From the human T2T-CHM13v2.0 reference genome, Homo sapiens, in contig CP086569.2 in the NCBI GenBank assembly GCA_009914755.4, positions 19,296,001-19,360,000 of the forward strand: a DNA stretch of 64,000 nt. The letters run 5' to 3'. The notes below the pieces were generated by a model. That model worked only from the letters and a program-made list of their open reading frames with translations. It was not told the origin of the DNA and searched no databases. The position numbers and the translations under genes were made by a program. This document shows, one piece after another, positions 1 to 64,000 of the stretch (the stretch's first letter is position 1; each line of letters begins with the position of its first letter).

Positions 1-3000
1 GTATTCACATGAACGTATGGATGCCCTGGGACTTGGGCAGCTATGTGATGGGAAACCTGTTCCTGAAGGCAAGCCTTGGCTTATCCCATGTAGCAAACTT
101 CCAGGGGAATAGCTGGCCCTCTGTTTCTGGAACTTTAAAAGTGGTCAGTGACCCTGGTGGACAATGTCCCAAAGTCCTACCTCAGGGTAGGAACGTGGTC
201 AGACAGCTGATTATGAACCAGCATTGAAGGGTGGCAAAGTAGGACCCCAGCCACTCTATCACCATGATGGACTGGGTGTGAACGTGTGTCTTCATTCTCT
301 TAATGAGGTGGGCATGGGGTATCTGGCAGGGACTGTTGGGCAGGAATCAAGTCCAGTGTCTGCTCACATGCACTGAACCCTATGTAGAAGGTTATTAGGT
401 CCTGGGGGCCATAGATGGTGGTTGCTGGGCCTGTGTGCTCGGGGCAGTCTCTCCAAAGGCAAAGATGGGGTTTCTGAACAGGACCTGGGGAGACAGGCAG
501 ATGCTCACAAGTGCTGTTTCCCCCATCTGGCAATCAGTGAGAAAAACACACAAGTGGAGGTCTTACCTGCCCCAGTCTGGAGGGCTGATGCTCTCTGGAA
601 AGGTGGTTAATACACACTGTCTGCTGTCTCTCTGTCTCCCACTTCAAAACTTCAGGGCAAAAATAATCCAAGATTGTCAGGATGAGACTGGTGAGGGTGT
701 CACCTTTGGGGATAGGTCCTTTAGCCTGGCAGAGTCTCCACCCCAGGCTTCCTGGGGAGCCTGGACTTCAAAGCCTGCTTTGGGGAAGCTGTCAAGAGAT
801 GTGTGTGTGTGAGCTGGGTGCTGGGCAGCCTGACAAGACAGTGCTTTTCTACCTAGCTCTTGTAGAATTTGTCGGTGGCCTGTGTAATTACCTCTTGGTA
901 ATTCCCACCCCACCCTCATCACACAGATAAAATGAAGCCAGCATAGCCTGGGGGTCGGCAGATGTACAGGTTCTACCGCAGGAACCCTGGGCATACCCAC
1001 CTGCCTCAGGTGTGTCAGGGAAAACAGGTGAGGCCCCTTTCTTTTTCTTCATTGAATGTTGGCAATGGCCTTTTGCAGCCAAATGGCAACAGGCAAGCAG
1101 GAGAGTGCCTCATCTTGAAAGAAGTGGCTCCTGGAAGCAGCTAGGAGGTGGCAGAGGTCCCCCATACTCCCTTAACCTGTTCTCAGAGCAGGAAAAGGGG
1201 CCTCTGTGACAGCCCTCCTCAGTGGCTCTCACTCTCTGAGGGGTGTGCTTGCCCACCCAGGTGTGCCCCCATATGAAATGTTTTTGTGTGGACCTGGTTG
1301 GGAAGGTTCAGCTGAAGCAACCACTGGAACCTGCCCACATGTAGTATCTCCAATGACACATGGGATCAGATGGTCCTTCTGAAGTGGTACACCCAGAGTT
1401 GCACAGAGGGCGAGTCCCTGCTGCAGTTCCCATCGGGTCTGAATGTGGATTAGGCTTGGTACCCATGTATTTCCCAATTAGCTGGTTCCATCTGGGGGCT
1501 TCATGGACAGGAGTAGTGCTTTTCCAGGCCTCTTCTCCATATGCCAGCTACAGGCCCAGATTTCCCAAGTATCTGGAGACCCCCTTCCAGCCTGGCAAGC
1601 ATGGCATGTTGTGGGGGAAGGACATCAAGTCTACAGGCAGCAGAACCTGTCTGGCTAGGTTCTCTACCCCTGGAGGCCCCTGGTTGTTTACCTGTTTGGG
1701 TGAGAGTTGGCTTAGGAACTCAACATTCTTGTAGGACTTCAGAACACTATAGACAGGGGCCCAGGAGGGAGCAGGGGCTGGCAGCTAATCAGTGTAGTGG
1801 CGGTTGTAGGGCTCAGTTTGGTCTTGCAGGGAATTCAGAGGGCTTGGATTTGCTGAAGCTCTAGACAAGTTTGGGCTTGGATATGGAAACAGCATGGATC
1901 AGGGGCCCTTCTGCATGCAGAAGTCTGAGTAGTTACACCCTGGTGCATCCATAAGTGTTTCTCACCTGGAGCACAGCTGTGGGTAGAAGCTGGGAGAGCT
2001 GTGGAGGGAAGAGGAGGCAGAACGAGTCTCAGGGCAGCCACAGCAGCCACGCAGGGCCTCTGCAAGTGAGATGCAGATCCAGCCTGTTGGTCACTTAGCA
2101 GCTGCTTGGACGGCTGCAGATCACCTGACCTCTGCTCACCAGTAGATGGGGGTTGCATTAGCACTTACCTTCAGGGACTTCTGCAGCTTGAAGGGGAAGC
2201 ACACACCACAGGATGAGAAAGCACCTGACTCAGGCAAGCTTCTCCAAGAGCACCACATCAGATTAACATCCAACCTGTACAGGACACCATGAAATCTCCC
2301 CACCCCTCATTCCAGCTGTAAGAAAAGGGAGTCTTTGTCCTAGGGGAACAAGCACAGGCATACTTATGCAGTGAGCACATGGCCCAAGTTGCGGAAAGGC
2401 CCTTGGATGAATGCTGGTTTCACCAACAATCTGTGGGTTGGGTTTGGCCTGGACCCTTGGACCCCAGCAGTCCAGTACCCCCCTGCATGGGACAGGACTG
2501 GGAGGTGGGTGGGAGGGCTGAGCTTTGATGGAAGCCATTATTTGGCTTCCTGTCAAGTGGTACAGGTGGTTGTTGGTGGCTCAGTTTTGAAAGACCTGGG
2601 TGATCACCCAAGGAGTGAAAATTGCCTTTTTATGAGAAATTACCAAAATTCATGCAAGCTCATCTGTTGAAAAGGTAAGAAATGCTGACAGTTGGCTTCA
2701 CCTGCCCCTTCCCCACAAGTAACTTGTGTTCAGGGGTGGGTTTTCTTCCTTCCCAGACTTTCCCCTTTGCATGTAACTGTGTGCATGTACTTTGGCATGT
2801 ACACACACACTTTCCCTGGAGGGGTTACTTTTATTTTTTTATTTGGGGGGATAACAAGTGAGTCAGCCTGACACTTGCTTATTTGGTCTTTTAAGTGTGG
2901 AGTCCTCTACGGAGTGGGCATCAGGTACTTACTAGCTGGCCTCTGCCAGCTGTTTGGCTGCCCCGGTTTCTGCCCTTCACAGAAATGCTGGCCACCTGGT

Positions 3001-3779
3001 GTGACATTCAGTTTCCTTGTTTGCAGCTAGTATGAGACAAGTGGATCAGGGACATTATAAACTGAAAAAGCGCACAACATGCAGAGGGAAAGAATAAATG
3101 ACCATGTGTGTACTGAGATGACAAACATTGTTTTTGCCTAACATTTGGGCCCTGAGAAAGGGCATTTATGTTTTACTTTTTATTTAAAACAGAGATAGAA
3201 GAAATATTACCAGGCTTTCTTTTCCATTATCCCCAAATCCCAAATCCTACTTTACCCCCTCAAGTTTACCTACCTCTGAGAGAAAGAGGAGCTCGCCTGG
3301 TTAATGAGAGCCTGAAATAATTGAACCGGGTCACAGGGTAAAGGTCATACTGCTTCTGTCTCCTTGTGAATCACTTGCTCATCTCAGATATTTCATAGCT
3401 CCCTGTATAAAGGTAGATGTGTTATCCTCCTAGCCTGCTTTCTTGGTTTGATACATGCCTGAGAGCACGTGAGAGCACTTAAGGTCTAGGCTGATTGGAG
3501 GACTGTTCTGCCCACCCCATCTCATCTATCCAGCTCAGCCTGCATGCATGCATTCCCTCATCTGATTTCTGAGTAGGGGATGGGAGGTCTCACATTGACC
3601 TCAAGTTTCTGTGACTTTTTCCACCTCTGTTTTCCAAGGCAGCCTCTGCTGTGGGACTTGTAATGAGATTTGTGAAGTCAGTATCTACTTTTCTTGTGTG
3701 GGTGTTTTATAAAGTAAAGCCCTGGAGGGGAATAAATGTTAAAGGTACAACAAACCCCTAACCTATAAACATCTAAGCC

Positions 3780-3950
3780 TGACCCTTTTTTGGTGGTAAA
3801 ATATATATAACATAAAACTTACTATTTTTTCCATGTTTAAATGCACAGTTCAGTATATTCACAGTGTTGTAAAACCATCTCCTTAATCCGTATCTACAAC
3901 TTCTTTATCGTCCTAAACTGAAAGACTATACCCATAAATAAGTCTTTGAA
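3780..3950 (-). mobile_element. L1M-type LINE-1 3'-end fragment (antisense)
   Basis: Matches the reverse complement of an old L1 3' UTR ('ggtggtaaaatatatataacataaaa...ctaaactgaaa'). Confidence 0.5.
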
Positions 3951-4180
3951 TAGAAGACTGATGCAGTTGACTCCATAAAAATTCAAACTTTCTATGAGAG
4001 AAAAATACTTCAAATGACTCATAGACTGTGGAAATAGATCTGCAACATACGTGACAGACAAAAAGCTAATTTACGTAATATATATATATCCTAAATTATT
4101 AAAAGACTAGCAGTCAAATTGAAAAATGGACAAGGGATGTAAAGAAACAGTTCAAAGCAACACATAGATTTTTAAATATT
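3950..4180 (+). mobile_element. L1M ORF2 C-terminal fragment (sense)
   Basis: Resembles sense-strand L1 ORF2 3' coding sequence ('gcaacatacgtgacagacaaaaagctaat...aaaaatggacaagggatgtaaag'). It abuts antisense L1 pieces on both sides. Confidence 0.45.
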
Positions 4181-4184
4181 TGCT

Positions 4185-6222
4185 AATTTTTTACTGTGGT
4201 AAAATATGTGTAATAGAAAATTTAAGTACATTAGGTACAAATACATTGCTGTGCAACTATCACCGCTATCCATTTTCAAATCTGTTTTATCATCCCAAAG
4301 TGAAACACTGTATCCACAGAACAATAGCTCCCGTTTCCCTTCCCCCTATCCCCTGGAAACCACATCCCACTTCCTGTGTCTATGAATTTAACCGTTGTAG
4401 GTTTGTTATAAAAGTGAAAAGCATGGAGTATTTGCATTTTTTGTTTTAATCTTTTCAAGGTTTATGTTGTAGGATGTATTAAAATTTCTTTTCTTTTTAA
4501 TGCTGAATAATATGTCATTGTGTGTATGGCTCACATTTGCTTATCCATTCATCTGTAGATGGACCTTTGGGCTTTTTCTACCCTTTGGCTATTCTGAATG
4601 CTGCTACGAACATGGGTGTTCAAATTCCCACTTTCAGTTTTCTGGGGTATAGGCCCAGATGTCGAATTACTGGATCACATAGTGATTACTGTTTTCCACA
4701 GTGGCTGTGCCATCTTACTTTCCCACCAGCAGAGTGCAGGAGTCCTGACTTCTCCACATCCAGCATTTGCTGCTTTCTGGAGCTTTGTTGTTTGTTTTAG
4801 TTTGCTGCTGGTGGTTTTTTTGATGGTAGCTATACTTACATGTGTCAGTTGGTATGACATTGTGGTTTGGATTTACTTTTTTCTCATGATTACTGATGCT
4901 GGGCTCCTTATACTGTGCTTACTGGTCATTTGTATATCTTCTTTAAAGAAATGTGTATTTTAAAACCTTTGCTCATGTTTAAATTTGATTGTTTTGTTGT
5001 TGTTTCTGAGGTCTTTATATAGCCTGGATATTAATTACTTGTGAAATACATAAATGTGTGAATATTTTCTCCCCCTCCGTGAATTGTATTTTCAATCTAT
5101 TGATTGTATCTCAGATACACAAAAGCTTTTCACTATGATGAAGTTATTTTTGTGTATTGTTGTTTTTGTTGTTGTCTATGCTTTCACTGACATATCCAAG
5201 AAATTATTGCCAGATTCTATGTTATGAAACTCTTTTCCTATGTTTTTTTCTAAGGGTTTTATAGTTTCAGCACTTACAATTAGATGTTTGGTCTATTTTA
5301 AATTAAGTTTTTTATGTGGTGTAAAGTAAGGGTTGAACTTCGTTGTTTTTCATGTAAATATTCATTTGTTAACACCGTTTTTAAAATACTGTCCTTTCCC
5401 ATTGAATAGTTTTGACTACCTTGTTAAAAATCATGACCATATGTTTTGGTTCTTTATTTCTATTGCATTGGTCTTTCTGTCTGTCTCTATGCCGGTACAA
5501 CATTGTCTTGGGTACTGAAGCGTTGCAGTAAGTTTGAAACCAGGAGGTGTTAGTCCTCTAATTTTGTTAGTTTTTAAGATTGATTTGGCTACTTGGGGTT
5601 TTTTGAAATCTCATCTGAATTTTAGAACAGGTTTTTCTATTTTTGCAAATATTGGAATTTTTATAGTGATTTTATTGAATTCATGGATGACTATTGATAA
5701 CAATGGCATCTTGACAAGGTTTTGTCTTCCAATCCATAATAAACACATGACGTCTTTTCATTTATTTGTATCATCTTTAATATTTTTCTGCAATGTTTAT
5801 AGTTTTTGCTGTACAGGTTTTTCATTTCCTTGGTTAAGTTTGTTCCTAATATGTTATTGTTTTGATGCTATCATAAATTATACTGTTGTCTTGATTTCTT
5901 CTTCACATAGTTTATTATTATTGCAGAAATACAACTAATTTGTGTGTATTGATTTTCTATCCTGCAGTTTTGCTGAATTTTATTTACTGCATCTGACAGT
6001 TTAACTCACAGAAACTAGAAGATTTTTAACATATAAGATTATGTCATCTGCGAACAGATAATTTTACTTTTTCAAAAATTGGAATATCTTTCACTCTTTT
6101 ACTTGCCTTTTTGTTTTAACTAATTAGAATCTTCAGTACTATATTAAATAGAAGTAGTGAAAACAGGCATCCTTGTTTTTGCTCTTAGAGTAAAATCTGT
6201 CAGTCTTTCACCATAAGGTTAG

Positions 6223-6268
<46 letters not shown>

Positions 6269-7450
6269 ATTTTTTAATATAACATTACATCGATATTTTA
6301 TTTATTTTTATAGCTTATTAAGTATATTTTTATGATTGTGGGTTAAATTTTGACAAATTCTTTTATTTGATTAAAATGATCACATGAGGGTTTTTTCCTT
6401 CTTTATGTTAATGTGATATTAAACTGATTTTCATGTGTTGGAACATAATTTTATTTCAGGAGTCAACTATACTCATTCATAGTGTGTAATCCTTTTAATG
6501 TACTGATAAATTTCAATTGCTGGTATTTTGTTGAGGATTTTTGAATCAGCATTTGTAAGGGATGTTTGTAGTTTTCTTATAGTGTCTTTTTCTGGCTTGG
6601 TGTCAGGGTAATTCTAGCCTCATAGAATAAGTTAGAAAATGTTACCTCCTCTTCAACGTTTTGAAAAAGCTTGAGAAAAACTGGTGTTAATTCTGCATTA
6701 AATGTTGGGTAGAATTCAACAGTGAAGCCGTCTGCTCCAGGCTTTTCTTTGTTGCTGGGTTTTTGATTACTGATGCAGTCTTCTTGCGGAATCTCCTTTC
6801 TGAATAGGTTTATTCAACTTTTCATATTCAGTCTTAGTGGGTTTTTTGTTTCTAGGAATTTGTTCGTTTTATTTATGTTATTCAATTTTTAAGTGTACAG
6901 TTTCTTATGGTACCCTCCTACATTCTTTTTTTACTCCAAAAATTTGGTAGTAATGAATCCATTTTATTTTTGAGTTTTGTAATTTGAGTATTCTTTTTTT
7001 CTTAGTCAATCTAGTTAAAGGTTTGTCAGTTTTGTTGAACTTTTTCAGAGAACAAACTTGGTTTTGTTGTATTTTGATATTTTTCTATTCTCTTTCACTT
7101 ATTTCCACTGCTATCTTTATCATTTTTTATTTTGCTAGCTTTTAGTTGTTCCCTCTTTTTCCCTCTGTTTTTAGTTCATTAGCTATATAGTTAAGTTGTT
7201 GATTTGATATCTTACTTTTTATAATCATTTATAACTATAAATTTTTCTCTTATGCTACTGCTTTTGATGTATGTCTTAACTTTTGGTATTTCATATTTTT
7301 AATTTGTCTCTAGATATTTTCTGTTTTCTCTTGTGATTTATTCTTCTATCCATCCTTGAGTGTTTAATACCTGTATTTTTAGACATAAAATGTGTAACCC
7401 ACAGAATTTTCTTGATTTGTTACAATTTTGTTTGTTGTAAATTTTTGTTT
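4185..7450 (-). mobile_element. L1M-type LINE-1, 3' portion (antisense)
   Basis: Starts with the reverse complement of an L1M 3' UTR ('ttttactgtggtaaaatatgtgtaatagaaaatttaag...'), then ORF2-derived antisense sequence ('ctgaataatatgtcattgtgtgtatggctcacatttgcttatccattcatctgtagatggac'). No intact ORF. Confidence 0.7.
6224..6267. repeat. (GT)n microsatellite, about 22 units
   Basis: Uninterrupted gtgtgt run. Confidence 0.95.
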
Positions 7451-9689
7451 CAGACTTAAATGTGTGTATCAGCATTTGTTATGTTCTCATAAACTTTGTA
7501 ATACATGAAGATTCCTGGTCCACATATGCAAGCCTCTACATGAATATTATTTTGAAGCATTATCCTTCTATTTTAATATTCCAAATGTCTATATGAAATT
7601 GAGATCTTGGTTTCTGAGATGAAATCATGATAGGTGACTGAGAAATCCTTAAAAATTAGCCAAAACTTAAAATTAAGTTACAGTTTACCTTCAAGATTCA
7701 ACCTGAGTCACTCTGTATTGCTGGTAATAAAAAAATAAGTCTTTAATGGAATAAAAGCAAATTTCAGAGAATGTTTTTTTCCCCCTCGTTGACATTGAAA
7801 TTAAAAGCCATAAAAAACTTTATGGCCTTAGGCACTGTTTACTTTAGAATTCCAACTTTTCCTAGTTAAAATTTTTCTAAACAGATTCCTGTGAATTTGA
7901 AAGAAATAATTTTTTAGTTGAAATGCTTAAGCATATTTAAGAAGTTAAAGCTGTTGTGCTTATTCTTGCCTTAAATAGTTTATGTAATGTAACTACATTT
8001 TAAAAGTTTCATTGTTAAGTTTCTCTAAACTTTGGTTAAGAAGCAGAAAGCATTACATGAGATTTTTGACATATGCTTTCAAGAAATCTCTTTTAAAAAT
8101 GTTAAAGGAAGAACTGTTTAACATAAAAATGAATCTTTATGTGTTTGCATAATTTGAAAAAGTACGGCCCACAGCTTTTTTAATGCCCAAGAACGACACA
8201 TATTTTCCTTTAGTAATATGAGGATAATAATTGTAGTTACCATGAGTGTTATGCCACATGACATGCAAAATTCTTTATGTATATTCATCTTCTAATCTTC
8301 AGAATTGTCTAATAAGTTTGACAAATTTATTATCTCCATTTTTATAACCATTATTCTTGATTCATTATACACCCTCATCAGTTTTCTGTGCTTGATTCTT
8401 TATGTATGTTTAGTTTGTTCATGTGCTTTTATTTCTAATAAACATTTAGAAATTAGAAATTTGAAAACTGAGATTTAAAAGTGGAATAAATTGTCCATGG
8501 GACACCCAGCTACGAGACACAGAGCCAGGATAAAAACTGGCATCTGTCTGACTCTAAAACCTGCAATGTTAACCACTGTAATCCCAGACAAACTTCCTTG
8601 ATCATTCTACATGAATTAATGTATCTGTCTCTTTCTTCTCTCATTCTTCTTTTTTGTTCTTAGTACTCATTACAACTTGACGTGCACATGTAGATTTTTG
8701 TTTATAGAGATGGGGGTCTTTCTCTGATAATCATACACGTATATTTTTAATTTGCTATCTTTCTCTCTTGCTGTTTCATTCAATGTTCTCCTAAAACAAT
8801 TACAGGCATTTGTACTGGTCTGTATGTATTGGTTGATACTTAAATAAATGAATGAAATTAGTGTATTCTGTACAGCATTAGTGCATATATTATTAAAGCT
8901 GTTATAGATTTTGTGTTTTCCTCTCTTTAAATTTTTCTTTCTATATTGCAGCACTCCCCAGTCTTTTCAGCACTAGGGACTAGTTTCGTGGAAGACAACT
9001 TATCCATGGACTGGGCAGGGGGACAGTTTCAGGATGACTCAAGCACATTACGTTTATTTCATACTTTATTATATTGCATTGTAATATATAATGAAATAAT
9101 TATACAACTCACTGTAATGTAGAATCAGTGAGAGCCCTGAGCTAGTTTTCTTGCAACTAGTCAGTTCCATTTGACGGTGATGGGAGACTGTGACACTCAA
9201 AATGTGGTGCTTATGTCCAGTCTACTTCATAATTTTGTTTTGATTGCTGTCACTGGAAAAAAACTCTGCTTCAGAAAGACAGGATTTTGGAAATGGAAGC
9301 AGGAGTTTCAGTGATACTGTTAACAAAGAGATGTCAACGCTGCTATGGAGAAGAACAGCAATGGCTTCACTATCCTTAAATTTTACATAACATTTGCTAT
9401 TATAGGTTCTTCTCCCTGTTCTTATTTTTTCCTGATATCTCTCCTCTTAAATGGTACATATAATCCTGTTATTTTATTTCAAAATTTTTAATGCTTTTCA
9501 ATACCTGCAGGTCTTTACTGAATACTTCTATAATCATTTAACTCTAATTCTATTTCAATAGCTAAGCTGCCCATTTGATATTTCCATTGGTTATTATACC
9601 TATCACAAACTTGATAAATCTGAAATTTGGTTCTATAGATAATTTTCTTGTAATAGTTTAAATATACATTCAAAAATTATTTGAAACTC

Positions 9690-10950
9690 TTCAAAAAGTA
9701 TGAAGGATCTTCAAAAAGTTCATGAGAAATGCATATTGAGAATAAATTCTGCATAGACTTCAAAAATATTTTGCAACTAAATAAACTTTTACTAACTTTG
9801 TTATAACATGTCTGAACAGGATCTAATTTGGGGAATTATAATAAGGAAACTAAGACACCAATTTGAAAAGAGATCGTATTAGAGCAGCATGAATTCTACT
9901 AAAATTAAAGCAAGAAAAAACATCAAATTTATGGCCATTTTGGGTGAAAGAATAGTAAAATAACTAATTCTTTATAACAATTTATGGGGACAATGCCCCC
10001 CGACATTCACAAGCATACAAATGAATAACTCATTTTAAGAAGGGATGATTAGGTGTTGAAGATAAAGCCCACAGTGGAAGACAATTCACATTAACTCACC
10101 AGAAAAGAAATTAATCTTGTTCATGCCGTGCTTTAGGAGTGACAACGGTATAAACAACAGTTTAGGAATGACAACGGTATAAACAACAGTCAACACCATG
10201 GCCATCTCTTAAATTCACACAATTTTGAGAATTTTTCCACTCAATAGATTAGAAAACTCTTGTTCCTAGATCAGCTGCAGACAAGAACAGAGCTTTCAAC
10301 TGAAATTGTACATAAATGTTATTAAGATCTTGAGGCATTTCTTCAAATAATTGTGTGAGGAAGTCAAACACAGCTGTTCCATGAAATTTTCAACATAAAA
10401 CAGAAATAAAGCAACGGCTACCAAGAAGTGAAAGTGGTCCAGTCTCAGCAAAAGGTTACTGGTCTAGAACAAAGCTCATAGCAACAGTGTCAGGGTGCTC
10501 AAGGCATTTTGCCTGTTGGCTTTCTAGAGGGCCAAAAACAAAACAAAACAATACATAATGCAATAAAACATGCTATTATGGAGTATTTTGAGACAGTTAC
10601 CCAAAGCGTTAGGGGAAATATTTCCAGAAAATTTTACCATAGAATTCTTCACCACCACAACAATGTTCCTCCTCTTTCCTCTCATTAAAAAAAATCAAAG
10701 GACAATTTTGCTGGACTTTCCATGGAAAATTATTAAGCATCCACCTTTTAACCCTGATTTGGCTCCCTCCAACTTCTTTTTCTCTTCTGATTTTAAAACA
10801 GCTTTAAAAGACACCCATTTTCTACAGTTAATAATGTAAAAGAGACTTTCCTGACATTGTTAAATTCCCAGGACCTTACTTTTTGTGGGGATAGACTGAA
10901 GGCTGGTATTATTGCTTATAAAAGTGTCTTGAACTTGACTTGATGAAGCT
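9690..10950 (+). mobile_element. Hsmar2-like mariner DNA transposon relic
   Basis: ORF 10570-10839 carries the mariner transposase C-terminal hallmark 'HPPFNPDLAPSNFF' (compare HPPYSPDLAPSDFHLF). The upstream sequence is degenerate transposase-like coding. Element boundaries are approximate and the TIRs are not confidently seen. Confidence 0.45.
10141..10195 (+). repeat. Two-copy tandem duplication of about 27 bp inside the mariner relic
   Basis: 'gtgacaacggtataaacaacagt' occurs twice in direct tandem, separated by 'ttaggaa'. Confidence 0.6.
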
Positions 10951-13900
10951 AATGTTGAGAAATAAAGTTTATATATTTTATTTTTGTGTTTTACTTTCAT
11001 TTTTTCACAAACTTATTGAAGTCCTTTCATAGACCCTAATTCTTTTCTTCTTGAAGGTATGTCAAGCTTAAAAATCCTTTCTGGTGAATAGAAGGTGACA
11101 GAAGTGTCCATGTGTGACTTCTGAGTCTAGGTCATAAAAGATTTTGCCACTAATGCATTGTTTTTCCTAAGCCACTCTCTCTGAAAGAAACCAGCCACTA
11201 TTTGGTGAGAACAGTCAATCATCCCTACAAAAATATCTATGTGGAGAGAACCTGAGACCTTCAATTAAAAACCCCACCAACTTGCAGGCCATGAATGTTA
11301 GCAAAGTTGAAAGTGGATCTTCTAGTTGCTGTCAAGAGTTTGGATGACAGCCCCAATTGAAATCTGACTGTAACCACATGAGATGGCCTGGGGCACAAAC
11401 ACCAGGATAATTGTTCTTGAATTTCTCATCTACAGAAATTCAGGTAATAAATATTGTGATTTTATGCCATAAAGTTTTGGGGTTACATGTTATGAAACAA
11501 TACATAGCAACTTCACTCTTTCAACATCCATTTTATTTTTTATACAACCATGCATTTTTAATAATGAGGATATATATTGAGAAATGCACCATTGTGTAGT
11601 ATTATTACTGTGTGAACATCATAGAATGTACTTACACAAACCTAGGTGGTATAGCCCATTGGAGACCTAGACTATATGGTATAGCCTATTGCTCCTAAAC
11701 TACAAACCTGGACAGCATGTTACTATGCTGAATACTGTAAGCAATTGTAACACTATAGTCAACATTTGTATACATAAACATAAAAGGCACAGCAAATTTA
11801 TGTTATAAAAGATTTAAAAAATGGTATATTTGAATAAGGCACTTACCTCAGGTGGTCTGCTAATTTTCATGGTCACATGAAGATTCCACTGAAATATATT
11901 CTGAACTACCCACTGCCATAGGTGGCAGCCTTGACTATGTGCACCACCCATGAAGGTCGCCTTTCCCTTGCTTTTCCTGACTTTTCAAGTGCATGATTAT
12001 GTGCTAAGTCATCACAAGAGCTGAACTCTGTTCTCTTTCTGTTGGGTTCTGCAGCTATTTATTATCAGTTTGGTACCTAGATTTTGTAGACCCTATTTCG
12101 TTGACATTCTTGGTAGAATCAGGCCATCTTCATCCCATTGTGCTATCCTTGTGTTACTGTCATGTATTATAATGTGTAAAGTCATTTTTTTTAAGAACAA
12201 TCTGAGGGTAGACCATAGGCATAGGACCTTTGTGCCTATTGTTTCAGCCAACCTCACAGAGAGAACAGTTAGTGGTTTTCCCTTGATCAGCATTAATTTG
12301 GATAAACGTTGCTGTCAGTTACTGTGAAACTGGTTACATTTTCCTTTCACTTTTTTTCATCTTAAGAAAACATCTTTAATCCATACAGCATGTTTTCTCT
12401 TGTTTTATACCCACTGGAGTCATAGGCATTTTTCTGCTTTAAGTTATGGCCAACCATTGGATTAGGGCTGAGACATTAGGTGCACAGGATTACACACAAA
12501 CTGTTCTCCAAATACTCTTCATTTTAGGATAAAAGTATTGGTACTTATATATACTTTAATTACAATTCTTACACTTATTTCTCTGAATACCATTAGTTCA
12601 ATGATTATTTGAACCTTTAATGACCACATTAATGAATGTTGACGAGACAAACATTCTTCCTTTGAGAGGCACTTTAGAAAGACAAAGAATCTTCAGGTCC
12701 AATGGGAAGTATTTCTAGTTGGTACATATAATGAGCCAAGAAGACTGTACACATAATTATGAATGAGACATTGCTCCACGAAAATATTCTATTGCTAAAG
12801 ATGTCTAAAGATGAAAAATTTACAATCAGAAGCAACAAAAACCAGACACATTTTTTAGTAAATGTGTCTCCTCCTTGTCCTTCTGTTGCCTCCTTGCATG
12901 TTGCTCTCCCTCCTGCCCCTTATGATTCTAATATCTCATCTTTTGCCCAACTATTGACTTCTCCTTCTAGTTTTTTAATATGAAATTATTTTCTGAGCTG
13001 TCACACATTCCCAAATTGTTTGTTTCACCTAAGTATCCACCTTTCCCATGACCCAGATTGGTAAGCAACTGCAGAATTCAAATCTAGTGCATGAGTTCAG
13101 AGTTGCACATGAACTAACAAGTTATAATTAACGATTTTTAAAAACTAAACAAGAAAATTAAATATTCATCAAATAATTTAGAATTATTTAGGGCACATAT
13201 GGCTTAGGGTTACTTGACATATCAACTTGTACACCTGTTAGATGGAACATCAGATGCTAAATCCTGGATGACAAAATGTGATTGGCCTGACCTGCTAGGA
13301 AACTTGTAGAATTCCTCTTTCCAAAATATCAGGGTCAAAATCATTCATAAAAACAATAATACAATTATTAAACTATAGAAGATTTGTAGATAGAATATAA
13401 AATTTTTTGTCACAACTCAGTTAAAACAGGTTTTTCTGAAGATCAATATTTATGTAAAAGTTATAAAACATAAAATAATAATAGGGATAATTACATAATA
13501 AAAGCTATCACAAATACTGAACAGAAGACTTCAGAAATTATACTAATTTTGCCATTTATATTTTACTATCAACTATAATTATTGTTTTTCTTAAAAGAAA
13601 TAAATATACCATTATGAGGTGATCAGAAGCAGACAAGGAGGTTAGACATTTCCTCATTTATTCACTCAGCGACCCTGTCACAGAACTAAATCTGTGCTAA
13701 GTGCCATGATGGGCCCAGCATGTGGTGCTGAGAAATGATTGAGTGGCCCTTTCCCCAACTCAAGAAGCCTGCAGTCTGAGGATATATGGACAAAAACCCT
13801 AAAGCAAGTACAAGTAAATGAAGAGTAAATGCTATAATTAAAATAAAGTAGGATGTTGAAAGGCAGGGCGGGGAGCCATAGCATTCTAGGGACCCAAATG

Positions 13901-15994
13901 CCTCTCTGTGGCAACAGATGACCAGCCCTGCACAACTCTGGGGATACAGTGTCAGTGAGATGCCACTCCTGGTGCAGAGAAATGCAGGCAGAAGTGACTT
14001 TGGCAGAGGATGAGAGAAAGAGGCCGGCAGGGCTAGAGGGAGCCTGGGGAAGAGAAAAGGAGAGGGAAGGAGGACTCTGGGACCTAGAAGAATAAGACAG
14101 TGATCTGCTTCTCTCTGACAACATTCTCCCCAAACTTAGCATCTTTAACAACAAATTCTTACTATCTCACAATTTATGTGGACCAGAATCTGGACACAGC
14201 TTTGCTGGTTGCCTGCACATGGGGCTCCATGAAGCTGGGGCTGTGCTCTCAGCTGAAGCTGAGCTGTGAGAGGATTAGATTCCAAGCACACTCATATGGG
14301 TATTGTCCAGATTCAGTGTAGACTGAGAGCCTGAGTGTTTCCTGGGGCCTGGGCACTCCCTCATTCTCTGTTGTGTAGGCCACTGCATAGGCAGCTCATA
14401 ACTCTGGATCTTGTTTTCTGAACTTGAGGGATGCAGTAGAAAGACAGGGAAATAAATACACATTGAAAGAGAAAGAGAAAGACATTGGCAGAAAATGGGA
14501 GAGAAAACAATGGGCAGAGTAAGTAGAAGAATGAGAGAAATAGATTGAGGGACAAAACACAGAAGAAAGAGACGAGGAGAAAATGAGGTGAAAGCCTCAG
14601 GAACAGTATTACTGGCTCTATAAACAAAACAAAACAAAACACAACAAAAAACCCAGAGAACTCCATCCTCCACTATCTGTCAGGCAAATATAGAATGTAA
14701 AGACTACAGTCTGAAACTCAGAAGAGAGAGTTCTCACTAGAGCTCGACCATGCTGGCATTCTGATCTTCAACTTCTGTCCTCCAGAACTGTGAGAAAGAA
14801 CATTGAAGAACATTGTACTGTTGATAAGCGGCTCATTCTATCTTTGCTGTAACAGCCAATCTAAGACAGAAATGTTATCATATCACATTTATTGCATTCC
14901 ATTTGTCAGAAGTGAGCTGCAGACCCCTTAGTGTTATGAGCCTTCCTATAGTCTGCCAACCACATAGGCCAAAATGAGGGACATGGGTCTGATTCTGAAT
15001 ATAATGAGAAGGCTCTAAAAAGAATAATGTCAGAGGATGACAACATGTGAATTTCATTTCACCTCAAATTCTTACTAGTGTAGAATGAAAAATGAGGCTG
15101 AGAGGGGAAGCGACTTTCCAATATCACAGTGCTGGACACAGGCCTGCTTGTGTTGTATTCTATGTTACCTCCCATTCCTTCTTATAATTATTTTATCTCT
15201 AAATGCGTGCATTGTCTACATGGGATGCCACACCATGAGTTTTACAGGTCTTATCTCATACACACCCGATGAGTTCCCTAGGGAGATGCTGGCATATTAC
15301 CCACTGTACAGGTTGAAAGGCCCCAAAACCTACAATAACTTTTCTAGTGTCACAGAACTAATAAGAAATACTAGGTTCTTACCCAGATCTATGACCTCAA
15401 ACCTGAGACCCTGGCTTCATTCAGGTCTTTTCAGGGAAGTGAGGAGGGCTGTTCTTGCATAATTGTGCACAGCTAAAGAGTTGACACGCAGGGATAGTGA
15501 GCAGTCAGTAGCCCAGAAGGTCATTTTAGATGGGTTTTATGGAGGAAAGCAAGGAGCCAGAGGATGAAACTTTGAAAAAGTGATCTTACTTCCTTTGTGA
15601 CAGACCCCAACAGAACTTAGAACTCTGGTAACCAAGCACCTACATCCTAGAGACAACCCTGTGCCCAGGTCACTCATGGAAAATGTTTAACAGAGCACAA
15701 TATGCTCCTGGTAGATCCCAATACTCTTAGGCTCTTGATTCAGGAAGGCCTAAAGTGAAAACCTTTTCTGAGATGCTGACATTGGCTTATTCCACACACC
15801 AGATGTCTCTGGAAATTTTGTAGGGGTTGCCCAGAGATAACAAACACTAAGCTTAGGGCAAGCCCCTCCAGGCTGGGTCTCACCAGTGCTTTCATTTACC
15901 TTGCATTAGAATGTATGGAAAAAACAGGAATTTAAAATAGCAAAGATTGACCCAAACTACTTTTTTATTAGATTCCCTAAGGTTCTGTATTGGT

Positions 15995-16262
15995 GTTGTT
16001 GTTGTTTTGTTTCTTTGTTTGAGACAAGACCTAACTCTCACTCAGGCTGGAGTTCAGTGGCACAATCACAGCTCACTGTAGCCTAGATCTCCTGAGCTCG
16101 AGCAATTCTCTCACCTCAGCCTCCCAAGTAGCCGAGAGACTACTGGTGCACACCACCACACCTGGCTAATATATATATATATATATTATTTTTAGCAGAG
16201 ATGAGGTCTCATTGTGTTGCCCAGGTCTGTCTTGAACTCCTGAACTCAAGCAATCCTCAATT
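15995..16262 (-). mobile_element. Alu (older, AluJ-like), antisense
   Basis: Reverse complement of the Alu consensus ('gagacaagacctaactctcactcaggctggagttcagtggcacaatcac...cacacctggctaat'). A poly-T/(GTT)n tract precedes it. Confidence 0.85.
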
Positions 16263-16865
16263 TTTGATACATAAATATGCTAGGTGTAGGATTCTTAGTC
16301 GAGAGCTTTATTTTTTTTTTCTGTGAGCAGTGACCAAGGAAAGTTTCAAAAGAAGAAATAGAGAAACTTTAAATAAGGCAATTAAATGAACAAATAAAGA
16401 GCTAAGAAAAAACAAAGATTGAGTATTGAGGTTGTATTTATGGCAGCTAATGATAGACTGGATCCAGTCAGAGAGTTCAAGCAGAATTGTATTTGCAGAG
16501 AGTAGAAGTCAGAGAGTGAGGGTGTCCAAAATGAAGCCAACTGGAATATTTTTTTGTTACAGAATCAAAAACAATGCATGGGGACACACCATGCCAAACC
16601 CAAACAGGCTGAGCTGTTGCTCTGCACTAAGAAATATAGGTTTATGGGAAGAAAAGCTACCATCATAACAACAAGTGTATTTGTATTTAAAAAAATCATA
16701 AATGTGCAGTTATAATCAGGATTAAGGTTAAAGTTATATTTCAGGTTTGGTTGGTGGGTGTCACAAAGCAAAAAATGTGTCTGTTGCCAAGAAGTGGGCA
16801 TTCTAGTTTGCAAAATAAAATATCCCCATGACTAGAGACAGAAGATAACAAAAAGGGATGGGATG

Positions 16866-17185
<320 letters not shown>

Positions 17186-17935
17186 GGGATGGCATGGAAA
17201 ACACAAGTTCCTGGAAATTTATGTCAAAATCAGATATATAAAGAAGGACAATGTGCATCTCAGTCATCAATTCTGCCTGTAATTGAGGTTTTTTTCTGCC
17301 CTTGATAAATATACCAGGCCTACTACGTGACAGGTGAAAAGCAGCCTACATTCTGTTTCCCCTGCAAGATGCCTTGACTTAGGGATCTGTTCCCAGGGGA
17401 AAAAGCACATCTTTTAAGTACTTTTGGAGCATGAGTTATCTTCCAAATTCCAACAAAGTAGCTTATATTTCTAGGTGACCCTAAGACCACTAAAGAAGAA
17501 ATAAATGAAGACCATGAAACTTTCTTGAACTTGTGGAAATCCATGAGAAAATCTGACATTAAGTTCTATTCTCCTGGAAGGTAGAAATATTGTTTGACTT
17601 CTGTTTTGCTGAGAAGAAATGTGGTCCTGAGCAAGGCTACCTGGGACAATGACCTCACACATGGAAAACGTTGGAGCCCATCTGTTTCCTATCTGCTGTT
17701 TTTCAAAAATTAGGAGAGTTCAGTTTTCCCTTTGATACTGTCTGTTTCTAACAATCCCAGTGCCAGGGCTGTCCTGCTTCTTCAAGTGACAATGACAAAT
17801 ACAGGCCTGAAGGAAGATGAGCTGATGGCATTCCCCGCTTATTACCACTCCTTGGGGGCCTTATCTCCCATACATGGATTCAATTCTTAGACTGAGTTGG
17901 GTGAGTATCTATTATTCAGCTGCATTAGAAGTGGC

Positions 17936-18338
<403 letters not shown>

Positions 18339-18796
18339 TTAGAACTTTCTCCTCATAGTTACCATCTTACTATCACTAAATCATAGCTAAAATAAGGAAA
18401 TTATTTAAGAAGAAATAGAAATATAATCTTATGAGGACATAAATTTAGAGATTTATGGAAAAGCCTTCATAATTTTATGGTGTTCTCTTTGAGCTGGGAT
18501 TATAGTTGACATTTCATTATGGTATATTAGCTATACCAGACTTTTGCATTTATGTAAAGTTTTTAAAATTATACTTTAAGTTCTGGGATACATGGGCAGG
18601 GCGTGCAGGTTTGTTACATAGGTATAGACATGCCATGGTGGTTTGCTGCACCCATCAACCAGTCATCTACATTAGGTATTTCTCCTAAAGCTATTCCGCC
18701 CCCAGCCCCCCACCCTCAGACCAGCCCTAGTGTGTGATGTTCCCCTGCTTGTGTCCATGTGTTCTCTTGTATTGTCCAACTCACACTTATGAGTGA

Positions 18797-19135
<339 letters not shown>

Positions 19136-20854
19136 TTTTCTTTTCTTATACTAGTTTGCTAAGCATGACGGTTTTCAGCTTCATCCTTGTCCCTGGAAAG
19201 GACAGAAACTTATCCCGTTTTATGGCTGCATAGTATTCCATGGTATATATTTGCCACATTTTCTTTATCCAGTCTATTATTGATCGGCATTTGGATTGGT
19301 TCCAAGTCTTTGCTATTGTGAACAGTGCTGAAATAAACATGTGTTCACGTGTCTTTACAGAAGAATGACTTATACTCCTTTCGGTATATACCCAGTAATG
19401 GGATTGCTGGGTCAAATGGTATTTTTGGTTTTAGATCCTTTAGGAACTGCTACACTGACTTCCACAAATTTTGAACTAATTAAAACTCCCACTAACAGTG
19501 TAAAAGCGTTCGTATTTTCCACGCCCTGTCCAGCATCTGTTGTTTCCTGACTTTTTAATAATCACCATTCTAACTGGTGTGAAATGGTATTTCATTGTGG
19601 TTTTGATTTGCGTTTCTCTAATGACCAATGATGATGAGGTTTTTTTTTTTCAAATGTTTTTTGGCCGCATAAATGACTTCTTTTGAGAAGTGTCCTCTTG
19701 TTTCCTTTGCCCACATTTTGATGGGATTGTTTTTTTCTTGTAAATTTGTTTAAGTTCTTTGTAGATTCTGGATTCTGCATATTAGCCCTCTGTCAGATGG
19801 ATAGATTGCAAAAATTTTCTCACATTGTGTAGGTTGCCTATTCACTCTGATGATAGTTTCTTCTGCTGTGCAGAAGCTCTTTAGTTTAATTAGATCCCGT
19901 TTGTCAATTCTGGCTTTTGTTACCATTGTTTTTCCTGTTTTAGTCATGAAGTCTTTGCCCATGCCTATGTCCTAAATGATGTTGCCTAGGTTTTCTCCTG
20001 GAGTTTTTATGGTTTTAGGTATTATGCTTAAGTCTTTAATTCATCTTCAGTTAATTCTTGTGTAAGGTGTAAGGAAGACATACAGTTTCAGTTTCCTGCA
20101 TATGGCTAGCCTATTTTCGAAACACAATTTATTAAATAAAGCATCCCTTCCCTGTTGCTTGTGTTTGTCAGATTTGTCACCACATGCTTGCATGTGTATG
20201 GTCTTATTCCTGAGTTCCCTATTCTGTTCAATTGGTCTATATGTCTGTGTTCGTTCAAGTACCGTGCTGTTTTGGTTACTGTATCCTTATAGTGTAGTTT
20301 GAAGTTGGGTAGTGTGATGCCTCCAGCTTTGTTCTTTTTGCTTAGAATTGTTTTGACTATTTGGGCTCTTTTTTGTTCCATAAGAATTTTAAAATAGTTT
20401 CTTCTAATTCTGTGAAGAATATCAATGGTAGTTTAATGGGAATAGCATTGAATTCTTTTACAAATTACTTTGGGCAGTGTGGCCATTTTTATGAATTAAT
20501 TCTTCCTACCCATGAACATGGAATGTTTCTCCATTTGTTTGTGTCCTCTCTGATTTCTCTGAGCAGTGGTTTGTAGTCCTCCTTGAAGAGGTCCTTCATT
20601 TCTCATGTTAGCTATATTCCTAGGTATTTTATTCTCTTTGTAGCAATTGTGAAAGAAGTTCATTCATGTTTGGCTCTCTGCTTGCCTGTTGTTGGTGTAT
20701 TGGAATGCTAGTGACTTTTGCATATTGATTTTGTATCCTGAGACTTTGCTAAAGTGGTTTATCAGCTTAAGAAGGTTTGGGGCTGAGATGATGGGGTTTT
20801 CTAGACACAGGATCATGTCATCTGCAGACAAAGATAATTTGACTTGCTCTCTTC

Positions 20855-21253
20855 CTATTTAAATACCTTTATTTCTTTCTCCTGCCCAATTGCCCTGGCC
20901 AGAAGTTTCAATACTATGTTGAATAAAACTGGTGAGAGAGGCCATCCTTGTCTTGTGCCTGTTTTCAAGGAGAATAGTTTCAAATTTTGCCCATTCAGTA
21001 TGATATTGGCTGTGGGTTTGTCATGTATGGATCTTACTATTTTGAGGTATGATCCTTCAGTAGCTAGTTTATTGAGAGTTTTTGACATGAAGGGATGTTG
21101 AGTTTTATTGAAGGCATTTTCTGTATCTATTGAGATAATCACACTGTTTTTGTGTTTACTTCTGCTTATGTGATGAATTACATTTATAGATTTGGCTTTG
21201 TTGAAGCAACCTTGTAACCCGAGGATGAAGCCATCTTGATCATGGTGGATCAA
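20855..21253 (-). pseudogene. L1 ORF2 reverse-transcriptase domain remnant
   Basis: Translated ORF '[63 protein letters not shown]...' is a recognisable L1 ORF2 RT. It is truncated on both sides. Confidence 0.85.
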
Positions 21254-24004
21254 TGTATCTGTATCAGTCTCAGGTTCAGTCTTTTTACATAATCACATAT
21301 TTCTTGAAGTTTTTGTTCATTCTTTTTGTTCTTTTTTTTCTATTCTTCTCTTCCTGTCTTATATCAGAGAGACAGTTTTCAAGCTTTGAGATTGTTTCCT
21401 CCACTTGGCCTATTCTCCTAATGATACTTATGGTTGCATTGTGAAGTTCTCATGTTGTGTTTTTCAGCTCTGTCAGGTCAGTTATATTCCCCTTAAACTG
21501 AATATTCTGGTTATCAGCTCCTGCACTGCTCCTTCAGCTTAGTGAAGTTTTTTATTACCCACCTTCTAAAGCCTACTTTTGTCAATTCAGCCATCTCAGC
21601 ATCTGGCCAGTTCTGCACCCTTACTAGGGATGTGTTGTTGTCATTTAGAAGAGAAGAGGCATTGTGCCTTTTTGAGTTTTTAACATTTTTGTGTTGATGC
21701 CTTCTCATCTTTGTGGGCTTATCTACCTTTGATCCTTGATGTTGCTGACCCTTGAATGGGGTTTTTGTGGGATCTTTTTTGTTGATGTTGTTGCTTTCTG
21801 TTTGTTTTTAACAGCCAGACCACTCTTCCTAGGGCTGCTGTGGTTTTCAGGGGGTCCACTCTGGATCTTAGTCACCTCAGTCTCTCCTGCACCTGGAGGT
21901 ATCACCAGTGAAGGCTGCAAAACAGCAAAGATGGCAGTATGGTCCTTTCTCTGTGAGCACCATTCCAAGGGGGTACTGACTTGATGCCAGCTGGAACGCT
22001 CCTGTAGGAGGTGTCTGGAGACCCCTTTTGGGAGGTCTTGCCCAGTCAGGAGGAACAGGATCAGGGACTGCTTAAAGAAGCAGTCTGGCTGCCCCTTGGC
22101 AGAGTAGGTGTGCTGTGCTGACCCCTGGGAATCTCTAGAGACATCAGGCTGGAAAGGCTAGGTTGGCTGAACTGGGGAGACAGCAGCTATCCATCTCCCT
22201 GGGGACTTCATCCCAGGGAGAAATCAGAGTTCTGTCCATAGAACTCTGGCTAGAGCGGCTAAATATCTGATGGGGAGGTCCTGTCTAGTGAGGAGGGATG
22301 GATTGAGGCCTCACTTAAAGAAGCAGACTGGCCACATTCAGGCACAGCACCTGTGCTGTGTTATGGGGAGCTCCTCCTGGTCCTTGGTGCCAGCGGGCTA
22401 CAGCGGCCAACTCAAACCACAGATAACAGTGGCTGCCCCTCCCTCCCTCCGGGAACTGGGTCCATCTCCAGCTGTTTCCAGCCTGCTGCCGCTGGCCAGC
22501 TGGAATTCTAAGTCAGTGGGTCTTAACTTGTGACGTGCTGTGGGAGTGGGGCCCACAGAATGATGCCACTTGGCTCGCTGGATTCAGCCCCCTTACTAGG
22601 GGAATGCATGGATATGTCTCCCACTTTGCTGGAATTCTCGGGGCAGAGTATGCAAAACTCCTGGATTTCCATGCATGCCCCAGTGAGCCAGCGAGCACTA
22701 GGCTGAGACTCCACACAGCTCTGTGTTTCAGACCCAAGCCATGGTGCCTGGGCCTACGAGGGGATCTCCTGATCTACAGGTTGCAAAGATCCGTGGGAGA
22801 AGCATGGTTTGCCAGACAAAGTCGCACAATCACTCACCGCCTCACTTGGCTGCGAGTGAGTGCTCCCCCAGCTCGTGCCACACCTGTGTGGGCCATCGCC
22901 CCACTTGCTTTTCCTCACTGTCTGTGGGTCGAGCTGTCTGCCTAGTCAGTCACAATGCAAGAGCCTGGGTACCTCAATTGAAGGTGTAGAATTCACTCAC
23001 AGTTTTCATTGCTCTCCGTGAGAGCCACGGGCCACAGCTGCTTCTAATCGACCAGCTTGGCCCCATCTAAAGTATGATTTCTTAATACATGAGCTGTTTT
23101 AAATAAATAAAAATAATGATACTTATCACAAATAATATTTTTTCACAAAGTGATATAAAAATTGCTAATAAATCAATTCTTTTTTGATTGCCACAAAACT
23201 ATCTGGAAATGTATCGTCTGCCATTTATAAATTTTTTGTAGAGTTAATAGAACTTTACCAGAAGGCTGGCAATATGCATCACGATTTCAAATATTGTATT
23301 AATTGTTTTATAATTTTGTGTTTTTTAAAACTAAACTTATTAAATTGGTTATATATTACTTTAGGTAACACTATTTGGTGATGAGAGAATAATAATTTGT
23401 AAAATATTAAGAATATGAGTTCCTTATTACAAAAATGTCCTCTGTTTTATATTACTACCATTTCCTCTGAAAGTTTAGAATTGCAGTTTTCTAATTAAAA
23501 CATATATTCACAAATGTGACTTGTAAATGTTACTATTTGTAATTTGTTTTTGTTTTTTTTTTTTTTTTTTGCATTTGGTAGTGACAGGATTTTTTGGTGT
23601 CTTCTTCTTCAAAATAAAAGGTAGAGAGAATGGAATCAGGAAAGATTAAAACACAAAGGAAAACAATGATGATGGTAGAGATTATTCATTTGCAGCTGGC
23701 CAGGGCCTAAAAATATCAAGAAGAAACATGATGAATACAAAACCTGCATGTCCCTGAATATGATGGAATTTTTAATTTCTATTAAAATTATTCATGATAA
23801 AAATCTCTGTACTTTGCACATTTAAGAGAGAGAAAATCAGAGTGCAGGGACCTCCCCTGATCCTGATAAGAGCATCCAAAGTAGAAAGGATGTGTCTTAA
23901 TCTCCTCCCAAATCCACGGTAGAAACAGTTGCTCTGGGTATCTTATTACAGTGATGCACAGGGACATGTTGGTCAAAGAGCTTGCACACTTTAAAAAAGA
24001 AACG

Positions 24005-24342
<338 letters not shown>

Positions 24343-24408
24343 CTACACATCTCCATTACTGTAGATCTACATCATTTATATTAAATTTATGAACAACTTA
24401 CATAATAA

Positions 24409-24862
<454 letters not shown>

Positions 24863-26329
24863 ATATATTCTTAAATAATGAGATAAGAAAAACCTATCAC
24901 CAGGCAGGATTTTTAGAAGTTTCCAAAAATTGTAACATGAATTGTGATCAAGCCCCTCCCCTGTTTTCTGTCTTTTGTCTCTGCAATAGCAGCTCTACTA
25001 CTTTTTTCCTCAACGAGCTAAGAATTAAATGTATTGAGATCATGAATATCTATGTTAGTAAACAATGTTATTCTGGCTTCATCCTGCATTAAATTAAATT
25101 GTCAGAGAAATTTAGACGTATTTTAGTTCTTTGGTTATTACAATTATTCTTTTGGCATTTCTGCATTTCACAAGGTTCTTTTCATGGAAATATCTAGTTA
25201 GAAAGAATAATACTTTTCTAAAATTGTGAAATCAGTTTCTCAGGTTGCCAAGTATTGCCACTGCACAAACCAACCTTCCTTCATCTGTCCCATGAAACTG
25301 TCATAATCACTTTATGTTGTTGATATCCAGCCATAGGTCTCACAGTGCTGTTTATTGAATATCACCAAAATGATTGTGAACAAGAAATTATCAATATAAT
25401 AATGAAACACCTCAGTATTTTATTATATAAGTTGTATATACATTTAATTTAAGCCAGAGCACAAAGATCTGTAGACAAATCATGTCATTTTAAAAAAATT
25501 TCAACAGATTTGACATTATCATAACGATGAAGAAACAGATTTATTGAGCTCCATTTTCTTTAAATTATTTTTTATTATACTCCCTTTCTTTGCTTCAGAC
25601 ATCTGATCTAAACATCTGCAGTATTTGTGAGCAGTCTTTTGTTCTGGTACATTTAATGGTGTTGTTTTTCCCACAACTACTCATGATTATATATATACTT
25701 AGGGACTTAACACAATTTTGAAGGGTAAGCAAGCACAGTGAGAATGAACTTGATTTGCATTGTCTGTCTCTGAGAGTGCTCAGCGACGTCCCCCTCAGCC
25801 CAAGGACAATCTGGTTGCCACATCTCCTGGTGAGAGCTGAGATGTACATCCTGATTTCTGTTTTTAATGTATCATATGGGACTCAGTTTTCTTTTATACT
25901 CTTACCAACCCATATGACCTCTAAGGATTTTTCTTTCATTCTTTTTTCCCCATGTCTGTACAATGTTACCATAAATCCCATGATACTTCTATAATGGATG
26001 TTTCAGATTCACTGAAAGAAAATATAAGAAACAACAGTAAAGTTTAAAACTGGGATAAGCAATGAATAACTTTTTAGTATGGCTACGCAATATTTGCATA
26101 TTTGTATGTAATATGTTTAAGCAAGTATTGGAAGATATTTATACAAATAATTACCTTACTTACACAAAATTCAAATTGAGTCAAGTGTCTTATAATTTTT
26201 TAATTTTTAATTTTCGTAGGTACATAAGTGTATATATTTATAACATACACGAGATGATTTGACACAGACATACAAAGTTAAACAATCACATCACAAAGAA
26301 TGGGACATCCATCCCCTCAAACATTTATT

Positions 26330-27360
26330 TTTGAGTTGTGAACAATCTAATTACACTCTTTAAGTTATTTTAAAATGTACAATTACATTATTATTGACTA
26401 TAGTCGCCCTATTGTGCTATCAAATAGCAACTGTCGTTCATTCTAATTATTTTTTGTACCCATGAACAATGCCCACCTCACCCTATCTCCCCAATATCCT
26501 TCCCAGCCTCTGGTAATCATCCTTCTATGCTCTATGTTCATGAGTTCAAGTGGGTTGATTTTGAGATCCCACAAATAAGTGAGGATATATGATGTTTGTC
26601 TTTCTGTGCCTGGCTATTTCACTTAACATAATGATTCCCAGTTCCATCCATGGTCTTGCAGATGACTGGTTCTCATTCTTTTTTAAGGCTGAATGGTACT
26701 CCATTGTGTATATCTACCACATTTTTTAATCCATTCTTGATGGACACTCAGGTTACTTCCAAATCTTAGCTATTATAAATAGTGCTGCAACAAACACAGG
26801 AGTACAGATATCTCAACATACTGATTTCCTTTCTTTTGGGTATATACCCAACAGTAGGATTGCTAGATAATGTGGTAGCTCAATTTTTAGATTTTTGAGG
26901 AACATCAAAACATAAAAAAACCTCAAAACTATAAAAAACATTAGTGATGTTCTTTATAGTGATTATACTAATTTACATTCCCCCTAGCAATATATGAGGG
27001 TTCCCTTTTCTCTAAATTCTCCCTAGCATTTGTTATTTCCTGTATTTTGAATATAAGCCATTTTAACTCCAGTGAGATGATATTGCACTGCAGTTTCTAT
27101 TTGCCTTTCTCTATCAATGATGTTGAGCACCTATTCATATGCCTATTTGCCATTTGTATGTCTTCTTTGGAGGAATATATATTGAAGTCTTTTTTGCCAT
27201 TTTTGACCAGGTTATTGGATTTTTTCTTGTAGAGTTGTTTGAGCTCCTTATATATTGTGGTTATTAATCCTTTGTCAGATGGATAGTTTTCAATTTTTTT
27301 TCCCATTTTGTGGCTTGTCTCTTCGCTTTCCTGGTGTGTTATAGTTTATTTTTCATTTGT
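26330..27360 (-). mobile_element. L1M/L1PB-type LINE-1 3' portion (antisense)
   Basis: Antisense L1 3' UTR followed by ORF2 C-terminal antisense ('...gaggatatatgatgtttgtctttctgtgcctggctatttcacttaacataatgattcccagttccatccatg...'). It is interrupted at about 27360 by the next L1. Confidence 0.7.
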
Positions 27361-27726
27361 TATTTTAACTTTATTTTTCTATAAGTTGTTGGGGTACAGA
27401 TGGTATTTGGTTACATGAGTAAGTTCCTTAGTGGTGATTTGTGAGATTATGGTGCACATATTACCCAAGAAGTATACACTGCACCATACTCATAGTCTTT
27501 TATTGTTCACCTCCCTCCCACTTTTCTCCCAAAGTCCCCAAAGTCCATTGCATCATTGTCGTGCCTTTGTGTCCTCATAGCTTAGCTCCTACATATCAGT
27601 GAGAACATACGATGTTGAGTTTTCCATTCCTGGGTTACATCACTTAGAACTATAGTCTCCAATCTCATTCAGGTCATTGCAAATGATGTTAATTCATTCC
27701 TTTCTATGACTATGTAGTATTCCATC

Positions 27727-27947
27727 ATATATATATATATGTGTGTGTATATATATATATACACACATATATATGTATACACACACACATATATATACAC
27801 CACATATATATATCACATATGTATATACCACATATATATACCATATATATACACCATATATATATACACACCATATATATATACACACCATATATATACA
27901 CACACCATATATATATACACACACACACCATATATATATACGCACAC

Positions 27948-27985
<38 letters not shown>

Positions 27986-27986
27986 A
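27727..27986. repeat. Compound (TA)n/(CA)n/'ATATACACACC' microsatellite inside the L1
   Basis: About 260 bp of 'atatatacacaccatatatatacacacc...' ending in (CA)n. The ORFs across it (e.g. 27739-28167) are low-complexity by-products of the repeat. Confidence 0.95.
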
Positions 27987-29254
27987 CAGTTTCTTTATCC
28001 ACTTTTTGATTGATGGGCACCTGGGTTGGTTCCACGATTTTGTGGATTATGCTGCAATAGACATGCGTGTGCAAGTATGTTTTTCAAATAATGACTATTT
28101 TCCTCTGGGTAGATACCTAGTAGTGGGAATGCTGGATCAAATGGTAGTTCTACTTTTAGTTCTTTAAGGAATCTCCACATTGTTTTTCACAGTGGCTGTA
28201 CTAGTTTACATTCCCACCAGCAGTGTAGAAGTGTTCCGTGTTTACTGCATCCGTGGCAACATCTACTTTTATTTTATTTTTTGTTTGCATGAGGTAAGGT
28301 GGTATTGCATTTTGGTTTTGATTTGAATGTCCCTGATCATTAGTGATGGTGGGCATTTTTATTTATGTTTGTTAGCCATTTGTATATCTTCTTTTGAAAA
28401 CTGTCTATTCATGTCCTTAGCCCATTTTTGATGGGGTTGCTTGTTTTTTTCTTACTGATTTGTTTTAGATTTCTTACTGATTTGTTGTAGATTCTGGATA
28501 TTAGTCCTCTTTCAGATGTACAGATTGTGAAGATTTTCTCCCACTCTGTGGTTGTCTATTTACTCTGCTGACTGTTCCCTTTGCCATGCAAAAGCTCTTT
28601 AGTTTAATTAGGTCCCAGCTATTTATCTCTGTTTATCTGTTTTTATTGCATTTGCTTTTGGGTTCTTTGTCATGACATCCTTGCTTATGCCAGTGTCTAG
28701 AAGGGTTTATCCAGTGTTATCTTCTAGAATTTTTATAGTTTCAGGAATTAGGTTTAAGTCCTTCATCTATCTTGAGTAGCCTTTTGTATAAAGTGAGAGA
28801 TGAGAATCCAGTTTTATTCTCCTACGTGTGGCTCACAAATTATCGCAATATCATGTGTTGAAAAGGGTGTCCTTTCCCCACTTTATGTTTTCATTTACTT
28901 TGTCGAAGATCAGTTGGCTGTAAGTATTTGGGTTAGTTTCTAGGTTCTCTCTTCTGTTCCATTGGTCTATGTGCCTAGCTTTAAACCACTACCATTCTGT
29001 TTTGGTAACTATGTCCTTATTGTACAGTTTGAAATCAAGAGGTGTGTTGCTTCCAGGTTCATTCTTTTTGCTTAGTCTTAGTTTGACTATGCGGCTCTCA
29101 TTTGGTTCCACATGAATTTTAGAATTGTTTTTGTAGATTGCGTTGAATTTGTAGATTGCCTTTAACAGAAAGGTAATTTTCACAATATTGATTCTGCCAA
29201 TCCATAGTCATGGGGGTGAGTTTCCATTTGTCTGTGTCATCTATGATTTCTTTT

Positions 29255-29440
29255 CTTTGTTGTGTGTGTGTTTTTTTGTTTTTGTTTTTGTTTGTTCTGA
29301 GGGAGTTTCACTCTTGTCGCCAAGATGGGAGTGCAATGGCATGATCTTGGCTCACCACAACCTCTGCCTTCTGCGTTCAAGCGATTCTCCTGCCTCACTC
29401 TCCTGAGTAGCTGATTACAGGTGTGCGGCACCATACTTGG
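29255..29440 (-). mobile_element. 5'-truncated Alu (antisense) inserted in the L1, with a target-site duplication
   Basis: Reverse-complement Alu 3' half preceded by poly-T. The direct repeat 'catctatgatttcttt' lies on both sides (29231-29246 and 29443-29458). Confidence 0.85.
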
Positions 29441-30718
29441 CTACATCTATGATTTCTTTCAGCAGTGTTTTGCAATTTTCATTGTAGAGGTCTTTCAATT
29501 CCTTTGCTAGATATATTCCTAAGTTTTTGTTTGTTTGTTTTTGTTTTTGTTTGTTTTTTTGCAGCTATTGTGAAAGGGGTAGAGTTCTTGATGTGATTCT
29601 CTGCTTGGTAGCTGTTGGTGTAGAGAAGAGCTACTGATTTGTGTATATTAATCTTGTATCTGGAAACTTTCCTGAATTCTTTTATCAGTTCTAGGAGCTT
29701 TCTAGGGGAGTCCATAGGGTTTTCAAGGTGAAAGATCATATCATCAGCAACTAGTGACAGTTTGACTTCCTCTTTACCGATTTAGATTTCCTCTCCTTCT
29801 TTTTTCTGATTGCTCTGGCTAGGACTTCCCATACTATTTTGAAGAGGAGTGGTGAGAGTGGGCATCCTCATCTTGTTCCAGTTCTCAGAGGGAATGCTTT
29901 CACCTTTTCCCCATTCAGTATTATGTTGGCTGTGGGTTAGTCATAGATGGCTTTTATTACATTAATATATGTCCCTTGTATGCCTATTTTGTTGATGCAT
30001 CTGTTGATATGTTCATGTGAGTTTTGTCTTTAATTCTGTTCATGTGGTGTATCACGTTTACTGACATGCATATGTTAAACCATTCCTGTTTCCCTGGTAT
30101 GAAACCCATTTGATTATGGTGGATTATCTTTTTGACACATTGTTGGATTCGGTTAGCCAGTATTTTGTTAAGGATTTTGGCATCTGTGTTCCTCAAGGAT
30201 ATTGGTCTGTAGTTTTCTTTTTTGGTTATGTCCTTTCATGGTTTTAGTATTGGGGTGATGCCGTGTTCATAGAATGAATTAGGGAGTGTTCCTTCTTTCT
30301 CTATCTTGTAGAATAGTGTGAAAGGATTGGTATCAATTCTTCTTTGAATGTCTGGTAGAATTCTGCTGTGAATCTGTCTGGTCCTTGGATTTTTTTTTTT
30401 TTTTTTGGTAATTTTTAAATTACCATTTCAATCTTGCTACTTGCTATTGGTCTGTTTAGGCATATAATTCTTCCTGATTTAAGCTAGGACATTTGTATTT
30501 TTCCAGGAATTTATCCATCTCTTCTAGATTTTCTAGTTTATGTGCCTTAAGGTGTTCATAGTACCCATGAATGATCTTTATTATTTCAGTGGTGTCACTT
30601 GTAATATCCCCTGTTTCATTTCTTAGTGAGGTTATTTGGATTTTTTTCTCTTCTTGTCTTGGTTAATCTTGCTAACGGTCTCTCAATTTTATTTGTCCTT
30701 TCAAAGAACCAATGTGAC

Positions 30719-31139
30719 AAGAATTAAAATAAATTAAAGAATGTATAAGCAAAAACTCACTTGTATGTAAGAAGACTCAATTCCCCCTGAGAAACAGAAA
30801 GAGGTGGAGTACTTTAAGAATTAACTGCCTGTTTTTCTGTCTGGCTAGTGAGCCTTATTTCTCCCTTTCCCAGTCATTGTGAAGACCTGTTTCTCTAGCT
30901 GTGCAGCTGCAAGGTCACTAGACAGATAAACTCAAGTTGTAAAACATGTTTTTTCTTGAAAAGGAACAAATGGTGTAACACAAGTCTCAACTGAATAACT
31001 GTCTTTGTTTCTCACTTCTGTAATATGTTCCCCCACACAGATCTCCCCCAGCCTTATGAAATGCTTAAAAGGTAACTTGACTCCTTGTTTGGGGGCTCAG
31101 TCATTTTTGAATGTTAATCTGACTGGGCCAGTGCACCTA

Positions 31140-31175
<36 letters not shown>

Positions 31176-31233
31176 TAATAATAAATCCTTCTCAACCCCT
31201 TAGTCTCTCTGATTCCTAAATTATCCTGAAACA
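30719..31233 (+). mobile_element. Putative 5' LTR of the gammaretrovirus-like ERV
   Basis: Begins with TG ('tgtgacaagaatt...') exactly where L1 homology stops. It contains AATAAA just after an (AAT)n tract and ends in '...ctgaaaca', 4 nt before a PBS. Confidence 0.55.
31141..31185. repeat. (AAT)n microsatellite within the LTR
   Basis: 'aataataataat...' run. Confidence 0.95.
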
Positions 31234-31237
31234 TTTC

Positions 31238-31255
31238 TGGTGGCCCATACAGGGA
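31238..31255 (+). promoter_or_regulatory. Retroviral primer-binding site, tRNA-Ile type
   Basis: 'TGGTGGCCCATACAGGGA' against the complement of the tRNA-Ile 3' end, 'TGGTGGCCCGTACGGGGA': 16 of 18 match. Both mismatches are G to A changes at CpG positions. Confidence 0.6.
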
Positions 31256-31724
31256 TTGGAGATGACAGATTTACTGTCTCCTTTGCCTGTGGGACTAGAG
31301 CCCCAGGGCTGGGGGAGACCCAGCATGCAAGGTGCACCATGGAGGTGCTTCACCCAGACAGAGACCAGCTCTCCCTGCATCCTGGCAGCCTACCCAGTAG
31401 TGCAAAGAAACTGCAGAAAAAGCTGCAGGACAATACTAGCACTTCAGGAACTGTGGTAAGGAGAAACTGCCCAAGGCAGGAAAGCCCCTCCCATAGGGAG
31501 GAAATGGAGCTTGATCACCTCCCAGTGACTGACCACTAATCCAACCCAGAGTGGCTGGGTGTGGTAGGAGTGGCCTGCCAATTTGGATGAACCTCATATT
31601 CCCCTAACAGAGTAAAAGTGGTTCACTGGTGGAGAAAAAGGGCTGATAGAGAGGCAAGTGCAGCAAGGAAGAGTTTGCTGGCAGGGTGGCAAGAGTGGCT
31701 TGCAACCCCAACTGGGAGTGGGTG

Positions 31725-31895
31725 TGTGTGGACCTAACCGGGACACAAGAGAGGCTCATTTTGTCCCATGAGGAGTCCTAGGGTAGGAGTGGTGTGTGTA
31801 TGTGTGTGAATGTGGAAGCCTAATTAGTTTCACCTGGGACATGAGAGAGGCTCATTTCATCCAATGAGGAGTCCTTGGGTGGGGGAGGTGTGTAA
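31725..31895 (+). repeat. Two-copy tandem repeat of about 85-90 bp in the ERV leader
   Basis: 'cc(t)gggacacaagagaggctcatt..tcccatgaggagtcct.gggt.gg.g.ggtgtgt' occurs twice in succession. Confidence 0.7.
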
Positions 31896-32299
31896 AAGTG
31901 GGTGAAAGAAATGGTCTTGGAAGAGGCCAATGTGGGGAGTGACGTGGGGGAGGCACAGAGCCCTTAGTGTGGGCTGTGTTCTCTGAGGCAATTGTGGGGA
32001 AAATCAGAACCAGAACATTCTGTATGACTGATAGGACCAGCTCCATGGCTGCAGCAGGCTGTAAGAGGTGAAGGCATGTTCCTGGCTAAGCAGTGTCCAA
32101 AACTCCTGTAATAGGACCCGGTATGGTGAACCTGAGAGTAAAAGTAAAAGTGAAAGTGCACCACAAGGGAGAAAATGAAAGGAAAAGTGTATAAATGAAC
32201 TCCATTGGAGTGCACAATAAAGAATTTTCAAAAGGATTTAGAGGTGATTATAGCATAAAACTGGATGCTCAAAATTTAAGAACATACTGTGAGATAGCC

Positions 32300-33880
32300 T
32301 GGCCTGCTTTCAATGAGGGCTGGCCCTCTGAAGGTACAATAGACAGGGTATGAATTGACTGCATGTTTAAGGTGGTCACTGGAGTTGAAGGACAACCAGG
32401 ATACCCAGACCAGTTTCTGTATATACTCTTGGCTCAATGTGGCACAAACTCACCCCAAGTGGCTGCAGCCTTGCCTAGAGGGATATTGCAAGGCATTAGT
32501 GGCTCGAGCAGCCCAACCAAAGGAAGCAGAGGAAACTAAAGCCCCTAGCATCTCCCTGGAAAGGGAATCCTTGAAGCCTTAGCCAAAACCAGTTCTTCAG
32601 GTTCCACCTGATGAAAGGGAATGTCTGCCCCATATGTGCCAGTCTACTCATCTTTGGTCAGAATAAAGCAGGAGGCAGAGTCAGGATCATCCGGAGAGTC
32701 AGGCTCAGAGAAAAGTGAGGCTCAGTGTCCCCACACCCAGAGGAACAGAAACCCCTGTTAGAGAAAAACAACCAAAAAATGGACTGGGTGAGGCAGCTGG
32801 GCATCTCCACTCAGGCCGACCCTGGGATTTGCAGATGCCACTTTGAGAAACCAGGACACAAGTTTATGATGACCAGAGGCAGATACAAGGTGGCCCTAGG
32901 CTTTATGTTTATCAGCCTTTCTCCACTACTGATCTCTTAAATTGGAAACAGCCCACCCCCTCCTATACAGAAAAGTCTCAGGCTCTTATTGATTTGGTAA
33001 ATTCTGTTATTAACACGCATAACCTGACCTGGCCAGATTGTGAATAACTTTTGCTAACTTCATTTAATACAGAGGAGCATAAAAGAGTTAATCCGGCAGC
33101 TCTGATCTGTTTAGAAGGGGAGCCCCAGAGACCACCCCTAACCCTCACCAGTTCACCGTGGAGTGATACCCAAATGAGAACCCTAACTGGGAACCAAATG
33201 AGGCAAGGAACATGGAATGGCTGCCGCTATATAGAAAGGCACTCCTAAATGGGATAAAGCAGGAGAAAGGAAGGAAATAAATACAAGTAAAATATCAGAA
33301 GTGAGCCAAAATTCTGAGAAAAGCCCAAGTGCATTCCATAAAAGGCTTTGGGAGGCATATAGACTGTACACTCCAGTTATTCTGGAGGCTCCTAAAAACC
33401 AAATTATGATAAATATGACCTTTATCGGGCAAGCTCAGGGAGTCATAAATCAAAAGTTTCAGAAGCTGGAAAGCTTTGCAGGAAAAAATATTAGTAAACT
33501 CCTGAAAACAGCAAACAAAATATATGTAAACCAGAAAGAAGAGGCAGAAAGAAAGAAAAAATAAATAAAAATAAAAACCAAAAGACAGCTCAATTTATAG
33601 CTACTGCACTAACAGAAATTAACCCTGGATTTGCTAGAGGGTATAGCTGAGGCAGAGGCCAAGGAAGAGGGCAGACAAGACCGGGAGAGGAAAGCCAGTC
33701 CCGGTTGGACAGGAACCAATGTGCAAGATACAGGCAAATGGGCCACTGGAAAAATGAGTGCCCCGATTAAAAAAAAAAAAATGAAGATGACGGTCAATTG
33801 TCTAACACCCGAGTGCAACTTTCGGTTGCTAGTCGTGGTGCTTCAAAGGCAGATCTTGATCTGATCAGCTTAGTGGGGGC
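32300..33880 (+). pseudogene. gag: gag remnant (capsid/nucleocapsid), frameshifted
   Basis: ORF 33301-33564 '...SPSAFHKRLWEAYRLYTPVILEAPKNQIMINMTFIGQAQGVINQKFQKLESFAGKNISKLLKTANKIYVNQKEEAERKKK' aligns to the MLV capsid C-terminus (SPSAFLERLKEAYRRYTP...). The following frame carries a decayed CCHC-like region. Confidence 0.75.
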
Positions 33881-33899
33881 CAAAAATTTAGAAGACTAA

Positions 33900-34250
33900 G
33901 ACAGACCAGGCTTCATCCTTTTAGGCCCCAGGGAGCCTATATTCTCCATGGAAGTACAGGGCCGATTAATGAATTTTTTGGTCAATACTGGTGCTGATTT
34001 CTCTGTGGTAACTCATCCAATTAACTGCCCCACAAAAAACTGTCCTACTGTCATACGGGCTACTGGGGCCAAAGACAGGAGACCTCTCTACAAATTCAAG
34101 AGATGTGTTATTGGGGGACAAGAATTCAGCATGACTTTCTATACATGCCAAAATGTCCAGTGCCCTTATTGGAAAGAGACTTCCTCCAGAAACTGCAGGC
34201 ACAGGTTTCCTTTACACCTAAAGGGGATATGACCCTGGAGATAGGGAAGC
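33900..34250 (+). pseudogene. pro: Retroviral aspartic protease remnant
   Basis: 'LVNTGADFSVV' is the D(T/S)GA active-site region (D changed to N). 'LLERDFLQKLQAQV' is the LLGRD-type C-terminal motif. Confidence 0.75.
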
Positions 34251-36430
34251 CAAAGGCAATGGTATTGACTCTAACTGTCCCAAAAACTGAGGAATGGCGG
34301 CTCTATAAACTGTGTACCAGGAGGCTGCCAGAGCCTGACCTACACAATACGTGGGGAATGCTTTTCGAGGTACCAGGTGTATGCGCTGAGGACAACCCCC
34401 CTGGACTTGTTGCAAACAGACCCCCAGTGATAATAAAGCTTAAATCTCATGCTGCCCCGGTACTAGTCCGTCAACACCCCCCACCCAGAGAGGCAATTGA
34501 TGACATAACGAAACATTTAAATCGGCCCTATAAACATGGGATTATAATAAAATGAAAGTCTTCCTGGAATACTCCTCTGTTGTCTGTGCGCAAGCCAAAT
34601 GGTGAATACAGGCCACTGCAGGACCTCCAGGAGGTAAACAAGGCCACTGTCACTATCCATGCCATAGTACCCAACCCATACACAATGCTGGGACAGATTC
34701 CTGCTGACGCCGCCTGGTTCACGTGTCTGGACTTAAGGCATGCTTTCTTTTGCTTGAGACTTGCTCCCCAAAATCAGCCTATATTTGCCTTCTAGTGGAG
34801 ACAATCGCAGTATACCTGGACAAGGCTGCCGCAAGGGTTTAAGAATTCTCCCACTATTTTCGACGAGGCTTTGGCTTCCGACCTTGAGGCTTTTGCGCCA
34901 CCTAGTGACAATTGTGTGCTATTACAACACATTGATGATTTGCTCTTCGCTGCCCCCACGAGGGAGAAATACCTCTAAGGAACAGAGAGCCTTCTTCACC
35001 TGCTTTGTGAAGCTGGTTACTAAGTGTCCAAGGACAAGGCAAAAGTCTGATTTTGGAGGTTGAATATCTAGAATTCATGGTATCCCAAGGCCAGCGCAGA
35101 CTTAAAAGTGCATGCAAGGAGGCTGTGCGTGCATTGCCCACCCCAGTTACAAGGCAGCAGCTCAGGAAATTTCTAGGTGTAGCGGGATTCTGCCGAACCT
35201 GGATTCCAAACTTCTCCCTTACAGCAAGGCCCTTATATGAGACTACCAAAGAAAAAGAAAAAGAGGGCCCCTCCTATGGAAAAAGAAACAAGAAAGGGCC
35301 TTGAAAGGTATAAAGGAAGCTCTCATCCAAACTCCGGTGCTAGGGTTGCCAGATGTAAAAAAGCCCTTCCTTTTGTATGTGGATAAACAAAAGGGAATGA
35401 CAGTCGGACTCTTAGCTCAATTGTTGGGTTCTTGGCATCAGCTGGTAGCATACTTACCCAAAAGACTGGACTTGGTGGCCTTAGGTTGGCCCCACTGCTT
35501 CAGGGCGTTGGCAGCTACTGCAATCCTTATAGAAGATGCCAACAAGCTAGCCCTAGGTCAAAAGTTAATAGTTCAGGACTCACATGCTGTAATCACCTTA
35601 ATGGAGCAAAGAGGACATCATTGACTGTCCAATTCTAAAATGCTAAAGTATCAAGGGCTTCTGTATGAAAATACCCAGATAACACTAGAGACTGTAAATA
35701 CCTTAAATCCAGCTACCCTGCTGCCTGTGGAGAAACGGGATTGAAAGGACAGTGGGTTGCCTCACTGCTGGCAGGAACTTCCCCACTGTTGCATAAATAC
35801 GGTGGACAAAGTCTTCTAGAGCCAGGAAGATCTCAGATATATCCCCTTGGAGAGCTCAGATGTTAAATACTTCACTGATGGTAGCAGTTTCATAAGAGAT
35901 GGGGTACAATATGCAGGGTATACAGTACTGATCCAACACTCGGTGGTCCAGGCTCAGGCCTTACCTTCTGGGACTTCTGCTCAGAAGGCTAAATTAATAG
36001 CATTAACCAGAGCACCATTATTGGCCAAGAAAAAAAGTAAACATATATACTGAAAAAAAAAGAAACATATATACTGATTCAAGATATACTTTTACAATCC
36101 TGCACACCCATGGGGCAGTATACAAAGATAGAGGAGTTTTGACTACTAAAGGCCAAAGAAAAAAATTTACAATTATTAAAAGCCATATAGGCTCCAGAGA
36201 AAGTGGCTGTCATTCATTGCAAAGGACACCAAATTGGGAAAAGCTGAGACACAGGGCAATAGAAAGGCAGACCGAGAGGCTAGGCAGGCAGCAATGATCA
36301 AGGCTTTACCTGAAGAAAAAACTTTAGCAATTCCTCTCCTTATAGAGCCCCCTTGGCTGGAGCTACCCAATTACTCTTCAGTAAAAAACTTGGTTTTGTC
36401 AGAAAAACAATATATATATATATATATATT
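34250..36430 (+). pseudogene. pol: pol remnant: reverse transcriptase and RNase H. Integrase is deleted except for its C-terminal tail.
   Basis: 'NGEYRPLQDLQEVNKATVTIHAIVPNPYTMLGQIPADAAWFTCLDLRHAFFCLRLAPQNQPIFAF' matches MLV RT closely. 'LGLPDVKKPFLLYVDKQKGMTVGLLAQLLGSWHQLVAYLPKRLDLVALGWPHCFRALAATAILIEDA' is the connection region. 'YFTDGSSF...LPSGTSAQKAKLIALTRA' and 'GNRKADREARQAA' are RNase H. Split over at least 4 frames. Confidence 0.9.
36409..36429. repeat. (TA)n microsatellite at the integrase deletion point
   Basis: 'tatatatatatatatatatat'. The flanking coding sequence jumps from just after RNase H ('LIEPPWLELPNYSS') to the integrase C-terminal 'LKVDGG' motif. Confidence 0.9.
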
Positions 36431-36533
36431 AAAGGTGGATGGTGGCTGTTGTCTGACAGCAGGCTAGCCATCCTGGAAGTTGAGTAGTCCACACACGGCC
36501 AAAGCTAAGAGGGCCATCTCTGAATAAGTAAAT

Positions 36534-38880
36534 ATGAACACAATTTATAACCCTCATTATAATTATGTTAATACTGATTTTTCTGTTGCTTTGTTATTAC
36601 TGCAAATGCTGCAAATGTCTATGCCCAGAGGAAGGTTTCCCATGCCCACGTGTAGTGTAAGCATGTTTCTAATACATACACTGATGTTGCTATCATTTCT
36701 GCCTATGCTAGAAGGGGAAAAATCTTTAGAGGGATGCCCACACTGTGTACACACTACCTCGGTAAAAAATACCATAGTTAAAACTCTACTGTACCATACC
36801 TACTATGAATGTACAGAAACCAAGTTAGGGACATGCACATACAACCAGACCACCTGTTCAGTCTATGACTGAGGAAATAATCAGCTGTATGTATCTTATG
36901 ACCCTGAGCCCTTACCCTGTGAATTCTGGTTTGAGGTACATATTAAATCAGAAAAGAAAAAAAAACTTATAGCTCAAACAAAAGAAACCTCACCCTCCTA
37001 TAAGGGGCCTATTTCCTTGTACTTTAATTCCTGCCATGCTGCATATGTTCCTAATCCTAAAAAAAACAGAAGCTGTCTGCAATGGTTTAACACAAAAGAG
37101 GCTTAGCAGAAGCAGACCTAAACATCTGTATGAAAAAACACAAATCGGATGCCCAGACTGTAATATTCAGTGTTCTATGCTAACACAGCTCCAACACTTA
37201 TATTCAGGAAGGACTCTTCTGCTAAGTAGTATGCCAACCAAACCAAATTCTAAGACAAGGACATGTACTCCTTTAAATTTTACTTTCCTAAAGCCAGAGC
37301 TATCTTTTTGGTCTACAGGACAGATGACACTATTATGGGTTAATAGACAAGGAGCAGACCTTGGAGTTCTACTACTAATTGCCAAAAAGAATAGAAGGAC
37401 TCAAATGCATCCAACCCTGAAATTCCGGGTTTATAAGTCATTCTGTAAGCATTTTGATCAGTCAGTGACTGAGTTTCCTTCATCAACCAAAAACTTATTT
37501 ACTCAACTAAGTAAAAACATAGCTGGCAGCTTAGGAATTTCCTCATGCTACGCATGTCAAAAAACTGATATGGGGGACCAGTTGCTATGGGAGGCTAAGA
37601 AATTGATGCCACAAGTAACTTCACTTCACCTAACCATGCCAGTGAACCCACAGCCTTAGCCAGTGTTTGGTTGTTAAAAACCTCCATAATTGGAAAGTAC
37701 TGTATCGCCTAATGGGGAAAGGCTTTTCACAGAGGCAGCAGGAAAAACAACCTGCCTAGGACAACAGTATTATGATAAGACTAAAAACAGAACTCTAGGG
37801 AGAAATGCCCAGAACGACTCCTACTTACCAGATCCAAATGCTTTCTCTTGATTCTCTACCCTAAGCCACTCTTGGCATCAGCTAAAGACTCCAAATGCTT
37901 GGAAAGCACCCTCTGGCCTATATTGGGTCTGTGGAGCATGGGCATATCGGCAACTGCTGGCTAAATGGACAGGGGCATGTGTGTTAGAAACAATCAAGCC
38001 ATCCCTCTTTTTAATTCCTCTAAAGCAAGGGGAACTCTTAGGGTATCCAGTTTATAGTAAAAGTTAAAGAAACTAAAAAAATACATAATCACAAAACTAA
38101 ACACAAATGTGAAAAAGTGTAAACACAGAAGACTACAAAGATAATAAATGGCCTCCTGAAAAAATCATTAAATATTATGGGCCAGCTACTTGGGTGCAAG
38201 ATGGGTCATGGGGGTATCGTACCAAAATCTATATGCTCAACCACATCATAAGGTTACAGGCAGTCCTAGAAATTATAACCAATGAAACGTCAAGGGCACT
38301 AAATTTATTGACAATACAAGCAACACAAAAAAATGCTATATATCAAAATAAATTAGCTTATCTCTTAGCCTCAAAGAAAGTATGTAAACATTTAATTTAA
38401 CCAACTGTTGCCTAGAAATTGATAATAATGGCCAAGCTGTCATAAAATCCACAGCTAAAATGCACAAGTTGGCCCATGTTCCAGTTCGGACTTTGTCCAG
38501 ATGGTTCCCGGATTCCTTGTTTGGAAAATGGTTCTCAACCTTTGGGGAATTCAAAACCCTCATTGGTGGGTTTTTGTTTATTCTTGGCATCTGCCTCATC
38601 CTCCCTTGCCTTTTAACTCTGTATATTAGGAACATTCAGTCAACTGTAGAGGCAGTAGTAACCCAACACAGTACCACACAGTTGATGGCATTAACCAAAT
38701 ATCAGCTGCTGCCAGTAAAACTATCTTCAGTCTGCACTTTTCTCCAGTGCATTCTGAAACACTGGAATTTCTTTACCTTCGAGGCTCTGAGAAAAAAATA
38801 TGGCTTATATTATACTGCACAAAGGCATGGAAATTACACTAGCTCTAAGACAAAAAGATGTGGCCTTCTGAGATAAAAGT
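36534..38880 (+). pseudogene. env: env remnant (SU and TM)
   Basis: ORFs 36534-36872 and 37036-37659 are SU-like. ORF 38194-38400 has a decayed immunosuppressive/CX6C region ('[19 protein letters not shown]'). ORF 38460-38876 has a membrane-spanning stretch ('[28 protein letters not shown]') and a cytoplasmic tail. Interrupted by stops. Confidence 0.75.
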
Positions 38881-39833
38881 TTATTTTAATAGTATATAAT
38901 TATCAGGTCTCTTTTTCAGATGAAAGAGCCATTAGTATGAGTTTCTGATGGACAAGCTTTCTTTACCTTAGGCGATAACCCAGACCTTTGTAAGCATTGT
39001 AAAATATTTTCTGGCCTTTTGGCAGTCTTGTCAAGCAAGGTTACAGAAGATAATTTCCCAAAATCAGAGAGACAAACCCCTAGGTAGCCCTTAAATGCAA
39101 CTTTTAAACACCCTACCTGCCCCTCTTTTAAGGGCTTTCCAATATTCCTATCATGAGTTTCTCTCCCTGTGCCACCCAATAAACCCCCACCTTCACTGTA
39201 GGCCCTGCAGAAAATGCCAGATGGTACTACTAAACTTCAGGTTTCCTTTTTATTGCAGGATTAAAAATAAATAAATATACATCTAGTCAAGTTATCTGAT
39301 TACTCTGATAGATATATAGAGACATTCTGAAATCTAACAGAGGTGTTTCATTTTATGCAGAAAGATGCCACATTACTCCTAAACCCAATTCTATATTTGG
39401 CAGAAAATTTGGCAGCTTTTCAGGCAACAGAAAGATTTGAAGATGAACAGGGTATTTACTACAGCCAGTCTAAAAGTATACAGGGAAAAATCTAGAACAA
39501 TGGAGGGTGAAAGACAAAAGTAAGGTAAACAGCAGAATCTTTATTCCCAACAGGAAGAAAGACATTCCTCTTTGAAAACTTAGTTGGAATACATACACGC
39601 AATTTAAATGATTAAGTAGTGTGAGAACAAGTGTAAAGTTTCAGCAAATGTTTAGTATATAAAGAAGAGACAATTTTGCCAGCAAATTGCTACATGATTT
39701 CAGAGCTACTAATGCACAGATTAAATCAATGTGTGCATTACAACAAGGTCTGCAATTCCTGGCAGCCATTCCAAGGGACTGGTCTCTCATAGGAGTAGAT
39801 CTTTAAAATTCTTTTCTTACTATACCCTTACAT

Positions 39834-40010
39834 GTGAAGGATAAGCCTTCATTTGCCTTCTCTGTGCCTTCTATCAAACAAAAACAGCTTGTTTCTCATT
39901 ACCAGTGGAAAGTTTTACACAAAAACATGCTCATCAATCCTATGTTATATCAACATTTTGTAGGACATTATGCCATGAGAATCCGACCTCATGGCATAAA
40001 CTTCACTGAC
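39834..40010 (+). pseudogene. Betaretrovirus-like (class II, HERV-K-type) RT fragment
   Basis: 'FAFSVPSIKQKQLVSHYQWKVLHKNMLINPMLYQHFVGHYAMRIRP' against HERV-K/MMTV RT 'FAFTIP(A/S)(I/V)N.KEP..R(F/Y)QWKVLPQGM.NSPT.CQ.(F/Y)V'. This is a different RT lineage from the pol at 34-36 kb. Confidence 0.55.
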
Positions 40011-41227
40011 ACTGGTGAAGAAACTTTAGCATCTCTTCACTACATCTCACTGGGATTCAATCCCAATGTGCAGCAGACCTTGCTTGGAACAGGCTTTAGA
40101 CCACCTTTCCTCAATGACATTATCAAGGAAGACAGTTCCAGTTCAGGAGTTGATAGGGAAGGCAGCACTCCCCTTTATGGATGGCAGCTTTTGTGTCGGA
40201 ACACTATTTAATTATAGTAATTCTGCTCAACACAGTTTTAATGTTACTTTTGTAGAAAATATTACCACTCAATTTGCAATTTGTGTTTTTAAACCTTACA
40301 TTTTTTTAGCAGCAAAAAAAAAATTAAGGTAAACGATGCCCATTTGACTTGTGATTCCTTTCAACCGTATAATTCCCTTAATTGTAGCACAATAAAAACA
40401 TGCAGCATATCCACCCTAATAATTCTAGGTTGCAACCCCCAATTACGGATTCTTGTAAATCTGTCTGAGTCTTCCGTGGCCACCTCTGGTTTACATTTTG
40501 TAAATCTTTTTCTTACTCAGCTTACTCATAGTGCTTGTAGAACCTTAGGCATGATAATTTTTGTGAAAGTCTCCTTAGGTACATTAATCACTTCTGTTGT
40601 GGTGTCCTTAGTAGCAATGCACAGCTCCATTCAAACAGCTAAATATGAAGAAAATAGGATGTGTGCAGCCAACCAGGCATGGATGCTTAAAAATAAATGA
40701 AACACGGAGATACAAATGGAGGTAGCAATGTTAAAGACTATAGTTCTGTGGCTAGGAAAACAAGTACAAAGTTTGTAGTTGCAGCAGCAATTGCATTCTC
40801 ATTTTAACTATACTTGTATTTGTTTAACCAATTTGGAATAAAACTAACGTGAATATCAATGAAACCTTGTAAAGTCCCATTTGCAGGGGGCTTTCACATC
40901 AAATGTTACTTTTGATATGAATGATTTACAAAGTAAAATCCTTAATTTGAATAAACATTCAAGTATTTCAGCCCTCTTTAAAAACTTGGGTGGTATTCCA
41001 GCAGGGTTTAGAGAGCCTTAAGCTTTGGATCTCCTCCAAACAGCACCTCAATGTCTTTTCTGTGATTATCAGAGTGATATTATTGTGTCTCCATTTTATG
41101 TCTATTGTCTGTAAAATCAGCTGGACCACCAAATAGCAATTGAGAGCTGCACAGTCTGCAATTACCTTTACTCAACTAATTCAAAAACAAAAAGGAGGAG
41201 ACGTTGGAGGTCAAAAGAATGAGGGTT

Positions 41228-41630
41228 GTGACCAATTCAGTAATGACTGGAGAGTCTATGAGCAGACAGCAAACTCTTCTCATGAAAGCAGGATGTTGGC
41301 AAACTGATACACCACCTCTGGTGCCAGAAGGAATGCTGAGGGCAGTCATGCCCCAAGCACAGCTTTCCTTGTGGTTTTATATACAGGAACAACTGAAGCC
41401 TGTAGTATAAAGCAAGCAAGTACGTGAGATTGCGATAAATCGAGCAGCTGACCAATAATTACCTTTCCTCCCTATTGATTCTGCCTAGTCAATACGAAGT
41501 CCTGTAGAAGCTCAGGACCTTTGCTCCCTGGAAGGAATAAGCCCCCTGACTCTTCTTTTAAAACAGAACTTTTTTGTCTTTGTCTTCATTTCTGCATTCA
41601 CTCCCCTTCATTTCATCCTATAGTAACTGA
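41228..41630 (+). mobile_element. Candidate 3' LTR of the ERV (weak)
   Basis: A purine tract 'aaaaacaaaaaggaggagacg' lies at 41192. The next segment starts 'tgtgaccaattc...' (compare the 5' LTR 'tgtgacaagaatt...') and ends '...ctgactgccaca' (compare 5' '...atcctgaaaca'). Internal similarity to the 5' LTR is only patchy. Confidence 0.4.
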
Positions 41631-41650
41631 CTGCCACATTGTCGCTATTA

Positions 41651-41840
41651 AAATCCAAAAAAAAAAAAAAAAAAAAAATAGATGGGCTTGTTGGAAGGCA
41701 TATGTAATTCAATTACTCAGGAGGCTGAGACAGAAGAATCCCTTACACCCGGGAGACAGATGTTGCATTGGGCCAAAATCATGCCTTTCCACCCCAGCCT
41801 GGGTGACAGAGTGAGGCTCCATCTCAAAAAAAGCAAAAAA
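41651..41840 (+). mobile_element. Alu right monomer (5'-truncated Alu or FRAM-like)
   Basis: A21 run followed by 'tagatgggcttgttggaaggc...tcaggaggctgagacagaagaatccc...ccagcctgggtgacagagtgaggctccatctcaaaaaaa'. Confidence 0.8.
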
Positions 41841-41879
41841 CAAAAAAGTAAAAAAGGAACAAAACAAAACAAAAAATAT

Positions 41880-42110
41880 GATTCAATTAGAAGAACCAAA
41901 AAATAAGATGCGGGCTGAGAAAAGTCTAGGAAACATATCTGAAAAGTGACTTTCATGCGAAATATACAAAGAAATAAGTTGACCCAATTAATAGGTAAAG
42001 ACCTGAATAGATACCTCACCAAACAAGATATGGAGATGGAAAACAGGCAAACGAAATACTGATCGCTAAGCCCCTGTTTCATCTGCTGAAGGCTGAAGCT
42101 CCAAGCCATT
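41880..42110 (+). mobile_element. L1 ORF2 C-terminal fragment (sense)
   Basis: 'gaaaagtgactttcatgcgaaatatacaaagaaataagttgacccaattaataggtaaagacctgaatagatacctcaccaaacaagatatggagatggaaaacaggca' matches the older-L1 ORF2 3' coding region. Confidence 0.6.
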
Positions 42111-42402
42111 TTCTGAGGAACAACAGTGGCTGCCAGAGTGGCAGTGGCTCCAAAGACTATTCCAACCTACCCCAGCTCTACCCTTCCTCCAGGGTGCAAG
42201 CGTTCCCCAGACATTAGGCATGATCTCCAGGAAACAGCCAGAAGCTGGCTGTTTTCTTTCTCAGGTTTTCTTAATTTTATCTATGCCAACAAGTATCCTT
42301 TGGTTGGAAGTTTTATTTTTATTGTAACAATCTTGAGGCCTTGGCAAGTATTAGAAAAGACAGTTTTCAACCTACACTTGTCCCATAAAGAGATAAAATA
42401 AT

Positions 42403-42725
42403 GGGCTTGGCCAGAGATGGTGGCTTGCACCTGTAATCTGAGCACTTTAGGAGGCTAAGCCAAGTGGATGTCCTTAGGTCAGGTATTTGAGATCATCCTG
42501 ATCGACATGATGAAACAAGCTCTCTACTAAAAATATAAAAAATTAGCCAGGAGTGGTGGTGGACTCCTGTAATCCCTGATCTCCAGGAGGCTGAGACAGG
42601 AGAATTGCATGAACCCGGAAAGCTGACATTACCAGAGCCTAGATCACGCCATTGCACTCCAGCCATGGGAACAGAGTGAGACTCCATCTCAAACAAACAA
42701 ACAAACAAAAACAAACAAACAAAAC
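42403..42725 (+). mobile_element. Alu with a (CAAA)n tail
   Basis: 'ggcttggccagagatggtggcttgcacctgtaatctgagcactttaggaggctaag...'. Confidence 0.95.
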
Positions 42726-44559
42726 TATTCAATTGCTTTATTAGGCAGTTATTTTAGAATGATTGGTAGAATTCATTATTATTTTAGTATGCTGAAGATA
42801 GAAAACACAGTGACAGCAATAAGTAAAAACCAAATAACAAGTCATTATAAATTCCTGGAATTAATTTCATCTATCATTCTTTCTGGCTTTTGTTATTTAA
42901 AATGTGTACTGCTGAAATTATCAGATGTTTTATTTGTGACGTCTAAATGCAAAAAGAGACAAAAGTTAGTAAACCATTATTAAATGAATCTCAGTCTTCA
43001 AATTTCATTCTGATACAGTGGAATGTTTTGTGAAAGATGAAAAACTAACAGACCAAACACATGTGATTTCAAATTTTGGCTTACTTTTGTAGAAGCAGAT
43101 TTAAGAACCAAAACCTTCATAGTTCTAATCTTTGTCAATGATTCAACACTGCAAGATAGGTACTGAAGTTGAAATCAGAGCTTTTTGTCAATTCCAACAG
43201 AAACTAGCTTGTGCTCTAGAAATTCCTGTTGCTCCCCTGACATCTGTAAAGAAATAATTTGATTGAAAGAGATCTCAACAAAGTGAAGCATCACACTAAT
43301 ACACCACGTTGTCTTAGTAGCTGCAGTTCACTATTTTATTGTAGTAACCATAAAATTAGAAAAAATAGCAGGATAAATGACTATGTGGACCAGCATAATG
43401 TTCTGAGTTTTTACCAAGTAGAGCTTATAATGTGTTTTTAAAAATTGATTTTCTGTGGCACAATACATGCATGTTTTTTGGCAGCAATCATAGATTAATG
43501 AACAAGCAATAACAGCAAAATAATGCTTAACAACAATTGTCATCTGGGGAAGGCAAATTAACATAAGAATGAGAGCACTAAACAGCTATACTATGTCTAA
43601 ATATCTTTTTAAATATAATCAAAACTGCAACAGAAAATCTCATTCATTGCTGATGGAATGCATAATTGTACAACAACCTTAAAATATGGCTGTTTTCTTC
43701 TGCCACAGTTTGGCAGTTTTTTCCAAAGGAAAACATGATCTCATCATATAGGCTAACAATTGCACACTTAGGTATTTAGACAACAGATTTGGAAACTCGC
43801 ATCTAACCAAAAACCACATGCATTTATGTATAACTGCTCTCTTGACAATGGCCAAATACTTTAAGGAAACAGGATACCCTTCAATATTAACCAAGCCAGA
43901 TAAATTCATAAAATGTGATACTATTCATTAAAAGAAAAAGAGTGATTTATGAAGTCATGCAAAGCCATGGAAGCATCAGGTATACATAAAGCTAAGTGAT
44001 AAAAGCCACTCTGAGGAGATGACATATTGTGTGATTTCATTTCTGTTGCATTACAGAGAAGAAATGTCTACAGAAACGGTAAATAGATTTGTAATTTACA
44101 GTGGTTTGTAGCAGGCAGGTAGTGAGTTGAATAGGAGAATGCAATGATGGAAAGAAACACAAATGGGCTGGGTGAGAAGGGACTCATTCTGCTTGATGAG
44201 ATCATGCTGGTCGTGCGGAAGAGCTAGGAATGTGTATAACAGCATGAATAACTAAATAGGCTTCTACTCATGATAAGAGAGGAGTGTCTTCTTTCATCAC
44301 ACATGTAACTATTTTAGGACAACTTCTGAGGAAGCTTTTGTTGAATGTGATAAAACATACATAAACAAATTTACCATTTCAAACATCTTTGAATGTATAG
44401 TTCAGTAGCATTAACTATGCTCACACTGTGCAACCGTTACCACAATTTCTCATTCTCACTGGCAATGTATAAGGGTTCCAATTTCTCCACATACTCTCAA
44501 ACTTTTCCTTAACAAAAATAGATATTCCAATGGGGATAAAGTGGTAATCCCATGGTGGT

Positions 44560-44790
44560 TTAGGTGTTTATTGGCTGTGGATTTGTAAATGATTTCTTGG
44601 CTTTATCACTGAATGAACATAAAACAAAAGAAAAGATAGATCAATCGAATTTCATCAAAACTAAACACTTTGGTGCATCAAAGGACACTGTCTAGTTAAA
44701 AGGAAACCAACAGCATGGGACAAAATATTTGCAAGTCTTATGTATGTTATATATTCCAGTCACCCACTTGGATCTCTTCCAACTGCACTT
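44560..44790 (+). mobile_element. L1M ORF2 fragment (sense)
   Basis: 'aaacactttggtgcatcaaaggacactgtctagttaaaaggaaaccaacagcatgggacaaaatatttgcaagtcttatgtatg' resembles L1M ORF2 3' coding sequence. Confidence 0.5.
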
Positions 44791-45399
44791 TCCATTTTTT
44801 CTTACGCTAAAACTTTTTAAATAAACATCCACGTTTGCTGTGAAACTTTTCTCAGTCTCTTTTGCTACTTTATTCCCCTCAGCCAAATTCTTTCTTCTGA
44901 GGAGGCAAGAGTTGATGTTACTGCAGACCATGATAGATTTGACAGCAGTAACAGATACTTTCACTGGTAACAGGTCGAGGAGCTGGTGGATAGTGTGGCT
45001 GGAGTACATGCCTAGTATGTGGTGGGCCTGGCCCCAGGCAGTTCTGGACTGTGGAGGGACCAGAACCCCATTCTGAGAGCACTCTGTGGAATGCTGAGGA
45101 AGAAGTTTTGTCTTTTTAGTGAGGTGAAGTTCCTTCACATAATATAAAATTAACTGTTTCTTAATGAATTCTTTAGTGATCCTTAGGACATGCACATTTG
45201 TATGCAACAACCACCTCTAAGTTCCAAACTGTTTTCATCATCCAGAAAAGAAAAAACCCTACCTATTAAGGAGCTACTACCCAATCTGTCCTCTTTCTGA
45301 CACCTAGCAACCAGTAATCTGCTTTTTGTCTCTATGGATTTACCTATTCTAAATTTTATATAAATAAAATCATACAGTATGTGAATTTTGTCTTCAACT

Positions 45400-45850
45400 T
45401 CTTAAATCAAAATGGTTTTGAAATTTCTCCACATTGTAGCATTAGTGTTGTAATCCTTTTTACAGCTGAACATTATGCCATTGTATGGATATACTACATT
45501 TTGCTTCTTACTTTTTGTTGGTGAATATTTATTTGGTTTCTTTCCACATTTTAGTTATTGTGAATGCTGCTATGAACATATGTATACAGCTTTTGTTTGA
45601 ATACCTGTTTTACATTTTGTGTGTATAGCTTGGAGTGGATTTTCTGCGTTCTTTGGTAATTTTATATTTAGCACTTGCAGAACCACCAAACTACTTCCCA
45701 CAGCAGTGGAAGCATTTTACTTTCAAATTTTCCCACTTCCTTTCAACAACTGTTAGCTTTTGTTTGTTTGTTTGTTTTTTGGAATTATAATGGATGTGAA
45801 GTGATATCTTACTGTGGTTTTGACTTGCATTTCCATGAGGTTAAAAGGGG
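45400..45850 (-). mobile_element. L1M 3'-region fragment (antisense)
   Basis: 'ctgaacattatgccattgtatggatatactacattttgcttcttactttttgttggtgaatatttatttggtttctttccacattttagttattgtgaatgctgctatgaacat' is antisense L1 ORF2 C-terminal sequence. Confidence 0.6.
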
Positions 45851-46904
45851 CAGGAGGCATAAGAGTTGGCGGAGCAAGAGGAAGGGTCAGGACAGCCAAG
45901 TGGAGAGGGTAGGCAAGTGCCAGGGACCACAGTGGTTGTGGCAGCCTCTGCCCAGTCTCAACTACAGCAGTGAATAGAAAAGTGAGCCCATGTTTGTAGA
46001 GTGGATTTTTTCACAATCTAGCTGTTTCAACAAGGAGAGCATGTGATTCGGGGGACTTCTCTCCCTCTTCTCATGCATCCCCTATATTCAGTCCTCACTG
46101 GGCACCTGCCTGGAGCCAACCTGGTCTCAGCTCCCAGACAAAGGAGAGCTTCATGCCCTGGGAACCTGATCCCTGTGGCCCCTAATGGACACAGGCCTGG
46201 AGGGAGGAGCACAGCTCATATGTGCTACAACAAGGACTGTAAAGTATGGAAGTGGCCACAACATTTAGCCCAGTCATACCAGGCCACATGAACCAGGCTC
46301 ACCAGTCACGGGCCTCAGCCTCCCTCTTGAGACAGGAACTGCCACAACCATCAATCTCAACAGCCTTTCCAGGATTTAATAGGCCAAACACCTTGGAATT
46401 CTGCTGATTTTAAATTCTGCTGTCATTCCACATCTCACGCAACTGTAGCGCTAGAGACTGGAGTCAGAATCTGCAGGTTGCTTTCTCCTGCTGGTGCAGG
46501 AGAATGTGCCAAGTCAGTCTCCACTTATGGCTGGTACACAGAGCTCCACTTGTGGCTGCTTGGCCACCAGCATTTAATTATTTCCACTGTTACCTCTAAG
46601 GTTTACCAAACTGTATCTGTGGTGTAAGCTGTCACTACCTTCCCTTCCTTTGGGCCTTCCAGAGACTACCTCAAAACACCTATCACACTCAAAAACAAAC
46701 TACTGTGGATTTGGTCAACTCTGGGTTGACATTTAGAAAAGCTGTGGCCTCAGAAAGCAGCTTCCTTTCTGCTCCAAATCTACTAGGCTCTACAAGGAGC
46801 ATTAAGATGGCCCTGCGCTCAGACACAGAAAAGTTCTGGGTGCAAGTCTTAGTCCTCCCTTCTGCAAACCAGATTGATGACCTAATACAGTACCCAGCTG
46901 CCCA

Positions 46905-49900
46905 GTGCCTCCCTAAACCTAAACTTAATCATAACATTAACCTTAACCCTGCTTCTACCCCTAATCCTAATCCAGGATCCCTAACACTAACAGCAACCTC
47001 AAGCCTCAAACTTGACCCCAACATCAACCCTATGCCTAACCACTCACCAAAACCGAAGCCCCAAAACAAATCCCAACTCTAAATCCTAACTCTAACAGCT
47101 AAACCTGAATTTGACCCTGACCCTGATAATAACCCTAACCCAAGGGTAATCCAAACATTACATAAACATGAACTTAAACCCTAAGACTAAAACCCTAACC
47201 CTAAAGCCCTAACCCTAAGACAAAAACACTAATCCTAAACAAAAAACCCTATCTCTATCCATTAAAAGCTAATGTTAACCCTAAAATATTACCCCTAACA
47301 CTAACCACAACACCTAACACCTAGTCCTAAATTCTAGCTCCTAAACCTGCTTTCTGAACAGGAACATAACACTCATATTAAGTCTAATACTAAACCCTAA
47401 GTCCAATCCTAGAACTCTTATTACAACCCTAACCCTACACCTACCCAAAACCTAAACCTAGCTGTTACATAAAACCCAAACCCTAATCCTAACATTAATC
47501 TTTAGCCCAACCCTAACCCTACACCTAACCATAACCCCTAACCCTAAGCCTAAATAGTAACATTAACTCTAACCCTAATGTGTTACCCAATTTGTACCCT
47601 GATGCAAACCCTAACCCTAATTCTAACCAATAATCATAACCCTAACTGTAATCATAATTCTAAACATAACCTTAACCCCTTAATCTAAATTTAAACACTA
47701 ACGATAACTATAACCCTAAAGCATAACCTACTCCTACCCTAATGTTAACAGTAACATTAAACAATAATTCTAAACATAATCCTAATTCTAACACCATCTC
47801 CTTTCTATAACACCAACAGAACCATATCAACAAGCCCAATGAAAACACGAACAGTAACACTAAACACCAACCCTAACACTAACCCCTGACACAAATTCTA
47901 TATCCTAAAGCTAACCCTAACCCTAAATTTTAACCCATATCCTCTAGCCCTAACCCTAAAACTTACTCTATCTGGTAACCTAAAGGTAATCCTTACCCTA
48001 AATACTAACCCTAACTTAACTCTAAAACTAACCTTGAAACCTTAACCCAAAGCCAATCTCTTATTTTTATAAGTAATCTTAATGCTAACAATGAAACACT
48101 GAAGAAGTGAACCTAACCATAAGCTCAACACATAACCCTAACAATAACACCAATCCTAACTGTAAAATCGTAAATCCTGAACTTTAACACTAAAAGTAAC
48201 CTAACTCTAAACCCATCCCTAAAAATAAGCCTAAACCATGTCTCTAAAACTAAAACCTAACCATAATCCTAATCATTTCATAAATTGTAATCATAACCCA
48301 TAATCCTAACCATTAACCAAAACCCTAACCCTAAATGCTAAACTAAACCTTAGTCGCTAACTGTAACACTAACACAAACGCTAATCCCTAACACTAATCC
48401 TAAACCCTAACACTAACAGAAAACTCAATCCCTAATACCTACCCCAAATCCTAACCCTAACTTCAACACTAACACCAACACCAAATGTATGCCCAACCCT
48501 TACCACTATTCCTAAAGCTTTTACCGTTAACCCTACACCTTCATGAACACAACCCCAAATATAAACATAAACCTTACCTTACTCTAAACAGAGATTCCTA
48601 AGCCCAAATCCTAACCCTAACTGTAAAACTCACCCTAAAAAATACTCTAAACATTAGCCAAACCATAAACCCTAACTCTAACACTAACACCCAATCCCAA
48701 GCCCTACTCTAACCCTAACACTAACCCTAATCCTAATCTTTAGCCAAATGCTTTAGCCAAACACTTTAAAGATCATCCTAACCCTAACTAAACCACAACC
48801 AGGTACCCAACGTTAAACTGTAAACCAGCACTAAACCCTAACCCTAAAATTTAACACTAAACCAAACACTTTAATCATAACACTAACACTAAACATAACG
48901 CTCACCCTACTTTTAACCCTCATTCTGAATCCTAAACCTAACCTTAATCCAAACCGTAATGCGAACCCTTACACTACCACCTAAACCTAACCCTAATTCT
49001 AACTATAAAATCTGAAATCCCAAAAACACTTAAGATAACTTTAAATGCATCCCATAACTCTGAAACTCAGACTAAACACTAACCCCAATACCCTTATCCT
49101 AACAGTAAAACGAACATAATTCTAACATAATCTTAACCTTGGCACTAAACCCAAAAATAACTCTTACCCTAAACACTGAACCTAATCATAACCTTAACCA
49201 TAGATCATAAACCCTAACCATTAACACTAACCCTAGCCCTAAAACAAAACCTGTAACCATAATTAAACCTAAACCCTAAACCTAAACCTAATCTTAGCCC
49301 CTAACTCTAGAAAAACCATAATACCAACACTAACCATAAATGCTCACCCCTAACCCTAACAATAAACAAAACGCTGACACTAAACTCTAACCCTAGTCCT
49401 AAACTGTAAACCCAAACCTAAGTGTAAACCTAATCATGACCACTAACCTCAACCTCAAAACAGACCCAGCACTCTCATGCTGAACCTAAATACAAAGTCC
49501 TAATCGTATGTCCAACACTAACACTAACATCTAGCCAAAAATGATGAACATTAACCTTAACAATAACCCTGAACCCTAACCCTGAACCCTGAACCCTAAC
49601 TCTGAATATGACCATAAGCCCCATCCTAATGCTAAATATTAACCCAAACACTGAAACCTAACACTAACACTCTAACCCTTACCCTCACACTAACCCTTAA
49701 CACCAACCCTAACCCTGGCCATGATCCTAATTCCTAACCTCTAACTGTAAGCCTGGCTTTTTATGCTAAACCTAAGCATAACCCAACCCCAAACCTAACC
49801 TCTAACCCTGATTATGAACCTTAACCCTGAAGTCAACCCTAACCCTAGCCCATAACCCTAATCTTAACTCTAACTGCAACCGTAATCCTACCACAGCACT

Positions 49901-50070
49901 AAATCTTATCTCAAGTCCAGCGTTAACCCTCAGTCTAATACTGAAGTTGTTCTGCAATTGTAAACCATATCCTAATCCTCCGTTTCTATCCTATCCTTAA
50001 GGTTACCCCATTATGCTTAAAAAACTTTAAATACATCCTCTATGACTCTAACCTCTAACCCCTTATACCC
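46905..50070 (+). repeat. Degenerate telomere-like hexamer array, (CCCTAA)n/(TAACCC)n, about 3.2 kb
   Basis: Continuous run of 'ccctaa' units and single-base variants (cctaa, cactaa, ccttaa, ctctaa, accctaa, tcctaa). The C-rich strand reads 5' to 3' on the plus strand. ORF 46705-47082 is a by-product of the repeat. Confidence 0.9.
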
Positions 50071-50737
50071 ATAAGAATACAAGCAGTCATACCTCTTTCT
50101 AAGCCCAAGTGAGTATTGAATTAAACATATGATATCACTAGCATAAAAAACTAAATATTACTGAATCTGATAATTATAGACATCATAAAGTTTAACCAAA
50201 TAATAGTACATGGAATTTTTTACACAGCGAAGACATTATAGACCACAATATTTAAGAAATTTTCTCAGAAAATCAAAGAATTTTTACCATTCCAATGCCA
50301 TCCCTTTTCAATATATTATGTAAATCAAATGATGGAACCATGTTTGTCTCGACTTTTACAGAAAGTAAAGACAGCATATTTAACAATTAAAAATCCAATA
50401 AACTGTGGTTCAAATTTTTTTCACGTGCTAAAACGTCTTTATGCAAAACCCATAACAATCATCTAAATTGTTGAGAACCAAGGCTTTAAGATGAGGAACA
50501 CTGCACTGATGCTTAACTATATTAAACCCCTTACTAGAAGTCCCAGTAGGTCAACTATATAGATATACTTATATATGTATATTTACACACACACAACCAT
50601 TCATATGCAAAAGAGAAAAGTAAAACTACTCACAGATCTCATACACAGAAAACCATGAGGAACCATCTAGAAATTATGAAATCTAGTAAACAAATTAAGC
50701 AAAATAACAGGAGAAAATTTCAACAAATGAAATCTTT

Positions 50738-51030
50738 TTTTTTTCCTTTTTATGGCGTTATGCTGTTGTTGCCCAGGGTGGAATGCAATGGCATGATCTT
50801 GGCTCACCACAACCTCCATTTCCTGGGTTTGAGTGGCTATCCTGCCTCAGCCTCCTGAGTAGCTGCAATTCAGACATGCCGCACCATGCATGGCTAATTT
50901 TGTATTTCTAGTAGAGACTGGATTTCTCCATGTTGGTCAGACTGGTCTCAAAGTCCTGACCTCAGGTGGTGTGCCCGCCTTGGCCTCCTAAAGTGCTGAG
51001 ATTACAGGTGTGACCCACTGCACCCGGCCA
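50738..51030 (-). mobile_element. Alu, antisense
   Basis: Poly-T followed by the reverse-complement Alu ('ggcgttatgctgttgttgcccagggtggaatgcaatggcatgatcttggctcaccacaacc...ccactgcacccggcc'). Confidence 0.95.
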
Positions 51031-52154
51031 CAAAATCTATTTCTATTCACTAGCAATAAACCATGTAAAAATGAAATTAAGACAACAATTTTATTTCTCA
51101 AAAAAACAAGAGGCTGGAATCTTTCCCCCTGCCCTGGAAGCCACAGATGCAGGCAGCTGGGGGAGGGACAGCCTTGGAGTTGAGGCTGTGCTGCTACATT
51201 GGGACCTGGCTGCAGTGGCTATGGGGCTAACAAGAAACTCTTCAAGTTTCTGAGAAATCAAAGTAGAATTACTTTAAAACGTAATGGATGAAGAAGAGAA
51301 AACTTCCAGTGCTTTTGAAAGCCCTAACCCCATGATGTCATATAAATATCTTTTGAGTCATAATTTTTTTATAAAAGAACATGAACAGACATCAGCAATA
51401 ATGAAACCCTTGTTGAGTGGCCCAGGTCAATTTGCTGAGAAGAAAACCATTGAGGTCAGTTTGAGAGACATCCCTTCATAAGTACTGTCAAGAGCATGCA
51501 CATATTTTACCTACACATTTTACTACACCTACAGCTCCACAGGGATTTTTAAATTCCCATTTCATCTGAAACTGCACTAGAATTTCTGACAGCTGTAAAC
51601 TTTCTAGATTGTATGTAAATACAATTGATGTTTTATAAATACAATATATTGATATAATAAAATACATTTTAATCAACTGGAAACTCTTTTCAGTGTTTAA
51701 GACCAGCAGTTGAGTTTGTACTTTTTCACAGGTAGTACATTCACTGTATGAAATGTAACTATAAAATTAATTGCTAAGAAGGTTGTCTTCTGTTTTTTTC
51801 ATAACAGAGTTGAAATTTGTTTGCAATGTCAACAAATTGAGGACATTTTCACAAATGCAGAAATAAACAAATATGGCAATTCATAGGTGGTTTTGCTTTA
51901 TCCTATGGATACAATTTTTAAAATGAAAAACGATCTAGAAAATGCTGAAAACTAGAAATAATAAACATGTACTACAATTAAACAATTTTGCCAAGTGTTT
52001 TTATGTATTTAGTTGCTTGTTAATAAAACTATTTTTATGTTGTGGCTGCCCATAGCATTGATGGAGTTATACAAAAAATTGCATTATAGTTATTTTCATA
52101 CCTTAGCCGAAACATTGATTTACTTTTAATGACCCTAATGCAAAAAGTGTTTTA

Positions 52155-52402
52155 TTAATGCCTATAATCTCAGCACATTGGGAAGTCAAGCAGGCACATC
52201 ACTTCAGCACAGAGGTTTGAGATGAACCCAGGCAACATGGCAAACCATCATCTCTGCACTCACACACCAATAAAATTGTCCAGGTATTGTGGCTGAGGCA
52301 AAGGTAGAAAGATAAAAGGAGCTCAGGATTGAGAGGCTGCAGACTTCAGTTAGCCATGATGGCACCATTGCAGTCCACCCTCGAGAAAAAGTGAGACCCT
52401 GT

Positions 52403-52403
<1 letters not shown>
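52155..52403 (+). mobile_element. Alu, old and partially diverged
   Basis: 'aatgcctataatctcagcacattgggaagtcaagcaggcacatcacttcagcacagaggtttgagatgaacccaggcaacatggcaaaccatcatctctgc...'. Confidence 0.8.
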
Positions 52404-52484
<81 letters not shown>

Positions 52485-52520
52485 AAGGGAGAAAGAGAGA
52501 AGAAAGAAAGAAAAAAGAAT
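52404..52520. repeat. (GAAA)n/(GA)n compound microsatellite (Alu tail expansion)
   Basis: 'gaaagaaagaaagaaagagagagagagag...' for about 115 bp. It produces the poly-Glu/Arg and poly-Leu/Ser ORFs at 52346-52621. Confidence 0.95.
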
Positions 52521-52815
52521 ATGAGTTGAAAATTTTTAAGTGCTTTTATAAACTTCAATGTTGTATAAATATGTCTTGTCTTGTCATTTTTGTATTGTTA
52601 CAATTTAAGAAGTTTATTTAAAGACAATTTTGGAATGTTACCAAGTCCAAATTTTAATAAGTAATTGAACTTTACCCAGATCGTCAACAAGTCAATTATA
52701 CAACTTAGAGTTCTTGTGCGTTATGTCTTCTGGGCAATTCAAAGTACTGTGTTTTCGTTGATTATGAAGCAATTCATCCTTTTCAACTTTCAAAACAGAA
52801 AGCAAAAAAACAACA

Positions 52816-52980
52816 GGCTGAGTGTGGTGGCTTATACCTCTAATTCCAGTATTTTGGGAGGCCAAGGTGGGAGAATTGTCAAGTCAAGGTATTTGAAGCT
52901 GCAGTGAGCTATGATTGCACAAGCATATTCCCACCTGGGCAAAAGAATAAGGCCCTATCGCAAAAAGCAACAACAAAAAA
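52816..52980 (+). mobile_element. Free Alu monomer (FLAM-like)
   Basis: 'ggctgagtgtggtggcttatacctctaattccagtattttgggaggccaaggtgggagaattg...gcagtgagctatgattgcac' with an A-rich end. Confidence 0.7.
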
Positions 52981-52989
52981 TCGATGACT

Positions 52990-53900
52990 ATAATGTGTTC
53001 AAGACTATATTTAACCAAGGTGCAAGAATTAGACATGAAAAATTATGAAATACTGCTGAAATAAATTCCAGAAACATTAAATAAATATAAAGACACTCAA
53101 TGTTTCTGGACTAGAAGATGATTTTTATGTGACAATACTGCACAAAGCAATCTACAAATTCATTATAATTCCTATGAAAATACCAAAGTCCTTTTGGTAG
53201 AAATGAGCAAGCCAGTTCTAACACTCACATAAACTTCAAGGAATCCTGAATAGCCAAAATATTCTTAAGAACAGAAAGCAACTTGGAGGCTCGTATTTCT
53301 CAATTTCAAATATTACGGCTAAGCAGCAGTCATCATAACAGCATAATACTGGCATAAGGACATACTCAGAGTTCAATGGAACTGAATGTTAAATCCAACA
53401 ATACCTCTATGGTCAATGGATTTTTGACATGTAGGCAAGATCAGTAAATACAACAAATGCTGTTATTCAACTGACTACCACACTCAGACAAAGAAACTGT
53501 ACTCTTTTCTCACAACAGAAAATTAACTCAAAATGGTTCAAAGCCTACATAGTAGAGGGAAAAACATAAACTCTAGAAGAAAACATAAGAATAAATCTTC
53601 ATAACCTTGGATTTAGCAGTGGTTTCTTAGATCTGATATCAAAAGTGCAGAAAACTAAAGAAAACATTTTCTCAAAATTAAACATTTTTGTGCATCAAAA
53701 GTCACTATCAAGAAAATGAAAAGACGTGTTACAGAAAGGAAGGTTTCCATGTTACGTATGTAAAAACAGTCTGTTATCCACAATATATGAAGAACTTGCA
53801 TAACTCAGCAACAACAACAATAAAAAAAATCCAGTTACAAAATGGAGAAATACAATTCACCAGAAAGACATGTATATCAAGCACATAAAAATATGAACAG
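52990..53900 (+). mobile_element. L1M ORF2 C-terminal region (sense), old
   Basis: The layout and sequence resemble old-L1 ORF2 3' coding ('...aaaacataagaataaatcttcataaccttggatttagcagtggtttcttagatctgatatcaaaagtgcagaaaactaaagaaaacattttctcaaaattaaacatttttgtgcatcaaaagtcactatcaagaaaatgaaaagac...'). Confidence 0.65.
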
Positions 53901-55389
53901 TAAAATATATAAGTTTTATTCCATGAAGTGTTTCATACTTTCGCTTTTCTCATAGTCATGAGGTTCTTTGTGGTAAAATTAGTCCTGTCCAGGTCCACCT
54001 GAAGAACAGCTAAGGTAACAATACTGCTGGGGAGCATTTTTTCCTTAGAAGAGAAAATAAAATATCTGGCAGGAAATAATGTTTTGAAATTAAAACTTTC
54101 ATGCTGGACTAAAGTTTCCAATAAAGGTGACAGTTTGTCCCTCAGCCTTCATGGGCCCAAAATTTATCATGCAGCAGGAAGTAAGAAGGGAAGTTATTAA
54201 GTTAACGGGGTACATGGATACACAAATGCCCCATTTCCATACCAAAACTGTGACATAATTACATACCCTCACAGTATTTCAATATTTAAATATTAATAAT
54301 TCATCTATGTAAATAACTAAGCTTACTTTATTTACTTCACACTGTACAGTTAAGGAGGTTTACAAATATTTATATAAATTGTCATGATGTGTGCTAGGAC
54401 TTTTTTTTCTGTTAAATGTACTGACAGACTACATAAAATGTAAGTATTTAAACCTAACATAACTTGGAGCTAATAACACACAGTTAAGGAAGATAACACG
54501 GTAATAGTCTGTCCAATAAATTCTAATGTAATTTCAATATTTACTTGTGTTATTTGTCTTCAGCACTAAGATTTTTTCTTTACTAATTATCCCAAACATG
54601 GACTTTCATTTCATTAACTATTATTTCCTTGATTTATAAGTTGAGAGTGATCTCATCCATTAACAAATAATGAACTTCTTTTTATCTTTAGAAACAGTGC
54701 ATTATTAGCTTTTCTACAGTTAGATATCAGAACCTCTGACTTTAAAGTCTTAGCTGGACAAAGCCTTGGACAATTAGATAATGGTGGGCACTGGGTGAAT
54801 AGATTGAGAGATTGCACATAAAATTCCTGAGACACCCAAAATCCTGTGTTCCCACAGTTGAAAGCAGACGAGACTCCAGGCAGTTGAGCAGGCTGAATGG
54901 GTAAGAGAAACAGTTAGGAGAACTTGGGGTCTGCAGCCATGGTGCATTCTATGGTTCTTCTTCTAAGGTCAGTGGGAAACCATGGGCAAAATTAAATCAG
55001 GAGGGTGACAGGATGAAATTTGTAATTGTAAATGAATATTTTGTCATTACCATTACCATTACTAACCCTGTATTTCCTGATTTAATAGTTATGTGATGGT
55101 ATCCTTGGAGAGTGTCCTCACTTTTCATAAAACCCCTGGGATATTTTGCATAAAGGTTCAAATCTGGCACAGCAGAAACCACTGGAGATTCTGAGAGAAA
55201 AGATTATACTAACAGCTATTGGAAGTTTCCTAGAAGTATAAAATTATTGAGAAGTAAACTACTTTTAATAAAAACAACCATGTCCATACCTTGTCACTAC
55301 TGCAGAGACAACAACATTAAACTTCATTATAGAGGCCAAATCCTCCCCAAATCCAGCTTAGTGGAAGCCGTGAAACCAAGTGCCCCCAT

Positions 55390-56290
55390 AAGAGTAGGAA
55401 TGTTATGTCAGTATTACTGGTGTTACATCTTTATGATGAGTGTTATATCAGTAACTGTGGGTGTTACATCAGTATTCTGGTTGTTCTATTTGTATTACAA
55501 ATGTTGTATTATTATTATGGGTGTTAATATTACAGGTGTCACTTCAGTGTTTCAGGTATATTTGTACCTCAGTATGATATATTGGAATTCTGAATGGTGT
55601 ATTGGTATTATTAGTGTTACAGTTGTATTACAGGTGTCAGGACAGCATTACAAGCGTTATATAAGCATTATGGATGTTTCATTTGTACTGTGGATTGCAT
55701 ATTGGTGTTATGAGAGTTACAATTGTATTATGGGTCTTAGATCAGTATTACAGATGTTATATTTGTATTTCGGATGCTATACTGGTATTATGAGTGTTTT
55801 ATTGCTGTTATGAATGTCACAGTGTCATTATGGGTGTTGTTAATATTATAGGTGTCACTTCAGTATTTCAGTTGTTATATTTGTACCGCAGGATGATATA
55901 TTGGAATTCTGAATGGTGTATTGGTATTATTAGTGTTACAGTTGTATTACAGGTGTCAGGAAAGCATTACAAGGGTTATATAAGTGTTATGGATGTTTCA
56001 TTTGTATTGTGGATTGCATATTGGTGTTATGAGAGTTACAATTGTATTATGGCTCTTAGATCAGTATTAGGGATGTCATATTTGTATTTCGGATGCTATA
56101 CTGGTATTATGAGTGTTTTATTGCTGTTATGAATGTTACAGTGTTATCACGGGTGTTAGATCAGTATTTCAGGTGTTACATTAGTATTACAAATGTCACA
56201 TCTGTATTATGGGTGATATAATTATTTACAGATGTTATATTTCTATTACAGATGTTATATGACAGATGATACATTTGTGTCAGGAGGCCA
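55390..56290 (+). repeat. Two-level minisatellite: subunits of about 20 bp arranged into a unit of about 323 bp, with at least 2 full and 2 partial copies
   Basis: 'g(t/g)gttacagttgtattacaggtgtcag...' subunits. The block 55519-55841 recurs at 55842-56160 with only scattered substitutions. ORFs 55247-55813 and 55794-56132 are near-identical repeat products (...MGVNITGVTSVFQ.YLYL.MIYWNSEWCIGIISVTVVLQVSG.HYK.YIS.MDVSFVLWIAYWCYESYNCIM...). Confidence 0.85.
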
Positions 56291-56689
56291 CTGTATGGAC
56301 CTGGCATTGTGGCCACACCTTGGGTGTGGGGAAGGACGTTGGGTTGCATTAAAGCCATTTGATTTTTATTGTTTAATTTTCCACACGAAGCCCTTCCACT
56401 GGTCCCTGATTTCAGCAGTCAGCCTCCAGCTGTCCCTCAGCAAGGCGGTGTTGCTCTGGTCTGTACTGAGGAGAAGGCAGCTGTAGCCCTCGGGCAACAC
56501 GAGCTGAACCCGATGGTGCTCCCAGGGTCAGAAAAGGCGGACTCATGCTCCCCCTGCTGGCAGCCAGAAGAACTGCAAGACCCCCATGGTCAAGGTGAGG
56601 CAGCCGTGCGCCCCCTTCTGGCTGAACTGCGGCACCAAATAAAAGCAGAGTTCAGATTGTTCAGTGCCATCATTTTGGAAATTCAAACG

Positions 56690-57540
56690 GAAATGTTGCC
56701 TATTATCCTGTTTCGTAAATTATTATTTATTTTAGGTTCAGGGGTACATGTGAAACTTTGTTATGTAGGTAAACTCGTGTCATGGGGCATTGTTGTACAG
56801 ATTATTTCATCACCCAGGTATTAAGTCTAGTAATTAATAGCTATTTTTCCTGCTGCTCTCTCTTTTCCCACCTTCCACCCTCAAGTAGGTCTCATGTCTA
56901 TGGTTCCCTTCTTTGTGTTCATGAGTTGTCATCAGTTAGCTCCCACTTCTAGTGAAAACATGTGGTATTTGGTTTACTTTTCCTACATTAGTTTGCTAAA
57001 GATAATATCCTCCAGCTCCATCCATGTTCCCTCAAAAGGCATAATTGTATTTTTTTTAATCTCTGCATAGTATTCCCTGTGGGCATGTACCACATTTTCT
57101 TTAATTCAATCTGTCATTAATGGGTAGTTAGGTTAATTCCATGTCTTCTGTTGTGAATAGTCCGCAGTGAACATTTGCATTCGTGTGTCTGTGTGGTAGA
57201 GTGATTTATATTCCTCTGGGTATGTATCCAGTAATGGGATGGCTGGGTTGAACAGTAGTTCTGCTTTCCAGTCTTTGAGGAATTGCCCTACTGCTTTGCA
57301 CAACAGTTGAACTAATTTACATTCCTACCAACAGTGCATAATTATTCCTTGGTCTCTATAACCTCACCTGCATATATTATTATTTTACTTTATGATAATA
57401 ACCATTCTGACAGATAGGAGATGATATCTCATTGCTCTTTTGATTCGTGTTTCTTTAATAATCAATAATATTGAGCTTTTTAAAATAAGTTTTTTGGCTG
57501 CCTGTATGTCTTTTGAAAAGCGTCTGTTCACACTTCTCAA
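56690..57540 (-). mobile_element. L1PA-type LINE-1 3' segment (antisense)
   Basis: Starts with the reverse complement of the L1 3' end ('ttttaggttcaggggtacatgtgaaactttgttatgtaggtaaactcgtgtcatggggcattgttgtacagattatttcatcacccagg...'). It continues through ORF2 C-terminal antisense to 'ttttggctgcctgtatgtcttttgaaaagcgtctgttcac'. Confidence 0.8.
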
Positions 57541-57620
57541 AAGAAGACATTTATGCAGCCAACAGACATATGAAAAAATGCTCATCATCACTGGTCATTA
57601 GAGAAAAGCGCCCATCAACC
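57532..57620 (+). mobile_element. Short inverted (sense-orientation) L1 ORF2 piece forming a palindromic junction
   Basis: 'acttctcaaaagaagacatttatgcagccaacagacatatgaaaaaatgctcatcatcactggtcattagagaaa' is sense L1 ORF2 ('...[25 protein letters not shown]'). Its first 30 nt are the reverse complement of the preceding antisense L1 bases. Confidence 0.6.
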
Positions 57621-60600
57621 CATCATCTACATTAGATATTTTTCCTAATGTTATCTCTACACTATCCCACCACCCACCACCATGTTATGTTTTCCTCTCT
57701 GTGTCCATGGGTTCCCATTGTTCAACTCTCATGTAAAAATGAGAACCTGTGGTGTTTGGTTTTCTATTTTTCTGATAGTTTGCTGAGAATGATGGTTTCC
57801 AGCTTCATTCATGTCGCTGCAAAAGACATGAACTCATCCATTTTTGTGGCTGCATACTGTTCCATGGTGTATATGTGCCAGCTTTTCTTTATCCAGTCTA
57901 TCATTGATGCACATTTGGGTTGGTTCTAAGTCTTCACTACTGTGAATAGTGCTGTGATAAACATACATATGCATGTGTCTTTATAGTAGAATGATTTATA
58001 GTCCTTCGGTTATATGCCCAGTAATCAGATTGCTGGGTCAAATGGTAATTCTAGTTCTAGATCCTTGAAGAATCACCACACTGTCTTCCACAAGGGTTAA
58101 ATAATTAACACGCCCACCAACACTGTAAAAGCCTTCGTATTTCTCCACATCCTCTCCAGCATCTGCTGTTTTCTGACTTTTTAATGATCGCCATTCTAAC
58201 TGGAGTGAGATGGTATCTCACTGTGGTTTTGATTTGTATTTCTCAAATAATGAGTGATGATAAGCATTTTTTCATATGTTTGTTGGCTGCATCAAAGTCT
58301 TCTTTTGAGAAGTGTCTGTTCATATCCTTTGCCCACTGTTTGATGAGGTTGTTTGGTTTCTTCTTGTAAACTTGTTTAAGTTCCCTGTAGATTCAGGATG
58401 TTAGTCTTGTTTCAGATAGATAGATTGCAAGATTTTTCACCCATTCTGTAGGTTGTCTGTTCACACTGAGGATAATTTATTTTGCTGTGCTGAAGCTCTT
58501 TAGTTTAATTAGATCCCATTTGTCAATTTTGGCTTTTATACCATTGCTTTTGGTGTTTTGGTTTTGCACATGCTTATGTCCTGAATGGTATTGCCTGCGT
58601 TTGCTTCTAGGAATTTTATGGTTTTAATTCTTACGTGTAAGTCGTTAATCCGCCTTCAGTTGACTTTTGCATAAGGTGAAAGGATGGGGTCCAGTTTCTG
58701 TTATCTGCATATGGCTAGCCAGTTTTCCCAATACCATTTATTAAAGGGAAAATCTTTTCCCCATTGCCTGCTTGTTTCAAGATTGTCAAATATCACATGG
58801 TAGTAGATGTCACATGGTAGTAGATGTGTGGTATTATTTCTGAGGCCACTGTTCTGTTCTATTGGTCTATATATCTGTTTCGGTACAAGTACCATGCTGT
58901 TTTGCTTACTGTGGCCTTGTAATGTAGTTTGAAGTCAGGTAGCGTGATGCCTCCAGATTCATTCTTTTTGCTTAAGATTGTCTTGTCTATGCAGGCTCTT
59001 TTTTGGTTTCATTTGAACTTCAAAGTAGCTTTCTTTTTCCAATTATGTGAAGAAAATTAATGATAGCTTGATGATGATAGCATTGAATCTATAAATTACT
59101 TTGGGCAGTATGGCCATTTTTCCAATATTGATTCTTCTATCCATGAGCATGGAAGCTTTTTATTTTTCATCTCTTTTTATCTCTCTTATTTCCTTCAGCT
59201 GTGGTTTGAAGTTCTCCTTGAATAGGTTCTTCACATCCCTTGTTAGTTGTATTCCGAGGTATTTTATTCTCTTAGTAGCAATTGTGAATGGGAGTTTACT
59301 CATGATTTGTCTTTCTGTTCTCTCTTATTGTGTGTAGGAAAGCTTGTGATTTTTGCACATTGATTTTGAATCCTGAGGCTTAGCTGAAGTTGCTTACCAG
59401 CTTAAGGAGATTTTATGCTGAGATGATGGGTTTTCTAAGTGTACAATCATGTCATCTGCAAACAGAGACAATTTGACTTCCTCGCTTGTGATTTGAATGT
59501 CCCTTATTTCTTTTTCTTCCCTGATTACCCTGGCCAGAAGCTTCAAATACTAGGTTGAATAAGAGTGGAGAGAGAGTGCATCCTTGTCTTGTACCAGTTT
59601 TCAAAGGGAATTCTTCCAGTTTTTGCCCATCAGTATATTGGCAGTGGGTTTGGCATAAGTAGCTCTTATTGTTTTGAGATATATTCTGTACATTTCTACT
59701 TTATTGAGAGTTTTTATCATAAAGCGGTGTTGAATTTTGATGAATGCCTTTTCTGCATCTATTGACATAATCATGTGGTTTTTGTCACTGGTTCTGTTTA
59801 TTTGGTGCATTAGGTTTATTGATTTGCATATGTTGAACCATCTTTGCATTTCAGGGATAAAGCTGACATGATCGTGGTGGATAAGCTTTATGATGTGCTG
59901 CTGGATTGAGTTTGCCAGTATTTTATTGAGGATTTTCACATCAATGTTCATCAGGGATACTGGCCTGAAATTTTCTTTTTTTGGTGTGTCTCTGCCAGGT
60001 TTTATTATCAGGATGATGCTGGCCTCATAACATGATTTATGAAGGATTTCCTCTTTTTGCATTTTTTGTAATAATATCAGAAGGAAGGGTATGAGTGCCT
60101 CTTGTTATGTCTGATAAAATTTGGCTATGAATCTGTCTGGTCCTGAATTTTCTTTCTTGGTAGGCTATCAGTTACTGCCTCAATTTCAGAATTGTTAATA
60201 GACTATTCATGGATTTAACTTCTTCCTGGCTTAAACTTGGGAGGGTGTATGTGTCCAGGAATTTATCCATTTCTTTTAGATTTTCTAGTGTATTTGCATA
60301 GAGGTGTTCAGAGTATTATCTGATGATCAGCAATGATATTCCCTATGTCATTTTTTATTGCATCTATGTGATTTTTCTCTCTTTTCTTCTTTGTTAGTCT
60401 GGCTAGTGGTCTATCTATATTGTTGATCTTTTCAAAAAACCAGCTTACGGATTTATTGATTTTTGAAAGGTTTTTGTGTCTCTGTCTTCTTCAGTTCTGC
60501 TCTGATCATAGTTATTTTATGTCTTCTGCTAGGTTTTGTATTCGTTTGCTCTCACTAAACTAGTTCTTTTAATTTTGATGTTAGGGTGTCAATTTTAGAT

Positions 60601-62215
60601 CTTTCCTGCTTTCTCTTTTGGGCATTTAGTGCTATCAGTTTTTCTCTAAACACCATTTTAAATGTGTCTCAGAGTTTGTGACACATTGTGTCTTCATTCT
60701 TATTGGTTTCAAAGAACATCTTTATTTCTACCTTATTTCAGTATTTACCCAGCAATGATTTACAGCCTGCTCCTAAATGTTCAGTTTCTATGTAGTTGTG
60801 CAGGTTTGTGTGAGTTTCTGAATCCTGGGTTCTCATTTCATTGCACTGTGGTCTGGGAGGCTCTTTGCTATAATTTCCATTCTTTTGCATTTGCTGAGGA
60901 GTGTTTTCCTTCCAATTATGTGGTCAGTTTTTGAATACATGTTATGTGGAACTCAGAAGAATGTATATTCTGTTGATTTGGGGGTGGATAGTTCTGTAGA
61001 TGTCTATTAGGTTTACTTAGTCCACAGCTGAGTTCAAGTCCTGACTATCCTTGTTAATTTTCTGTCTCATTGATTGCTGGCTATTCTTTCTCTGAAGCTA
61101 TATCCTCAAGGGGCATCTGTCAGATGCTAGCCAGTGCTCTCCAATACAAGGTGTCTGTCGGCCCCTGCCAGGAGGTGTCTCCCAGTCAGGATACACAGAG
61201 GTCAGGGATCCACTTGAGAAGGCACTCTGACCATTAGCAGAGCCAGTGCACTGTAATGGGAGGTGTGCTGCTCCTTCAGAGCCATCAGGCGGGGATGTTG
61301 AAGTTTGCTGAAGCTGCATCCATGGCTTCCTTTTCCCCCAGGTGCTCTGTCCCAGGGAGATGGGGGTTTTATTTGTAAGCCCCTGACTGGGGCTGCTATC
61401 ATTTGTTTCGAAAATACCCTACCCGGAGAGAAGAAATCTGGCAGTCTGGCCACATCAGCCTTGCTGAGCTGCAGTTCAAACTTCTCTGAGGCTTTGTTTA
61501 CACCATGAGGTAAAGCAGCCTACTCAAGCCTCAGCAACGGAAGATGCCCATCCCCCCACCAAGCTCCAGTGTCCCAGGTAGATCTCAGACTGCTGCTGTG
61601 CTGGCAGCGAGAATTTCAATCTGGTGAACCATAGTTGGATTGCCACCATCGGGGATGGCACCTGCTAAGCCAGATCACTTGGCTCCTTGGCCTCCGCACT
61701 CCTTTTCAGGGGAGTGAACAGTCCTGTCTCCTTAGCATTCCAGGCACCACTGGGGTAATAAAAACAACAACAACAACAACAACAAAACACTCCTACAATT
61801 AGTTCATTGTTTTTTCTAACAACCCCATTTTTGTGCTTGAAACCCACGGCCCTCATGGTGCAGTTACCAAACGCAATCTCCTGGTCTGCAGGTTTTCAAG
61901 ACCATGGGAGAAGCACATTTTAGGCACAGGGTGCATGGTTCCTCAGGCTAACTCCCTCACAGCTTCTCCTGTGTAAATGAGAAAATTTCCCGACCCATTA
62001 GGCTTCCCGGGAGAGGTGATGACCTACCCTGCTTCAGCTCACACTCCATGGGCTGCAGCCACCATTCAACCAGTCCCTATCAGATGAACAGTGTACCTCA
62101 GGTGGAAATGCAGGAATCACTCACTTTCTTCATCAATCTCCCTGGGAGCTGCAGTCTGGAGCTCTTTTTCTTCAGACGTCTTGCCAGCAATTCCCCCTTT
62201 CCTGTTTTTTTCTTT
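57620..62215 (-). mobile_element. L1PA-type LINE-1 (antisense) running from near the 3' end to the 5' UTR start
   Basis: Begins about 90 nt inside the L1 3' UTR ('gcgcccatcaacccatcatctacattagatatttttcctaatgttatc...'). It runs through ORF2 and ORF1 antisense. It ends with the reverse complement of the L1 5' UTR start ('...cagtgtacctcaggtggaaatgcaggaatcactcactttcttca...ctgggagctgcagtctggagctc'), followed by a poly-T flank. The ORFs are disrupted. Confidence 0.9.
59601..60062 (-). pseudogene. L1 ORF2 reverse-transcriptase domain remnant
   Basis: '...[93 protein letters not shown]...' is the L1 RT consensus. Confidence 0.85.
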
Positions 62216-63382
62216 TTTTTTTTTTAATGGTGAAGGAGCCATTAACTGGAAATGTAAAACTATGCAAATTCTAGAAGAAAGTACAGAAAGAAATTTATGT
62301 GACCTCAGGTTTGGTCATAAGTTTTAACAAATGACACCAAAGCTGATCAGTAATGGTAAAAATAATTAATAATATTAGTTTTCTTATATTAATAGTTTGT
62401 ACTCTGAGTAAAATCTTATTCAGGAAATAGAAAGATAAGCAAAAGACTGAAAAGAAATATCTGCAAAATACAGATCTAAGCAAGAACTTGCACTGAAAAT
62501 ACACCGATCTTGAAACTCAAAATTAAGATATACTACCCAATTAACAATGAGTAAAGAGCTGAACACACCAATGAAAATACACCGACAGAAAGCAAACAAA
62601 AAGTTGCTCAAACTCATATATCTTTAAGGGACTGAAAATTACAACAATGAGATAGCATGGCCCATTTATATTTGTTGGAACGGCTAAACCATTTTTAAAA
62701 CATGACAAATGATTTGCTGGAGGGAAAACAGGAATTCATTCATTGCTCGTGGAATGCACAATGGTGGAGAAAAAAAGAACTCACATTCTCAAATTAATCT
62801 GAAAACCTCTTTCTCACCTCTACCATGCACAGAAGGAGCTATCTGGTCTACCTTTTGATGACAGACACGAGATTCAATGTAATCTGTGCATTCGCCAGCA
62901 GCAGTTGGGATCCAGGCAGAAATTAGATGGGCCCCACAATCAAAGTCATCTAAGAACTTTTTAATAAAGAGTGACTTATTCAAGGTACTCACAATAGATG
63001 GCAGAGTTCCCGGGGATAGTAGCAGGATGACACTCTTAGCACTCCTTGGGAGTGAGATTTAAAGGAGGGAGAAATTCTCAGCAATGGAGAGAGGCGGATG
63101 GTGCAGAGAACTTGAAAGATGTCATCACAGGAACTATGACGTCACTTGGCCTTGAGACACAGCAGCAAGTCCAGTGCCACTGTATGCGTAGGCTGGTGTC
63201 CCCACTGGCCAAACCCAATCAGCAGGTAGAGGGCAAAAAATGTCTTGATACCACCTAGAGGCAGGTTAGCAGAGTTTAATCCAGAAATTTTAATTTTATA
63301 AATCTTCCCAATTTAAGCCTCCCCTTACAAGGACAAAGCATAGTTTTATAATACTGACCTAGTATGAATCACTAAAACATGC

Positions 63383-63600
63383 AAGCCGTGCACAGTGGAT
63401 TGCGCCTGTAATCTCAGCAACTCATGAGGTGAGGCTGGTGGATCATTTTGGTCAAAAGATTGAGACCAGCCTGGCCAATGTGGTGAAACCCTGTCTCTAT
63501 TAAATATTCAAAAATTTGCCGGGTGTGGGTGGTGCATTCCTGCAGTCTGAGCTACTTGGGAGGCAAAGGCAGGAGAATTGCTTGAACCTAGGGGGTGGAC
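63383..63600 (+). mobile_element. Alu, 3'-truncated or diverged
   Basis: 'gccgtgcacagtggattgcgcctgtaatctcagcaactcatgaggtgaggctggtggatcattttggtcaaaagattgagaccagcctggccaatgtggtgaaaccctgtctctattaaa...'. Confidence 0.85.
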
Positions 63601-64000
63601 ATATGGTTTAGGAGATGCATGTTTTCATTTTATTCTCTTCCAATTTTTCTTCTTTTAGTAGTAAATAGTCATCCATCTCTTAAACATTTTCATTCAGCAT
63701 ATGTTTGTTTTGTTATTGCCAAAGACTGTGCTTTGACAGACATTAAGTCAACCTGAAACTTAAAAAGGAAATTTTACAATTGAATGATGACTTCATAGTG
63801 AGCAAAAATAAAAGCTTGCAGGCTCCTTTAGGCATAGTGTCACAATTTAACTAAGGTCAGTAAACAGATGTCTGAATCTCTGCAAAAAAAGGCCAAACTA
63901 CAGTAACAGAAATTGTCTTCTGCCCTACAACTGGGGCAGAGGAAGTTTTATGGACCACATCCCATGAAGCAAGTCCTTCTAAGATTATCACCCCATTTTT

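What the first reader, a model, noticed from the sequence alone, without database searches (positions are those of the whole stretch)
46905..50070. 3.2-kb degenerate interstitial (CCCTAA)n telomere-like array
About 3.2 kb is made almost entirely of the telomeric hexamer CCCTAA (the C-strand, read on the plus strand) and its single-base variants. It has no other recognisable content and unique or L1M-like sequence lies on both sides. Decay is uniform along the array, roughly one to two substitutions per unit. That points to an old array, not a recent telomerase addition. Only one orientation is present, so this is not the head-to-head arrangement seen at an ancestral telomere fusion. It could be (a) a subtelomere-type degenerate interstitial telomeric sequence, (b) a relic of an ancient telomere captured internally by a rearrangement, or (c) a telomerase-mediated double-strand-break repair patch that later expanded. 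Arrays like this are associated with fragility and recombination hotspots. The strongly degenerate units may still bind shelterin components weakly.
Basis: seen in the sequence. Interest (0 to 1): 0.6.

Follow-up and report, generated by a model that had tools for sequence, protein, structure and literature searches.

The report
Decayed telomere-like repeat in Y palindrome
This is a real but heavily decayed 3-kb run of the telomere hexamer that sits inside palindrome P5 of the human Y chromosome, has a mirror-image twin in the other arm, and is already listed in a published catalogue, so it is an ordinary genomic relic and not a new kind of element.

Summary
Window 46911-49890 (up to 50074 with lenient scoring) is about 510 tandem units whose best consensus, out of 556 units tested, is CCCTAA. 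Identity to the perfect array is 69%, against 55% for shuffles (z about 35), and it is even along the array. Only the C-strand orientation is present. There are no higher-order repeats, no coding potential, no RNA family hit and no transposon inside.

New context: the spacing of exact CCCTAA hits (62 hits over 5,959 bp) matches one entry of a published T2T-CHM13v2.0 table exactly, chrY:19,342,179-19,348,138. This puts window position 1 at chrY 19,296,000. A mirror G-rich entry at 18.37 Mb and CDY2A/CDY6P/CDY8P symmetry place the array in the distal arm of palindrome P5, about 485 kb from its centre. The male-specific Y holds 20 of 64 such large non-terminal clusters genome-wide.

One outside homologue (a Logan contig) shares many non-consensus variants. 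Most of the decay therefore predates a duplication or split.

Variants are scattered randomly, so a once-homogeneous array of at least 3 kb decayed in place. The location is not subtelomeric. A short telomerase patch that expanded late is disfavoured. Function is most likely none. Novelty is low.

The parts
46911..50074 (+). Degenerate (CCCTAA)n array. The C-rich strand is on +. About 510 units; the strict core is 46911-49890.
   Evidence: Wrap-around alignment, unit scan and local-alignment bounds; hexamer density.
46180..52138 (+). Span of the 62 exact CCCTAA hits that forms one cluster at a loop threshold of 3660 bp. It equals the published cluster T2T-CHM13v2.0 chrY:19,342,179-19,348,138.
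   Evidence: (62 hits, first at 46180, last at 52133) against (length 5959, 62 repeats, loops 5587).
46719..47125 (+). 407-bp tract across the left junction that is 99.8% identical to the outside homologue L001. The sequence on either side is only 86-90% identical. It is a candidate gene-conversion patch.
45850..46910 (+). Left flank with no recognised repeat. It is slightly GC-richer (0.46-0.51). Bases 45745-46638 are absent from L001.
   Evidence: No Pfam hit for its ORFs.
45318..45850 (+). L1 3' fragment upstream of the array.
   Evidence: Recognised by eye in the translation. L001 bases 285-348 align to 45680-45744, and the start of L001 is also L1-like. Not confirmed by a profile.
50767..51029 (-). 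Alu element, the first recognisable repeat to the right of the array.
   Evidence: blastn with an AluY consensus written from memory, 76% identity. Sub-threshold SRP/Alu-type Rfam hits lie at 50770-51030.
46705..47082 (+). The only ORF of at least 60 aa that touches the array (125 aa). It runs from the flank into the repeat and is judged spurious.
   Evidence: No Pfam family. The only database relative is an ORF on a 1.3-kb Logan contig.

Best explanation
The feature is a very old, non-coding, telomere-like simple-repeat array. It fits the descriptions 'degenerate interstitial telomeric sequence' and 'diffuse telomeric-like cluster'. It lies in the distal arm of palindrome P5 of the human Y chromosome.

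Proposed history:
1. It began as a largely homogeneous block of at least 3 kb (about 500 units) of CCCTAA.
2. It then decayed in place by independent point substitutions and small indels. Losses fell mainly at the three C positions, and insertions outnumbered deletions.
3. Already decayed, it was copied along with its flanks by the segmental duplications that built the Y amplicons.
4. It is now kept identical to its mirror copy in the other P5 arm by arm-to-arm gene conversion.

It most likely has no function of its own. How the original block arose is not settled by this sequence. It could have been an internalised chromosome end or a long ITS.

Shown here: the anatomy, the decay pattern, the location, the mirror copy, and decay before duplication. 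Inferred: neutrality, gene conversion, and paralogy of the other Y arrays.
For: Anatomy and significance.

Decay in place:
- No higher-order repeat; the best internal self-matches are only 65-83% identical.
- Identical variant units are no more often neighbours than in 2000 shuffles at any lag from 1 to 12 (|z| at most 1.6).
- Canonical units are spread fairly evenly, thinning somewhat toward the 3' end.
- C positions are conserved at 58-65% and T/A/A positions at 80-89%.

Non-coding:
- One junction ORF of at least 60 aa.
- No Rfam family at gathering threshold, and none in the array at E up to 10.
- No CpG island anywhere in the window.

Location:
- 62 exact CCCTAA hits spanning 5,959 bp match chrY:19,342,179-19,348,138 in the FuzzyClusTeR table.
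- This puts window position 1 at 19,296,000, a multiple of 32,000.
- A G-rich entry of identical size lies at 18,370,882-18,376,841.
- Two further mirrored pairs give the same centre, about 18,859,520. That centre falls inside CDY7P, with CDY6P/CDY8P placed symmetrically and CDY2A nearby. From established knowledge, CDY2 marks P5.

Decay before duplication:
- Contig L001 aligns colinearly to the flank plus 750 bp of array.
- In the diverged part, 101 of 423 identical sites are shared non-consensus bases. Only 15 changes are specific to the window and 44 to L001.

Gene conversion: a 407-bp, 99.8%-identical patch sits inside 86-90% identity.
Against: - The chromosomal assignment rests on an exact numerical match to a published table, not on a sequence alignment.
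- The other Y clusters are known here only by size and position, so their paralogy with this array is not shown.
- L001 comes from a run of unknown species. Its mosaic could be an assembly chimera.
- Naive dating gives an awkward age. A simulation gives K of about 0.35-0.4 substitutions per site, which at my assumed Y rate of about 1.6e-9 per year is more than 100 million years. That is old for fast-turning-over Y ampliconic sequence, and 3 kb without any transposon insertion is also notable.
- The substitution spectrum is not the typical neutral one. C->A is about equal to C->T, where simulation gives a ratio of 0.45. G content is 5.7% against 9-10% simulated, and ts:tv against L001 is 38:35. 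The array may therefore mutate unusually, or may have been heterogeneous from the start.
Confidence: 0.8

Rival explanations
1. Relic of a true chromosome end or former pseudoautosomal/subtelomeric domain. A kilobase-scale terminal or subterminal telomere array was internalised in one orientation by an inversion or translocation during sex-chromosome or donor-autosome evolution. It then decayed and was later amplified. This rival concerns only the origin step and is compatible with the best explanation.
For: - The size before decay was kilobase-scale and homogeneous, as expected of a telomere and not of a repair patch.
- Orientation is single.
- The male-specific Y carries 20 of 64 large non-terminal CCCTAA/TTAGGG clusters, and PAR1 carries three more per sex chromosome.
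Against: - No subtelomeric hallmarks lie next to the array: no CpG-rich 61/29/37-type repeats and no CpG island.
- The present position is far from both Y ends.
- No orthologous data could be obtained.
Confidence: 0.3
2. Telomerase-mediated insertion at a double-strand break (the short-ITS mechanism), followed by large expansion through slippage or unequal exchange.
For: This is the documented origin of most human short ITSs (preprint 10.1101/2025.05.15.654290; review PMC6410037). A few local secondary duplications exist in the array: a 34-mer x2.2 at 47176-47251, a 44-mer x2.2 at 48364-48461, and (AACCCTG)x6 at 49565-49606.
Against: - Human short ITSs have 2-25 units. A T2T survey of 522 ITS loci tops out at 1,840 bp, whereas this array is 3.0-3.2 kb.
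- Variants show no neighbour clustering or higher-order structure, so no expansion took place after mutations began.
- No TERC-derived flank is present.
Confidence: 0.12
3. The array is not especially old. It is hypermutable (for example through oxidative damage to the GGG strand or error-prone replication of telomeric DNA), or it was heterogeneous from birth, so the 30% divergence overstates its age.
For: - Excess of C->A (equivalent to G->T on the G strand): 239 against 246 C->T, where a standard spectrum run through the same alignment gives a ratio of 0.45.
- ts:tv of about 1 against L001.
- No transposon insertion in 3.2 kb, while the window has about 10 Alus.
- Y ampliconic sequence turns over fast.
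Against: - Divergence from L001 is 14.2% in the array and 10% in the adjacent flank (73/515 against 8/80). This difference is small and the flank sample is tiny.
- Misaligned repeats inflate apparent transversions.
- Absence of an Alu in 3.2 kb is expected about 60% of the time at this window's Alu density.
Confidence: 0.2
4. Functional element: a shelterin or TERRA-related site, or a sequence that helps palindrome or amplicon recombination.
For: - 32 matches to the TRF-type site YTAGGGTTR and 4 potential four-run G-quadruplex motifs lie on the minus strand.
- Degenerate 2q14 repeats do bind TRF1/TRF2 (review PMC6410037).
- By my own tally, such arrays are enriched in Y amplicons.
Against: - The longest perfect run is two units.
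- Decay is uniform and looks random.
- There is no promoter-like CpG island.
- The enrichment is explained by amplification of a few ancestral arrays.
Confidence: 0.05

Closest known systems
Diffuse ('fuzzy') telomeric-like repeat clusters of the T2T human genome (Aksenova et al., FuzzyClusTeR preprint, doi 10.64898/2026.03.19.712643)
   Same: This very locus is in their filtered list of canonical-motif clusters: chrY:19,342,179-19,348,138, 62 repeats, score 49.8, SSR 0.163. [quoted passage not shown]
   Different: In the sections I read, the paper gives no per-locus analysis. It does not note the Y-palindrome context, the mirrored pairs, or the concentration in the male-specific Y.
[quoted passage not shown]
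   Same: Long and degenerate, with many variant hexamers.
   Different: It is not in a subtelomere, and no subtelomeric duplicon or TERRA-promoter repeats lie beside it. It is also several times longer than the 'several hundred bp' that I recall (from memory) as typical of that class.
Short ITSs inserted at double-strand breaks by telomerase (Nergadze et al.; summarised)
   Same: Single orientation, embedded in ordinary euchromatic sequence.
   Different: About 510 units against 2-25, 1.9 differences per unit against mostly below 1.4, longer than the largest of 522 catalogued loci (1,840 bp), and no TERC-derived flank.
Fusion ITS at 2q13-q14
   Same: Degenerate telomere repeats far from a chromosome end.
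   Different: That site is head-to-head. Here no TTAGGG-strand segment exists: the best local score in the whole window is 22, against 1367 for the array.
Heterochromatic ITSs of hamster and other vertebrates
   Same: Amplified telomere-like DNA at internal sites.
   Different: Those are blocks of hundreds of kb to Mb in (peri)centromeric heterochromatin, homogenised as satellites. This is a 3-kb decayed array without turnover.

Membership tests
Diffuse telomeric-like cluster (FuzzyClusTeR definition) | Canonical-motif cluster at loop threshold 3660 bp that passes CS >= 1.2 and SSR <= 0.5 | tested here: met
   My count (62 hits, 5,959 bp) equals the listed entry with CS 49.8 and SSR 0.163.
Short ITS (telomerase/DSB-repair insertion) | Few (about 2-25) mostly exact TTAGGG units | tested here: not met
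   About 510 units, 47 of them perfect, 1.92 differences per unit.
Short ITS (telomerase/DSB-repair insertion) | One-step insertion, shown by an empty orthologous site in related species | not testable with these tools
   No primate genome sequence was reachable. Scans and look-ups returned only L001.
TERC-ITS subclass | Flank retrotranscribed from telomerase RNA next to the repeats | tested here: not met
   blastn with an hTR sequence written from memory finds only the template region (positions 45-58), which is the repeat itself. Telomerase RNA is not among the Rfam matches at E up to 10. After 30% decay, a short flank could escape detection.
Subtelomeric ITS | Lies within a subtelomeric domain | tested here: not met
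   Inferred position is chrY 19.34 Mb of 62.46 Mb.
Subtelomeric ITS | Degenerate TTAGGG-like units | tested here: met
ITS with TERRA-like promoter (segmental-duplication class, preprint 10.1101/2025.05.15.654290) | Adjacent CpG-island promoter built of 61-, 29- and 37-bp repeats | tested here: not met
   No CpG-island-like 200-bp window anywhere in the 64 kb. No tandem repeat of those periods lies near the array.
Fusion ITS | Two arrays head to head (C-strand then G-strand) | tested here: not met
   Zero TTAGGG rotations in the array. The best TTAGGG local score in the window is 22.
Heterochromatic ITS | Very large (100 kb to Mb) homogenised block in (peri)centromeric heterochromatin | tested here: not met
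   About 3.2 kb, no homogenisation or higher-order repeat. It sits among ordinary L1 and Alu elements.
Human Y palindrome P5 arm sequence | Near-identical inverted copy placed symmetrically about the P5 centre | tested here: met
   Mirror cluster of identical size and count at 18,370,882-18,376,841. Three mirrored pairs share a centre at about 18,859,520, which lies in CDY7P, with CDY2A nearby. This was tested through published tables, not through sequence.

The most novel reading that the evidence does not exclude
The roughly 20 kilobase-scale telomere-like arrays of the male-specific Y are one ancient paralogous family. They comprise three per P5 arm, one per arm of the next palindrome, and several in AZFc that repeat at the 1.62-Mb amplicon spacing. 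On this reading they descend from a single former chromosome end or pseudoautosomal-type domain, and they were seeds or preferred breakpoints in the build-up of the Y amplicons. They would then be usable as markers to reconstruct amplicon history and may still act as ectopic conversion partners, as the 407-bp identical patch hints.
Probability: 0.1. Interest if true: 0.45.

Novelty: already known. Interest (0 to 1): 0.2.

Why it matters
On its own it matters little. Degenerate interstitial telomere-like arrays are a known class, and this locus is already in a public catalogue.

Three points are modestly useful:
- The array is longer than any locus in a recent 522-locus T2T survey of human ITSs, whose search method probably misses such decayed arrays.
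- By my tally, nearly a third of all large non-terminal telomere-motif clusters in the human genome sit in the Y amplicons. The papers I could search do not discuss this.
- The shared-variant pattern shows that such arrays can serve as fine-grained markers of amplicon duplication and gene-conversion history.

Tried and rejected
Attempts to find related sequence:
- Exact-product look-ups of four window ORFs in the assembly collection found nothing.
- A 1,700-residue concatenation of flank ORFs used as a protein query scored no hits.
- Exact DNA pattern scans of JGI metagenome contigs and GTDB genome contigs with a 22-mer from the conserved flank were empty.

Literature checks that led nowhere:
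- The FuzzyTel supplementary lists are truncated before chrY, so the predicted 3,228-bp, 175-motif cluster could not be checked.
- The chr12:132.195 Mb cluster (5,942 bp, 59 hits) is similar in size, but I could not test whether it is related.
- The held part of the T2T-Y supplementary tables lists nothing at chrY 19.29-19.35 Mb.
- No supplementary ITS table is held for the TERRA/ITS preprint.
- Searching for the run accession ERR6619293 found no paper.
- Literature searches linking telomeric repeats to Y amplicons or AZFc found nothing relevant.

Readings considered and rejected:
- Protein-coding or low-complexity exon. There are stops in all frames, no Pfam hit and no annotated relative.
- Plant-type 7-mer CCCTAAA array. 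Its score is 711 against 1319.
- Dodecamer higher-order units. They score lower than the hexamer.
- Structured RNA.

One unconfirmed impression: Pfam did not confirm my by-eye reading that ORFs at 34-40 kb are retroviral.
Full report

Yes. Between 46905 and 50070 the six rotations of CCCTAA occur 326 times (103 per kb), against 1.1 per kb in the other 61 kb. The rotations of TTAGGG do not occur at all. Base composition changes sharply to A 39%, C 32%, T 23%, G 5.7%.

I scored 556 candidate repeat units of 4-6 bases by wrap-around dynamic programming. AACCCT (the same necklace as CCCTAA) scored best at 1319. Next came AAACCT at 965 and AACACT at 827. The plant-type heptamer scored 711 and two dodecamers scored lower than the hexamer.

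Alignment to a perfect array gives 2220 matches, 799 mismatches, 147 inserted and 34 deleted bases, which is 69.4% identity. Twenty shuffles give 55% identity and a score of -1294 +/- 76, so z is about 35. Identity per 200 bp stays within 67-74% and drops to 58% only in the last 166 bp.

Autocorrelation peaks at lag 6 (0.50 against 0.31 expected). It then drifts to 12-13, 19, 25, 31 and so on, a mean period of about 6.15-6.2, because insertions outnumber deletions four to one.

The array parses into 510 units. Of these, 357 are 6 bases long and 99 are 7 bases long. Only 47 are perfect, and no perfect run exceeds two units. The mean is 1.92 differences per unit.

Local alignment sets the bounds at 46911-49890 (strict scoring) or 46911-50074 (lenient). 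Absolute register is lost at about 180 indels, but the hexamer structure is kept throughout.

**2. Internal anatomy**

There is no higher-order repeat:
- Self-comparison gives only weak, scattered matches of 65-83% identity. There is no match to the rest of the window.
- TRF reports only small local duplications: a 34-mer x2.2, a 44-mer x2.2 and (AACCCTG)x6.
- Identical non-canonical units are neighbours no more often than in 2000 permutations at any lag from 1 to 12 (z between -1.2 and +1.6).
- Canonical units are spread fairly evenly, at 2-6 per 50 full units and thinning toward the 3' end.

This pattern is expected if a homogeneous block decayed in place by independent mutations. It is not expected of an array that kept turning over or that grew after it had begun to mutate.

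Decay is position-specific. The three C positions are conserved at 58-65% and T, A, A at 80%, 85% and 89%.

The array is non-coding:
- Only one ORF of at least 60 aa touches it. This is a 125-aa frame running in from the left flank, with no Pfam family.
- No Rfam family reaches its gathering threshold anywhere in the window.
- At E up to 10, the only hits within 1.5 kb are Alu/SRP-type matches at 50.77-51.03 kb.
- There is no CpG-island-like segment in the whole window.

**3. Where it is**

The window is primate DNA. It holds about ten Alu copies, 76-89% identical to an AluY consensus that I wrote from memory. It also holds L1 reverse-transcriptase fragments at 20855-21253 and 59601-60062 (Pfam RVT_1, E 3e-14 and 4e-15).

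A preprint on telomere-like clusters in T2T-CHM13v2.0 (doi 10.64898/2026.03.19.712643) lists clusters of exact CCCTAA joined at gaps of up to 3660 bp. Applying that rule to the window gives one cluster, 46180-52138, with 62 hits over 5,959 bp. The table holds exactly one C-rich entry with those numbers. It is NC_060948.1 (chrY) 19,342,179-19,348,138, length 5959, 62 repeats, loops 5587.

Subtracting the window offset gives 19,296,000 for window position 1. That is a multiple of 32,000, as expected for a tiled scan, so the match is very unlikely to be a coincidence.

The G-rich list holds a mirror entry of identical size at 18,370,882-18,376,841. Two further mirrored pairs are present:
- 18,743,232/18,970,486, with 65 hits.
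- 18,629,814/19,085,019, with 34 hits.

All three pairs share a centre at about 18,859,520. In the T2T-Y gene table CDY7P spans 18,858,131-18,860,042, CDY6P and CDY8P lie symmetrically about it, and CDY2A lies at 18.93 Mb. CDY2A/B mark palindrome P5 (established knowledge, Skaletsky et al. 2003).

The array therefore lies in the distal arm of P5, about 483-489 kb from the centre. With an arm of 495.5 kb (from memory) the outer boundary of P5 should fall near window 60-61 kb. I could not test this.

**4. A family on the Y?**

Counting non-terminal clusters with at least 34 canonical hexamers in both lists gives 64 genome-wide. Of these, 20 lie between 8.7 and 26.8 Mb of chrY (11 C-rich and 9 G-rich; my tally). 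They comprise:
- Three per P5 arm, one of them in the opposite orientation.
- A mirrored pair centred at 19.567 Mb, which by position is the next palindrome, P4.
- Several sets in AZFc that recur at spacings of 1,619,950-1,619,956 bp. That is the scale of the gr/gr direct amplicons (from memory).

I could not fetch these sequences, so their relationship to the present array is not shown.

**5. One outside homologue**

A protein search with the junction ORF returned a single ORF (98% identical) on a 1,342-bp Logan contig from run ERR6619293, here called L001. L001 aligns colinearly with window 46639-47656, which is the flank plus 750 bp of array. The alignment is a sharp mosaic:

| Window segment | Identity | Mismatches |
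|---|---|---|
| 46639-46718 | 90% | 8/80 |
| 46719-47125 | 99.8% | 1/407 |
| 47126-47656 | 85.8% | 73/515 (ts:tv 38:35) |

In the diverged part, 423 sites are identical in both copies. Of those, 101 carry the same non-consensus base. Only 15 differences are window-specific departures from CCCTAA, 44 are L001-specific and 8 are departures in both. The polarisation leans slightly towards the window, because the consensus register was fitted to the window.

Two conclusions follow:
- Roughly four-fifths of the window copy's decay happened before the two copies separated. The array was already degenerate when it was duplicated or when the lineages split. Such arrays can therefore spread as passengers of segmental duplication and need not arise independently.
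- The 407-bp near-identical patch inside 86-90% identity looks like a gene-conversion tract between paralogues in one genome. Under uniform 13% divergence its probability is below 1e-20. An assembly chimera cannot be excluded, and the species of the run is unknown.

L001 also begins with an L1 3' fragment, like window 45.3-45.85 kb. It lacks window 45745-46638.

**6. Age and mutation spectrum**

I decayed a perfect array in silico with a typical non-CpG mammalian spectrum (my own approximate rates) and analysed it with the same aligner. This reproduces 69% identity at K of about 0.35-0.4 substitutions per site. At my assumed Y rate of about 1.6e-9 per site per year, that means well over 100 million years.

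The real array differs from the simulation in three respects:

| Measure | Observed | Simulated |
|---|---|---|
| C->A : C->T | 239 : 246 (ratio 0.97) | ratio about 0.45 |
| G content | 5.7% | 9-10% |
| A positions conserved | 87% | 76% |

The low ts:tv against L001 points the same way.

Several explanations are possible: strong AT-biased mutation without biased gene conversion, damage specific to the GGG strand, an array that was variant-rich from the start, or alignment artefacts in repeats. I cannot separate these, so the age is uncertain. Divergence from L001 is not clearly higher in the array (14.2%) than in the short stretch of flank (10%, n = 80).

The absence of Alu insertions in 3.2 kb is unremarkable at this window's density of one per 6.4 kb.

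**7. Origin and mechanism**

- A head-to-head fusion is excluded.
- A subtelomeric ITS is not supported, given the position and the lack of CpG-rich subtelomeric or TERRA-promoter repeats.
- The telomerase break-repair route that explains human short ITSs fits poorly. Those have 2-25 units, and the largest of 522 ITS loci in a T2T survey is 1,840 bp. There is no TERC-derived flank, and there is no sign of expansion after mutation began.
- What remains is a kilobase-scale homogeneous block that became internal. This could have been a captured chromosome end, or a long ITS amplified early. It then decayed and was later copied with its surroundings into the Y amplicons.

Today it is most simply a neutral passenger, kept identical between the P5 arms by arm-to-arm conversion. 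It retains 32 TRF-type sites (YTAGGGTTR) and four potential G-quadruplex motifs. Weak shelterin binding is therefore conceivable but untested.

**8. Comparison with the known, and verdict**

The kind is known. It falls under degenerate ITS and 'diffuse telomeric-like cluster', and the locus itself is catalogued. It fails the defining features of short, TERC-type, subtelomeric, TERRA-promoter-linked, fusion and heterochromatic ITSs, as listed in the membership table.

Three things are not in the papers I could search. They are the P5 context, the mirrored and amplicon-spaced copies, and the fact that the male-specific Y holds nearly a third of all large non-terminal clusters. These are modest additions.

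Interest is low, at about 0.2. The most novel reading still open is that the Y arrays form one ancient family tied to the origin of the amplicons. I give this about a 10% chance.

Noticed in passing
window 46719-47125 and L001:420-826: A 407-bp tract is 99.8% identical between the window and the only outside homologue. It is flanked on both sides by 86-90% identity. This looks like an ectopic gene-conversion patch across the flank/array junction, or else an assembly chimera.
   Followed up: partly
window 45745-46638: 895 bp present in the window is absent from contig L001. In L001 an L1 3' fragment abuts the sequence homologous to window 46639 directly. This is an indel difference between the two copies.
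   Followed up: partly
window 46905-50070: The substitution spectrum is unusual. C->A is as frequent as C->T, A->T exceeds A->G, G is only 5.7%, and ts:tv is about 1 against L001. A standard neutral spectrum simulated through the same aligner does not reproduce this.
   Followed up: partly
published table (T2T chrY), not in the window: Telomere-motif clusters in AZFc recur at spacings of 1,619,950-1,619,956 bp: 24,850,932/26,470,888; 25,044,492/26,664,445; 25,182,598/26,802,548. A four-copy set of 3,670 bp with 39 hits also exists. By my tally, the male-specific Y holds 20 of 64 large non-terminal clusters.
   Followed up: partly
published table, chr12:132,195,084-132,201,026: A C-rich cluster of 5,942 bp with 59 hits is very close in size to this one (5,959 bp, 62 hits). 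This may be coincidence or an autosomal paralogue.
   Followed up: no
window about 60000-61500: If the P5 arm is 495.5 kb long (from memory), the outer boundary of palindrome P5 should fall here, about 10 kb beyond the array. An L1 RT fragment lies at 59601-60062.
   Followed up: no
window 55522-56260: A 319-bp unit repeated 2.1 times (91% match) overlaps a 20-bp minisatellite (GTATTACAGATGTTATATTT, about 10 copies) at 56064-56260.
   Followed up: no
window 27727-27988: A compound AT/AC microsatellite with 12-17-bp sub-periods. It produces two long, spurious, overlapping ORFs on opposite strands.
   Followed up: no
window 34103-40211: Several ORFs of 125-207 aa look gammaretrovirus-like by eye (for example the protease/RT-junction motif in 34103-34555). 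Pfam returned no family for any of them.
   Followed up: partly
window 52406-52511: An (AG)n microsatellite of about 27 tetramer copies, next to an Alu-like segment at about 52.8-53.0 kb.
   Followed up: no
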